Positions 1 through 35,380 of a stretch of DNA of 35,380 bases are shown here, piece after piece. The stretch's first letter is position 1. Each line of letters begins with the position of its first letter. The stretch comes from Thermoplasmata archaeon. GTDB taxonomy: Archaea > Thermoplasmatota > Thermoplasmata > Lutacidiplasmatales > UBA184. The notes under the pieces were generated by a model. It did no database searches and was not told the DNA's origin. It was given only the letters and a program-made list of their open reading frames with translations. The stretch covers positions 1 through 35,380 of the forward strand of contig JASHYB010000080.1 in assembly GCA_030043255.1 (NCBI GenBank). Reading direction: 5' to 3'. A program made the translations under genes and the position numbers.

Positions 1-977
1 GCGTCGACCCGGACGGTGTCGATCCCCTCCAGGTCGACGAAGTACGCGCTGCCGTCCGGCGCGATCACCGCGTCCTTGTCGAGCCAGACGTCCGAGAAGT
101 CGAGCCCCGTGTAGCGGTCCTTGCGCGGGTCGTACTCCATCGTGCGCGCGAACAGGGTCAGCAGGGCGAGCGCGCTGCGCACGAAGTTCGTCTGGAACCG
201 GTGCGCCTTCGCCGGGGTGTCGATCCGGAACAGGTCGAAGACCTGGCCGATGTCGCTGCCGACCGTGCGCCGGCCGTGGAAGTAGAACCGCACGTTCGAC
301 GGCACCAGCCGCAGCTCCTGGACGAACCGGTCCCGGTACCGGCGGAACCAGTAGATGCTCCGCAGCCGGCGTTCCAGCTCCGGCGGGAGGAGGGCGACCT
401 TGACGACGGGGGCGATGCGGAAGCCGTTCAGGTCGGTGAGGTTCGCCCGTTCCGAGACCGCGAGTGCCGTCAGGGCGTGCGGGAGACCCTGGCCGCCGTA
501 GGGGGAGCCGCGCAGCCAGAGCTCTCCCGTGATGAGCCCCCCGCCCCCGCGCGACGGGTGCAGCAGCCGCGAGCGCGTCTCCGGGTCGTCCGTCAGGTCG
601 GCGGCGAGGGGGCCGTCGAGCGGGCCGTGACCGAACGGGTCGATCGCCGAGCCGACCCCCTTGACCGACAGGAAGAACGGCTGCCCGTCGAGCGTCGCCG
701 CCGGCCGCGGGTCGATCGCGCTGCGGTTGTCGTCCTCCAGGAACCGGCGTTCGGCGAGCGGCGAGCCGTCGAGCAGCGCGGCCATCGAGGGCGGAAGGAA
801 GCACCGGTCCCAGGCCCGGAGGTCGGCCTGCCGGAACCGCCGATTGACGATCGTCTCCGCCGGATATTCGAGCAGCTCCAGCGGGGGCCCGCTCAACAGC
901 GGGGCCGGGGGAACGAGGTCGGCCGCCGGGACGGTAGCCGACCGAAGGTCCACGGGGCCGGTCGACTCGGTCCGCAC
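1..977 (-). CDS. hypothetical protein, 3' end cut by the window edge
   Basis: Hand translation of the minus strand gives an uninterrupted, GC3-biased frame from the stop at 1077-1079 down to the window edge (...FLSVKGVGSAIDPFGHGPLDG...GELWLRGSPYGGQGLPHALTALAVSE...DRYTGLDFSDVWLDKDAVIAPDGSAYFVDLEGIDTVRVD). It is absent from the ORF track because it has no stop in the window. In-frame starts are GTG 977, GTG 953, TTG 896 and ATG 785, so the start is uncertain. I did not recognise a family. Confidence 0.55.
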   Translation of the reverse strand, partial: MRTESTGPVDLRSATVPAADLVPPAPLLSGPPLELLEYPAETIVNRRFRQADLRAWDRCFLPPSMAALLDGSPLAERRFLEDDNRSAIDPRPAATLDGQPFFLSVKGVGSAIDPFGHGPLDGPLAADLTDDPETRSRLLHPSRGGGGLITGELWLRGSPYGGQGLPHALTALAVSERANLTDLNGFRIAPVVKVALLPPELERRLRSIYWFRRYRDRFVQELRLVPSNVRFYFHGRRTVGSDIGQVFDLFRIDTPAKAHRFQTNFVRSALALLTLFARTMEYDPRKDRYTGLDFSDVWLDKDAVIAPDGSAYFVDLEGIDTVRVD

Positions 978-1360
978 GGTCGCCGAGGGCGGAGCTCGGA
1001 CCGGGAGAAAGGGTTTCGGCGACGGGGGCCACCTCCGAGCGAGGTCGGAGCTACGGTCCCATAGCCTGCCGAATTTTCAGGCCGGAGCGGGACCGACCGA
1101 GCGCGGCTCGCTCGATCGGACCCGTTCCTGCGGCGTCCGCGCCGACGCCCGCGCGTCGGCACCGCCGAACGTCGGTCGGGGGTCGAACCTCGCTGGTCCG
1201 AGGTGACGAGGCCCCGCAGAAACAGCGCTGCGCCGAGGGAGGAACGCGGACCTTCGGCGGAGTGGGGGTGGGAGGGACCGGAGGTCCGCGTCACAGCTCC
1301 AGCGACGCCGCGGGGGATAAGCCCACCTCTCGACCCGCAACTCCGCCATGTTATGAAACC

Positions 1361-2395
1361 GTGCCGGCTCACCGGCCCGTGCGCACCGCTCCGGAGGTCC
1401 GGCTCCAGCGTGGCGAGCAGGCGCGGCTGAAGCTGCTCGCCGGCTCGGCGACGACGCCGAAGCGGCTGGCGCAGCGGGCGCGGATCGTCCTGCGCGCGGC
1501 CGACGGGGCCCGCGACCAGGAGATCGCCGCGGAGCTCGGCACCGACGCCGGGACGGTCGCCCGCTGGCGTCGGAGGTTTTTGATGCAGCGGGTCCCGGGG
1601 ATCGAGCGCGACGCGCCGAGGCCCGGTCGGCCCTCGACGATCCCGACCTCCACGATCCAGGTGATCCTGCGCAGCACGCTGGGTCGGCGACCGGCGACGG
1701 GGCGCTTCTGGTCGGCCCGCACCCTCGCGCGCGAGGTCGGAGTGAGCAAGACCACCGTCCAGCGGGTCTGGAAGGCCCACGGGATCGAGCCGCACCGCCC
1801 CGCGGAGACGTTCCGGCCCAACCCCGGCCCGAGGTTCGTCGACAAGGTCACCGACTTCGTCGGCCTGTACCTCGACCAGCCGGAACGGGCGATGGTCTTT
1901 GCCGTCGACGAGCGGGCCCGCGAGTCCCGGCTCGCGCCGGTCGAGCGCAAGGCGATCCGGGCCTACGAGGAGGGCCGACGGGGTCTCGAGTTCCGGGCGT
2001 TCCTGCAGGCCCTGGACCGCGAGACGCCGAAGGGCCTCGACCTGCACCTGCTGGTCGACAGCCGCCTCACCCCGTCGGACCCGGAGGTCCGACGCTGGCT
2101 GGTGCGGCACCCCCGGTTCTACCTCCACTTCGTGCCGTCCGGCGGACGGGAGCCGAACGTGATCGACCGGTGGTTCGCCGACTTCACCCGGCGCAGCGGC
2201 CGGGTCTCCGAGTTCCCCAGCGTGGCGCGCCTGCGGCGCGCGATCCGCGACCACCTCGCCATGCCGGACGCCAGATCCCGCCCGTTCGTCTGGACCGCGA
2301 CGCGCGAGGAGATCCGCGACCGCAGCGGTCGGCCGGCGATCCTCCGGGGGGTGGTGCCCCCGACGGGCATCCCCCGGCGCCCTCCGCCGGTCTGA
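1361..2395 (+). CDS. IS630-family transposase-like protein, probably degenerate
   Basis: This is the frame of ORF 1262..2395. The N-terminal HTH region LKLLAGSATTPKRLAQRARIVLRAADGARDQEIAAELGTDAGTVARWRRRF, a second HTH WSARTLAREVGVSKTTVQRVWKAHGIEPHR, then FVDKVTDFVGLYLDQPERAMVFAVDE ... LHLLVDS ... HPRFYLHFVPSGGREPNVIDRWFADFTRR all match the IS630/Tc1-like layout. About 30 residues seem to be missing between the first and second catalytic Asp. GTG 1361 is the most plausible start; the upstream part of the ORF looks non-coding. Confidence 0.7.
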   Translation: MPAHRPVRTAPEVRLQRGEQARLKLLAGSATTPKRLAQRARIVLRAADGARDQEIAAELGTDAGTVARWRRRFLMQRVPGIERDAPRPGRPSTIPTSTIQVILRSTLGRRPATGRFWSARTLAREVGVSKTTVQRVWKAHGIEPHRPAETFRPNPGPRFVDKVTDFVGLYLDQPERAMVFAVDERARESRLAPVERKAIRAYEEGRRGLEFRAFLQALDRETPKGLDLHLLVDSRLTPSDPEVRRWLVRHPRFYLHFVPSGGREPNVIDRWFADFTRRSGRVSEFPSVARLRRAIRDHLAMPDARSRPFVWTATREEIRDRSGRPAILRGVVPPTGIPRRPPPV

Positions 2396-2423
2396 AGCGC
2401 GCCCGGCGCCGGGAGCTCTGCGA

Positions 2424-2609
2424 TCAGGGCCGGTCGGCGTACCGCCCGACGAGCCCGAAGCCGAGGCCTCCGACCAGCACGCCCAGCAGGACCCAGAGCC
2501 CGCCCGGCCAGAGCTCGGAGAGCGACAGCAGGCCGAACTGCTGGAACAGGAGCACGACGACCCCGCCCAGGATCGCGCCGGAGCCCGCGGTCGACCCGGC
2601 GGCCCTCAT
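2424..2609 (-). CDS. small membrane protein with two predicted TM helices
   Basis: The 61-aa ORF has strong GC3 bias and two hydrophobic stretches (ILGGVVVLLF, LWVLLGVLVGGLGFGLV). Its ATG overlaps the stop of the upstream gene (ATGA at 2606-2609). Confidence 0.6.
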   Translation of the reverse strand: MRAAGSTAGSGAILGGVVVLLFQQFGLLSLSELWPGGLWVLLGVLVGGLGFGLVGRYADRP

Positions 2610-3235
2610 CGCGAGCCGGTCCCTCCCCGCCGGCGGGCGCGCGCCCGGACGACCACGACGATCCAGTAGGCCTCGGCGACCGCCAGCACGAGCCCGAAGA
2701 CGGCGATCGCCGAGCCGATGACGAACGGGGCTTGGAGCTCCACGTAGAACGCCTCGGAGAACACCAGGCTACCGTTCCCGTCCGTCAGCTGCGCGAGGAT
2801 CTCGTAGACCCCTTGCAGGACCCCGTTCAGCGAACCGATCGACCAGTTCAGCTCGGCCGTTCCCGCTCCGCCGGAAGCCGAGGGGATCGCGGCCTCGGTC
2901 GAGAGCGTGAGCCCGAGGAAGCGGAGGAGCAGCGAGGCGTTCGCCGGCACGGCGTCGCTCGCGGCGTCGCGGTAGGCAAACTCCACGATGGCCGTACTGC
3001 CGGACGCGAGCGGGAAGGCGTTCACCACCGTACTCGCGACGGAGATTGGGGTCCCGTCCCAAGTCACCGTGACCTCCAGTCCGGAGCCCGAAGCGGCCGT
3101 CGTCCGTGTCGCGAAGTCCGTCCCCCTCTCCGAGACGCTGGTGGTGTGCGTCGACGAGCCGACCAGAAGCCCGGCGAGGGCGATCAGCCCCACGAGCGTG
3201 ACGGCGGGCCGAAGGCTTCCCCGTTCCGGGCGCAT
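2606..3235 (-). CDS. membrane-anchored extracytoplasmic protein, function unknown
   Basis: The 209-aa ORF has an N-terminal signal/TM segment (VTLVGLIALAGLLVG), a Thr/Ser/Ala-rich beta-type middle region, and a C-terminal TM helix (FVIGSAIAVFGLVLAVAEAYWIVVVV) followed by an Arg-rich tail. A TATA-like box lies about 29 nt upstream of the ATG. Confidence 0.7.
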   Translation of the reverse strand: MRPERGSLRPAVTLVGLIALAGLLVGSSTHTTSVSERGTDFATRTTAASGSGLEVTVTWDGTPISVASTVVNAFPLASGSTAIVEFAYRDAASDAVPANASLLLRFLGLTLSTEAAIPSASGGAGTAELNWSIGSLNGVLQGVYEILAQLTDGNGSLVFSEAFYVELQAPFVIGSAIAVFGLVLAVAEAYWIVVVVRARARRRGGTGSR

Positions 3236-3257
3236 CCAGCCCGGCGGCGTCGCTCGC

Positions 3258-3269
3258 CTGTATCAAAGG
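3258..3269 (-). promoter_or_regulatory. TATA-like box for the membrane-protein pair
   Basis: The minus strand reads CCTTTGATACAG, centred about 29 nt upstream of ATG 3235. Confidence 0.45.
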
Positions 3270-3288
3270 TGGTGCGCAGGGGAACGCC

Positions 3289-6200
3289 CTACGGGGACGA
3301 CGCGTCCGGCGGCGGACCGGACTCTCCCTGCGGGGCGGCAGCGGGCGAGTCCCCGGCGCCGCTGTCGGCTGGGGGGCTCGGGTCGGCCGAGCCGGTGGCG
3401 CCGGCTTCGGAGGATTCGGTGCCCGTGCTGGCGGGCGAGGACTTGGGGGGCGGGACCGGGCGTTCCTCCGCGCCGCTCTCCTCCTCGGGCGCGGCGGAGT
3501 CGCCCGGCGAGACCTCGGGGACCGGTACGGCTTCCTCGGGGGACCGAGCTTCGGGTGCCGGAGAGACCGGTTCTCCGGGCTCGACGAAAGGTGTCGCGGC
3601 ATGCGGGCCCCCGGTCTCCGCCTCCGATACCGACGCCACAGGGCTTGCGGAGCCCGCCTCCGACCCCGCGGATGACGAGCTCTCGGGCACCCTCTCCGGG
3701 CTGTTGGCCGACATCACCCCGGTTTCGGCCTCGGGAACGGACACTCCTGCGTCCCCCGGACCTGCCTCAGCCGCCGGTGCGGGTGAGTCGCCGGGACCGG
3801 CGTCGGGCAGGGGGGCTGTCGCGTTCTCTTTCGGAGCGTCAGGCGCCGAACCGGCCAACCCACCGGCTTCGCCCTCGGCGGAGCCCGGCGCTTCGCCGTC
3901 GGCCCCGGGCTCAGTCGCGGCGCCGGCTAGTTCCCCGCTTCCGATCTCCGCCGTGGGCGGGGATGCTTCGCCTGAGCCCGCCTCCGCTCCTGGTGCGGGC
4001 AGAACATCGGGCCCCGCGGCGGCCACCGGTCCGGTCTCCTCCGTGGTCGCACCTCCGGGCGCCGCGACGTCCGTCGCGCCGGGGGCAGCTTCGGAGGTCG
4101 CGAGCGGGGCGCTGCCCGGCTCGTCCTCCGTAGCGATGTGGGTCCCCTTCTCGTCTTCCGCCGCAGCGTCCGGGCCGGTGAGAACGACGGGCTCGATCGC
4201 GGTCGCGGCAGGTATCTCGGCGCCAGCCGGAGGCGCCGGCTCCGCGACGCCCCCGGTGCTCCCCTGCGGGGACGGAAGACCGAGGTCGGAGACGAACCGG
4301 TCCAGCTCGGTCGGCGTCAGCAGCCCGGGGGTCAGGTGCAGCCAGGCCCGCGCCTCGTGCTCGCGCGCCTGGCGGTCCAGCTCCTTCAGGAACGCCACGA
4401 CCGCCTCGCTCCCGTGGATCCGGGTGAGGTACTCCGTCCCCTCGAGGAAGACGGCGGTGATGCCGCTGCTCTCGAGGCCCTGCCGAAGGAGGTCGGCCAG
4501 CCCCCTCAGGTCGCTCGGCCGGATCGCCCGGTCGCGGGCCAGGTTGCTGAGCCAGTAGACGGCGACCGGTCGCGGGCCGACGAGCGTGCGGATCCGCTCC
4601 GGCAGCTCCCGAACCACCGCGACCCCGCGGTGCCCCGCCGCGGTCGCTTCGAGGAACGGCTGCAGCGCGGGCAGCAGCGCTTCCGAGAGCTCGACCTCGA
4701 GACCGGCCGCCGGTACCGGCGCCGTCGCGAGCGGCGGGGTCGGCAGGTTCCCGGCGGCGCGGTCCGCTTCGGAGACGAACGCTGGCGCGACCGGGGGAGG
4801 CGGGGGAGGAGGGGCGCGCGCCGGTGGCGGGAGGGGCGCTGGCGGCAGGGGAGCCGGCGCCGCCGGGGGCGTAGGGGCCGGCGGGGGACCGGCAGGAGGG
4901 GCCACGCTCGTCGGCCCCACCGTTGCGGGTGCCGGCGCCGAGAGCTCTGACGTGAGCTCCCGCTCAGGGGTCGGCAGGGCAGGGAGGACAACGCTGACCC
5001 GGGAGAGGTCGTCCAAGGCGCCGGGGGCCTCGACCGCCAGCGCCGTGGGCGCGGCGGGACGGAGAGGAAGCGGTGCGGAGCGAGCGGGGGGCGTCCTGGG
5101 CGTCCGCACCGGTCGCGGCGGCGGAGCGGGGACGTCGCGGCCCAGCTTGGCGAACAGTCGCGCGGCCACCGGCCGGCCGAAGCCCGGCAGGGTCGCGAGC
5201 TCGTCGAACGACGCGGAGCGGATCTCCTCCACGGACGCGTAGCCGGCGTCCCAGGCGATCGCGACCTTGGACGGCCCCAGCAGCGGGGCGTCGAGCAGCT
5301 TGTCGAGCTGCTCGCCGAGCGCCCGCACCGCGTCCTCGTGGCCGATGACCGCGCCGTCGGTGTAGTCGACCTCGGGCCCACCGTCCGGGGTCGGTCGCTG
5401 GCGGATCGGCATCCTCCGGCTCGCGCCGGAGCCGCCGCGCGGCGCGGGGCGCGGGGACTTCGGCGGGCGGCCGAGCAGCCCCGGGATCTCCACCGACCAT
5501 CGGGTCCCGAGCCGGGTCCGGCCGGTGACCGCGGGGGGCACGGACTCCGGTCCGGGGGCGGCGTCGATCGTCAGGCGCGCCACGCCGAGCGCGGCGGCCA
5601 CGGCCGCCCACCGCTCGCGCAGCTCCTTGGCGAGCGGGTCGACGGCGACGATGCGCACGGCAAGGGCCCGCGACGCCTCCGGACCGACCCGGCGCAACCG
5701 GCGCCCGACGCGTCGGACCAGCCAGGCGGCGTCCGCCGAGAGCACCGCGCTCGGGCCGCCCGAAGCGGCCGCGCCGGTCGCCGGCACCTCCGCGTACATC
5801 TCGCCGAGGCCGAACGCCACCGGGACGACCCGGTCGGGGAGCGTCTCGACGAGCGCGAGCATGGACGGCGTGATCTGGTGCGGCTGGCCCTGGACGAAGA
5901 CCGAGAACCCCCGAGCGGTCTCCTGCTCGCCGGGCCGACGCGGCGGGGTCCGCTTCAGCAGGTACAGGATCTGCGTCGCCAGCGTGGGATAGGCCTTCTG
6001 GATCTCGCTCTCCACCGGGACCAGCTGGCGCCGCCGGCCCTCCCACGGGGTGCGGGGGCTGCCGACCTCGAGCCGGCCGATGCGGGCGAGCCGCTCGAGC
6101 AGGCTCCGGTCCCCGCGGAGCTGGTCCCCGAGCTGGTCGTCGGTGACGACCAGCGCCACCAGCGGTACCAGGGTCCCCGGGGCGAGGTGGCGCTCCGTGC

Positions 6201-8415
6201 GGAAGCGGTCGACCGCCCGCACGACGGCGACCCAGCGCTCCCAGGCCTCGCCGAACGCCTCGTCCGCCGGCGCGTGCTCGACGTCGAACGGCTCCGTCTC
6301 GAACAGACTGCGCGGGTCCGGGCGCAGCGTCCGCACCACCGCCTCGGCGGTGAACGGTGCGACCGGCGCGAGCGCCGTGGCCAGCTGCGCCAACACCGAG
6401 CCGAGGGTGCGGAGGGCGGCCCTTCGGCCGGCCGGCGGTTCGCCGGCGGCCAAGCGCGGCCGGACGATCTCCCGGTAGCGCGCCAGGTCGACCTCCAGGA
6501 ACCGGGCGAGCCGGCGGTGCGCTTCGCCCGCGCGGAACTCGTCGTAGGCGGCCAGGACCTTCAGCTCCGTCGCCGACCAGCGCGCCAGCAGGGCGCGGTC
6601 CTCCGGCTGGAGCTCGCGGTCGTTCGGGCTGAGCGTCGCGCCGAGGGTGCCGGCCGCCTCCCGCTCGAGCGCCGCCGCGGTCGAGGCCGCCAGCTCCGCG
6701 AGCCGGGCGAAGCGGCGCCGCTCCTGCCGGCAGCGCTCGACGAACGAGCCGCCGGGGCCTTCGCTCGAGTCCAGGCGCACGAACGCCGCCCGGACCGCGT
6801 CCGCCCCGTGCTCGGCGACCAGCCCCACGACGTCCACGTCGCTGACCGTCGGCAGGATCGTCGCCTGCAGCTCCGCCACCCGTGCCCCGGCGCCGGCCAT
6901 CGCCGCGAGCAGGTGCACGATCGTCGGCGCCCGTCGGCGCTCGCTGATGTACAGGCGCACCGGCTCGCCGGACGGCAGCGGCGCGAGGCGCGCCCAGGCG
7001 CCGAACGCCCCGGCGACCGACGGCACCAACCGTCGGGCGACCGGCCGGCGCTTGCCCCCGCAGGGACAGCTCGTCGGTCCGTCCGGCGCATCCAGCCTCG
7101 GGCAGCGCTCGCACTCGAGCAGCGTGACCGCTTCCGGCGCGTCGCTCGTGCGGGTCTCGCTCACCGGCCAGGCGGTCAGCTCGATCTGCGCGACCGGCCG
7201 GTCCCCCGGCAGCAGCGCGGCGTACTGGGCCAGCTGCTCGGCCGGCAGGCGGCCGGGCTCCAGGCACCAGCAGCGGCCGGGGGTCCAGACGACCGGGCGC
7301 CCGCAGACCCCGCAGTACGGGACCCCTCGCAGGACCCGCAGCCGGGCGAGGACGCTACCGCCCTCGGTCAGGTCCCGCGCGACGAACTCCGTCGCGGTCT
7401 CGAGGTCGAGGCCGGAGTACTTGTGCATCAGCGTCAGCTCGAGGGTCCCGTGGATCGTCAGCAGCGGCCAGCCGTGGACGCCGAGACGTTCGGCGATCTG
7501 CGCGTCGGTCCCGCCGTGGCCGGGGACCAGCGGCACGACGCCGGTCCCGCTGTCGCCGACCTCCGGGACCGCCTGGATCGTACCGGAGGGCGCCGCGAGC
7601 GACGCGCCGTCCGGGAACTCGTGCCGGAGCGGGTAGACGTAGCGCCGGCCCGTGTAGGCGCGCCCCGGCTTCTCGGCGAGCACCGTCAATTCCGCGCCGG
7701 GGAGCCAAGCCCGCAGTCGGTCGATGGAGGAACGGAGGATCAGCAGACGGGCCTCGACGTCGCCCCGGCGGTACTGGACCGTCGCGTAGGCGAGATCCGG
7801 GTTCATCAGCAGCGCGGTCGTGCCGAGCAGCCGCCACGGCGCGTCGACCCAGGCGAGCGCCTCCACCGGCTCCTCGCCGGCCACCGGCTCCAGCGGGAAC
7901 CGGACCAGGAACGTGTCGCCGATCTCCTCGTGGTAGATCGTCCGCTCGGGACTGCGCGGCGCCGCGCAGGACGGACAGAGCCGGATCGGCCCGTCGCCCG
8001 CGACCAGGATCCCCGCCCGCGCGAGCCGGGAGGCGATCGCCTGCACGCCGGCGGTCCGCTCGACGGCGTCGTACGGGCGGCCCCCCTCGCCGCCGGTCCA
8101 GACCGCGAGGGAGCGCAGCAGCGGCGCGACGACCGGGTCTTCGCCGCCCGCCGGCCAGCCTTCACGACGGAGGGTCCCCTCCACGCGTCCGGCCCCGAGC
8201 GCGGTGGCGCGCGCGTCGACGTCGGCGGCGACCGCCCGTTGGGCCACGAGGACCGGCGGGTCGCCGGGGGTGTAGGTCCCTTCGAGCTGCCGCAGGACCG
8301 GCTCCGTACCGTGCCCGAGCACGCCGCCCGGCGGCGGAAGACCGTGGGCCGCCCAGAGCCGCCGGATCTCCTGTTCGACGAGCGCGAAGCTGTGCTCGAC
8401 CTCCGGCTCGCTCAC
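3289..8415 (-). CDS. isoleucyl-tRNA-synthetase-like pseudoenzyme fused to HhH, Pro-rich linker, DUF835-like domain and acidic disordered tail
   Basis: This is track ORF 3289..8505 (1738 aa). I prefer GTG 8415 as the start. The first 30 codons from ATG 8505 have poor GC3, and that ATG would leave only 41 nt to the aIF5A ATG. Class Ia aaRS landmarks seen by eye: FALVEQEIRRLW, LCPSC...YCGVCGRPVVW, ALAWVDAPWRLLGTTALLMNPDLAY, GTGVVPLVPGHGGTD, HGADAVRAAF, and an anticodon-domain-like stretch DRALLARWS...FLEVDLARYREIVRPRL. There is no HIGH or KMSKS motif. The C-terminal part contains FDELATLPGFGRPVAARLF (HhH), a poly-Pro region, and VAVYWLSNLARDRAIRPSDL...AVFLEGTEYLTRIHG (DUF835-like). Confidence 0.85.
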   Translation of the reverse strand: MSEPEVEHSFALVEQEIRRLWAAHGLPPPGGVLGHGTEPVLRQLEGTYTPGDPPVLVAQRAVAADVDARATALGAGRVEGTLRREGWPAGGEDPVVAPLLRSLAVWTGGEGGRPYDAVERTAGVQAIASRLARAGILVAGDGPIRLCPSCAAPRSPERTIYHEEIGDTFLVRFPLEPVAGEEPVEALAWVDAPWRLLGTTALLMNPDLAYATVQYRRGDVEARLLILRSSIDRLRAWLPGAELTVLAEKPGRAYTGRRYVYPLRHEFPDGASLAAPSGTIQAVPEVGDSGTGVVPLVPGHGGTDAQIAERLGVHGWPLLTIHGTLELTLMHKYSGLDLETATEFVARDLTEGGSVLARLRVLRGVPYCGVCGRPVVWTPGRCWCLEPGRLPAEQLAQYAALLPGDRPVAQIELTAWPVSETRTSDAPEAVTLLECERCPRLDAPDGPTSCPCGGKRRPVARRLVPSVAGAFGAWARLAPLPSGEPVRLYISERRRAPTIVHLLAAMAGAGARVAELQATILPTVSDVDVVGLVAEHGADAVRAAFVRLDSSEGPGGSFVERCRQERRRFARLAELAASTAAALEREAAGTLGATLSPNDRELQPEDRALLARWSATELKVLAAYDEFRAGEAHRRLARFLEVDLARYREIVRPRLAAGEPPAGRRAALRTLGSVLAQLATALAPVAPFTAEAVVRTLRPDPRSLFETEPFDVEHAPADEAFGEAWERWVAVVRAVDRFRTERHLAPGTLVPLVALVVTDDQLGDQLRGDRSLLERLARIGRLEVGSPRTPWEGRRRQLVPVESEIQKAYPTLATQILYLLKRTPPRRPGEQETARGFSVFVQGQPHQITPSMLALVETLPDRVVPVAFGLGEMYAEVPATGAAASGGPSAVLSADAAWLVRRVGRRLRRVGPEASRALAVRIVAVDPLAKELRERWAAVAAALGVARLTIDAAPGPESVPPAVTGRTRLGTRWSVEIPGLLGRPPKSPRPAPRGGSGASRRMPIRQRPTPDGGPEVDYTDGAVIGHEDAVRALGEQLDKLLDAPLLGPSKVAIAWDAGYASVEEIRSASFDELATLPGFGRPVAARLFAKLGRDVPAPPPRPVRTPRTPPARSAPLPLRPAAPTALAVEAPGALDDLSRVSVVLPALPTPERELTSELSAPAPATVGPTSVAPPAGPPPAPTPPAAPAPLPPAPLPPPARAPPPPPPPVAPAFVSEADRAAGNLPTPPLATAPVPAAGLEVELSEALLPALQPFLEATAAGHRGVAVVRELPERIRTLVGPRPVAVYWLSNLARDRAIRPSDLRGLADLLRQGLESSGITAVFLEGTEYLTRIHGSEAVVAFLKELDRQAREHEARAWLHLTPGLLTPTELDRFVSDLGLPSPQGSTGGVAEPAPPAGAEIPAATAIEPVVLTGPDAAAEDEKGTHIATEDEPGSAPLATSEAAPGATDVAAPGGATTEETGPVAAAGPDVLPAPGAEAGSGEASPPTAEIGSGELAGAATEPGADGEAPGSAEGEAGGLAGSAPDAPKENATAPLPDAGPGDSPAPAAEAGPGDAGVSVPEAETGVMSANSPERVPESSSSAGSEAGSASPVASVSEAETGGPHAATPFVEPGEPVSPAPEARSPEEAVPVPEVSPGDSAAPEEESGAEERPVPPPKSSPASTGTESSEAGATGSADPSPPADSGAGDSPAAAPQGESGPPPDASSP

Positions 8416-8454
8416 CGCGGGACCCTGCCGACAGCCGGAGAGAGGCGGGCGCGC

Positions 8455-8466
8455 GGGAATAAACCC
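8455..8466 (-). promoter_or_regulatory. TATA-like element for the IleRS-like gene
   Basis: The minus strand reads GGGTTTATTCCC, about 45 nt upstream of GTG 8415. Confidence 0.4.
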
Positions 8467-8505
8467 ATCTCGGCGGCGGCAGGCGTTCGAGGCACCCGAG
8501 CACAA

Positions 8506-8518
8506 CCGTTAAAGAAGG
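8506..8518 (+). promoter_or_regulatory. TATA-like element for aIF5A
   Basis: CCGTTAAAGAAGG is centred about 35 nt upstream of ATG 8547. Confidence 0.45.
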
Positions 8519-8546
8519 TGGACCGTCCCGCCGTCCGAGGGGCACG

Positions 8547-8933
8547 ATGGCCTGGACGCAGCAGGAGGTCCGCGAGCTCAAGGAAGGCCGCTACCTGCTC
8601 ATCGACGAGGAGCCGTGTCGCATCCTGAGCATCCAGACCTCCAAGCCCGGGAAGCACGGGGAAGCGAAGGCGCGCATCGACGCCGTCGGGCTGTTCGACG
8701 GTTCGAAGCGCAGCGTCGTGTACCCGGTCAAGCACAAGGTCCAGGTCCCGCTGATCGGTAAGCGCCAGGCGCAGGTCCTCTCGCTCAGCGACACCGAGGT
8801 CCAGCTGATGGACCTCGAGTCGTACGAGACCTTCCAGCTCGCGGTCGACGCGGAAGGCCGCGCCGGCCTCGCCCCCGGGGCCGAGGTCCAGTACCTGGAC
8901 GCGATGGGCAAGCGCCGCATCACGCGCGCGTAG
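8547..8933 (+). CDS. eif5a: translation initiation factor 5A (aIF5A)
   Basis: The 128-aa ORF has the hypusination-site motif [14 protein letters not shown] and the typical N-terminal [15 protein letters not shown]. The C-terminal OB-like half ([25 protein letters not shown]) is also present. Confidence 0.96.
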
Positions 8934-8990
8934 GTCCCGCGCCCGGTCGGAGGCGCGCCGGCGAGCCGCCGGCGACATTCATCACGCGTG

Positions 8991-9003
8991 ATTTATAAGG
9001 AGG
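8991..9003 (+). promoter_or_regulatory. ATTTATAAGGAGG element (TATA box and/or Shine-Dalgarno-like) upstream of the giant repeat gene
   Basis: This is the strongest AT-rich element in the aIF5A to repeat-gene spacer. TTTATAA fits a TATA box and AAGGAGG fits an SD. Confidence 0.5.
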
Positions 9004-9243
9004 CCCGAGCATCGAAGCGGTGTCCGAGCCCTAGCCCGGCCGCCGGGGCGGGCAGACGGTTCAGGGGGGAGAGCGACGTCCGGTCAGGGAGGCCCCGGGC
9101 CTCTCCCGTCGTCCCGCCTGACGCGGATCCTTCAGGAGAAGGCGGAGGCGCTGCGCAAGAAGCGCCAGTCCGCCGAGGCGATCCAGCGGGATGTCGACGA
9201 GCGGCTCGCCCAGCTCGCCCGACTCGGGATCGTCCCGCCGGGC

Positions 9244-12200
9244 GTGGCGGAACGGCAGGAGCAGCTCCGCGAGCTGGCTCGACGGACCGACTGGGAGCTG
9301 CTGGAGACCCAGGCGCGCGCGCTCCTGGATCAACTGGCCACCACCGTGCCGGCGACGATCGAGGGCCGGCGCCGCCACTCGGAGGAGTTCGCGCTCCGGC
9401 TGAGCGCCGGCGGCGTCGCGCTCTCCGCCGCGCTCACCGACGAGCTCGCGGCCCTCGCGCATCCGCCGGACGGAGCCTCCTGGGCGCAGACCCTCTCCCG
9501 CCTCGCGAGCGTCGACGACGGCCTGCGGGCGGCCGCGACCGGCCAGCTCGAGCGGGCGCGCGCGGCGGCGGTCGACCTCGCCCGCTGGGCCGGCGTCACG
9601 CCGGCGCGGCTGACCGAGCTGGAGCGGGCGCTGCCCGACCCGGCGACGGCGGTCCGCGAGGACCGGATCGGCGAGGCGATCGCCACGATCCACCAGATCG
9701 TCGCCGAGCGGTTCCCCGAGGTCGCGGACCGGCGGGAGAAGAGCCGGGCGCTCGCCGGGCGGCTGCGGACGGTCGCCGACGAGCTCGGCGCGTCGACCCA
9801 GTCGCTGGACGAGGCGTTGCACGCCGACGCGGACGCGGCTCCGGAGAGCTGGCCGGCGAGCGTCGCCCGGCTCGAAGGGGCGACCTCCCAGCTCGCGGAG
9901 TCGCTGCGGGGCAAGGCGGCGCAGGCGCTGGACGGGCTGCGGGCCTCGCTCGGCCAGCTCGCCGACTACGGCGTCGATCCGGCGCCGGCCCGCGCGACCG
10001 TCGAGGTCGCGCTCGCGAGGCTGCCGGCCGCCGCGCCGGACGAGATCGCCTCCGTCCTCACCGAGGCGCGGACCGCGGCGGAGGAGCCGATCGTCACCGT
10101 CGTGGCCGGCCTATTGGACGAGGTCCGGCCGCGCATCGTCAGCGCCCGGCGCCTCGGACGGGACCCGCGGGAGGTGTTCGCCGCGATGAACCGGGCCCGC
10201 GAGGCGCTGCGGCTGAAGATCTACTCGGAGGCGCTGGCCGCCAGCCAGGAGGCGCTCGAGAAGGTCCGCGAGCTCACCGCCGACCTGGACACGGCGCGCG
10301 ACGAGCTCGCCTCCGTGGAGGAGATGGTCGGGCGGTTCCGCCGCGTCGGCTACACCTCGCCCGGGGTCGACGCGCAGCTCGCGCGGGTCCGCCACCACCT
10401 CGGCCGCTCCGAGGTCGCGCCGGCCCGCGAGGCGCTGCAGGCGGCGGTCCGGGAGCTCGGCGGCGGGGCGGTCGCGTTCTTCCTGGACCGGTCCCAGGCG
10501 CTCGGCCGGGCGCGCGACTTCGCCCGGGCCAGCGGCTTTCTGCCGGCGGACGTCGACCGGGAGCTGGAGGAGGCCCGCGGCCGGCTGGACGGCGGCGAGC
10601 TCACCGAGGCGGTCGACGCGCTCGCGCGGGCGGAGGTCTCGCTGCGGGTCGCCGCCGCCCCGTTCGTCGCCCGCCGGGTCGAGGAGATGGAGGCGGCGTT
10701 CGCCGACCTCGGCGACGAGGGCCTGGCGACCCCGGTGCGCCGGCACCTCGCCGACGCCGACGTGACGCTGCGCGTCAAGGAGGACCTGCTCGGCGCGCTG
10801 GAGAGCCTGCGCCGGGCCGAGCGGGACTTCGGCGGGGTCTTCTCCTCCCGGGCGTCGTCGCTGGTCGAGGCGCTGGAGGAGGAGGTCCGGGTCCTCGCCT
10901 CCATGGGGGGCGCGGGGGAGGAGATCCAGCGCCAGATCGACGAGGTCCAGCAGATCTTCAACATGGGGGATTTCGTGCGCGCCGCCAAGGCGTCGCAGGA
11001 GATCCGGACCCGGGCGCAGCAGCAGCAGCTGCTCCGCAGCGAGGAGGCGGTCTCCCACGCCAAGCTCTCCCTGGTCGAGCTGGAGGCGATCGGCCTGGAG
11101 GTCGGCGCGATGCGTGCCGAGTTCGACGCCGCCCAGCAGCTCGCGCGCGGCGGCCGGTACCTGGACGCCTACCGGGCCGCGACGCGCCTCGAGGAGGAGG
11201 CGGTCCGGCGCCGGGGCGCCGCGCAGGCGCTCATCGGGCGGATCGGCCGCGTCGAGGCGTTCGCCCAGCGGGTCCGCGCGGCCGGCATCGAGCCCGGGCC
11301 GGTCGACGCGACCGTCGCCGAGGCCCGGGCGGCGGTCCGCTCGCTCGACTTCGAGCGGGCGAAGGGCCTCGCGGAGGCGGCGGAGCAGCGCCTGGTCGCC
11401 GCCGAGGCGCAGCTGGAGACCGCCAAGCGCCTGAGCGAGCTCACGCTCCTGATCGAGGACGGCCGGCGGCTCGGCCTGCCGATGGAGCCGTACGTCGCGC
11501 GGCTCGATCGGCTCCGTACGGAGGCCCCGACCGCCCCCCCCGAGGCGACGCGCGACGGCGCCAAGCGGCTGCACGAGGAGCTGGTCAGCGTCCTGCGCCC
11601 GCTGCTGGAGGAGCACCTGCGGGCGCTGGAGCGGGACCTCGAGGTCGCCCGGGGGGCCGGCGTCCTGCTCGAGCCGGTGGTCTCCAAGGTCGCCGAGGCC
11701 CGTCGCCGCATCTCGCTCGAGGTGCCGACCGGCGCGGCGGTGCTGCTGGACGAGATCCGCAGCGCCCTGGTCACGACCCGGGGCTTCGTCGACCAGGCGG
11801 AGCGGGTCGCCCGGCGCGTCCACGAGGCGGTGGCGCAGTCCGAGCTGCTGCACGTCGACGTCGGGCCGCTGCGCGCCCGCGCCGACGAGGTCGACCGGGC
11901 GCTGGAGGCCCGCGACTACCCGAAGGTCGTCGAGCTCGGCGGGACGGTCGAGCGGGAGCTGAACCAGGGGATCTACCAGCACGTGTCGAAGACCCTCGCC
12001 GGCTTCCAGGCGACGGTCACCCAGGTCCGGCGCGCCGGCGGGAACGCCTCGGTCGCCGAGAACCTGCTGCACCAGGCCCGGATGGCGCTGGACGAGGGGC
12101 GGCCGGTCGAGGCGCTCCAGTTCGCCTCCCGGAGCGAGACGGAGCTGGAACGCGTCGAGCTGCAGCAGCGCCTCGCCGAAGGGGCGCTGGAGGCCGCCGA

Positions 12201-13572
12201 GCGGTCGGTGGAGCGGGCGGTCCGGGACGGGACCGTCGCCACGGAGGCGACCGACGGCCTGCGGACCCTGCGCGAGGCGTACGCGCGGCGCGACTTCGCC
12301 GCGATGTTCGAGCAGGCGATCGTCGTCTCCGAGTCGCTCGCCGGGGCGCGGGAGGGGGCGCGGCGGGCCCGCGAGGCGCTCGCCAACGCCGACCGCCATC
12401 TGGCGGAGGCGACCGCGCTGGGGGCGGACGTGCGCGAGGCCCAGGAGCGGCTCGCCGAGGCCCGGGCGGAGGCGGAGGCCGGTCACTACGTCGCGAGCGT
12501 GCAGGTCGCCCACGAGACCGTCGAGAAGTCCCGCTGGGCGATCGAGCGGATGTTCAGCGTGCCGATCGGCGAGCTCCGCCGGGAGGTCGAGGCGGTCCGG
12601 GCGGAGGGGACCGCCGCGGAGGTCGAGCCGCTGGACGCCGTCGTCTCGGACGCGGAGGCGGCGCTGCGGGCCGGCAGCTGGGCCCGGGTCCGCACGTCGC
12701 TCGCCCGGGCCGACGCGCAGAGCCGCCGCCTCTTCGGGGCGCTGGTCGACGCCCGCTGGCGGGAGATCGACGCGGAGGCGGCCCGCCGCGGGGGCGACAC
12801 CCCGACCGAGCTCGCCCGCCGCAGCGAGCTTCGGGGCCAGCTGGACCGGTTGAAGGAGCGGCGGGACCTCGGCGAGGCGCTGCGCCTGTTGAAGGGGGAG
12901 CTGGAGGCGGTCCGGGCCCGCGAACGGGAGGCGGTCGCCCAGGCGATGGCGGAGTTCCGCGACCGCCTCTGGGTCGGCGAACGCCTCGGGGTCGACACCA
13001 CCCCGGTGATGCAGCGGTTCGGGGAGGCCCGGATCGCGCTGGATGCCGGCCGGTTCACGGAGGCGAGCGCGCTGCTCGAGCGGGCGACCGACGCCCTGGT
13101 CGAGACGGTACGGCCGGCGCTCGCCCGCCGTCGCAAGGAGCTCGCCAGCGAGGTCGCGTTCGCGGAGGGGGGGCTGCACGTGACCGTCGGGCCGGTCAAG
13201 GACCGGCTGCGCGAGGCGGACGAGCTGATCGTCGTCGGCCGGGTCCTGGACGGGGCCCGGATCGTACTGAAGGGGGAGGAGGAGCTCGGCCTGCGCAAGT
13301 CCCTCCACCGGGAGCTGACCAACCTGCACTACCTTTTGGACGCGGGATTGGCGCGCGCCTCCGAGCGGGGGGTCGACACCACCGAGGTCCGGCGCCTGCT
13401 CACCGAGTCGCTCCAGCTGCGCGCGACCGATTATCCGGCGGCGCTGGAACGGGCGCGCGAGGCGCTCCGGCGCCTGCAGCAGCAGGGGGTCCCGGTCAGC
13501 GAGCCCGGCGGGGGCGCTTCGGGCGGGGTCTGGCCGTTCCGCCGCCCTCCCGGGCCGGGCGGCGACGCCTAG
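9244..13572 (+). CDS. giant all-alpha repeat protein (~64-aa helical modules), function unknown
   Basis: The 1442-aa ORF is Ala/Glu/Arg/Leu-rich with strong GC3 bias. A signature A-R-x-A-L-x-x-G-x-aromatic-x-x-A recurs every ~60-65 residues. GTG 9244 is the first canonical start, but coding-like sequence continues upstream to about 9118 (see findings). Confidence 0.85.
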   Translation: MAERQEQLRELARRTDWELLETQARALLDQLATTVPATIEGRRRHSEEFALRLSAGGVALSAALTDELAALAHPPDGASWAQTLSRLASVDDGLRAAATGQLERARAAAVDLARWAGVTPARLTELERALPDPATAVREDRIGEAIATIHQIVAERFPEVADRREKSRALAGRLRTVADELGASTQSLDEALHADADAAPESWPASVARLEGATSQLAESLRGKAAQALDGLRASLGQLADYGVDPAPARATVEVALARLPAAAPDEIASVLTEARTAAEEPIVTVVAGLLDEVRPRIVSARRLGRDPREVFAAMNRAREALRLKIYSEALAASQEALEKVRELTADLDTARDELASVEEMVGRFRRVGYTSPGVDAQLARVRHHLGRSEVAPAREALQAAVRELGGGAVAFFLDRSQALGRARDFARASGFLPADVDRELEEARGRLDGGELTEAVDALARAEVSLRVAAAPFVARRVEEMEAAFADLGDEGLATPVRRHLADADVTLRVKEDLLGALESLRRAERDFGGVFSSRASSLVEALEEEVRVLASMGGAGEEIQRQIDEVQQIFNMGDFVRAAKASQEIRTRAQQQQLLRSEEAVSHAKLSLVELEAIGLEVGAMRAEFDAAQQLARGGRYLDAYRAATRLEEEAVRRRGAAQALIGRIGRVEAFAQRVRAAGIEPGPVDATVAEARAAVRSLDFERAKGLAEAAEQRLVAAEAQLETAKRLSELTLLIEDGRRLGLPMEPYVARLDRLRTEAPTAPPEATRDGAKRLHEELVSVLRPLLEEHLRALERDLEVARGAGVLLEPVVSKVAEARRRISLEVPTGAAVLLDEIRSALVTTRGFVDQAERVARRVHEAVAQSELLHVDVGPLRARADEVDRALEARDYPKVVELGGTVERELNQGIYQHVSKTLAGFQATVTQVRRAGGNASVAENLLHQARMALDEGRPVEALQFASRSETELERVELQQRLAEGALEAAERSVERAVRDGTVATEATDGLRTLREAYARRDFAAMFEQAIVVSESLAGAREGARRAREALANADRHLAEATALGADVREAQERLAEARAEAEAGHYVASVQVAHETVEKSRWAIERMFSVPIGELRREVEAVRAEGTAAEVEPLDAVVSDAEAALRAGSWARVRTSLARADAQSRRLFGALVDARWREIDAEAARRGGDTPTELARRSELRGQLDRLKERRDLGEALRLLKGELEAVRAREREAVAQAMAEFRDRLWVGERLGVDTTPVMQRFGEARIALDAGRFTEASALLERATDALVETVRPALARRRKELASEVAFAEGGLHVTVGPVKDRLREADELIVVGRVLDGARIVLKGEEELGLRKSLHRELTNLHYLLDAGLARASERGVDTTEVRRLLTESLQLRATDYPAALERAREALRRLQQQGVPVSEPGGGASGGVWPFRRPPGPGGDA

Positions 13573-14048
13573 GTCCGCGGGAAGCCGCCGACGATCCCGA
13601 CCCCGACGGGGGTGGGCGGGGAGCGCGGAGGTCCTAGGGGCAGCCGGTCGTACTCCACGGAGTGGCGGATACCGCGGCGCCGGAGCATCTGCGAAACGTG
13701 CTCGGTGATCTGCACCACCTCCTGGCAGCGCGACGGCTTGGCGAAGTACATCTCCACCCGACGCTCGTCGGCGAGCGGGAAGATCAGTCGCAGCCCGAAC
13801 GGGTCCTGCCGGTTGTAGCCGACCGGCTTGCGGTTGCCCTTGAGGTCCCGCAGGTTCTCGTCCAGCAGCACCTCCGGCAGCAGCGGGTCCGCTTCCCGGA
13901 CGAACGGCCGGTTCATCTCGACGACCCGCTTGTGGATCTCCGGGTACACCCGGAGGAGGTCCCGGTAGTCGCGCTTGGGTTCGAGCAGGATGTGCCCGCT
14001 GCGGGCCTTCACCGGGGCGCTCACGCCGCTCGTAGCCCGTCCCCGCAC
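13569..14048 (-). CDS. hypothetical protein
   Basis: The 159-aa ORF has balanced, non-shadow composition (HILLEPKRDYRDLLRVYPEIHKRVVEMNRPFVREADPLLPEVLLDENLRDLKGNRKPVGYNRQDPFGLRLIFPL...). I did not recognise a family. The start is GTG 14048 or an internal GTG. Its stop overlaps the stop of the convergent gene. Confidence 0.65.
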   Translation of the reverse strand: MRGRATSGVSAPVKARSGHILLEPKRDYRDLLRVYPEIHKRVVEMNRPFVREADPLLPEVLLDENLRDLKGNRKPVGYNRQDPFGLRLIFPLADERRVEMYFAKPSRCQEVVQITEHVSQMLRRRGIRHSVEYDRLPLGPPRSPPTPVGVGIVGGFPRT

Positions 14049-14147
14049 TTAGGTTCTCGCGCGGAGCCGCTCCGGGGCCTCCAGGGAACCGTGACGGCCG
14101 TCCCAGAGGAGCAAGGTTCAAGGGCGACGCCCCTTAGCGGGGCGGGC

Positions 14148-14249
14148 GCTCCCGTAGTCTAGTGGTCAAGGATAGAGGCCTCTCGAGCCTCTGACGCGGG
14201 TTCAAAAGGGGCCGGCCGGCGCCGACCCCGGAAACTCCCGCCGGGAGCA
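14148..14249 (+). tRNA. tRNA-Glu (anticodon CUC) with a ~29-nt intron in the T-loop
   Basis: Folded by hand. The acceptor stem GCTCCCG (14148-54) pairs with CGGGAGC (14242-48) over a perfect 7 bp. U8 is present, and the D-arm is GTCT/AGTGGTCAA/GGAT. The anticodon stem GAGGC/GCCTC carries loop CTCTCGA, giving anticodon CTC. T-stem GCGGG (14196-200) pairs with CCCGC (14237-41), but 36 nt lie between them instead of 7. The discriminator is A 14249, and CCA is not encoded. Confidence 0.8.
14207..14235 (+). other. putative non-canonical tRNA intron (position ~59/60 in the T-loop)
   Basis: Removing AGGGGCCGGCCGGCGCCGACCCCGGAAAC restores a canonical T-arm GCGGG-TTCAAAT-CCCGC. The exact splice junctions are ambiguous by 1-2 nt. 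The insert has a GGGG...CCCC helix. Confidence 0.6.
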
Positions 14250-14266
14250 CCTTGCCCGTCGGGCAC

Positions 14267-14294
14267 GCTGGGTCCGCTGGGTCCGCTTTGGTCC
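14267..14294 (+). repeat. short tandem direct repeat downstream of the tRNA
   Basis: GCTGGGTCC GCTGGGTCC GCTTTGGTCC, read directly from the sequence. Confidence 0.7.
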
Positions 14295-14392
14295 GACGGA
14301 TGGGGCAGGCCGTCCACGACTCTTTCGGGGCCGGGAGGTCACGGGGAAGCAAGTAACTCCCGAGGGGTTCGTAGGGTCCGTTTTCCTCAAGG

Positions 14393-14402
14393 TTCTTATA
14401 GG
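14393..14402 (+). promoter_or_regulatory. TATA-like box for the substrate-binding-protein gene, followed by an SD-like GGTGGGAGG at 14433-14441
   Basis: TTCTTATAGG is an AT-rich island in GC-rich DNA about 50 nt upstream of ATG 14451. The GGTGGGAGG ends 9 nt before the ATG. Confidence 0.5.
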
Positions 14403-14450
14403 GGTAACCTCTCTCCCCCGCAGACCCGACAAGGTGGGAGGGTCAAATCG

Positions 14451-17400
14451 ATGGAGAATACCATGAGAGGAAAGCGGACTCTAGCGATCGCCGCATGCCT
14501 TGTGATGATACTTGGCATGGGGCTGACCGTGGTGTCTGGCGCGGCGTTGGCTCACCCCGTGAGCCCCGCGGCGGCCAGTTCCGGGGCCACGTCGCTAGCG
14601 GGAGCCAAGACGTCGAACTATCCAGTGAGTGGCCACAAGGGTAGTCTCGTGGTCGACGACGCCTTCGGGGGCGCGGTAGCCTTCTCCGAAGACCCGGCGG
14701 TCGACTACGAAACGATCGGTTACGAACCTATTTTGAACGTGTATCAGGGGCTTCTCGGCTACAACGGGTCGAGCTCGACGGGCAGCAGCCTGTCGCAGTT
14801 CGTGCCGGTGTTGGCGACCTGCGTGCCGGGCACCGCACAGTGCACGGCGGACTACGGCACCGACCTGGTCGTCGACAACGCGACCAGCGGCGGCCCGCAG
14901 TACTACACGTTCGTCATCGACCCGGCGGCGCACTTCTACGACCCGTCGACGCAGGCCTCTTGGTCGGTCTACCCGACGGACGTGATGTTCTCGATCGCGC
15001 GCGACATGGCGTGGAGCCAGCAGGACGGGGTCGGGACGACGGCCGGATGGCTGGTCGCCCAGACGCTTCTGCCGAACGCCACGTCCAACGGACCGTTCGC
15101 GGGCGAGTCGTACCAGGCGACGCCGACGGACATCTACAGCTCGATGCTGATCAACGACTCGAACTACTGCCCGGCGAGCGCGATGAACGGGGTCACCGGT
15201 AACGGCTGCATCACGTTCAACGTGGACGGCCAGGGCGCGCTGTGGCCGCAGACGCTGTTCTACCAGGTGCTGGCGGACGGCTTCATGTCGGTCGTCTCGT
15301 GCGCGTGGTACTCCCACAACGGGGACAACCTGACCGGCTGGGACAGCCCGGACAACGGCTCGAGCCAGGACAGCTCGTGCCTGCTGCCGGACGGCCAGAA
15401 GACCACCGACAACTCCGCGTGGACCAACTACGTCAACAGCCTGCCGGAGACGTACTGGGACAACTACGAGAACGAGATCATCACGATCGAGGCCGACGAC
15501 GGCGCTGAGCCGGGGGCCCCGAACGCGCAGTACACCCAGATCGGCTCGGGCCCGTACTACTCGATCCTGCGGCCGACGGGGAGCCCACCGGGCTACACCC
15601 TGTTCGCGAACCCGGCGTACGAGCAGCCGAGCGCCTTCTCGGGCGCCCACGGCCTGGCGACGTACCCGGACAGCTACAGCTGGCCGGCGCCGGGCGGGTA
15701 CATCCCCCAGGTGACGATCAACTGGGACGAGTACAGCAACGCGGCGATCGAGGGCTACGAGCAGGGGACCATTGACCTCGGGGCGATCCTGCCGAACGAC
15801 ACGGCGAGCCTGCTCAGCCTGCAGCAGAGCGGCGATCTCTCGTACTTCGACGTGCCGACGCTGAGCAGCTTCTTCTCGCCGATCAACCTGAACTACAGCA
15901 TCTCGGCGTGGGACAGCGACTCGTTCACGGAGTTCGGTACCCCGAACGTTCCGGCCGACTTCTTCTCGGGCGTGGCGGCGCGGCAGCTGTTCATCCACGC
16001 CTACGACTACACCACGGCGGAGGAGAAGGGCGAGACGATCCTGAACGTGCAGTACCAGTACCTCGCGGGCGGACCGATCGCCAACGGGATGGACTACGAC
16101 CCGACGAACATCACCTACCCGTACGAGGAGGGCAACGCCGGGACGAACCCGGCGGTCAACGGTAGCGCCGCGTGGTGGTGGCAGCAGGGGACGGACCCGT
16201 CCTCGCCCTACTACGACCCGGAGCTGGCCGCGTGCACGAAGTCCTCTCCGTGCGTGCTGGGCATCGTCGGGGAGACGGGCGACTCGGGCTACGATGTCGG
16301 GAAGGACGCGCTGGCGGCCAGCCTCGTGAACATCACGGGCGGCGCCATCCAGCCGTTCCTGGCCGACTTCAACTTCGCCGAAGTCCCGCCGGACCTGATC
16401 CCGGAGCAGACGGGTGCGCTGCCGACCGATGGGCCGCTGCAGATCTACACCCTGGGCTGGGCGGCGGACAACTTCGACCCCGAGGACTACCTGATCCCGA
16501 TGGCCTACCCCAACAGCACGTACACGTTCTCGGACGCGGTGCAGCAGCAGTTCGACATCGCGGAGTACGATGACGTGGCGAGCTGCGGGCACAGCGCGGC
16601 GAACCTGACCAACCTGATCTACTGGGCCAAGTACGGCGAGCTGACGAACGGCTGCGAGGGCGTCGCCTACAACGTCATCTCCGGCGGCGAGTTCTACAAC
16701 TCGACGCACGAGACGAACGCGGCGACCCGCGGGATCATGTACTGGGCGATCCAGACGATCCTGACGAACCTCGGGCTGTACATCTGGCAGGGCCAGTCGA
16801 ACCAGGTGACGAGCTACGCTCCGTGGATCGAGGCCTCGAGCATCAACACGAACCCGACGATCGGGGGCGGCGGCGACCAGCTGTGGTTCCAGATCCGGTA
16901 CGTTCCGTACGAGACGCACGTGACGTTCACGGAGAAGGGCCTGCCGAGCGGCTCGACCTTCAACGTGACGCTGGCCGACAGCGCCTCGCCGCAGGGCGTG
17001 ACGAACTCGAGCAACGGCACCGCGGCGACCAGCTTCTTCGCGCCGAACGGCACGATCAGCTACTCGTTCCCGGTGGTACCCGCTGGCTACGCGATCAGCT
17101 CGGTCACCGGCCCGAAGGGGACGACGACGACGGGCTCGACGGTCTCGGGGAGCGTCAAGGGCACGGCCCTGACGGTGAAGTTCGTCGCGGTGAACTCGCT
17201 CACGTTCACCGAAACGGGCTTACCGACCGGAACGACGTGGGGCATCAGTCTGACGTGGTCCGCCTCGAAGGGCGGTCCGCCGGACGGTAACGCCGGCGAC
17301 GCGACGTACTACCAGAACACGACCGCGAGCTCGATCTCGCTGAACGTGGCCGGTGGTGCGTGGAAGTTCGCGGTGTATGTGCCCACGAACTACAAGGTGA

Positions 17401-17735
17401 ACTTGCCGAAGGGCTCGGCCGCGGTCAAGACGACCGTGGACACCCCGGCGAGCAAGGCCTTGAAGTTCACCATCGTGACGGGAACGTACGTGTTCAGCGA
17501 GAAGGGGCTGAAGAAGGACACGACGTGGGGCGCGACGGTCACCGGTGCGGTGAACGACACGACGGTCTGTTCGTTCTCCACGACGAAGGCCTCCGACACC
17601 TGCAAGCTCGTCAGCGGAACGTACGACTACACCGTCTCGAGCGTGACCGGCTACACGGCGGCCCCGGCGAGCGGATCGTTCACCGTGACGGCCCCGAAGG
17701 GCGGCACGGAGAAGACGACGTACACCGCCACCTAG
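14451..17735 (+). CDS. ABC transporter substrate-binding protein, family 5 (peptide/nickel/oligosaccharide type), with three C-terminal beta-sandwich repeats
   Basis: The 1094-aa ORF has an N-terminal signal/anchor (LAIAACLVMILGMGLTVVSGAALA). The family-5 SBP-like core includes EPILNVYQGLLGY...YYTFVIDPAAHFYD...VMFSIARD. There are many N-x-S/T sequons. The C-terminus carries 3 copies of a FTE.GLP.G.T..V.L module. Confidence 0.9.
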   Translation: MENTMRGKRTLAIAACLVMILGMGLTVVSGAALAHPVSPAAASSGATSLAGAKTSNYPVSGHKGSLVVDDAFGGAVAFSEDPAVDYETIGYEPILNVYQGLLGYNGSSSTGSSLSQFVPVLATCVPGTAQCTADYGTDLVVDNATSGGPQYYTFVIDPAAHFYDPSTQASWSVYPTDVMFSIARDMAWSQQDGVGTTAGWLVAQTLLPNATSNGPFAGESYQATPTDIYSSMLINDSNYCPASAMNGVTGNGCITFNVDGQGALWPQTLFYQVLADGFMSVVSCAWYSHNGDNLTGWDSPDNGSSQDSSCLLPDGQKTTDNSAWTNYVNSLPETYWDNYENEIITIEADDGAEPGAPNAQYTQIGSGPYYSILRPTGSPPGYTLFANPAYEQPSAFSGAHGLATYPDSYSWPAPGGYIPQVTINWDEYSNAAIEGYEQGTIDLGAILPNDTASLLSLQQSGDLSYFDVPTLSSFFSPINLNYSISAWDSDSFTEFGTPNVPADFFSGVAARQLFIHAYDYTTAEEKGETILNVQYQYLAGGPIANGMDYDPTNITYPYEEGNAGTNPAVNGSAAWWWQQGTDPSSPYYDPELAACTKSSPCVLGIVGETGDSGYDVGKDALAASLVNITGGAIQPFLADFNFAEVPPDLIPEQTGALPTDGPLQIYTLGWAADNFDPEDYLIPMAYPNSTYTFSDAVQQQFDIAEYDDVASCGHSAANLTNLIYWAKYGELTNGCEGVAYNVISGGEFYNSTHETNAATRGIMYWAIQTILTNLGLYIWQGQSNQVTSYAPWIEASSINTNPTIGGGGDQLWFQIRYVPYETHVTFTEKGLPSGSTFNVTLADSASPQGVTNSSNGTAATSFFAPNGTISYSFPVVPAGYAISSVTGPKGTTTTGSTVSGSVKGTALTVKFVAVNSLTFTETGLPTGTTWGISLTWSASKGGPPDGNAGDATYYQNTTASSISLNVAGGAWKFAVYVPTNYKVNLPKGSAAVKTTVDTPASKALKFTIVTGTYVFSEKGLKKDTTWGATVTGAVNDTTVCSFSTTKASDTCKLVSGTYDYTVSSVTGYTAAPASGSFTVTAPKGGTEKTTYTAT
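16917..17732 (+). repeat. three tandem ~90-aa coding repeats (GLPxGTxW-type beta-sandwich modules)
   Basis: The repeats start at VTFTEKGLPSGSTFNVTL (about 16920), LTFTETGLPTGTTWGISL (about 17199) and YVFSEKGLKKDTTWGATV (about 17486). Confidence 0.75.
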
Positions 17736-17760
17736 ACCCGAGCCCGGGTCCAGGTCCAAC

Positions 17761-17785
17761 CCTTTCCTCCCTTTTCTTCTTCTTC
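17761..17785 (+). terminator. pyrimidine/T-rich tract after the SBP gene, followed by a hairpin at 17826-17845
   Basis: The tract cctttcctcccttttcttcttcttc begins 26 nt after the stop. The hairpin is AACGGGCC-cgtc-GGCCCGTT. Oligo-T tracts act as archaeal terminators. Confidence 0.5.
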
Positions 17786-17880
17786 GGGCAGGGACGAACT
17801 CCGGCCTCGGCAGATTAGATAGCTAAACGGGCCCGTCGGCCCGTTCTCGGCGGTCCGGCGTGCCGTTCCCCACGAAGGGT

Positions 17881-17890
17881 GTTTATATCG
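17881..17890 (+). promoter_or_regulatory. TATA-like box upstream of the first permease gene
   Basis: GTTTATATCG lies about 50 nt upstream of ATG 17935, and an SD-like GGGAGG lies at 17893-17898. Confidence 0.45.
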
Positions 17891-17934
17891 CCGGGAGGTT
17901 CGGGTTACCGTCCCGCTGCCGGGATCGCACGACC

Positions 17935-19254
17935 ATGCGGATGACGACGTACATCGTGCGCCGTTGCCTGCTGTTGGTCCCGGTGCTGCTCGGCGTGATC
18001 ACGATCGTCTTCGTGCTGTTCCACGCGCTCCCGATCCAGGACCAGCTCACCGCGCACTTCGGCAACCCGCCAAAGACCCGGCCCTGCGCGTACATGCCGA
18101 GTTGTCCGTGCAAAGACGAGACCCCGACCAACGCGCTGGGCAGCGGCAACACCTGCCACTGCATCGGCAGCAACGTCACCGTCACGAAAGAGACGTTGTG
18201 CACCGACCCGATCTGGACTCACGACACGACCCTGTTGGGCCTCAACCAGCCGGTCTGGACCCAGTGGGCGAACTACACCTACCGCGCGCTGACCTTCCAC
18301 TGGGGGCGGATCGAGAACGAGAGTACGCTCGGTTCGACGATCTCCCTGTTCAAGAACATGAAGGTCACGACCGCCATCCGCATCTTCCTGCCCTACACCC
18401 TCGAGCTCGCGGCGCTCTCGCTCACCATCATCCTGGCGATCGCGCTGCCGCTGGGCAACCTCGCGGCGGCGAACCGCAACCGGCCGATCGACCAGGTCTC
18501 CCGGGTGATCTCGTTCAGCGGGTTCGCCCTGCCGGCGTTCCTGTTAGGTTCGCTCGCGGTCATCGGCTTCGTCTTACTGCTCTCGCCGGCGCTGGGCACG
18601 ACCATCCATCCGCCCTGGTGTCCGGCGGGCGAGACGCTGTCGAACCAGTTCCTGAACTCGTGGCCGCAGACCGGCTCGAGCGCGCTGACCCCCAACTGTT
18701 ACGGGGTGGGCGTGCAGGAGGCCGCCCGCAACAATCCGTACCCGTCCTGGCTGATCCTCGGCTACCAGTCGACGCCCACCGGGTTCCCCACGATCGACGC
18801 GGCCTATCACGGGGACTGGTGGCTGGCGCTGGACACGGTCCTGCAGATCATGCTGCCGGCGCTCGTCATCGCCTTCGGGACGATCGCCACCGTCCTGCGG
18901 TTCGTCCGCAACAGCATGCTGGAGGTGATGAACCTCGACTTCGTCCGGACCGCCCGGGCGAAGGGGGTGCCCGAACGTACGGTGATCAAACGCCACGCCG
19001 GACGCAATTCGCTCAACGTCACCGTCACCGTGCTCGGCCTGACCTTCGCGGGGTTCCTCGGAGGGTTCCCCGTGATCGAGTCGGTCTTCCATCTGTGGGG
19101 GGTCGGCTACATGCTCGCCATCGCGATCGTCCCGCCGCTCAGCTACGCGATGATCCTCGGCTCGACGGTCCTGTTCACCTACCTGGTCGTCGCCGCGAAC
19201 CTGATCGTCGACATCCTGTACGCCTACTTGGACCCGAGGGTCCGCCTCGGCTGA
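17935..19254 (+). CDS. ABC transporter permease (OppB/DppB-like)
   Basis: The typical N-terminus YIVRRCLLLVPVLLGVITIVFVLF begins at the internal ATG 17935 of ORF 17860..19254. The EAA-loop region is FVRTARAKGVPERTVIKRHAGRNSL. The C-terminus is ANLIVDILYAYLDPRVR. Confidence 0.9.
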   Translation: MRMTTYIVRRCLLLVPVLLGVITIVFVLFHALPIQDQLTAHFGNPPKTRPCAYMPSCPCKDETPTNALGSGNTCHCIGSNVTVTKETLCTDPIWTHDTTLLGLNQPVWTQWANYTYRALTFHWGRIENESTLGSTISLFKNMKVTTAIRIFLPYTLELAALSLTIILAIALPLGNLAAANRNRPIDQVSRVISFSGFALPAFLLGSLAVIGFVLLLSPALGTTIHPPWCPAGETLSNQFLNSWPQTGSSALTPNCYGVGVQEAARNNPYPSWLILGYQSTPTGFPTIDAAYHGDWWLALDTVLQIMLPALVIAFGTIATVLRFVRNSMLEVMNLDFVRTARAKGVPERTVIKRHAGRNSLNVTVTVLGLTFAGFLGGFPVIESVFHLWGVGYMLAIAIVPPLSYAMILGSTVLFTYLVVAANLIVDILYAYLDPRVRLG

Positions 19255-19264
19255 GGGGGGTCGG

Positions 19265-20476
19265 ATGGCGTCGTCGAGCTCGGCCCCCACCGCCCTTCCG
19301 CCGCGACGCCGGCCCCACCCGAAGCTCGACCAGGCGAAGCGGAGCTGGTACTTCTTCCGCCGCAACACGCTGGCGCTGATCGGCCTCGCGATCCTGGTCA
19401 TCATCGCCGGGGTCGCCGCGTACGCGGCGACCCAGAAGATCCCCTGGACGGCGATCCCCAGCGAGTGCGTGACCGACTACGGGCCCGGCAACCCGTCCTC
19501 CGGCTACCCCGGCCCGTACAACAACAGCGGCTGCGGGAACTTCCAGCTCGCCTGCACCTACTCGAACACCCCGCCGCCGAACGCGGCCGACTACTGCAGC
19601 GGGGAGTGGTACAAGCAACCGTACCCGTACGAGCCGGCGCTCGTGCCGCCGACCTGGACCCTGAAGCCGTTCTCCGCCGGGCCGCTGCCGATGGGCGGGA
19701 TGACGCCGTTCCAGGGCCAAGGGCTCGAAGGATCGTTCATCTACAACCTGTACAACGCGATGCTCCGCGGCTCGGACTGGTCGCTGATGTTCTCCGTCGG
19801 GATCGTCGGCATCGGGGCGCTGATCGGCCTGATGGTCGGCGCGGTCGCCGGCTACTACGGCGGGATCCTGGACGACGTGCTGATGCGGCTCGTCGACATC
19901 TTCCTGTCGGTCCCGTTCATCCTGTTCGTCATCGTCATCGTGCTGGTCGTCAGCGCCGACGTCCATAGCCTGTTCGGCCTCACCCAGGCGTACACGACGC
20001 TGCTGTTGCTCGTGCTCTCCTTCGCGGCGGTCTGGTGGCCGTTCTACGGCCGCCTGGTCCGCGGCCAGGTGCTGGTCGTCCGCGAGCAGAAGTACGTCGA
20101 GGCGGCGCGGGCGAGCGGCGCCTCCAAGGGCCGGATTCTGTTCAAGCACATTGTGCCGAACAGCGTCTACCCGATCCTGATCCAGTTCTCGCTGGACGTC
20201 GGCACCGTCCCGCTCCTGCTCGGCTCGCTCGCCTACCTCGGCTTCGGCAAGTTCCTGTTCCCGTCGGCGAACTTCCCGGAGTGGGGGAACCTGGCGAGCA
20301 TCGGGGTCACGCCGATGACCGACATCGTCACCAGCTGCACCACCGGGGTGCTGGCCTGCGATCTGCCCTGGTGGCAGCTGTTCTTCCCGGGGCTCGCGCT
20401 GTTCATGTTCTCGCTCAGCGTGAACATGCTCTCGGACGGCCTGCGCGATGCCTACGACCCGCGGCTGCGCCGCTAG
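19265..20476 (+). CDS. ABC transporter permease (OppC/DppC-like)
   Basis: Motifs present: FFRRNTLALIGLAILVII, YVEAARASGASKGRILFKHIVPNSVYPILIQ and SVNMLSDGLRDAYDPRLR. An SD-like GAGGGGGG lies just upstream. Confidence 0.9.
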   Translation: MASSSSAPTALPPRRRPHPKLDQAKRSWYFFRRNTLALIGLAILVIIAGVAAYAATQKIPWTAIPSECVTDYGPGNPSSGYPGPYNNSGCGNFQLACTYSNTPPPNAADYCSGEWYKQPYPYEPALVPPTWTLKPFSAGPLPMGGMTPFQGQGLEGSFIYNLYNAMLRGSDWSLMFSVGIVGIGALIGLMVGAVAGYYGGILDDVLMRLVDIFLSVPFILFVIVIVLVVSADVHSLFGLTQAYTTLLLLVLSFAAVWWPFYGRLVRGQVLVVREQKYVEAARASGASKGRILFKHIVPNSVYPILIQFSLDVGTVPLLLGSLAYLGFGKFLFPSANFPEWGNLASIGVTPMTDIVTSCTTGVLACDLPWWQLFFPGLALFMFSLSVNMLSDGLRDAYDPRLRR

Positions 20477-20615
20477 GTCCAGCGACGGACGGCCGGGATC
20501 GAGCGGTCCGGATCGTGGGACCCGAAGGGTAAGCGTGCAGTCCCCGGACGGCCGCTGAGCGCGGACCTCGACGTCGTGGGGGCCGGCCCGCCGCCCGACC
20601 GACCCGCGGAGCGAC

Positions 20616-22451
20616 TCACGCCGGGATCGGGGCCGGTTCGACCGGCACCGCGGTCGCCTCGGCGGTGGCCTCGAGCGGCTCGTTGTAGAGGTGGCAGGCG
20701 ACCATGTGGTCCTCCCCCTGCTCCAGCGGGATCGGACGGACCTCCCGGCAGATCGGCATCGCGTACGGGCAGCGGGGGTGGAACCGGCAGCCGGGCGGGG
20801 GATGGATCAGGTTCGGGACCGAGCCGGGGATCGACGCGAGGTCCTTGCCCGGCTGGTCGAACCGGGGGATGGAGGCCAGCAGCCCCTGGGTGTACGGGTG
20901 CAGCGGCCGCCGGAACATCTCCTGGACGGTGCCGCGCTCGACGACCACCCCGGCGTACATCACGTTCACCCGGTCGCAGACCTCGGCGACGACGCCGAGG
21001 TCGTGGGTGATCAGGACGATCGCGGTCCCGACGCGCTCGCGCAGGTTGCGCATCAGCTCGAGGATCTGGGCCTGGATGGTCACGTCCAGCGCGGTCGTCG
21101 GCTCGTCCGCTAGCAACAGGCCGGGCTCGCTGGACAGTGCCATGGCGATCATCGCGCGCTGGAGCATGCCGCCGGAGAGCTCGTGCGGGTAGCCCTTGGC
21201 GACCTGCACCGGGTTGGCGATCCGCACCCCCTCCAGCAGCTCGACGGTGCGCCAGAACATCTCCTTCTTCAGCGGCTTTTCGAACCACCCGCGGATCCAC
21301 GGCAACCGCAGGTAGAAGTGCCCCCACCGCTCGAACAGCATCCGCACGCCGAGCCGGCGTCGCGCGAACGCCTGGCTCTTCTGCTGGACCATCTCGCGCA
21401 GGTAGACGTCCTTGAGCGCCTGCTCGAGGATCGCCAGCCGCCGGCGGTGGCGGAGGTAGCGCCGCTGCCAGCTGCTGAGATGGACCCGGAGCAGCGCGCG
21501 CTCGACGCGGCGCTGGCGGCGCGCGGCCCCCGGGCCCGCGTCGGCGAGCAGGTAGTACACCTCGGTGGCCAGCGTCGGCAGCCCGGCCCGATCGGCGAGC
21601 GCCTTCGCGGCGACCCTGAGCTCCTCCCGGTTCCCGGCGGCCGCCAGCACGGCGGCGATCTCCGCCGACGCCCAGGAGAGCCGCGAGCCCGGCTCGCCGG
21701 ACTCGTTGGTCAACTGCTCGTGACCGAGGTCCTTCGGCACGGCAAACGACGCGTCCGCCCGCAGCAGGCCCTCCAGGACCTCGACGCCGCGGTGCATCAG
21801 GACCGCCTCGCCGAGCTGGTCGGAGATGGAGAAGACCGGGTTCATCGCCTGCGACGGCTCCTGGAAGATCATGCCGACGCGCTTGCCCCGGACGGCGCTC
21901 ATCCGGTCGTTCGCCTCGCGGATGCGGCGGAACCGGCGCTTCACCTTCACGCGCCCGGTCTTGCCGATCTTGCGGAACTTCGCCTCGCGCTCGAGGCCCC
22001 AGAGCAGGTTCGCGCCGTTGACCAGGACCTTGCCGGAGATGACCATGCCGGGCTCGGCGATCAGCCGGGTGACGCTGAACGCGGTGACGCTCTTGCCGCA
22101 GCCGGTCTCGCCGACGATGCCGGTTGTCTCGCGGGCCCGCGCCTGCAGGTTGATCCCGTCGATCGCGCGGACGACGCCGTCGTAGGTGAAGAAGTAGGTC
22201 TTCAGGCCCTCGACGTCCAGCACGATGTCGTGGCCCGGCCGGTACCGGCTGGCCGGTCGCTCCTGCGGGGTCGCGGGCGCGCCGGCGACCGGCCGGGCGC
22301 TCGGCGCCGAACGCCGGGCCCCGCCGGCCCGGCTGAAGCCGAAGTCCCGGTGGCCGCGGCTCGGGCGGGACCTCGCGTACGGGGTCGTGTCGGTCTCGAC
22401 GGCCCCGTTGGTCGCGTTCAACGCCGGGGCCCCGCCTGCGGGACGGCCCAC
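20616..22451 (-). CDS. ABC transporter ATP-binding protein (OppD/DppD-like) with large internal insertions
   Basis: Motifs present: Walker [10 protein letters not shown]-loop MIFQEP, signature LSGGMLQR, Walker [14 protein letters not shown]-loop ITHDL. The Opp-type C-terminal region is [10 protein letters not shown]...[16 protein letters not shown]. An alternative start is GTG 22223 ([11 protein letters not shown]), but the 76-aa Arg/Pro/Ala-rich N-terminal extension has good GC3. Confidence 0.9.
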
Positions 22452-22558
22452 CGTCGCAGCGCGGCGACGGTCGACCCACCTGGAACGGCGCCCGGTGCCT
22501 GGAACGAGGTCATATCCGCCGCCGCCCTCCCGGGGGCGGAACCCACGAACGCCCGGCT

Positions 22559-22579
22559 CCTATTTAGAACTTAAATAGG
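22559..22579. promoter_or_regulatory. AT-rich imperfect palindrome in the divergent intergenic region
   Basis: CCTATTTAGAACTTAAATAGG is the only AT-rich island in the 285-nt spacer. It may act as a TATA element in either direction or as an operator. Confidence 0.4.
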
Positions 22580-22695
22580 CCGTTCCCGCGCGGGAACGAG
22601 GTCCCGAAGTACCCGCGCGACGGGCGCCTTCCGTCGGGACCGCGGGCCCGCCGGAAGGGCAGCTTCCGGCGAGGGCCCGCTAGCCCTCCGACATA

Positions 22696-22706
22696 CCCTT
22701 AATACC
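22696..22706 (+). promoter_or_regulatory. TATA-like box for the YVTN gene
   Basis: CCCTTAATACC is centred about 36 nt upstream of ATG 22737. Confidence 0.45.
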
Positions 22707-22736
22707 GACTTCTGGCCTTCGGGGCCGACGGCATCG

Positions 22737-24707
22737 ATGCGGGCCTCCTCGCGCTGGCTGCGCGGCGGCGCCACCTTCGTGGCGGCCTTGCTCCTCCTGA
22801 CGGTGGGCGGGACCGCCGTCGGGCGGATCGCGAGCCTGCTGCCCGGCAGCGGCGCCGGGGCCTCCAACGGGCCCGCCGGCCTGCCGAGCGGCTACCGGAC
22901 CGTCGTGCCGACGGTGCTGAGCGGCCAGGTGGGGCTGGCCGTCGGGGTCGGCGGGGCCCCCGCGGGGGTCGTCTACGACCCGCGCGTCGCCTCGCTCTAC
23001 GTCGTGAACTCGGCGAGCGACAACGTCACGGTGCTGTCGGCGGTCAGCGGAACGGTCCTGGGCTCGGTCCCCGTCGGGAGCGACCCGGTCGGGATCGCCT
23101 ACGCCCCGCAGGTGCACGAGCTGTACGTCGCGAACTCCGGTTCGGACGACGTGACCGTGATCTCCGACGCCACCAACACGGTGGTGGCGACGATCCCGGT
23201 CGGCGTCGCGCCGGTGAGCCTGTACTACGACGCGTTCAACCGCGAGGTGTACGTCGCCGACTCCGGCTCGGCGAACCTCACGGTGATCTCCGCCGCCCAC
23301 GACAAGGTCGTCGGGAACGACTCGACCGGCGCCGGCCCGTCCGGCATCGCGTTCGTCCCCTCGACGCAGGAGCTGTTCGTCAGCGACGCGCTCGCCAACG
23401 CGGTCACCGTGCTGGGCGCCCGGGCCGGGCGGGTCCTGCACTCCATCCCGGTCGGCAGCGACCCGACCGGCGTCCTTTACGACCCGGTCGCGCGCGACGT
23501 CGTGGTCGCCGACTCGGAAGGGGCGCGGCTGTCGATCCTCTCCGGGGTGAGCGACGACCTGCTCGGCTCCGTGGGCCTCTCCAGCGACCCGGCCCAGGTC
23601 GTCCTGGACCCGTCGACCTCCGAGCTGTTCGTCTCCGACCCGGCGGCGGACAACCTGACCGTGCTCTCCGCGAAGAACTTCACCGTCATCGCCACCGTGC
23701 CCGTGGGGGTCTCCCCGCAGGGGCTCGCGTACGACAAGTCGGCCCACGAGATCGTGGTCGCCGACGCCGGGGCGAACGACGTCACCGAGATCTCCGACTC
23801 CACGCCGTCGGTCCTGCGCTCGCTCTCGGTCGGGCTGCTGCCGCAGGGGGACGCGTACGACTCCGGTGCCCACGAGGTGTTCGTCACCGACGCCGGCTCC
23901 GGCTCGGTCACGATCCTGAGCAGCCGCAGCGACAGCGTCGTGGCGACGCTGTCGGTCGGCTCGGACCCGGACGCGGCGACCTACGTCGCGGGGGAGCACG
24001 AGGTGTTTGTGGCGAACCTCGGCGCCGGCACCCTGAGCGTGATCTCCGACCAGAAGAACCAGGTGGTGGCGACGATCGACGTCGGCGGCGGACCGACCGC
24101 GCTCGCCTACGACCCGTCCACGCACGAGCTGTTCGTCGCCGACAGTCCAGTGAACAACGTGAGCGTCGTCTCGGTCGTCACCGACCAGGTGGTGGCGTCG
24201 GTGCCGGTCGGCATGACCCCCGAAGCGCTCGCCTACGACCCGTCCGGCCACGTGATGTATGTGGCGAACGTCGGCTCCTCCTCGCTCAGCTTGGTCGGCG
24301 GGTCCGCGAAGGCGCCCCGGGTCGAGGCGACCGTGTACATCGGGGGCGGTCCCTCGGCGCTGGCCTACGACAGCACCCAGCGGACGATGCTGGTCGCCTC
24401 CTACTCGAGCGGCAACATCTCGGAGATCGGCGGGCCGCAGCACGCGGTCCTGGCGACCTACTCGGTCGGCTCCGGCGCGGAGCCGGTCGGCCTGGCCTAC
24501 GACCCGGCGCAGCACGAGGTGTTCGTCGCCGACTCCGGGACGGAGAACGTCTCGGTGCTCTCGCTGCCCAGCGGCCGGGTGATCTCGCTGCTGGAGGTCG
24601 GCAGCGACCCGGAGGGGCTGGCCTACGACGCCCAGCAGGCGGAGATCTTCGTGACCACCTTCAACACCGGCAACGTGACGGTGCTGTCCGACACGATCCC
24701 GAAGTGA
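22737..24707 (+). CDS. YVTN-family beta-propeller repeat protein, secreted or membrane-anchored
   Basis: The 656-aa ORF has an N-terminal hydrophobic segment (ATFVAALLLLTVGGTAV). It then has 14 copies of a ~42-aa unit P.G.AYDP...ELYVAN.GS..VTVIS....VVATIPVG. Confidence 0.9.
   Translation: MRASSRWLRGGATFVAALLLLTVGGTAVGRIASLLPGSGAGASNGPAGLPSGYRTVVPTVLSGQVGLAVGVGGAPAGVVYDPRVASLYVVNSASDNVTVLSAVSGTVLGSVPVGSDPVGIAYAPQVHELYVANSGSDDVTVISDATNTVVATIPVGVAPVSLYYDAFNREVYVADSGSANLTVISAAHDKVVGNDSTGAGPSGIAFVPSTQELFVSDALANAVTVLGARAGRVLHSIPVGSDPTGVLYDPVARDVVVADSEGARLSILSGVSDDLLGSVGLSSDPAQVVLDPSTSELFVSDPAADNLTVLSAKNFTVIATVPVGVSPQGLAYDKSAHEIVVADAGANDVTEISDSTPSVLRSLSVGLLPQGDAYDSGAHEVFVTDAGSGSVTILSSRSDSVVATLSVGSDPDAATYVAGEHEVFVANLGAGTLSVISDQKNQVVATIDVGGGPTALAYDPSTHELFVADSPVNNVSVVSVVTDQVVASVPVGMTPEALAYDPSGHVMYVANVGSSSLSLVGGSAKAPRVEATVYIGGGPSALAYDSTQRTMLVASYSSGNISEIGGPQHAVLATYSVGSGAEPVGLAYDPAQHEVFVADSGTENVSVLSLPSGRVISLLEVGSDPEGLAYDAQQAEIFVTTFNTGNVTVLSDTIPK
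22959..24704 (+). repeat. 14 tandem ~126-nt coding repeats (YVTN blades)
   Basis: I counted the units by eye in the translation. They are protein-level repeats with diverged DNA. Confidence 0.8.
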
Positions 24708-24792
24708 GCTCCCGTGGGAACCCCCGCCAAGACGAGCCCGACGGGCGACGTGGACGCTGGGGGTAGGTCGCCGCGGGGCGGGAACGGACCGT

Positions 24793-25185
24793 TCAGACCG
24801 GGCCGTCGCCCGGGGCGGCGTGTCGGGCGGGCCGCGAGACCGGCGCCGCCTCCTGGTCGGAGGCTTCCTCGTCCTCCGACGTCTCGGCGGCCTGGCGTTC
24901 CGCCTCGCACTGCTCCTCCGTGACCCACTCGAAGTCGACGTCCTCCGGATGGTCGTGCGAGATGAACGCCCCGGCCTCGAAGGCGCTGGAGATGATCTCC
25001 TCCAGCTTCTCGGACTCGTGCGCGCCGAACGATCCGACCAGGCGCCAGAACCAGTCCGGGGCCTTGCCGGCGGCCTGCAGGAACTCCGTCACGAGGTCGT
25101 AGTAGGTCGCCCGGGGGTCGGTCAGGTGAACGTGGATGTGGCGGTCGTGGTGGCCGTCGGTCGAGTTGGACTCCGCGCGCGCCAT
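24793..25185 (-). CDS. small acidic hypothetical protein
   Basis: This is the frame of ORF 24793..25215. I prefer ATG 25185 (MARAESNSTDGHHDRHIHVH...) because a TATA-like GGTTATAGTG at 25213-25222 lies about 33 nt upstream of it, while ATG 25215 falls inside that box. The C-terminus is Glu/Asp-rich. Confidence 0.55.
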   Translation of the reverse strand: MARAESNSTDGHHDRHIHVHLTDPRATYYDLVTEFLQAAGKAPDWFWRLVGSFGAHESEKLEEIISSAFEAGAFISHDHPEDVDFEWVTEEQCEAERQAAETSEDEEASDQEAAPVSRPARHAAPGDGPV

Positions 25186-25466
25186 GGGTTCCGGGGTCGA
25201 AGAACGGGGGCTCACTATAACCCTTCGCGGAGCGCGGCGGGTCCCGCCCGGTGCGCCGGCGTCCCGGCCGAGGCCGGGGGCCCGCGCCGAAGAGCTGCCC
25301 TCCGTCTCCCGCCCGGTCCTTCCCGCGCCGTGGACCCGGTCCGGCCCCTGCCGGGGCCCGGGCCAGCGAGAAGGGGGTGCCTGCCAGGGCTGGGCCAGAC
25401 GCTCCCCCGCCAGGGTCCGAGAGGCACTTGGTATCCCTGCCGGAGACGGTAACCTTTGGCTGAAGG

Positions 25467-25475
25467 TTTTAATAT
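25467..25475 (+). promoter_or_regulatory. TATA box for the Asn-rich protein gene
   Basis: TTTTAATAT is centred about 36 nt upstream of ATG 25507. An SD-like AGGTGGG lies at 25497-25503. Confidence 0.5.
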
Positions 25476-25506
25476 GGGTATGTCATGGGCACGCACAGGT
25501 GGGCTG

Positions 25507-26592
25507 ATGCGTCGAGAGAGTCATCGACGAAGGGGAGTGTTTAGAGCGAGCTCGGGCGGCTGGGGCCACCGGGCGGTCTATGTCGGGGCCATCGTGGCCT
25601 CGGCGGCGCTGATTGCCGGGTTCGGCGCGGCGTTGCTCGTGTACGGACCGCTGGGGACTCCGCTGCGCCAGCTCGGGGGATCTACGCTGAACGTGCCTCC
25701 GACCGGGATCGTCTTCGGGAACGAGAGCATTGCGCTGGCGAGCCAGCTCGCGGGCAATTCCTCGTGGAACTGGACGGTCAACAACACCACGGGCGGCTTC
25801 AACGGCCCGTGTAACACGTCGGGTATCCTGAACTACAACGGTACCTACTTCGCTGGGGTCAACAACAACAGCAGCGCGCAGAACCTGTCGGCGGCCGGGA
25901 ACAGCACCACGACGGTGTGCCTGAACTCGGTCAACAACGGGGTCCTGAACGCGACGTGGTACAACTCGACGGTCAACGGGAGCGCGTTCATCTTCAACTC
26001 GTACAACGCGACCAACTGGCTGCCGACGGGGTCGTACTACAACAACACGGTCGCCAACATCTCGGCGTGCAACAACAACACGTTGTACAAGGAGATCAAC
26101 CTGACCTACGACAGCTACATCCCGTGCGACACGTACTTCGAGCAGAACAACAACACGACGTACCTGACGAGCCCCAGCGGCTCGGGGAACGCCACGGGCG
26201 GGTACAACAACTCGACCCTGTGGTCTCCGAACCAGACGGGCTACGCGCCGGGTGACGTGATCTTCAACGTGCCGGTGATCTTCACGAACGCGTCGCGCAA
26301 CGGGACGTACGCCATCGCGATCGACATCGAGGGTGCGATGCCGGTGGCGCAGGTGTTCTACATCAACGACTCGATCGGGAACACGACCGTCCAGAACGAC
26401 ACGGTCCTGTTCACGTTCGACATGACGGCGGCGTGGTTGGTCGACCTGTCGGTCGCCAACAACACCACGACCTACAACACGTCGTCTCTGGCGATCTACG
26501 GATCGATCGGGCTGGTCAGCTCGATCATCACGGAGTGCGCCACGGGGGCGCTCGGCCAGGCGGTCTGCCCGGTCGCGACCCCGGTCGTCTAA
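25507..26592 (+). CDS. N-terminally anchored, extremely Asn-rich extracellular protein (predicted heavily N-glycosylated)
   Basis: This is the frame of ORF 25456..26592. The earlier ATGs lie inside or next to the TATA box, so I take ATG 25507. A TM helix (AVYVGAIVASAALIAGFGAALLV) is followed by about 300 aa with about 33 N-x-S/T sequons by hand count. Confidence 0.8.
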   Translation: MRRESHRRRGVFRASSGGWGHRAVYVGAIVASAALIAGFGAALLVYGPLGTPLRQLGGSTLNVPPTGIVFGNESIALASQLAGNSSWNWTVNNTTGGFNGPCNTSGILNYNGTYFAGVNNNSSAQNLSAAGNSTTTVCLNSVNNGVLNATWYNSTVNGSAFIFNSYNATNWLPTGSYYNNTVANISACNNNTLYKEINLTYDSYIPCDTYFEQNNNTTYLTSPSGSGNATGGYNNSTLWSPNQTGYAPGDVIFNVPVIFTNASRNGTYAIAIDIEGAMPVAQVFYINDSIGNTTVQNDTVLFTFDMTAAWLVDLSVANNTTTYNTSSLAIYGSIGLVSSIITECATGALGQAVCPVATPVV

Positions 26593-26615
26593 GCGGGACC
26601 CAGCTGAAAGGCACC

Positions 26616-26665
26616 CCGCCCCCGGCAACGGGGGCGGAACCCCTTCCTTCCTTTCTCTTATCTTC
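26616..26665 (+). terminator. GC hairpin plus pyrimidine/T-rich tract
   Basis: The hairpin CCGCCCCCG-gcaa-CGGGGGCGG (26616-26637) is followed by cccttccttcctttctcttatcttc. It begins 24 nt after the stop of the Asn-rich gene. Confidence 0.55.
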
Positions 26666-26915
26666 GGAGCACCGTGAGCGACGGTACCGGTCGAGGGCGG
26701 TCGATGCTCGCGCGAGCTCGAGGTCGGAGATCCGTCGGCCCCTCTCGCCGTAGCCCCCCGTGGCCGCCCGGGGGTCCCGACCTCAACCGATATCAGGAGC
26801 TATCCCCTAGGCTGGCTGTGCCGAACGCCCGCGGAACCCGGCCCGTTGGCTCGAGCCGGCGACTCCGCGGCCAGGGCCCGCGGAGCGGACCTGTGGCGAG
26901 CGTAGGGGGGATCTG

Positions 26916-27242
26916 ATGGCCCGCGACGACGACAACGAGCCGAGGCGTCCCTGGAAGGGCTGGCACGTCGTCGGGCGCTTCCTGCCGATGGTCGTGTTGG
27001 GAGCGGTGTTCATCGTCCTGGGGATCGCGCTGCGCGCCCCCCGTCACGGGACCTCCTTCGGGATCCTGTTCATCTGGGTGGGGGGCATCCTGGTCGTCGC
27101 CGCCGTCCTCGGGATGATGTTCACCCGTTGCCCGCTGGACTACGAGACCCGCTGGGTCGCCTGCGCCCAGGAGCCGGATGTGGTCCGGCGGCGCGGGGGG
27201 GGCTACCACCGCCGCCTGAGCGTTCCGCCCGACGAGGAGTGA
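26916..27242 (+). CDS. small membrane protein with two predicted TM helices
   Basis: The 108-aa ORF has hydrophobic stretches FLPMVVLGAVFIVLGIAL and FGILFIWVGGILVVAAVLGMMF. A GGGGGG run lies 6 nt upstream of the ATG. Confidence 0.6.
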   Translation: MARDDDNEPRRPWKGWHVVGRFLPMVVLGAVFIVLGIALRAPRHGTSFGILFIWVGGILVVAAVLGMMFTRCPLDYETRWVACAQEPDVVRRRGGGYHRRLSVPPDEE

Positions 27243-28165
27243 GCGGGACGAGCTCCGGGGGCCCCGGGCCCCCACCACCGGTAGGGACCTCCACGGAGAG
27301 CGTGGACTCCCCGCTCCTGATCGTCCTAAGCGAGCCCGACCCGGTAGCTCGCGCGGTCGCGGGCCGCTGGGAGGGGGCGGCGGCGACCGGCGAACACGTG
27401 GACGGCGCGTCGGTCCGCTGGCTGGGCGCCGGGCGGCGGTACGTGCGACGTCCGACCCTCCATCTAGAGGACGACGCGCTCGAGCTCCGGCTGCCGGCCG
27501 GCCTCCGCGCCGAGCGTCCGACCCTGGTCTTCCCGTCGATCCACCGCAGCGCCAGCGGGCTGCGCTGCTTCACGGTCCACCCGCTGGGGAACCTCGGCCC
27601 CACGGCCGACGTCGGCGGCCGACCCCGCACGGTCAGCCCGTGTCCCCCGCGCGCGATGGCCGCGGCGCTGCGCGAGCTGATGCGGCGGGGCAGCGCGCTC
27701 GGGATTCCGGCGACGTACGAGGCGACCCACCACGGTCCCGAGCTCGGGCTGCCGGCGTTCTTCGTCGAGGTCGCGGTCGCCGAGGGAGCGCGTCCGACCG
27801 CCGAGGAGGTCGAGGAGCTCGCCGGGGCGATCGTCGCGCTGCAGCCCGAGCCCACCGACCGGGTCGCGCTGGCGGTCGGAGGGGGGCACTACGCCCCGCG
27901 CTTCACCGACCTGGCGAGGACCCGCCGCTGGGCGTTCGGACACATCCTGTCCAAGCACGCTCTGGAGGAGATCGACGCCGCCACGGTCCGCGCGGCGTTC
28001 GCGGCCACCGTCGGGGCCGAAGGGGTCCTCTACGCCCGGGCCTCCGACCGCGGTCACGCGGCGCTCGCGTCGATCGGACCGGACCTGAAGGAGGGGGACG
28101 CCCCTCGACGGGCGGCCGGACCGATCGAGGTTACCGGCTCGAGCCTTCCGGCTTCTGGAACATGA
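27239..28165 (+). CDS. dtdA: D-aminoacyl-tRNA deacylase, archaeal type (DtdA)
   Basis: This is the frame of ORF 27128..28165. Family landmarks: LIVLSEPDPVA, FPSIHRSASGLRCFTVHPLGN, ATYEATHHGP, FFVEV, AVGGGHYAPRFT and FGHILSKH. The start is either GTG 27239, overlapping the upstream stop as GTGA, or GTG 27302 (VDSPLLIVLS). Confidence 0.85.
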   Translation: MSGTSSGGPGPPPPVGTSTESVDSPLLIVLSEPDPVARAVAGRWEGAAATGEHVDGASVRWLGAGRRYVRRPTLHLEDDALELRLPAGLRAERPTLVFPSIHRSASGLRCFTVHPLGNLGPTADVGGRPRTVSPCPPRAMAAALRELMRRGSALGIPATYEATHHGPELGLPAFFVEVAVAEGARPTAEEVEELAGAIVALQPEPTDRVALAVGGGHYAPRFTDLARTRRWAFGHILSKHALEEIDAATVRAAFAATVGAEGVLYARASDRGHAALASIGPDLKEGDAPRRAAGPIEVTGSSLPASGT

Positions 28166-28388
28166 TCGCCCCGGAACGGTAGACCGCCCGGCCCAGCTTC
28201 AGCGACTGGGTCGACGCCATCGACGGGGTGCGCTCGGCCAGCATCAGGCTCTCCACGATCTGGCGGAACAGGGCGCTCTGGTTGATCTCGGGGTGTCGGT
28301 CGAGGAACGCCGACTCTTCGGGCGTGATGGTGATGTTCTTGCGCAGCATTCCCGGGGGCGTCACGACAGGTCGGGCTCGCGCGGGCAT
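28131..28388 (-). CDS. small ribbon-helix-helix-like protein (putative DNA-binding)
   Basis: The 85-aa ORF contains KNITITPEESAFLDRHPEINQSALFRQIVESLM, which fits a strand-helix-helix pattern. A TATA box at 28408-28418 is centred 25 nt upstream of ATG 28388, consistent with a leaderless start. The 3' end overlaps the dtdA 3' end. Confidence 0.55.
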   Translation of the reverse strand: MPARARPVVTPPGMLRKNITITPEESAFLDRHPEINQSALFRQIVESLMLAERTPSMASTQSLKLGRAVYRSGAIMFQKPEGSSR

Positions 28389-28407
28389 GGCAGGGGGTAC
28401 GGGTTAC

Positions 28408-28418
28408 CTGTATAAATG
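28408..28418 (-). promoter_or_regulatory. TATA box for the RHH-like gene
   Basis: The minus strand reads CATTTATACAG. Confidence 0.55.
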
Positions 28419-28513
28419 CGTATGAGTGCGCACGCTGCAGGGTCGGCGCTACGGCTCGACCCCCGGCTGGGCGACGGTGGGAGGGCGAGCTCGCCGGTCG
28501 CGCAAGCCGGAGC

Positions 28514-29815
28514 CTAGGCCGTCGCGGAGCTCCCTGGCCCGGAGGTCCCCGCCTTCAGGGGGCCCACCACGACGGCCACCGACCCGTCCTCGGCGAACGC
28601 CCGCCGGGCGGCGTCGCGCACCGCCTCCGGCCGCACCTCGCGCAGGGTCTGCGGCCAGCGACGCCAGTGGTCGGCCGCGAGCTGGTGGTAGCCGGCATCG
28701 ACGGCCAGCTCGTGGGCCTCCGCGGTCGACTCGAGAGAGAGGGGGATCTCGCCGATGGCGCTCTCCCGGACGGTGCGCAGTTCGGCCGGTCCGACCCGCT
28801 CGGCCCGCAGCCGACGGAGCTCGCCGTCGAGCATCGGCACGACCTTGCGCCAGCGGTCGGCCCCGGTCCCGGCGAGCGCGACCCAGTAGCCGCCCCAGCG
28901 CATCGCTTCGAGGTCGCTGGAGGCATGGTAGGCAAGCCCCCCGCGCTCGCGCACCCGCTGGAACAGGCGATTGAGCAGCGGGCGGCCTCCCAGCAGCTCG
29001 TTCGCGAGGAACGCCGCCGGGAACGCGGGGTCGCTCCGCGCGATCGAGGGGCCCCCGAGGCGTACCTCGACCTGCGAGCGTCCGGGCAGATCGATCGTGG
29101 CCCGGCCGCCGGGGGCCCGGGCGCGGGGAAGCTGCGGAGCGCCCGGGGCGCGCGAGCCGGGGAACGACCGGAAGAGCCGTCGGGCCTCGCGGCGCACCAC
29201 CTCGGCCCGGGCGGGGACGGTGACCACCAGCAGGCCGCCGTCGGCGGTGAAGTGCTCCTCGTGAAAGCGGACGAGGCGGCGGCGGGTCAGCGCGCGCAGG
29301 GAGGCGCGGGATCCGCTGCCGGTCTCCCGGTACGGGTGCTCGGCGGGGAAGATCCGGTGCAGGAGCTCACGCTCGGCCCGGTGGCCGGGCTGGGTCGCCT
29401 CCCGCAGCTGGTGCTCCGCCAGCTGGCGGAGGCCCCGACGCACGTCGTCCGGCTCGAACCGCGGCCGACGGACGACCCAGGAGAGGATCTCGAGCAGAGG
29501 CACCCACGACTCGGCCGGACCCCACACCGTCACCTCGGCGGATTCCGGCGCGGCCCGGCGGTTCAGGACCGCCCCCAGCCGGTCGAGGCGCCGGGCGAGT
29601 TCGACCCGGTCGTACGGACCGGCCGCGCTGGTGACCAGTTGGCTGACCAGGCGCGCGGTGCCTCCGGCCCCGGGGGGGTCGTACGCCCAGCCGGCGGGGC
29701 CGACGTACGTCGCCGAGAAGCTCCCGGCGCCGGGCGGGGGCGCCTGACGGACGAGGCGGAGGCCGTCGAGCGGTTCGAGATGCTCGACGAGCAGCGGGTC
29801 GCTCCGCTCAGCCAT
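28514..29815 (-). CDS. M16-family (pitrilysin/insulinase-like) protein lacking the zinc motif
   Basis: The 433-aa ORF has an M16-like two-domain layout, but I found no HxxEH in its N-terminal region. Its start overlaps the upstream M16 gene by 8 nt (ATGGCTGA). Confidence 0.8.
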   Translation of the reverse strand: MAERSDPLLVEHLEPLDGLRLVRQAPPPGAGSFSATYVGPAGWAYDPPGAGGTARLVSQLVTSAAGPYDRVELARRLDRLGAVLNRRAAPESAEVTVWGPAESWVPLLEILSWVVRRPRFEPDDVRRGLRQLAEHQLREATQPGHRAERELLHRIFPAEHPYRETGSGSRASLRALTRRRLVRFHEEHFTADGGLLVVTVPARAEVVRREARRLFRSFPGSRAPGAPQLPRARAPGGRATIDLPGRSQVEVRLGGPSIARSDPAFPAAFLANELLGGRPLLNRLFQRVRERGGLAYHASSDLEAMRWGGYWVALAGTGADRWRKVVPMLDGELRRLRAERVGPAELRTVRESAIGEIPLSLESTAEAHELAVDAGYHQLAADHWRRWPQTLREVRPEAVRDAARRAFAEDGSVAVVVGPLKAGTSGPGSSATA

Positions 29816-31127
29816 CGCTCACCTCCCCGGTCGGACGGTAGCGCACGACCAGTCGGCCCTCCTCGCGGAACAGCGCCCGGGCGCGCTCGCGGACCTCGCG
29901 CGGGGTGACCCGGAGCAGCGCGGAGAAGATCTCGTCCTCGAGCCCGAGCGAGCGCAGGACCGAGAAGTAGCCGAGTCGGAAGCCGGTCCGGGACGCTCCC
30001 TCGTAGGCGAGGAGGGCCGACCGGCGGATCTTGATCCGGCTCTCCGCGACCTCGCGGGGGGTCGGGCCCTCGCGGGCCAGACGCTCGAGCAGGCGCAGCA
30101 GCGCCTCCTCCAGCCGATCCAGGCGGACGCCGGGGGCGGCCTGCGCCTGGATGGTGAAGAGCCCGGGGTAGCGTCGCGGCCGCCAGTCGCAGGTCGCGTG
30201 GACGGCCAGCCCCGGGTCGACCAGGCCCCGGTACAGCCGGGAGCTCGGGTGCTCCCCGGAGCGCCCCATCCCCGAACCGCTGGAGAACAGGCGGGTCTCG
30301 CCGCCGAGGATCGTGTCGAGGACGATCGTCGCCGGGGTCTCCTCCTGCTGCAGGGCCGGGGAACGGAAGCCGACCTGCAGGTAGGGCGTCGTGCCCGGTC
30401 CGGACAGCTCGCTCCGGCGCTCTCCGCGTTGCGCCGGCTCGACCGCGGCGACCTCGATCGGCTCCCCGCCGGCCGGCAGGCGGCCGAAAGCGGACGAGAT
30501 GCGGCCCGCGACGTCGCCCGGGGCGAAGCCGCCGGCGACGACCAGGATCGCGTTGCGCGTGCCGTAGAACCGGTGGTAGTACTCCCGCAGCTGACCGGCC
30601 GACATCTGCGCGATGTCCTCCCGCCGCCCCAGCGCGTCCCAGCGGTACGGGTGCTCGCGGAAGGCGAGCTGGAACAGCTCCTCCTCGACCCGGAACTCCG
30701 GCCAGTTCTCGTTCCCCTCGCGCTCGGAGAAGATGACCGTCCGCTCGCGGGCGACCTCCGGGTCCGTGATCAGCGCCCGGGTCATCCGGTCCGCCTCGAT
30801 GTCGAGGGGGATGGCGAGGTGCTCGCGCGGGACGGTGGTGAAGTAGGCCGTGAAGTCGACGTCCGTGAAGGCGTTCAGCTCGCCGCCCACGCGCACGACG
30901 GCCCGGTCGATCTCCCCCTTGCCGTACTTCGGGGAGCCCTCGAAGAGCATGTGCTCGACCCAGTGCGAGGCGCCGGTGATCCCCGGGTGCTCGTTCACCG
31001 AGCCGACCCGGTACCAGACCCAGACGCTCGCCGTCGGGCTCTCCGGCCGCGGCGCGAGGACCACCCGCAGCCCGTTGCGGAGCGTGAACTCGCGGGTGGC
31101 CGGCCGCGGCACCCTGAGCGGAGGCAC
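29808..31127 (-). CDS. M16-family zinc peptidase (active-type subunit)
   Basis: The inverted zinc motif HWVEHMLFEGS (HxxEH) is present, with the downstream GGELNAFTDVDFTAYF. The start is GTG 31127, and a TATA-like box is centred 27 nt upstream. Confidence 0.88.
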   Translation of the reverse strand: MPPLRVPRPATREFTLRNGLRVVLAPRPESPTASVWVWYRVGSVNEHPGITGASHWVEHMLFEGSPKYGKGEIDRAVVRVGGELNAFTDVDFTAYFTTVPREHLAIPLDIEADRMTRALITDPEVARERTVIFSEREGNENWPEFRVEEELFQLAFREHPYRWDALGRREDIAQMSAGQLREYYHRFYGTRNAILVVAGGFAPGDVAGRISSAFGRLPAGGEPIEVAAVEPAQRGERRSELSGPGTTPYLQVGFRSPALQQEETPATIVLDTILGGETRLFSSGSGMGRSGEHPSSRLYRGLVDPGLAVHATCDWRPRRYPGLFTIQAQAAPGVRLDRLEEALLRLLERLAREGPTPREVAESRIKIRRSALLAYEGASRTGFRLGYFSVLRSLGLEDEIFSALLRVTPREVRERARALFREEGRLVVRYRPTGEVSDG

Positions 31128-31147
31128 AGGACGGGCGGACGCGCGAC

Positions 31148-31159
31148 GGGATATAACGG
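31148..31159 (-). promoter_or_regulatory. TATA-like box for the M16 operon
   Basis: The minus strand reads CCGTTATATCCC. The spacing suggests a leaderless start at 31127. Confidence 0.5.
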
Positions 31160-31230
31160 CCGGCGCGGCAGGGGAACCCGGACCAATCGCGCCCCGCTCG
31201 CCGGTCCGGCGGACGCCGGCGGCGCTGCGC

Positions 31231-31243
31231 CATAACCGTTATC
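31231..31243 (+). promoter_or_regulatory. TATA-like element for the lipid-synthesis gene pair
   Basis: CATAACCGTTATC is centred about 31 nt upstream of GTG 31268. Confidence 0.4.
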
Positions 31244-31267
31244 GCCCGGCCGAGGGCACCCGAGGGC

Positions 31268-32116
31268 GTGCGGGCCGCGCTCCGACTGGTCCGGGCCGGC
31301 AACGTCGTCGTGTCGTTCGTCGGGACCGTGGTAGGCGGGGTGGCCGCTCGGGCGGTCGGCCTCGAGCTGGGCCGCGAGCTGTGGCTCCTGCTCGTCCTGG
31401 CGGCCGCTTCGACCGCCTGCGTGACGGCCGGCGGCAACGTCCTGAACGACGTGCTCGACGTAGAGGGGGACCGGCAGAACCACCCGGACCGACCGCTCGT
31501 CACCGGGGCGATCCGGGTCCGCAACGCTCGTGCGCTGGCGGTCGCCCTCTTCGCCGCGGGCGTGGCGGTCGCCGTGCCGGTCGCAATCGTGGCGCCGTGG
31601 GTCGGGGTCATCCTCGCCGTGGCGGTCGCCTCGCTGCTCGCCTACGAGCTCCGCTGGAAGGCGCGCGGGTTCGTGGGCAACCTCACCGTCGGAGGGCTCA
31701 CGGCGATGGTCTTCCTGTACGGGGGCGCGGCGGTCGGAGCGCCGCTCGTCGTCCTCCCGTTCGCGGCGATGGCGTTCCTGGCGACCGTCAGCCGCGAGGT
31801 GATCAAGGACATGGAGGACGTGGCCGGGGACACCGCGCGCTCGACCGTGCCGAAGGTCCGCGGAATGGGCGCGGCCGCGCGGCTGGCCCGCGGAGCGGTC
31901 GTGGCCGCGATCCTGCTCAGCGCCGTGCCGTACCTGTACTACCTCGACCCGCGCTCGGTCGCCGGGATCGCCTACGGGGCGGTCGTGGCCGCGGCGGACC
32001 TCGGCTTCGTCGTCTCGGTCCTCTGGCTGCCGCGACGGCTGCATCTCGAGCAGACGGTCAGCAAGGGGGCGATGACGGTGGCGCTCGCGGCGTTCCTGGC
32101 GGTGGCGTTCCGGTGA
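31268..32116 (+). CDS. digeranylgeranylglyceryl phosphate synthase (UbiA prenyltransferase family)
   Basis: The first Asp-rich motif is NVLNDVLDVEGDRQNHPDRPLVTG and the second is REVIKDMEDVAGD. The protein is multi-TM throughout and sits next to the GGGP synthase gene. Confidence 0.85.
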   Translation: MRAALRLVRAGNVVVSFVGTVVGGVAARAVGLELGRELWLLLVLAAASTACVTAGGNVLNDVLDVEGDRQNHPDRPLVTGAIRVRNARALAVALFAAGVAVAVPVAIVAPWVGVILAVAVASLLAYELRWKARGFVGNLTVGGLTAMVFLYGGAAVGAPLVVLPFAAMAFLATVSREVIKDMEDVAGDTARSTVPKVRGMGAAARLARGAVVAAILLSAVPYLYYLDPRSVAGIAYGAVVAAADLGFVVSVLWLPRRLHLEQTVSKGAMTVALAAFLAVAFR

Positions 32117-32880
32117 GGTTCGGGCCCCCGATCGGACCGGTCGAGCGCCGGCTGCTGGAGCGGCTGGAGGACGGCCCGGTCCACTTCACGCTCATCGACC
32201 CGGAGAAGTCGCCGGGCGCTCGGGCGGCCGACGTCGCCGAGGGCGCGGCGGCCGCCGGCAGCGACGCGATCCTGCTCGGGGGCTCGACCGGCATCACCCG
32301 GGAGCTGATGGGCGAGGCGGCGCGGGCGATCCGCGGTCGGGTCGGGATCCCGACGATCATCTTCCCGGAGGGGCCGGGCTCGCTCGCGCCGGAGGCGGAC
32401 GCCCTGCTGTTCATGAGCCTGCTCAACTCGCGCGACCTCGACCTGGTGGTCCGGGCCCACGCCCGCGCCGCACCGGTCGTCCGCCGCATGGGGCTGGAGG
32501 CGATCCCGATGGGCTACCTCGTCATCGCTCCGGGGATGCGGGTCGGCGAGGTCGGCCAGGTCGACCCGGTGCCGCGGGACGAACCGGCCACGGCGGCCGG
32601 CTACGCGCTGGCGGCCGAGATGCTCGGGATGCGCCTCGTCTACCTGGAGGCCGGCTCCGGCGCGCCGTCGCCCGTCCCGACGGAGACGGTCCGCGCGGTG
32701 CGCGAGGCGCTGGCCGTGCCGCTGATCGTCGGCGGGGGGATCCGGTCCGGCGCGGACGCCCGGCCCCTCCTGGAGGCCGGGGCCAACATCCTCGTCACCG
32801 GGACGATCGCGGAAGAGGACGGGCTCGGCGAGCGGTACCGCTCGGTGGTCCGGGAGGTCGTGCACGCCCGACGCCGATAG
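32113..32880 (+). CDS. geranylgeranylglyceryl phosphate synthase (PcrB family)
   Basis: This is the C-terminal 255 aa of track ORF 30850..32880. Motifs: HFTLIDPEK, ILLGGSTG, IPTIIFPEG, ADALLFMSLLNSRD, PMGYLVI, LVYLEAGSGA and PLIVGGGIRS...ILVTGT. GTG 32113 overlaps the upstream stop as GTGA. Confidence 0.9.
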   Translation: MRFGPPIGPVERRLLERLEDGPVHFTLIDPEKSPGARAADVAEGAAAAGSDAILLGGSTGITRELMGEAARAIRGRVGIPTIIFPEGPGSLAPEADALLFMSLLNSRDLDLVVRAHARAAPVVRRMGLEAIPMGYLVIAPGMRVGEVGQVDPVPRDEPATAAGYALAAEMLGMRLVYLEAGSGAPSPVPTETVRAVREALAVPLIVGGGIRSGADARPLLEAGANILVTGTIAEEDGLGERYRSVVREVVHARRR

Positions 32881-32926
32881 CGAGCCGAACGGCGGCCCCG
32901 AGGCCCGGCCGCGCCGGCGCTCCAGC

Positions 32927-34681
32927 GTGCTGTTCCAGGCCCCGCCGCTGCCGCTGGCCGCGGTACTGATCGTCGCCGTCTCCCTCGCGCTCGGGGTGCT
33001 CGTCTGGCCGCCGCCCGGCCGCTCGTGGCTGGTCGGCTGGCTGCTGGCCTTCCTGCTGCCCGCGCTGGTCGCGGCCGGCCTCACGACGCCGCTCGCGCGG
33101 GCGCTGGGCGGGCGGTTCGAGCTGCACCGCGGCTTCTTCCTCGCCTTCACCGCGGCGCTGCTCGAGCTGCCGCTCGCCGCCGCCTGGCGGGGGGCGCTCG
33201 CGTTCTGGCCGGCGGTCGTGCCCGGCGTGCTGTTCCTGGTCCCGTTCCTCGCCGCCCCGGTCTTCTGGTTCCGCCAGCTCGCGCTGTACGGCGTCTCCCG
33301 ACCCAGCCACCTGCGCATCCTGCCGGCCGCCCTGATCCAGCCGGTGCTGCAGATGGTCGGCTTCTACCTGCTGGTGCCGGCGAGCGCCGCCTCCCTGGCG
33401 AGCCTCGTCATCGACCTCCTGGTGGCGTTCGTCTGCGTCGTGGTCGTGCTCCACGCCGCCGACCGTCCGATCCGCCGGGAGTTCCACAGCTCCGGGGTGT
33501 CGCTCATCCGACCCCTGCTCGACCACGTCGGGGACCGCAACGAGGAGGCGACGCGCGCGCTGGAGGCGTTCTTCCTCCGCTCGACCGTCGAGGCCGACCT
33601 GCGGGTCGACCTGCTGCGCTTCGAGCGCGACGGCCGTCCCCCGGCGACCGTCGTGCTGCCGACGGTGCACCCCGGACCGTTCGCGGCCCTGGGGGCGAGC
33701 GACCTGCCCCGCAAGCTCGAGGGGTTCCTCGGCCCGGACGCGGGCACGGTCTTCGTCCCGCACACCCCCAGCGACCACGACCTCGACCTGCCCAGCGGCG
33801 CCGAGGTGGCCCGCATCGGCACCGCCGCCCGTGAGCTGCTGGACGGGCTGGCGCCGCCGGGGGAGGCCCGGGCCGGGCCGCTGGTCGCCCCCTACCCCGG
33901 GAGCCTCGCCCGGGCCCAGCTGCTGGGGAACGTCGCGCTGGTGGTGGTCAGCCGGGCCCCGGCGCCGACCGACGACATCGCCTACGCCGTCGCCGACCGC
34001 CTGCTGCGCGACCTGGCGCGCGACGGCCAGCTCCGACCGGTCGCGATCGACGCGCACAACTCGTACGTCGAAGGCGAGGGGGACATCTCCTACGGGAGCC
34101 CGACCGCCGAGAAGCTGGTCGCGGACGCGCGGGCGGCGGTGGAGGCCGCCACCCGCGCGGCGCGCGACGGCGCCCCGGAGATCGGCGTGGCGAGCCGGAC
34201 CGGCTACTCGATCGGCCAGGACGGGATCGGTCCCCACGGGCTGCGGGCGCTCGCGGTGCGCGCCGGCGGGTTGACCACCGGCTACCTGCTGATCGACGGC
34301 AACAACCTGGTCGTGGGCGCACGGGCGACCATCCTGCGGGAGCTCGAGCAGGTCGTGGACGTCGCCGAGGTCCTGACGACGGACAACCACGTCGTGCACG
34401 AGGTCGACGGAGGGATCAACCCGGTCGGGGAACGCTACCCGGCCGAACGGCTGGCGCGGGACGGCCGGGCGCTGCTGGAGGCGGCCAAGGGGGACCTGGC
34501 GCCGGCACGGGTACGGTTCGGGAGCCAGCCGGTCCCCGGCGTGAAGGTCCTCGGCCCGGGCTACACCGCACGGCTTTTGACCTCCCTCGGCGACACGCTC
34601 TCGATGTTCACGAACATGTTCCCGGCCTCGCTGGTCCTCCTCCTCTCCAGCGCGCTGGTGGTCGCGCTGCTCCTCCGCTAG
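32927..34681 (+). CDS. large archaeal membrane protein, DUF2070-like
   Basis: The 584-aa ORF has an N-terminal third with about 6 TM helices. A soluble region follows (VVLPTVHPGPFAALGASDLP, VFVPHTPSDHDLDL, AIDAHNSYVEGEG, LLIDGNNLV, TTDNHVVHEV), then a C-terminal TM helix. The family assignment is from memory. Confidence 0.7.
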   Translation: MLFQAPPLPLAAVLIVAVSLALGVLVWPPPGRSWLVGWLLAFLLPALVAAGLTTPLARALGGRFELHRGFFLAFTAALLELPLAAAWRGALAFWPAVVPGVLFLVPFLAAPVFWFRQLALYGVSRPSHLRILPAALIQPVLQMVGFYLLVPASAASLASLVIDLLVAFVCVVVVLHAADRPIRREFHSSGVSLIRPLLDHVGDRNEEATRALEAFFLRSTVEADLRVDLLRFERDGRPPATVVLPTVHPGPFAALGASDLPRKLEGFLGPDAGTVFVPHTPSDHDLDLPSGAEVARIGTAARELLDGLAPPGEARAGPLVAPYPGSLARAQLLGNVALVVVSRAPAPTDDIAYAVADRLLRDLARDGQLRPVAIDAHNSYVEGEGDISYGSPTAEKLVADARAAVEAATRAARDGAPEIGVASRTGYSIGQDGIGPHGLRALAVRAGGLTTGYLLIDGNNLVVGARATILRELEQVVDVAEVLTTDNHVVHEVDGGINPVGERYPAERLARDGRALLEAAKGDLAPARVRFGSQPVPGVKVLGPGYTARLLTSLGDTLSMFTNMFPASLVLLLSSALVVALLLR

Positions 34682-34697
34682 GCCGTCCCGGACCGCC

Positions 34698-35380
34698 ATG
34701 GCGCAGGACCCGATCGCCTCGGCGGCCGAGCGGCTGGGGGACGACGCGGCGCTCCGACTGCTGCAGGAGCTGGTCGCGATCGCGCCGACCAACCTCGAGG
34801 ACCTCGCCGCGGGGCGCTACGAAAAGCCGAACTACCTGCGGGCGGCGGACGCGATCGCACGCTGGGCCCGCACCTTCGGGCTCGCCACGCGGCGCTACGA
34901 CCCCCTGATCGACAGCGGCTCGGCCAAGCTCCGCGGGCTGCCCCGTCCCAACGTCATCGTCGACCTGGACCGGGACGCGAAGGAGACGGTGCTGGTGCTC
35001 GCCCACTTCGACGTCGTGCCGGTGCCGGTGGAGCAGCGGGCCCGCTGGAAGAGCCCCCCGCACACGCTGACGCTCCGGCCGGACGGTCGGCTCTACGGGC
35101 GGGGCGCGGCGGACGACCTCGGGAGCGGGATCACCGCGACGCTCCTCGCCATGCGCCGCCTGGCGGAGGCAGACCGGCTTCCGCGCAACGTCCGCCTGCT
35201 CGCCTGCTGCGACGAGGAAACCGGCGGAGAAGGGGGCATCGAGGCGCTCCGCGAGCACGACGACCGGTTGTCGCCGGACGACCCCGGACGCATCGTGCGG
35301 GGGAGCGTGGCGCTGATCCCGGACGGCAGTCCCCACACGACCGTCGGCTCGAGCGGCCTCGGGTTCCTGGAGGCCAGTCG
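34698..35380 (+). CDS. M20-family metallopeptidase (ArgE/DapE/CPG2-like), 3' end cut by the window edge
   Basis: Hand translation from ATG 34698 gives MAQDPIASAAERLGDDAALRLLQELVAIAPTN...VLVLAHFDVVPV...W..PPHTLTLRPDGRLYGRGAADDLGSGITATLLAM...LLACCDEETGGEGG. It is not in the ORF track because there is no stop in the window. Confidence 0.85.
   Translation, partial: MAQDPIASAAERLGDDAALRLLQELVAIAPTNLEDLAAGRYEKPNYLRAADAIARWARTFGLATRRYDPLIDSGSAKLRGLPRPNVIVDLDRDAKETVLVLAHFDVVPVPVEQRARWKSPPHTLTLRPDGRLYGRGAADDLGSGITATLLAMRRLAEADRLPRNVRLLACCDEETGGEGGIEALREHDDRLSPDDPGRIVRGSVALIPDGSPHTTVGSSGLGFLEAS

What the first reader, a model, noticed from the sequence alone, without database searches (positions are those of the whole stretch)
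3289..8415. Full-length IleRS paralog without HIGH or KMSKS, fused to a ~750-aa non-synthetase C-terminal extension
By eye, the first ~950 residues follow archaeal IleRS from the N-terminal helix to the C-terminal domain:
- The zinc knuckles are LCPSC and YCGVCGRPVVW (compare CPRC ... CWRC.tP).
- The CP1 segment is ALAWVDAPWRLLGTTALLMNPDLAY.
- GTGVVPLVPGHGGTD is present, and there is a second Cys cluster ECERCP...SCPCGG.
- HGADAVRAAF corresponds to yGADalR.
- The anticodon-domain helices are DRALLARWSATELKVLAAYDEFRAGEAHRRLARFLEVDLARYREIVRPRL.

Where HIGH should be (nt 8221-8280) the sequence is GTYTPGDPPVLVAQRAVAAD, with no His. Where KMSKS should be (nt 6826-6873) it is VAELQATILPTVSDVDVVGL. 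This protein therefore almost certainly cannot activate isoleucine, and the real ileS must lie elsewhere in the genome.

The scaffold is fused to four further elements:
- a helix-hairpin-helix (5140-5223);
- a ~140-aa proline-rich linker;
- a DUF835-like domain;
- a ~330-aa acidic tail.

I know of no described aaRS-like protein with this architecture. A retained tRNA-shaped binding scaffold attached to a signalling or assembly-type domain could be a new translation-linked regulator or tRNA-sensing device.
Basis: partly seen in the sequence, partly recalled or inferred. Interest (0 to 1): 0.85.

Follow-up and report, generated by a model that had tools for sequence, protein, structure and literature searches.

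The report
Dead isoleucyl-tRNA synthetase fused to KaiC-like domain
This gene encodes a full-length copy of the enzyme that loads isoleucine onto tRNA, but it has lost every catalytic motif, stays fused to a signalling-type (inactivated KaiC/RecA) domain, and is conserved under selection in over 100 soil archaeal species, so it probably now works as a binding or adaptor protein.

Summary
Window 3289-8415 (-) encodes a 1708-aa protein. Its first ~985 residues have the complete IleRS fold: Foldseek E 1e-45 to type-2 IleRS, and both zinc clusters are invariant.

The catalytic elements are gone:
- HIGH is LVAQ.
- The DMHGLPIE segment and the KMSKS loop are deleted.
- DQxRGW is (E/D)RRR.
- The editing Thr-rich and His residues are replaced.

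Downstream come an (HhH)2 domain, a Pro-rich linker, a DUF835 domain (modelled as a Walker-A-less RecA/KaiC fold) and an acidic tail.

The gene is not an assembly artefact or a pseudogene. At least 100 GTDB species of high-GC soil Thermoplasmata (the hosts include UBA184, the Lutacidiplasmatales reference genome) carry it. dN/dS is 0.07-0.17 in the synthetase body and 0.03-0.11 in DUF835.

The architecture itself is not new. Catalytically intact IleRS-HhH-DUF835 fusions are common in Methanomassiliicoccales, including cultured M. luminyensis. The window family is the most degenerate branch of a clade of decayed fused paralogues.

CP1 and its zinc knuckle are the best-conserved parts. aIF5A lies divergently upstream in 75/75 loci, but only in this lineage.

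Most likely this is a non-catalytic RNA/tRNA-binding adaptor. I could not locate the hosts' working ileS.

The parts
3289..8415 (-). CDS of the 1708-aa pseudo-IleRS-HhH-DUF835 protein (GTG start at 8415; the stop codon is included at 3289-3291)
8011..8415 (-). Residues 1-135: N-terminal helix and first half of the former Rossmann catalytic fold. The HIGH position is PPVLVAQ (aa 52-58, nt 8242-8262). The DMHGLPIE segment of canonical IleRS is deleted.
7216..8010 (-). Residues 136-400: CP1 (editing-type) domain flanked by the zinc knuckle CxxC...CxxC (C147, C150, C368, C371). This is the most conserved part of the family. The editing Thr-rich peptide WTTTPW is WVDAPW, the editing His is Pro, and the editing Asp is kept (D304).
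7021..7215 (-). Residues 401-465: insertion carrying the second zinc cluster ECxxC...CxCGG (C435, C438, C450, C452).
6781..7020 (-). Residues 466-545: second half of the former Rossmann fold. DQTRGW is replaced by E-R-R-R (R493 and R494 invariant). The KMSKS loop is deleted just before PTVSDVDVVGLVAEHGADAVRA.
6181..6615 (-). Residues 601-745: helical anticodon-binding domain (Pfam Anticodon_1).
5461..6180 (-). Residues 746-985: C-terminal junction and tRNA-binding-type domain of archaeal/type-2 IleRS.
5140..5301 (-). Residues 1039-1092: (HhH)2 domain. It is preceded by a short basic spacer (net charge +6 here, family median +7).
4711..5118 (-). Residues ~1100-1235: Pro/Ala-rich disordered linker. 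It is short and neutral here. In most relatives it has a median length of 380 aa and a net charge near -51.
4261..4680 (-). Residues ~1246-1385: DUF835 domain, a truncated RecA/KaiC-like fold without a Walker A motif (AAGHRGVAVV).
3289..4260 (-). Residues 1386-1708: acidic low-complexity tail (net charge -50). It is present in only 4 of 109 relatives.
8457..8465 (-). Conserved TATA-like box GGTTTATTC, 42-50 nt upstream of the start codon.
8508..8513 (+). AT-rich box on the aIF5A side of the 131-bp divergent intergenic region. The equivalent position is conserved as (G/T)ATAA in relatives.
8547..8933 (+). aIF5A (128 aa), transcribed divergently. It is adjacent in 75 of 75 related loci that have enough upstream sequence.
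2606..3235 (-). 209-aa protein with N- and C-terminal hydrophobic, TM-like segments (read by eye, no TM predictor run), directly downstream. It is conserved in this position (28-41% identity).
2424..2609 (-). 61-aa hydrophobic protein that overlaps the previous gene by 4 nt. An equivalent 60-82-aa gene follows in relatives.
8992..13572 (+). 1526-aa protein with no family match, co-directional with aIF5A. It is conserved in this position (36-58% identity).

Best explanation
The gene encodes a catalytically dead, full-length descendant of isoleucyl-tRNA synthetase (a pseudo-synthetase).

Origin (inferred from the evidence below): it descends from the IleRS-(HhH)2-DUF835 fusion enzymes that are widespread in Methanomassiliicoccales and related Thermoplasmata. 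One copy of that fused gene lost aminoacylation. It also lost the canonical editing residues.

What was kept under purifying selection:
- the IleRS-shaped scaffold with both zinc sites;
- a highly conserved CP1 domain;
- the anticodon-binding and C-terminal tRNA-binding-type domains;
- the HhH domain;
- the inactivated KaiC/RecA-like DUF835 domain, joined by a long disordered tether.

Inferred mechanism:
- The scaffold still binds a tRNA-shaped ligand. tRNA-Ile or another RNA is the most likely ligand.
- The tethered DUF835 module docks it onto, or oligomerises it with, a KaiC/RecA-type assembly.
- The protein therefore acts as a non-catalytic sensor or adaptor. It preserves the second, non-enzymatic role that the fusion had in the ancestral bifunctional enzyme.

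Shown: the fold, the motif loss, the fusion, conservation and selection, the relation to intact fusions, and the gene context.

Inferred: ligand binding, docking to KaiC-type partners, and the existence of a separate working IleRS in the same cells.
For: Fold:
- The AF2 model (pLDDT 82.9) matches type-2 IleRS 8c9d/8c8v at E 1e-45, TM 0.61, over the full length. Yeast and T. thermophilus IleRS come next, and ValRS and LeuRS score lower.

Motif loss in every member examined, including the 38%-identity subgroup:
- HIGH is LVAQ.
- The DMHGLPIE segment is absent.
- DQTRGW is (E/D)RRR.
- The KMSKS loop is absent.
- WTTTPW is W(V/T)D(A/V)PW.
- The editing His is Pro or Gly.
- There is no PF00133 hit, and TIGR00392 scores 91 bits against a cut-off of 621.

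Family and selection:
- 160 clusters at 90% identity share the architecture.
- At least 100 GTDB species carry it, all 'Thermoplasmata archaeon' MAGs with 63-78% GC, including UBA184.
- dN/dS is 0.07-0.17 in the body, 0.03-0.11 in DUF835 and about 0.5 in the linker.
- CP1 plus the zinc knuckle has 31-38% of columns at least 95% conserved, against 11-15% in the other folded domains.

Relation to intact fusions:
- The family profile scores fused IleRS bodies at 224-262 bits, above the best unfused IleRS at 190 bits.
- Intact PF00133 + HHH_5 + DUF835 proteins are common, including in M. luminyensis.
- An NJ tree places the family inside a clade of partly degenerate fused paralogues.

DUF835:
- The model (pLDDT 90) matches FlaH, KaiC, RadA and PH0284.
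- DUF835 is listed as an inactivated-KaiC output domain of archaeal response regulators (PMC5847659).
Against: - No binding of tRNA or of any partner was tested, and none can be tested here.
- The anticodon-binding and C-terminal domains are less conserved than CP1. The functional centre may therefore not be tRNA recognition.
- I could not find a canonical ileS in any genome that carries this protein. Contig-length, WGS-prefix and accession-proximity matching all failed. Subfunctionalisation beside a working IleRS is therefore inferred, not shown.
- The NJ grouping with the other degenerate paralogues could be long-branch attraction.
- No KaiC-like ATPase gene is seen in the conserved neighbourhood.
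- 13 of 106 members lack the acidic disordered segment, so that segment is not essential.
Confidence: 0.55

Rival explanations
1. The CP1 domain is still an enzyme. The protein would be a trans-acting hydrolase or editing factor, or would carry out some other chemistry on an aminoacyl- or modified 3' end. It would use a remodelled CP1 pocket, with the rest of the synthetase body serving only to hold the tRNA.
For: - CP1 and its zinc knuckle are the most conserved region. The family has dense invariant motifs there: PLRHEFP, GTG(V/I)VPLVPGHG, GWPL, HKY(S/A)GLD and RDL.
- The Asp that anchors the substrate amino group in IleRS editing (assignment from my own knowledge) is retained, as D304.
- dN/dS in CP1 is 0.065-0.108, usually the lowest or among the lowest within the body.
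Against: - The canonical hydrolytic residues are replaced throughout the family. The Thr-rich peptide is V-D-A and the conserved His is Pro or Gly.
- I know of no free-standing or repurposed class-I CP1 enzyme (own knowledge).
- High conservation is equally expected for a binding surface.
Confidence: 0.12
2. The tRNA-shaped cleft binds aIF5A, which is an L-shaped tRNA mimic, instead of tRNA. The protein would then be a chaperone, modifier-recruiter or regulator of aIF5A. This would be analogous to the LysRS paralogue PoxA/EpmA, which recognises EF-P.
For: - aIF5A is the divergent neighbour in 75/75 loci with enough sequence, including members only 38% identical.
- The short intergenic region has conserved back-to-back AT-rich boxes.
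- The EF-P/PoxA precedent for an aaRS paralogue acting on the bacterial aIF5A homologue comes from my own knowledge.
Against: - The linkage is confined to one lineage. None of the 80 loci of intact or less degenerate fused relatives has aIF5A within 5 kb, and neither does M. luminyensis.
- A block of about six genes is syntenic, so the adjacency may be inherited gene order.
- aIF5A itself is ordinary: NF003076 at 181 bits, with the GKHG hypusine-site motif visible in the sequence (sequence).
Confidence: 0.1
3. It is the housekeeping IleRS after all, working with non-canonical motifs.
For: - I did not find another IleRS in any host genome. The searches gave no IleRS on the 1.7-2.3 Mb host contigs among their top 120 hits.
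- The gene is universal in the lineage and under purifying selection.
Against: - Every element that contacts ATP, the amino acid or the adenylate is replaced or deleted, including whole loop deletions.
- TIGR00392 scores 91 bits against a cut-off of 621, and there is no PF00133 hit.
- The former catalytic halves are among the least conserved folded parts.
- My failure to find a second ileS reflects the limits of the tools (top-120 lists, capped look-ups). It is not a genome-wide negative.
Confidence: 0.02
4. It is an assembly chimera, a frameshifted read-through or a decaying pseudogene.
For: The codon-position GC signal is weaker over the tail at 3300-4200. The tail is present in only 4 of 109 relatives.
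Against: - The same domain order is found on independent contigs from NCBI, ENA, JGI and Logan in more than 100 species.
- dN/dS is well below 1 in every folded domain.
- Three close relatives carry equivalent tails of 243-331 aa with net charge -51 to -61.
Confidence: 0.01

Closest known systems
IleRS-(HhH)-DUF835 fusion enzymes of Methanomassiliicoccales/Thermoplasmata (e.g. Methanomassiliicoccus luminyensis 'isoleucine--tRNA ligase', 1301 aa, P0431)
   Same: - The domain order is the same: IleRS body, optional HhH, disordered linker, C-terminal DUF835.
- The DUF835 motifs are recognisably homologous (WLSN..GR...RP.DL, EG.EYL).
- The family profile scores these bodies higher than unfused IleRS.
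   Different: - Those proteins keep the H(I/L/V)G(T/H), DMHGLPIE, WTTTPW, DQTRGW and xM(S/H)KS motifs and hit PF00133. The window family has lost all of them.
- They are not next to aIF5A.
- Body identity between the two groups is low. The closest measured proxy is about 15% to solved type-2 IleRS.
Partly degenerate fused paralogues in low-GC Thermoplasmatota (P0198, P0200, P0201, P0205, P0207 and others)
   Same: They have the same architecture, have lost some catalytic motifs, and group with the window family in the NJ tree.
   Different: - They still keep DMHG, and often WTTTPW or HVGH. Degeneration is partial and varies between members.
- They have low GC, and no aIF5A neighbour was seen in any of the 80 loci, which include L161, L167, L174, L176 and L178.
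Canonical archaeal / type-2 IleRS (PDB 8c8v, 8c9d, 1ile, 8wnd; TIGR00392)
   Same: The overall fold, both zinc clusters, the CP1 insertion, the anticodon-binding helices and the C-terminal domain are shared.
   Different: There are no catalytic or canonical editing residues. Sequence identity is 15-20%. The protein carries a ~720-aa C-terminal extension.
Non-catalytic aaRS paralogues such as HisZ (a HisRS-like regulatory subunit of ATP-PRT) and the LysRS-like PoxA/EpmA acting on EF-P (own knowledge)
   Same: The concept is the same: an aaRS scaffold is retained for binding or regulation, or for acting on a tRNA mimic, and not for charging tRNA.
   Different: - Those are class II, consist of the catalytic core only, and are much smaller.
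- They are not fused to a KaiC-like domain.
- Here the complete class Ia multidomain body is retained. No homology is implied.
DUF835 / 'iKaiC' output domains of archaeal response regulators (REC-DUF835; PMC5847659)
   Same: PF05763 scores above its gathering threshold. The fold is RecA/KaiC-like and lacks a Walker A motif.
   Different: The domain is attached to a dead synthetase through HhH and a long disordered linker, instead of to a receiver domain.

Membership tests
Isoleucyl-tRNA synthetase (class Ia; TIGR00392 / PF00133) | Overall multidomain fold: Rossmann core split by CP1, anticodon-binding helices and a C-terminal domain | tested here: met
   Foldseek E 1e-45 and TM 0.61 to 8c9d/8c8v over the full length.
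Isoleucyl-tRNA synthetase (class Ia; TIGR00392 / PF00133) | HIGH signature (H-x-G-H/T in archaea) | tested here: not met
   LVAQ at aa 55-58. There is no His in any family member aligned.
Isoleucyl-tRNA synthetase (class Ia; TIGR00392 / PF00133) | KMSKS loop | tested here: not met
   The loop is deleted before PTVSDVDV...GADAVRA in all tier-1 members.
Isoleucyl-tRNA synthetase (class Ia; TIGR00392 / PF00133) | Amino-acid/adenylate pocket motifs (G-x-D-M-H-G-L-P-I-E; D-Q-x-R-G-W-F) | tested here: not met
   The first is deleted and the second is replaced by (E/D)RRR.
Isoleucyl-tRNA synthetase (class Ia; TIGR00392 / PF00133) | Score above the curated family cut-off | tested here: not met
   TIGR00392 scores 91.1 bits against 621.4. 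PF00133 gives no hit at E<=1.
Isoleucyl-tRNA synthetase (class Ia; TIGR00392 / PF00133) | CP1 editing residues (Thr-rich WTTTPW, GTGxVH His, Asp) | tested here: not met
   WVDAPW and GTGVVP replace the first two. Only the Asp (D304) is kept.
Isoleucyl-tRNA synthetase (class Ia; TIGR00392 / PF00133) | Ile activation and tRNA-Ile charging | not testable with these tools
   This needs biochemistry.
IleRS-HhH-DUF835 fusion clade of Thermoplasmata | Domain order: IleRS body, (HhH), linker, C-terminal DUF835 | tested here: met
IleRS-HhH-DUF835 fusion clade of Thermoplasmata | Synthetase body closer to fused than to unfused IleRS | tested here: met
   Profile scores are 224-262 bits for fused bodies against at most 190 for unfused. 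NJ placement agrees, but that tree is rough.
DUF835 (PF05763; 'iKaiC') | Pfam model above the gathering score | tested here: met
   46 bits for the whole protein and 51.8 for the domain alone, against a cut-off of 33.1. All 18 of 18 members hit.
DUF835 (PF05763; 'iKaiC') | RecA/KaiC-type fold lacking the Walker A P-loop | tested here: met
   The model (pLDDT 90.4) matches FlaH 4yds, KaiC, RadA and PH0284 at TM 0.54-0.65. The sequence has AAGHRG in place of GxxxxGK[ST].
Helix-hairpin-helix (HHH_5, PF14520) | Pfam model above the gathering score | tested here: met
   29.6 bits against 27. It resembles the eL32 N-terminal, Hel308, PolX and RadA HhH domains.
Regulatory or adaptor pseudo-aaRS (HisZ-like concept) | Binds a partner or ligand and regulates it without catalysis | not testable with these tools
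   Supported only indirectly, by motif loss combined with purifying selection.

The most novel reading that the evidence does not exclude
A whole class Ia synthetase body has been converted into a ligand-sensing module. Its conserved CP1/tRNA cleft would read the state of a tRNA, or of the tRNA-mimic aIF5A encoded next door. It would pass that information through a tethered inactivated-KaiC domain to an archaeal KaiC-type signalling hub. That would be a previously undescribed translation-to-signalling device, whose ancestral form is still embedded in the working IleRS of Methanomassiliicoccales.
Probability: 0.12. Interest if true: 0.85.

Novelty: new variant of a known kind. Interest (0 to 1): 0.6.

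Why it matters
- Catalytically dead aaRS paralogues that survive as regulators are known, but I know of none that retains the full multidomain body of a class Ia enzyme (own knowledge).
- Here a complete IleRS body has lost both of its active sites. It is still kept under purifying selection in an entire order-level lineage of abundant soil archaea, welded to a KaiC/RecA-like signalling domain.
- This implies that the IleRS-DUF835 fusion found in Methanomassiliicoccales has a second, non-enzymatic job. That job is important enough to survive the loss of catalysis.
- The dead paralogue offers a natural separation-of-function allele for finding out what that job is.
- There is also an annotation problem. 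Some partly degenerate relatives are labelled 'isoleucine--tRNA ligase' in public records, which may miscount aaRS complements in MAG-based metabolic reconstructions.

Tried and rejected
1. Finding the hosts' working ileS. I searched with two high-GC Thermoplasmata IleRS (P0230, P0295) and looked for clusters whose longest contig equals a host contig (1,714,801; 2,307,657; 1,808,284; 435,173 and others). There was no real match. The one equal length (13,997) turned out to be two different contigs.
2. Matching assembly or WGS prefixes of canonical IleRS to the 80 host loci. The prefixes tried were DATMKA01, JAJPHT01, JAWAQE01, JAXDQU01 and JAXAXI01. None matched.
3. The NCBI accession-proximity trick. 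No pair was found.
4. tblastn of canonical IleRS against all fetched loci. No ileS lies within the flanks held around any paralogue (about 3 kb for most loci, up to 10 kb for L001-L004).
5. Exact look-up of the window protein to identify its assembly. It is not on record.
6. A sequence search of the DUF835 profile against PDB. It gave only spurious repeat-protein hits. The fold had to be obtained by modelling.
7. Pfam and NCBIfam on the conserved neighbours: the 1526-aa, 159-aa, 209-aa and 61-aa proteins. Nothing significant came back.
8. The literature. No paper in the held library describes an IleRS-DUF835 fusion or this paralogue. The Makarova 2017 KaiC-hub paper is not held.
9. I considered and rejected the aIF5A adjacency as strong functional evidence once it proved absent from all 80 loci of relatives outside this family.
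Full report
**1. The observation**

The minus-strand ORF 3289..8505 is the longest in the region. The window is about 73% GC, so long chance ORFs are expected. The codon-position signal settles the frame: third-position GC is 0.89-0.99 from 4200 to 8400 and falls to about 0.8 over 3300-4200, where the product is low-complexity.

The GTG at 8415 is the probable start. Homologues begin there. A conserved TATA-like box, GGTTTATTC, lies at 8457-8465, inside the upstream part of the open frame.

The product is 1708 aa.
- Pfam finds Anticodon_1 (606-748, 3e-15), HHH_5 (1039-1088, 1e-6) and DUF835 (1260-1372, 6e-12), but not tRNA-synt_1.
- NCBIfam finds ileS over the CP1 region (129-386, 5e-26) and valS/ileS over 528-807. 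The scores are about 90 bits against cut-offs above 600.
- phmmer against PDB sequences aligns CP1 and the anticodon domain to T. thermophilus IleRS at 5e-21.

**2. It is a whole IleRS body**

A 19-sequence alignment of residues 1-985 (A1) gave an AlphaFold2 model with pLDDT 82.9 and pTM 0.74.

Foldseek against the PDB returns Priestia megaterium type-2 IleRS as the best match. That is the entry with the fully resolved C-terminal tRNA-binding domain, and it matches at E 1e-45 and TM 0.61 over about 1100 aligned columns. Yeast, T. thermophilus, H. pylori and S. aureus IleRS follow. ValRS and LeuRS score clearly lower.

The profile of A1 against PDB sequences also ranks IleRS2 first, at 8.5e-37. 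Eight cysteines forming the two IleRS zinc clusters are invariant.

**3. Both active sites are gone**

I aligned canonical archaeal IleRS, intact fused IleRS, partly degenerate fused proteins and this family. Canonical and intact fused enzymes share these motifs:
- H(I/L/M/V)G(T/Q);
- GxDMHGLPIE;
- WTTTPW;
- TGxVHxAPGHGxED;
- HCWRC;
- DQTRGWF;
- xM(S/H)KS.

In the window family, including a subgroup only 38% identical to the window protein:
- the HIGH position reads LVAQ or similar, without His;
- the DMHGLPIE segment is absent;
- DQTRGW is (E/D)RRR, with two invariant arginines;
- the KMSKS loop is deleted;
- the Thr-rich editing peptide is W(V/T)D(A/V)PW;
- the editing His is Pro or Gly;
- only the editing Asp (D304) survives.

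The same applies to canonical post-transfer editing.

**4. It is a real, selected gene family**

The word-indexed search found 160 clusters (90% identity). The 120 listed are 47-72% identical and mostly 1340-1745 aa. Nearly all listed members carry Anticodon_1 and DUF835; a few shorter or partial entries lack the DUF835 hit. They come from NCBI, ENA, JGI and Logan assemblies.

A scan of one genome per GTDB species found 100 loci and kept 80. All are 'Thermoplasmata archaeon' MAGs from soils and peat, with 63-78% GC. They include UBA61 and UBA184. UBA184 belongs to the order Lutacidiplasmatales (TMEG). These are uncultured soil archaea with about 69% GC that form a clade with Methanomassiliicoccales (PMC9287336).

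For five pairs of related genes, NG86 dN/dS values are:

| Region | dN/dS |
|---|---|
| Synthetase body | 0.07-0.17 |
| DUF835 | 0.03-0.11 |
| HhH | 0.04-0.33 |
| Linker | about 0.5 |

Misassembly, frameshift fusion and pseudogene decay are excluded for the fusion as a whole.

**5. The architecture is not new; the degeneration is**

An exhaustive HMMER search of 1.84 billion representatives with the A1 profile gave three tiers:
- this family, above 560 bits;
- proteins of 1200-2330 aa, at roughly 160-260 bits;
- ordinary IleRS of about 950-1120 aa, at or below 190 bits.

The middle tier consists of IleRS-HhH-linker-DUF835 fusions from lower-GC Thermoplasmatota. Some keep HIGH-type and KMSKS-type motifs (P0195, P0199, P0204). 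Others have lost one or both (P0198, P0200, P0201, P0205, P0207).

Searches with canonical Thermoplasmata IleRS showed that intact PF00133 + Anticodon_1 + HHH_5 + DUF835 proteins of 1300-1460 aa are common in Methanomassiliicoccales. They include the RefSeq 'isoleucine--tRNA ligase' of cultured Methanomassiliicoccus luminyensis B10.

A metagenome scan returned 80 more fused loci. At least 63 of them have intact motifs, and several have 66-70% GC.

A rough neighbour-joining tree places the window family inside a clade of the partly degenerate fused proteins. That clade is sister to the intact Thermoplasmata IleRS, both fused and unfused. Long-branch attraction cannot be excluded.

The simplest history is that the fusion came first and a copy of it then progressively lost catalysis. 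The Lutacidiplasmatales-type family would be the end point.

**6. The C-terminal module**

The HhH region resembles the N-terminal (HhH)2 of haloarchaeal eL32, Hel308 domain 5, PolX and the RadA N-terminal domain.

The DUF835 profile has no sequence relative in the PDB. Its model (pLDDT 90.4) matches FlaH/ArlH, KaiC, RadA and the RecA-superfamily ATPase PH0284 at TM 0.54-0.65. The sequence lacks a Walker A motif (AAGHRG). This agrees with the published labelling of DUF835 as an inactivated KaiC-like ('iKaiC') output domain of archaeal response regulators (PMC5847659).

HhH followed by a RecA-type core is also the RadA/Rad51 layout (own knowledge).

Between HhH and DUF835 most members carry a disordered linker with a median length of 380 aa and a median net charge of -51. 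The window protein and three close relatives instead have a short, neutral, Pro-rich linker and an acidic tail of net charge -50 to -61 after DUF835. Thirteen of 106 members have no acidic segment at all.

**7. Where the constraint lies**

Within the body, CP1 and its zinc knuckle are the most conserved. There, 31-38% of columns are at least 95% conserved. The figure is 11-15% for the former Rossmann halves, the anticodon-binding domain and the C-terminal domain, and 25% for the second zinc insertion.

Family-specific invariant motifs cluster in CP1: PLRHEFP, GTG(V/I)VPLVPGHG, GWPL, HKY(S/A)GLD and RDL. This points to CP1 as a functional centre, either as a binding pocket or, less likely, as a new catalytic site.

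**8. Context**

aIF5A (8547-8933, NF003076 at 181 bits) is divergently transcribed. The 131-bp intergenic region carries conserved back-to-back AT-rich boxes. aIF5A occupies this position in 75 of 75 species loci that have enough upstream sequence.

The conserved block contains:
- a 151-163-aa protein of unknown family;
- a 1100-1500-aa protein of unknown family, co-directional with aIF5A;
- aIF5A;
- the paralogue;
- a 209-258-aa protein with terminal hydrophobic, TM-like segments;
- an overlapping 60-82-aa hydrophobic protein.

The block is seen. None of the 80 loci of relatives outside this family has aIF5A within 5 kb, and neither does M. luminyensis. The aIF5A linkage is therefore lineage-specific and may be inherited synteny.

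**9. What I could not establish**

I did not find the hosts' working IleRS. The following all failed:
- contig-length matching to the 1.7-2.3 Mb host contigs;
- WGS-prefix matching;
- accession-proximity matching;
- tblastn of the fetched loci.

The failures are limits of top-120 lists and capped look-ups, not a genome-wide negative. Because the losses include loop deletions, I still rate the housekeeping reading at about 2%.

**10. Verdict**

The protein is a pseudo-IleRS that has preserved the non-catalytic half of a bifunctional IleRS-DUF835 enzyme. The most probable role is a non-catalytic RNA/tRNA-binding adaptor, tethered to a KaiC/RecA-type interaction domain.

Two rivals stand at roughly 10% each: a repurposed CP1 enzyme and an aIF5A-binding factor.

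I rate it a new variant of a known kind, namely aaRS-derived pseudoenzymes and the database-known IleRS-DUF835 fusion. Interest is moderate to high.

Noticed in passing
window 14148-14224 (+): Rfam calls a tRNA here (32.7 bits against a gathering score of 29), but ARAGORN finds none. The anticodon loop CUCUCGA suggests Glu(CUC). The acceptor stem has two mismatches and the T-loop has an insertion. It overlaps the start of the ORF 14163-17735.
   Followed up: partly
window 14000-20000 and 25000-27000: GC drops to 0.65-0.68, against 0.72-0.78 elsewhere. The first stretch holds an Opp-type ABC transporter operon (BPD_transp_1 x2; the oligo_HPY/ABC_tran ATPase lies just beyond it at 20616-22559, where GC is already ~0.71). 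This may be laterally acquired DNA.
   Followed up: no
window 938/1262-2395 (+): An ORF with HTH_23/HTH_29/HTH_32 domains, which I recall as typical of IS630-type transposase N-termini. It lies immediately beyond the end of the paralogue operon and may mark the edge of the conserved block.
   Followed up: no
window 13569-14048 (-): A 159-aa protein with no Pfam or NCBIfam match that is 79-82% identical across hosts whose paralogues are only about 50% identical. It is a very conserved unknown that sits in the same syntenic block.
   Followed up: partly
window 8992-13572 (+): A 1526-aa protein with no family match (only faint spectrin/COG6-like helical hits). It is co-directional with aIF5A and present in 73 of the 80 related loci. 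In L001 it is split into two genes of 1127 aa and 374 aa.
   Followed up: partly
window 3289-4260 versus 4711-5118 (-): The acidic disordered segment (net charge about -50) sits after DUF835 in this protein and three close relatives. In most family members it sits between HhH and DUF835. The charge is conserved while the position is not.
   Followed up: yes
L001 1404-2363 and L002 1-29: An archaeal D-aminoacyl-tRNA deacylase gene (PF04414) lies within 10 kb of the paralogue in two distant hosts. It is not present in the window itself.
   Followed up: no
proteins P0201, P0205 (public records MCK4757139.1, MBA3046026.1): Fused relatives that lack HIGH and/or KMSKS are named 'isoleucine--tRNA ligase' in GenBank. 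This is a likely over-annotation.
   Followed up: partly

Follow-up and report, generated by a model that had tools for sequence, protein, structure and literature searches.

A class-wide Thermoplasmata protein family built from 23 tandem two-helix units, a candidate elongated scaffold

We report that the window, i.e., the whole stretch of DNA that was analysed (35,380 nucleotides of contig JASHYB010000080.1 from a Thermoplasmata archaeon), carries a real and strongly conserved gene that is under selection. Its product comprises approximately 1,504 residues: a basic N-terminal helix, 23 tandem two-helix units and a disordered linker with the peptide WPFRRPP. The protein belongs to an undescribed helical-repeat family that is present in most Thermoplasmata archaea, and it represents a lineage-specific form of this class-wide family, other members of which carry Ig-like and RING domains. 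Modelling suggests, at roughly even odds, that it acts as an elongated, non-enzymatic cytoplasmic scaffold of fixed length whose two ends each bear a docking element. The gene and its upstream region are organised as follows.

8992..8998, plus strand: TATA-box-like TTTATAA, 5' of the repeat gene (sequence and DNA alignments)
9020..9034, plus strand: four-codon mini-ORF GTG TCC GAG CCC TAG, downstream of the TATA-like box and ahead of the conserved start position
9058..9243, plus strand: conserved in-frame N-terminal extension, 62 codons (alignments; dN/dS)
9115..9222, plus strand: lone N-terminal long helix, residues 20-55 of the extended protein (AlphaFold2, AF2, model and charge count)
9244..13572, plus strand: repeat-gene ORF, 1442 aa, first canonical start GTG, stop TAG at 13570-13572

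Three ORFs of >1,300 aa overlap in the repeat-gene region. The 9244-13572 plus-strand frame was taken as the coding frame since its GC content by codon position is 0.83/0.51/0.975 (GC3 0.975), while the two overlapping long ORFs have a non-coding-like GC pattern and an implausibly R/G/P-rich composition. The chosen frame is free of internal stops and has 257 homologs (identity 52-88%, mean column identity 69%), and the dN/dS relative to same-genus loci is 0.25-0.36, including the N-terminal extension. A spurious open frame resulting from 75% GC, or a decaying pseudogene lacking a start codon, might be suspected from the overlapping ORFs and from the absence of ATG, GTG and TTG at the conserved start position. 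This is extremely improbable: only the repeat-gene frame combines high GC3 with a protein-like composition, full-length orthologs number in the hundreds, and an independent assembly with an otherwise intact coding sequence shows the identical start-codon state. The spurious-ORF reading is thus refuted by GC3, composition, orthologs and dN/dS.

The first-pass annotation had placed a 1440-aa protein at 9244-13572; the frame stands (with 1442 aa), but conserved coding begins approximately 62 codons further upstream and, compared with the conserved protein, the 9244 gene model is cut short at its 5' end. The alignments indicate that the true start is probably near 9058. None of the 62 codons of the extension (dN/dS 0.19-0.36 vs same-genus loci) is ATG, GTG or TTG, and codon 9058-9060, a GTG start in relatives, is GGT both here and in L123, an independent MAG. 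This copy could be N-terminally truncated, since the conserved N-terminal helix lacks a start codon. Further upstream, the TTTATAA block is near-invariant in same-genus relatives and represents a putative promoter element, and the mini-ORF, which is in a different frame from that of the repeat gene, is kept as a pattern (GTG or ATG, three codons, stop) in four relatives. The first half of the N-terminal helix, SRLTRILQEKAEALRKKRQ, is strongly basic (+5; the net charge of the whole protein is -28), its hydrophobic moment is modest, and a comparable basic helix motif is visible in distant orthologs.

The remainder of the protein is the repeat array and a short tail.

9244..13482, plus strand: array of 23 tandem two-helix units (AF2 secondary structure, hhalign, unit HMM)
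9244, 9427, 9601, 9799, 9982, 10168, 10366, 10546, 10717, 10915, 11104, 11302, plus strand: starts of units 1-12
11485, 11671, 11863, 12049, 12241, 12433, 12613, 12802, 13000, 13189, 13381, plus strand: starts of units 13-23
10168..10344, plus strand: unit 6, family-wide mean column identity 0.84, LGRDPSEVFAAMNRAREALRLKIYSEALAASQEA...
10717..11088, plus strand: units 9-10, where conservation within the protein peaks (column identity 0.82 and 0.93), including SMGGAGDEIQRQIDEVQQIFNMGDFV...
13483..13569, plus strand: C-terminal tail, Pro/Gly/Ala-rich linker, predicted to be disordered (pLDDT <50)
13531..13551, plus strand: conserved C-terminal peptide WPFRRPP (35-sequence alignment)

Four approaches agree on the repeat. 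In the autocorrelation of the 35-sequence family alignment (vs 200 column shuffles), peaks appear at lags 62 (z 6.7), 64 (z 4.0), 126 (z 3.7) and 189 (z 3.8). An all-vs-all hhalign comparison of 23 in-phase chunks of approximately 63 aa (253 pairs) gave probabilities ≥50 for 21 pairs and ≥80 for seven, with none of the 253 in column-shuffled controls; for the 24 pairs with probability ≥40 the offset was 0 in 20, +/-1 in three and 16 in one. An iterated unit HMM recovered 17 in-phase units, non-seed units included, at E-values between 1e-9 and 1e-11, and AF2 (mean pLDDT of the models 88.1 and 88.7) predicted 23 units with a period of 57-66. The period of 60-65 aa noted in the first-pass annotation is therefore significant, although its estimate of some 20 copies of a ~64-residue module becomes 23 copies of one of ~63 residues. 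All 11 signature peptides that it quoted were found within 1-3 residues of the positions given, the further positions 572, 818 and 1323 fall on in-phase units, and the G-(V/I/L)-(D/E)-x-x-P lead-in is present in the HMM consensus, GVDPAPARAELAEARAALRAGDYAEA...

The helix-turn-helix module that had been proposed proved to be a two-helix unit of unequal partners: a helix of ~15 residues (range 9-20), a tight turn of ~3 residues at the G-x-(F/Y/W) motif, and a helix of ~39 residues (range 35-43), followed by a loop of ~5 residues. In unit 23 the long helix has just 17 residues. Units of one protein are ~20% identical to one another, and each is conserved individually between species (column identity by position 0.57 to 0.93). 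Hydrophobic residues run from end to end of the long helix (positions 1, 5, 8, 11-12, 15, 19, 22-23, 27, 30 and 34) in a continuous 3-4 pattern with a register shift near the middle. The protein lacks Cys, a Walker A motif and a TM segment (maximum 19-aa Kyte-Doolittle mean 1.26), in line with the earlier view of a large, all-helical, cytosolic and non-enzymatic protein of ~63-aa modules. An SMC/Rad50-type coiled coil, which had been named as a possible profile match, is excluded, with neither ATPase heads nor any helix longer than 43 residues.

Helix and loop lengths, the hydrophobic pattern and the pTM together suggest how the units may be arranged. With loops of 3-5 residues and the mid-helix register shift, consecutive units would stack into a staggered chain of short three-helix bundles of spectrin-like topology, each bundle combining a unit's short helix and the first half of its long helix with the second half of the long helix from the unit before. 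The lone N-terminal long helix and the final long helix of 17 residues are as such a chain would require, and a low pTM (0.46-0.47) together with high pLDDT fits an elongated shape; the rod would extend several tens of nm, roughly 70-85 nm. Alternatively, the units might lie next to one another in a solenoid, closed or superhelical, as in TPR, Sel1 or HEAT arrays, and the protein would then be a compact protein-binding hub that accommodates a large complex or extended peptides on a concave surface. The hairpin motif A-R-x-A-L-x-x-G-x-(F/Y/W)-x-x-A is similar to the TPR A/B turn, single units match TPR_16, TPR_19, TPR_4 and YfdX at sub-threshold scores, the unit profile found the bacterial TPR protein P0153, and designed helical-repeat solenoids head the non-significant Foldseek matches by probability (0.63). 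We nevertheless regard a solenoid as unlikely, given that the TPR models all score under cut-off, the period is 63 and not 34, and pTM stays low at a pLDDT of 88. Simple stacking of equal hairpins also appears geometrically disfavoured, because after a 39-residue helix, a 5-residue loop and a 15-residue helix the chain cannot regain the start of the previous helix.

Pfam, NCBIfam, PDB-sequence and Foldseek searches with the repeat protein gave no significant match. The earlier description as a protein of no classified family holds insofar as no curated family covers it, but the protein is not isolated: the phyletic survey that had been suggested located an ortholog in 157 of the 201 class genomes sampled, representing 59 of 76 genera, and most of the open frames measure 1,440-1,600 aa; in an exhaustive search approximately 40 of 129 matches were 1,430-1,540 aa long. 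The class-wide alignment is collinear (hhalign probability 100, E 5.2e-67, 1310 aligned columns). With the whole array collinear with orthologs of ~1,500 aa across the class, sequence comparison shows unit order and total length to have been near-fixed since before the Thermoplasmata orders diverged. The scaffold that we favour may be read as a fixed-length spacer or platform: one partner, either DNA or an acidic surface, would be bound by the basic N-terminal helix and a second by the C-terminal module, and the strongly conserved middle units 6, 9-10 and 13-16 would offer specific surfaces for docking.

The C-terminal module differs between lineages. In the 35-sequence alignment W, P, F, R, P and P of WPFRRPP are invariant; the peptide is unique within the six-frame translation of the genome, and FWPLRR, FLPFRRPP, FWALRRPP and YSLFRRPP occur elsewhere in the lineage. 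Most orthologs outside the TMEG/Lutacidiplasmatales soil lineage have in addition a C-terminal Ig-like domain (CARDB Pfam match in the related L089) and a RING-H2 finger, which matches the RING domains of RNF165 and Arkadia (E 8e-5); the genes of these orthologs are often neighbours of scpA-scpB or of an E2-like gene. Of the 201 class genomes, 94 carry E2-like genes; in family f6 such a gene adjoins the giant repeat gene. The repeat protein of the window's lineage has no RING domain, and E2-like genes were found in none of the 20 listed genomes of its family and in none of 13 genomes searched earlier. In most orders the Ig-like domain and finger might work with the E2-like protein, and in the window's lineage WPFRRPP might recruit a partner in trans.

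It is also conceivable that the protein self-assembles as part of a cytoskeleton or membrane skeleton, as an analogue of spectrin or EzrA. It might polymerise or form a lattice beneath the membrane of these archaea, which probably lack a wall, or it might regulate FtsZ/CetZ, with the amphipathic, basic helix at its N terminus and the aromatic-basic peptide at its C terminus as anchors. Basic-hydrophobic elements lie at both ends, the surface is strongly conserved over the full length, the lineage has 3-5 tubulin-family genes per complete genome, EzrA, PRC1, EbhA, vinculin and alpha-catenin are among the Foldseek matches, and in one distant ortholog Pfam shows a weak spectrin-like signal for EzrA and SbsC. 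These matches are all non-significant, a TM anchor like that of EzrA is absent, the N-terminal helix has a modest hydrophobic moment, and none of the examined loci links the gene to ftsZ, cetZ or sepF; we judge this reading very unlikely.

Gene neighbourhoods bear on the cellular context.

3289..8505, minus strand: 1738-aa IleRS/ValRS-like protein with HhH and DUF835 domains, divergent upstream neighbour
8547..8933, plus strand: aIF5A, co-directional upstream neighbour (NCBIfam NF003076, E 4.7e-54)
13569..14048, minus strand: conserved 159-aa protein, convergent; its stop overlaps that of the repeat gene

Whether orthologs sit beside aIF5A had been raised; they do in 70 of 80 same-lineage loci, but the linkage is limited to the TMEG/Lutacidiplasmatales family. 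The IleRS/ValRS-like protein scores far under the family cut-offs and is found in 67 of 80 related loci, and the 159-aa protein (73 of 80 loci, 77-89% identity) has no Pfam or PDB match. These conserved neighbours, i.e., aIF5A, the dead IleRS fusion and the 159-aa protein, point elsewhere or nowhere. In other lineages the repeat gene is linked to scpA-scpB, Cgi121 or an E2-like gene. In 21 of 30 ortholog loci, from six GTDB families, scpA-scpB directly precedes the repeat gene in the same orientation, smc-scpA-scpB is convergent within ~100 nt in g2, a sister genus in the window's own family, and a phylum-level relative has scpB 2 kb downstream. On account of this recurrent linkage, which is absent in the window's genus, chromosome organisation appears to be the leading candidate context. 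The same loci would be in keeping with a protein that works alongside the SMC-ScpAB condensin to organise or segregate the chromosome, e.g. a rod on the nucleoid that keeps DNA spaced or tethered through its basic N-terminal helix, and archaeal ScpB did not bind ScpA in the species pairs tested (PMC7055376), which leaves room for other partners. We consider that specific role distinctly unlikely. The linkage is phylogenetically clustered and missing also in several other families (in f54 the genes are ~100 kb apart), and part of it reflects inherited synteny, since all 21 linked loci also share hutH downstream. In addition, ScpB occurs in lineages without the giant repeat protein, its phyletic profile carries no signal because it is near-universal in the class, and no DNA-binding domain was detected in the repeat protein.

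Among known systems, the likeness to RING-H2 E3 ligases (RNF165/ARK2C, Arkadia) concerns orthologs only: those of other orders end in a cross-brace C-x2-C...C-x-C-x4-H-x2-C...C-x2-C finger and co-occur with E2-like (UQ_con) genes, whereas the window protein has neither Cys nor finger and its lineage no UQ_con gene. Of the curated models, YfdX (PF10938) alone exceeds its cut-off in a member of the family (41.3 bits vs 26.6 on a distant ortholog, spanning about one unit; precomputed for two close homologs); on the window protein it reaches a sub-threshold 16.4 bits over one unit, and its 149 positions compare with a motif iterated 23 times in a cytoplasmic protein. The MIT/TPR likeness proposed earlier persists at the level of the motif, while MIT gave zero matches and TPR/YfdX remained sub-threshold (E ~0.01-0.06). 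TPR/Sel1-like hairpins share the turn motif A-L-x-x-G-x-(Y/F/W)-x-x-A between antiparallel helices and give weak profile cross-matches, all under gathering cut-offs, but their period is 34-36 vs 63 and the second helix of the repeat protein is 2.5 times longer. With respect to spectrin-type rods (spectrin/alpha-actinin, EzrA, the SbsC N-terminal domain and S. aureus Ebh), the Pfam Spectrin, EzrA and SbsC models do not reach threshold, and Foldseek gave nothing significant against spectrin, EzrA or other rods (spectrin-type E 1.9 or worse; best overall a non-significant 0.17). Their unit has ~106 aa and three helices vs 63 aa and two, and EzrA has a TM anchor and SbsC and Ebh a secretion signal, neither of which is present here. 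These rods likewise consist of tandem all-helical units with continuous long helices, their three-helix cross-section and elongated shape are those predicted for the repeat protein, and they serve as non-enzymatic spacers or scaffolds, the role that we propose for it.

The GC content of the window is approximately 75%, with long open frames on several frames over one stretch, and codon-position GC decides among these overlapping frames. For 9244-13572(+), hereafter the repeat gene (1442 aa as called), GC1/2/3 is 0.83/0.51/0.975 and the composition is protein-like (A 18, R 13, L 12, E 11%); the overlapping frames of 1549 and 1336 aa have inverted codon-position GC patterns and translations dominated by R, G and P. 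The 9244-13572(+) frame is therefore the real one, a spurious ORF is excluded, and the repeat gene is real and under purifying selection.

Most homologs have 1,490-1,510 aa and start approximately 60 residues earlier than the ORF called in the window, with the N terminus MSGGRATSGxGGxGPLPSSRLTRILQEKAEALKKKRQ... This N-terminal sequence is encoded at 9058-9243 in frame with the repeat gene, where no ATG, GTG or TTG codon is present in that frame; the GTG start position of the relatives is GGT in the window (9058). An independent MAG, which is the closest relative (L123), has the identical GGT and it is therefore not an assembly error, while another genome of the same genus has CTG at this position. 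The 61 upstream codons have a dN/dS of 0.19-0.36 (9-13 synonymous vs 6-12 non-synonymous codon differences), i.e., they are under purifying selection and lack a canonical start codon here. The lost start would also fit a pseudogene, which is very improbable; set against this rival explanation is the selection acting on these codons and on the repeat gene itself. Because the homologs start earlier and the upstream codons are in frame and under purifying selection, we consider the conserved protein to be approximately 1,504 aa (extended numbering below). Two conserved elements precede the lost start:

8992-8998, + strand: TATA-like sequence TTTATAA, in a nearly invariant block upstream of the repeat gene
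9020-9034, + strand: conserved four-codon mini-ORF, GTG TCC GAG CCC TAG, in the same block, between the TATA-like box and the lost start

The first-pass annotation had described about 20 copies of an approximately 64-residue helical module. This was essentially right, the exact form being 23 two-helix units, and the eleven peptides that it had cited are all at the residues given for them, within 1-3, with spacings of 61-65 or simple multiples. The autocorrelation of the column profile of a 35-sequence family alignment (z-scores vs 200 column shuffles) has peaks at lags 62 (z 6.7), 64 (4.0), 126 (3.7) and 189 (3.8), together with a lag-7 signal typical of packed helices. The extended protein was also split into 23 in-phase chunks and the family sub-alignments were compared all-against-all using hhalign; 21 of the 253 pairs had a probability ≥50 and seven ≥80, and none of 253 comparisons reached 50 in the column-shuffled control. 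Among the 24 chunk pairs with a probability ≥40 the offset was 0 in 20, ±1 in three and 16 in one. A unit HMM seeded with 11 motif-bearing units and iterated on the family (consensus beginning GVDPAPARAELAEARAALRAGDYAEARELLRRAEEALRRA...) recovers 17 in-phase units, the non-seed units among them at E 1e-9 to 1e-11. Finally, AlphaFold2, run on two overlapping halves with 35-sequence alignments, gave a mean pLDDT of 88.1 and 88.7 and a strikingly regular helix pattern of 23 units with a period of 57-66 residues. Each unit in these models has a short helix of 9-20 residues (median 15), a turn of approximately 3 residues at G-x-(F/Y/W), a long helix of 35-43 residues (median 39) and a loop of approximately 5 residues. 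The four independent tests agree that the approximately 63-residue periodicity goes beyond chance, and repeat detection by autocorrelation, by hhalign against shuffles and by the unit HMM finds this period significant. The parts of the extended protein are as follows:

Residues 1-19: disordered Gly-rich N terminus (AlphaFold2)
Residues 20-55: lone long helix, first half SRLTRILQEKAEALRKKRQ, charge +5
Residues 63-1475: array of 23 units
C-terminal end: disordered Pro/Gly/Ala linker and the conserved peptide WPFRRPP

The first half of the lone helix, at +5, stands against a net charge of -28 for the whole protein, and the basic N-terminal helix of the family has the motif ..L(T/K)R(I/x)LQEKAE.. 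or ..YL+xxQLxKQLEEKAKEA.., which in the window is encoded within the stretch at 9058-9243 that lacks a canonical start codon. The last long helix of the array has only 17 residues. Large hydrophobic residues recur at a spacing of 3-4 along the whole long helix (positions 1, 5, 8, 11-12, 15, 19, 22-23, 27, 30 and 34), with a register shift near position 22-23 that gives two packing segments. The identity between different units of one protein is only approximately 20%, and between homologs units 9-10 (column identity 0.82 and 0.93) and 6 (0.84) are near-invariant and units 2-4 the loosest (0.57-0.60). As had been read from the sequence at first sight, Walker A is absent and no TM segment was found (maximum 19-aa hydropathy 1.26); the protein has no Cys residue. 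It is a cytoplasmic, Cys-free, motif-free and all-helical protein of 23 ordered units. The peptide WPFRRPP, sought elsewhere in this 56%-complete genome as a shared sorting or docking signal, is unique to the repeat protein. The idea of an ESCRT/MIM-type function, in which the Pro-rich C-terminal peptide binds an MIT domain, was rejected as no MIT domain was found in 13 genomes of the lineage.

With respect to shape, the 5-residue loop after a 39-residue helix would force the next 15-residue helix against the C-terminal part of that long helix, and the following long helix would then continue in the same direction, giving a staggered chain. Short helix n would share each cross-section with the C-terminal part of long helix n-1 and the N-terminal part of long helix n. 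Such a chain fits the extra N-terminal long helix, the truncated last helix and the mid-helix register shift, and also the combination of high pLDDT with a pTM of 0.46-0.47. An axial advance of approximately 22-25 residues per unit would give the array a length of roughly 70-85 nm. This staggered three-helix rod is deduced from helix and loop lengths, the hydrophobic pattern and the model scores; a superhelical solenoid, or solenoid hub, is a live rival. Another rival is a self-assembling skeleton element; genomes of the lineage have 3-5 tubulin-family genes per complete genome.

The close homologs (52-88% identity) are all from uncultured soil or peat Thermoplasmata, and a relative is encoded in 128 GTDB species representatives, including a 'Candidatus Lutacidiplasmatales' genome. 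The lineage of the window, TMEG, has been described as a single order and family with approximately 69% GC (PMC9287336). Full-length matches to the close-family profile were found only in the GTDB family of the window (9 of 10 sampled genomes), and weaker matches are proteins of 1,438-1,473 aa in other families with the same unit and the same spacing. A profile built from the units of the window protein, searched exhaustively against 1.84 billion representatives, gave only 129 clusters at E ≤1e-3, approximately 40 of which have a length of 1,430-1,540 aa.

Three forms can be distinguished. The window type has ..SSRLTRILQEKAE.. at the N terminus and FWPF(R/K)RP at the C terminus. The second form is widespread (approximately 1,490-1,520 aa) and has, after the helical array, an Ig-like domain (GEW..A.LTL.N.GKALAKDV.V.ILGDAEVEGL; CARDB Pfam match in the related locus L089), a finger (C-x2-C...C-x-C-x4-H-x2-C...C-x2-C) and often a basic tail (..KRVALKI). 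The third form (approximately 1,435-1,445 aa) has the Ig-like end without the finger. The finger matches eukaryotic RING-H2 (RNF165, Arkadia) at E 8e-5, and its matches to Pfam Prok-RING_1 and zf-RING_2 are below cut-off. Profiles of the window-type proteins and of the RING-bearing orthologs from other Thermoplasmata orders are collinear by hhalign (probability 100, E 5.2e-67, 1,310 columns, residues 18-1481 against 2-1327). The finger-bearing profile has matches in 157 of 201 sampled genomes of the class and in 59 of 76 genera, usually to one gene of 1,440-1,600 codons. The family thus spans the class, with length and unit order almost constant, and the window protein falls into its size range (23 units, family >20; extended length 1,504 aa, family 1,430-1,600). 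Unlike most members outside TMEG it lacks the C-terminal Ig-like domain and RING, and its RING-less end is a lineage-specific variant. Much longer proteins in other Thermoplasmatota genomes, of 3,155 aa (L087:5664-15128), >2,780 aa (L092:3-8342) and >5,500 aa (L088:3269-19900), have 14-35 or more detectable copies of the 63-aa unit, and two of these proteins also have a RING finger at the end. The repeat type therefore extends across the phylum and is found in far longer arrays as well.

The genes next to the orthologs differ among families. Directly upstream of the giant gene and on the same strand, scpA-scpB was found in 21 of 30 loci from six GTDB families (L093-L109, L111, L114-L116), with hutH convergent downstream; in two families Cgi121 is directly upstream. 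A sister genus in the window's own family has an smc-scpA-scpB operon convergent within approximately 100 nt of the giant gene (L085:6077-11200), and scpB lies 2 kb downstream in a phylum-level relative. In the genus of the window scpB is on other contigs or approximately 110 kb away. ScpB is present in 192 of the 201 class genomes, including genomes without a detected giant protein; being near-universal, it gave no signal in a phyletic-profile test, so that gene order is the sole basis of the scpAB link.

In one GTDB family (f6) a UQ_con (E2-like) gene is divergent from and adjacent to the RING-bearing ortholog in all nine genomes where both were located (G096, G426, G441, G448, G461, G471, G501, G506 and G521). 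One such pair of neighbours is:

L081:11823-12506: E2-like gene, beside the ortholog at L081:7279-11637

A scan of L081 neighbours revealed neither an E1 nor a Ubl gene. UQ_con matches above the Pfam cut-off are present in 94 of the 201 class genomes; the window's family, the protein of which lacks the RING, has none in 20 listed genomes, nor in the 13 searched earlier. The RING ortholog and the adjacent E2-like protein may form a ubiquitin-like ligase pair in archaea other than the Asgard lineage.

Within TMEG a four-gene block is conserved, and genes farther out are not (80 related loci). The neighbours of the repeat gene in this block are:

3289-8505, - strand: IleRS/ValRS-like protein, 1738 aa, at the block position beside aIF5A in 67 of 80 loci
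Upstream of the repeat gene, + strand: aIF5A, in 70 of 80 loci
13569-14048, - strand: 159-aa protein, convergent, its stop overlapping that of the repeat gene; 73 of 80 loci, 77-89% identity

The 3289-8505(-) product scores 91 and 74 bits against the IleRS and ValRS models (cut-offs above 600) and also has Anticodon_1, HHH_5 (HhH) and DUF835 domains and a long low-complexity C-terminal tail; from these matches it looks like a non-catalytic synthetase paralog. The 159-aa neighbour has no Pfam, NCBIfam or PDB match. A diverged E2 was rejected, there being no similarity to the L081 E2-like protein and no Pfam or PDB match, as was a diverged ScpB, which likewise has no Pfam or PDB support and is located elsewhere in the genus. 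The co-occurrence of the C-terminal motif and this neighbour gave no discriminating pattern.

In the surroundings of the block, GC falls from approximately 0.75 to approximately 0.66 across 14000-20500. This region holds a solute-binding protein gene (1094 aa, no Pfam match, Ser/Thr-rich, Ig-like C-terminal repeats) and two Opp/Nik-type permease genes, and may be a horizontally acquired transporter cassette; the binding-protein gene is nearby in only 15 of 80 related loci. ARAGORN predicted no tRNA in 13500-14600. On the other side an IS630-family transposase gene, 1262-2395(+) (NF033545, E 6e-39), is separated by 0.9 kb from where the synthetase-like gene ends and has a counterpart at the corresponding place in only four related loci.

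Taken as a whole, the protein would be an elongated scaffold, the two ends and the few invariant middle units being candidate docking sites. The C-terminal module is variable (RING and Ig-like domains in most orders, a short aromatic-basic peptide in the window protein), which suggests a distance-setting array; it would set a fixed distance between the C-terminal recruit and the partner of the basic N-terminal helix. As RING and E2 are jointly absent in TMEG while the array is kept (dN/dS approximately 0.3), we infer that the array is of use in its own right, apart from the ligase module. Gene order makes chromosome organisation the best-supported cellular context, and as a specific claim we regard it as improbable. 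A still longer shot is a Thermoplasmata-wide ruler, i.e., a fixed-length rod of approximately 70-85 nm with its basic N-terminal helix on the chromosome, tied to SMC-ScpAB, and at the far end a RING-H2 E3 module working with a dedicated archaeal E2-like enzyme, the TMEG variant having lost RING and E2 and been rewired through WPFRRPP. Were this so, archaea other than the Asgard and Caldiarchaeum lineages would have a ubiquitin-like modification system with a spatial organisation.

What makes the family interesting is how widely it occurs, how constant its length is, and the association of its orthologs with RING/E2 and with scpAB. A single-copy gene of approximately 1,500 codons is present in about four-fifths of the sampled Thermoplasmata genomes with nearly constant length and unit order, and despite such conservation has no curated family and no solved relative; the conservation marks an important, unstudied piece of archaeal cell biology. 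The RING-H2 finger, the adjacent E2-like genes and the recurrent scpA-scpB linkage offer concrete, testable routes to the study of chromosome organisation in archaea and of ubiquitin-like signalling in those of the Euryarchaeota type, and the RING-less soil-lineage copy is a natural separation-of-function variant.

In comparison with known families, Pfam and NCBIfam gave no match on the full protein, CENP-Q, judged to be a chance match, was all that the family profile found in a search of all PDB sequences, and Foldseek with both AlphaFold2 models against PDB gave nothing below E 0.17 (dynein tail, designed helical repeats, vinculin, alpha-catenin, EzrA, PRC1 and EbhA were among these non-significant matches; spectrin was not). 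In the source records most homologs are unnamed, others being 'hypothetical protein' and occasionally 'TPR repeat protein' or 'HEPN domain-containing protein', and a literature search for the family found no paper. The first-pass annotation was borne out in its overall observation and, for its interpretation, in part: 9244-13572 encodes a large all-helical protein without enzyme motifs, and of the likeness to MIT and TPR hairpins that it proposed, TPR stays below thresholds and MIT gave no match. MIT (PF04212), a three-helix bundle of approximately 70 residues, has no Pfam match on the protein or on single units. TPR units (clan CL0020) have 34 residues compared with the period of 63 here, and TPR models (including TPR_16/19/4) reach only E 0.012-0.24 on single units, below cut-offs, with none on the full protein. 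For YfdX (PF10938) the best single-unit E is 0.0095, unit 21 scores 16.4 bits vs a gathering score of 26.6, and the cut-off is passed only in a distant ortholog, the full window protein having no match. An SMC/Rad50-type coiled coil, which would have overturned the first reading, was looked for and not found: SMC/Rad50 proteins have Walker A/B head halves flanking a long antiparallel coiled coil, whereas here there is no Walker A, no SMC family match, and helices of ≤43 residues are separated by hairpin turns. EzrA (PF06160) combines spectrin-like repeats with a TM anchor at the N terminus and a QNR four-helix bundle at the C terminus; the window protein lacks the TM segment and has no Pfam match to it (Foldseek 4uxv, E 1.9, TM-score 0.12-0.17). 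The spectrin-like model of SbsC is sub-threshold on a single unit (E 0.09), and the spectrin repeat (PF00435), a three-helix unit of approximately 106 residues, gives one unit at E 0.015, likewise sub-threshold. The topology proposed for the array would nevertheless be similar to that of spectrin, with a shorter repeat. The 63-residue repeat, with its 15- and 39-residue helices, is a distinct architectural type that merits a family definition, and the proteins built from it belong to a known kind, the alpha-helical repeat scaffold, in which both their family and their repeat type are undescribed.
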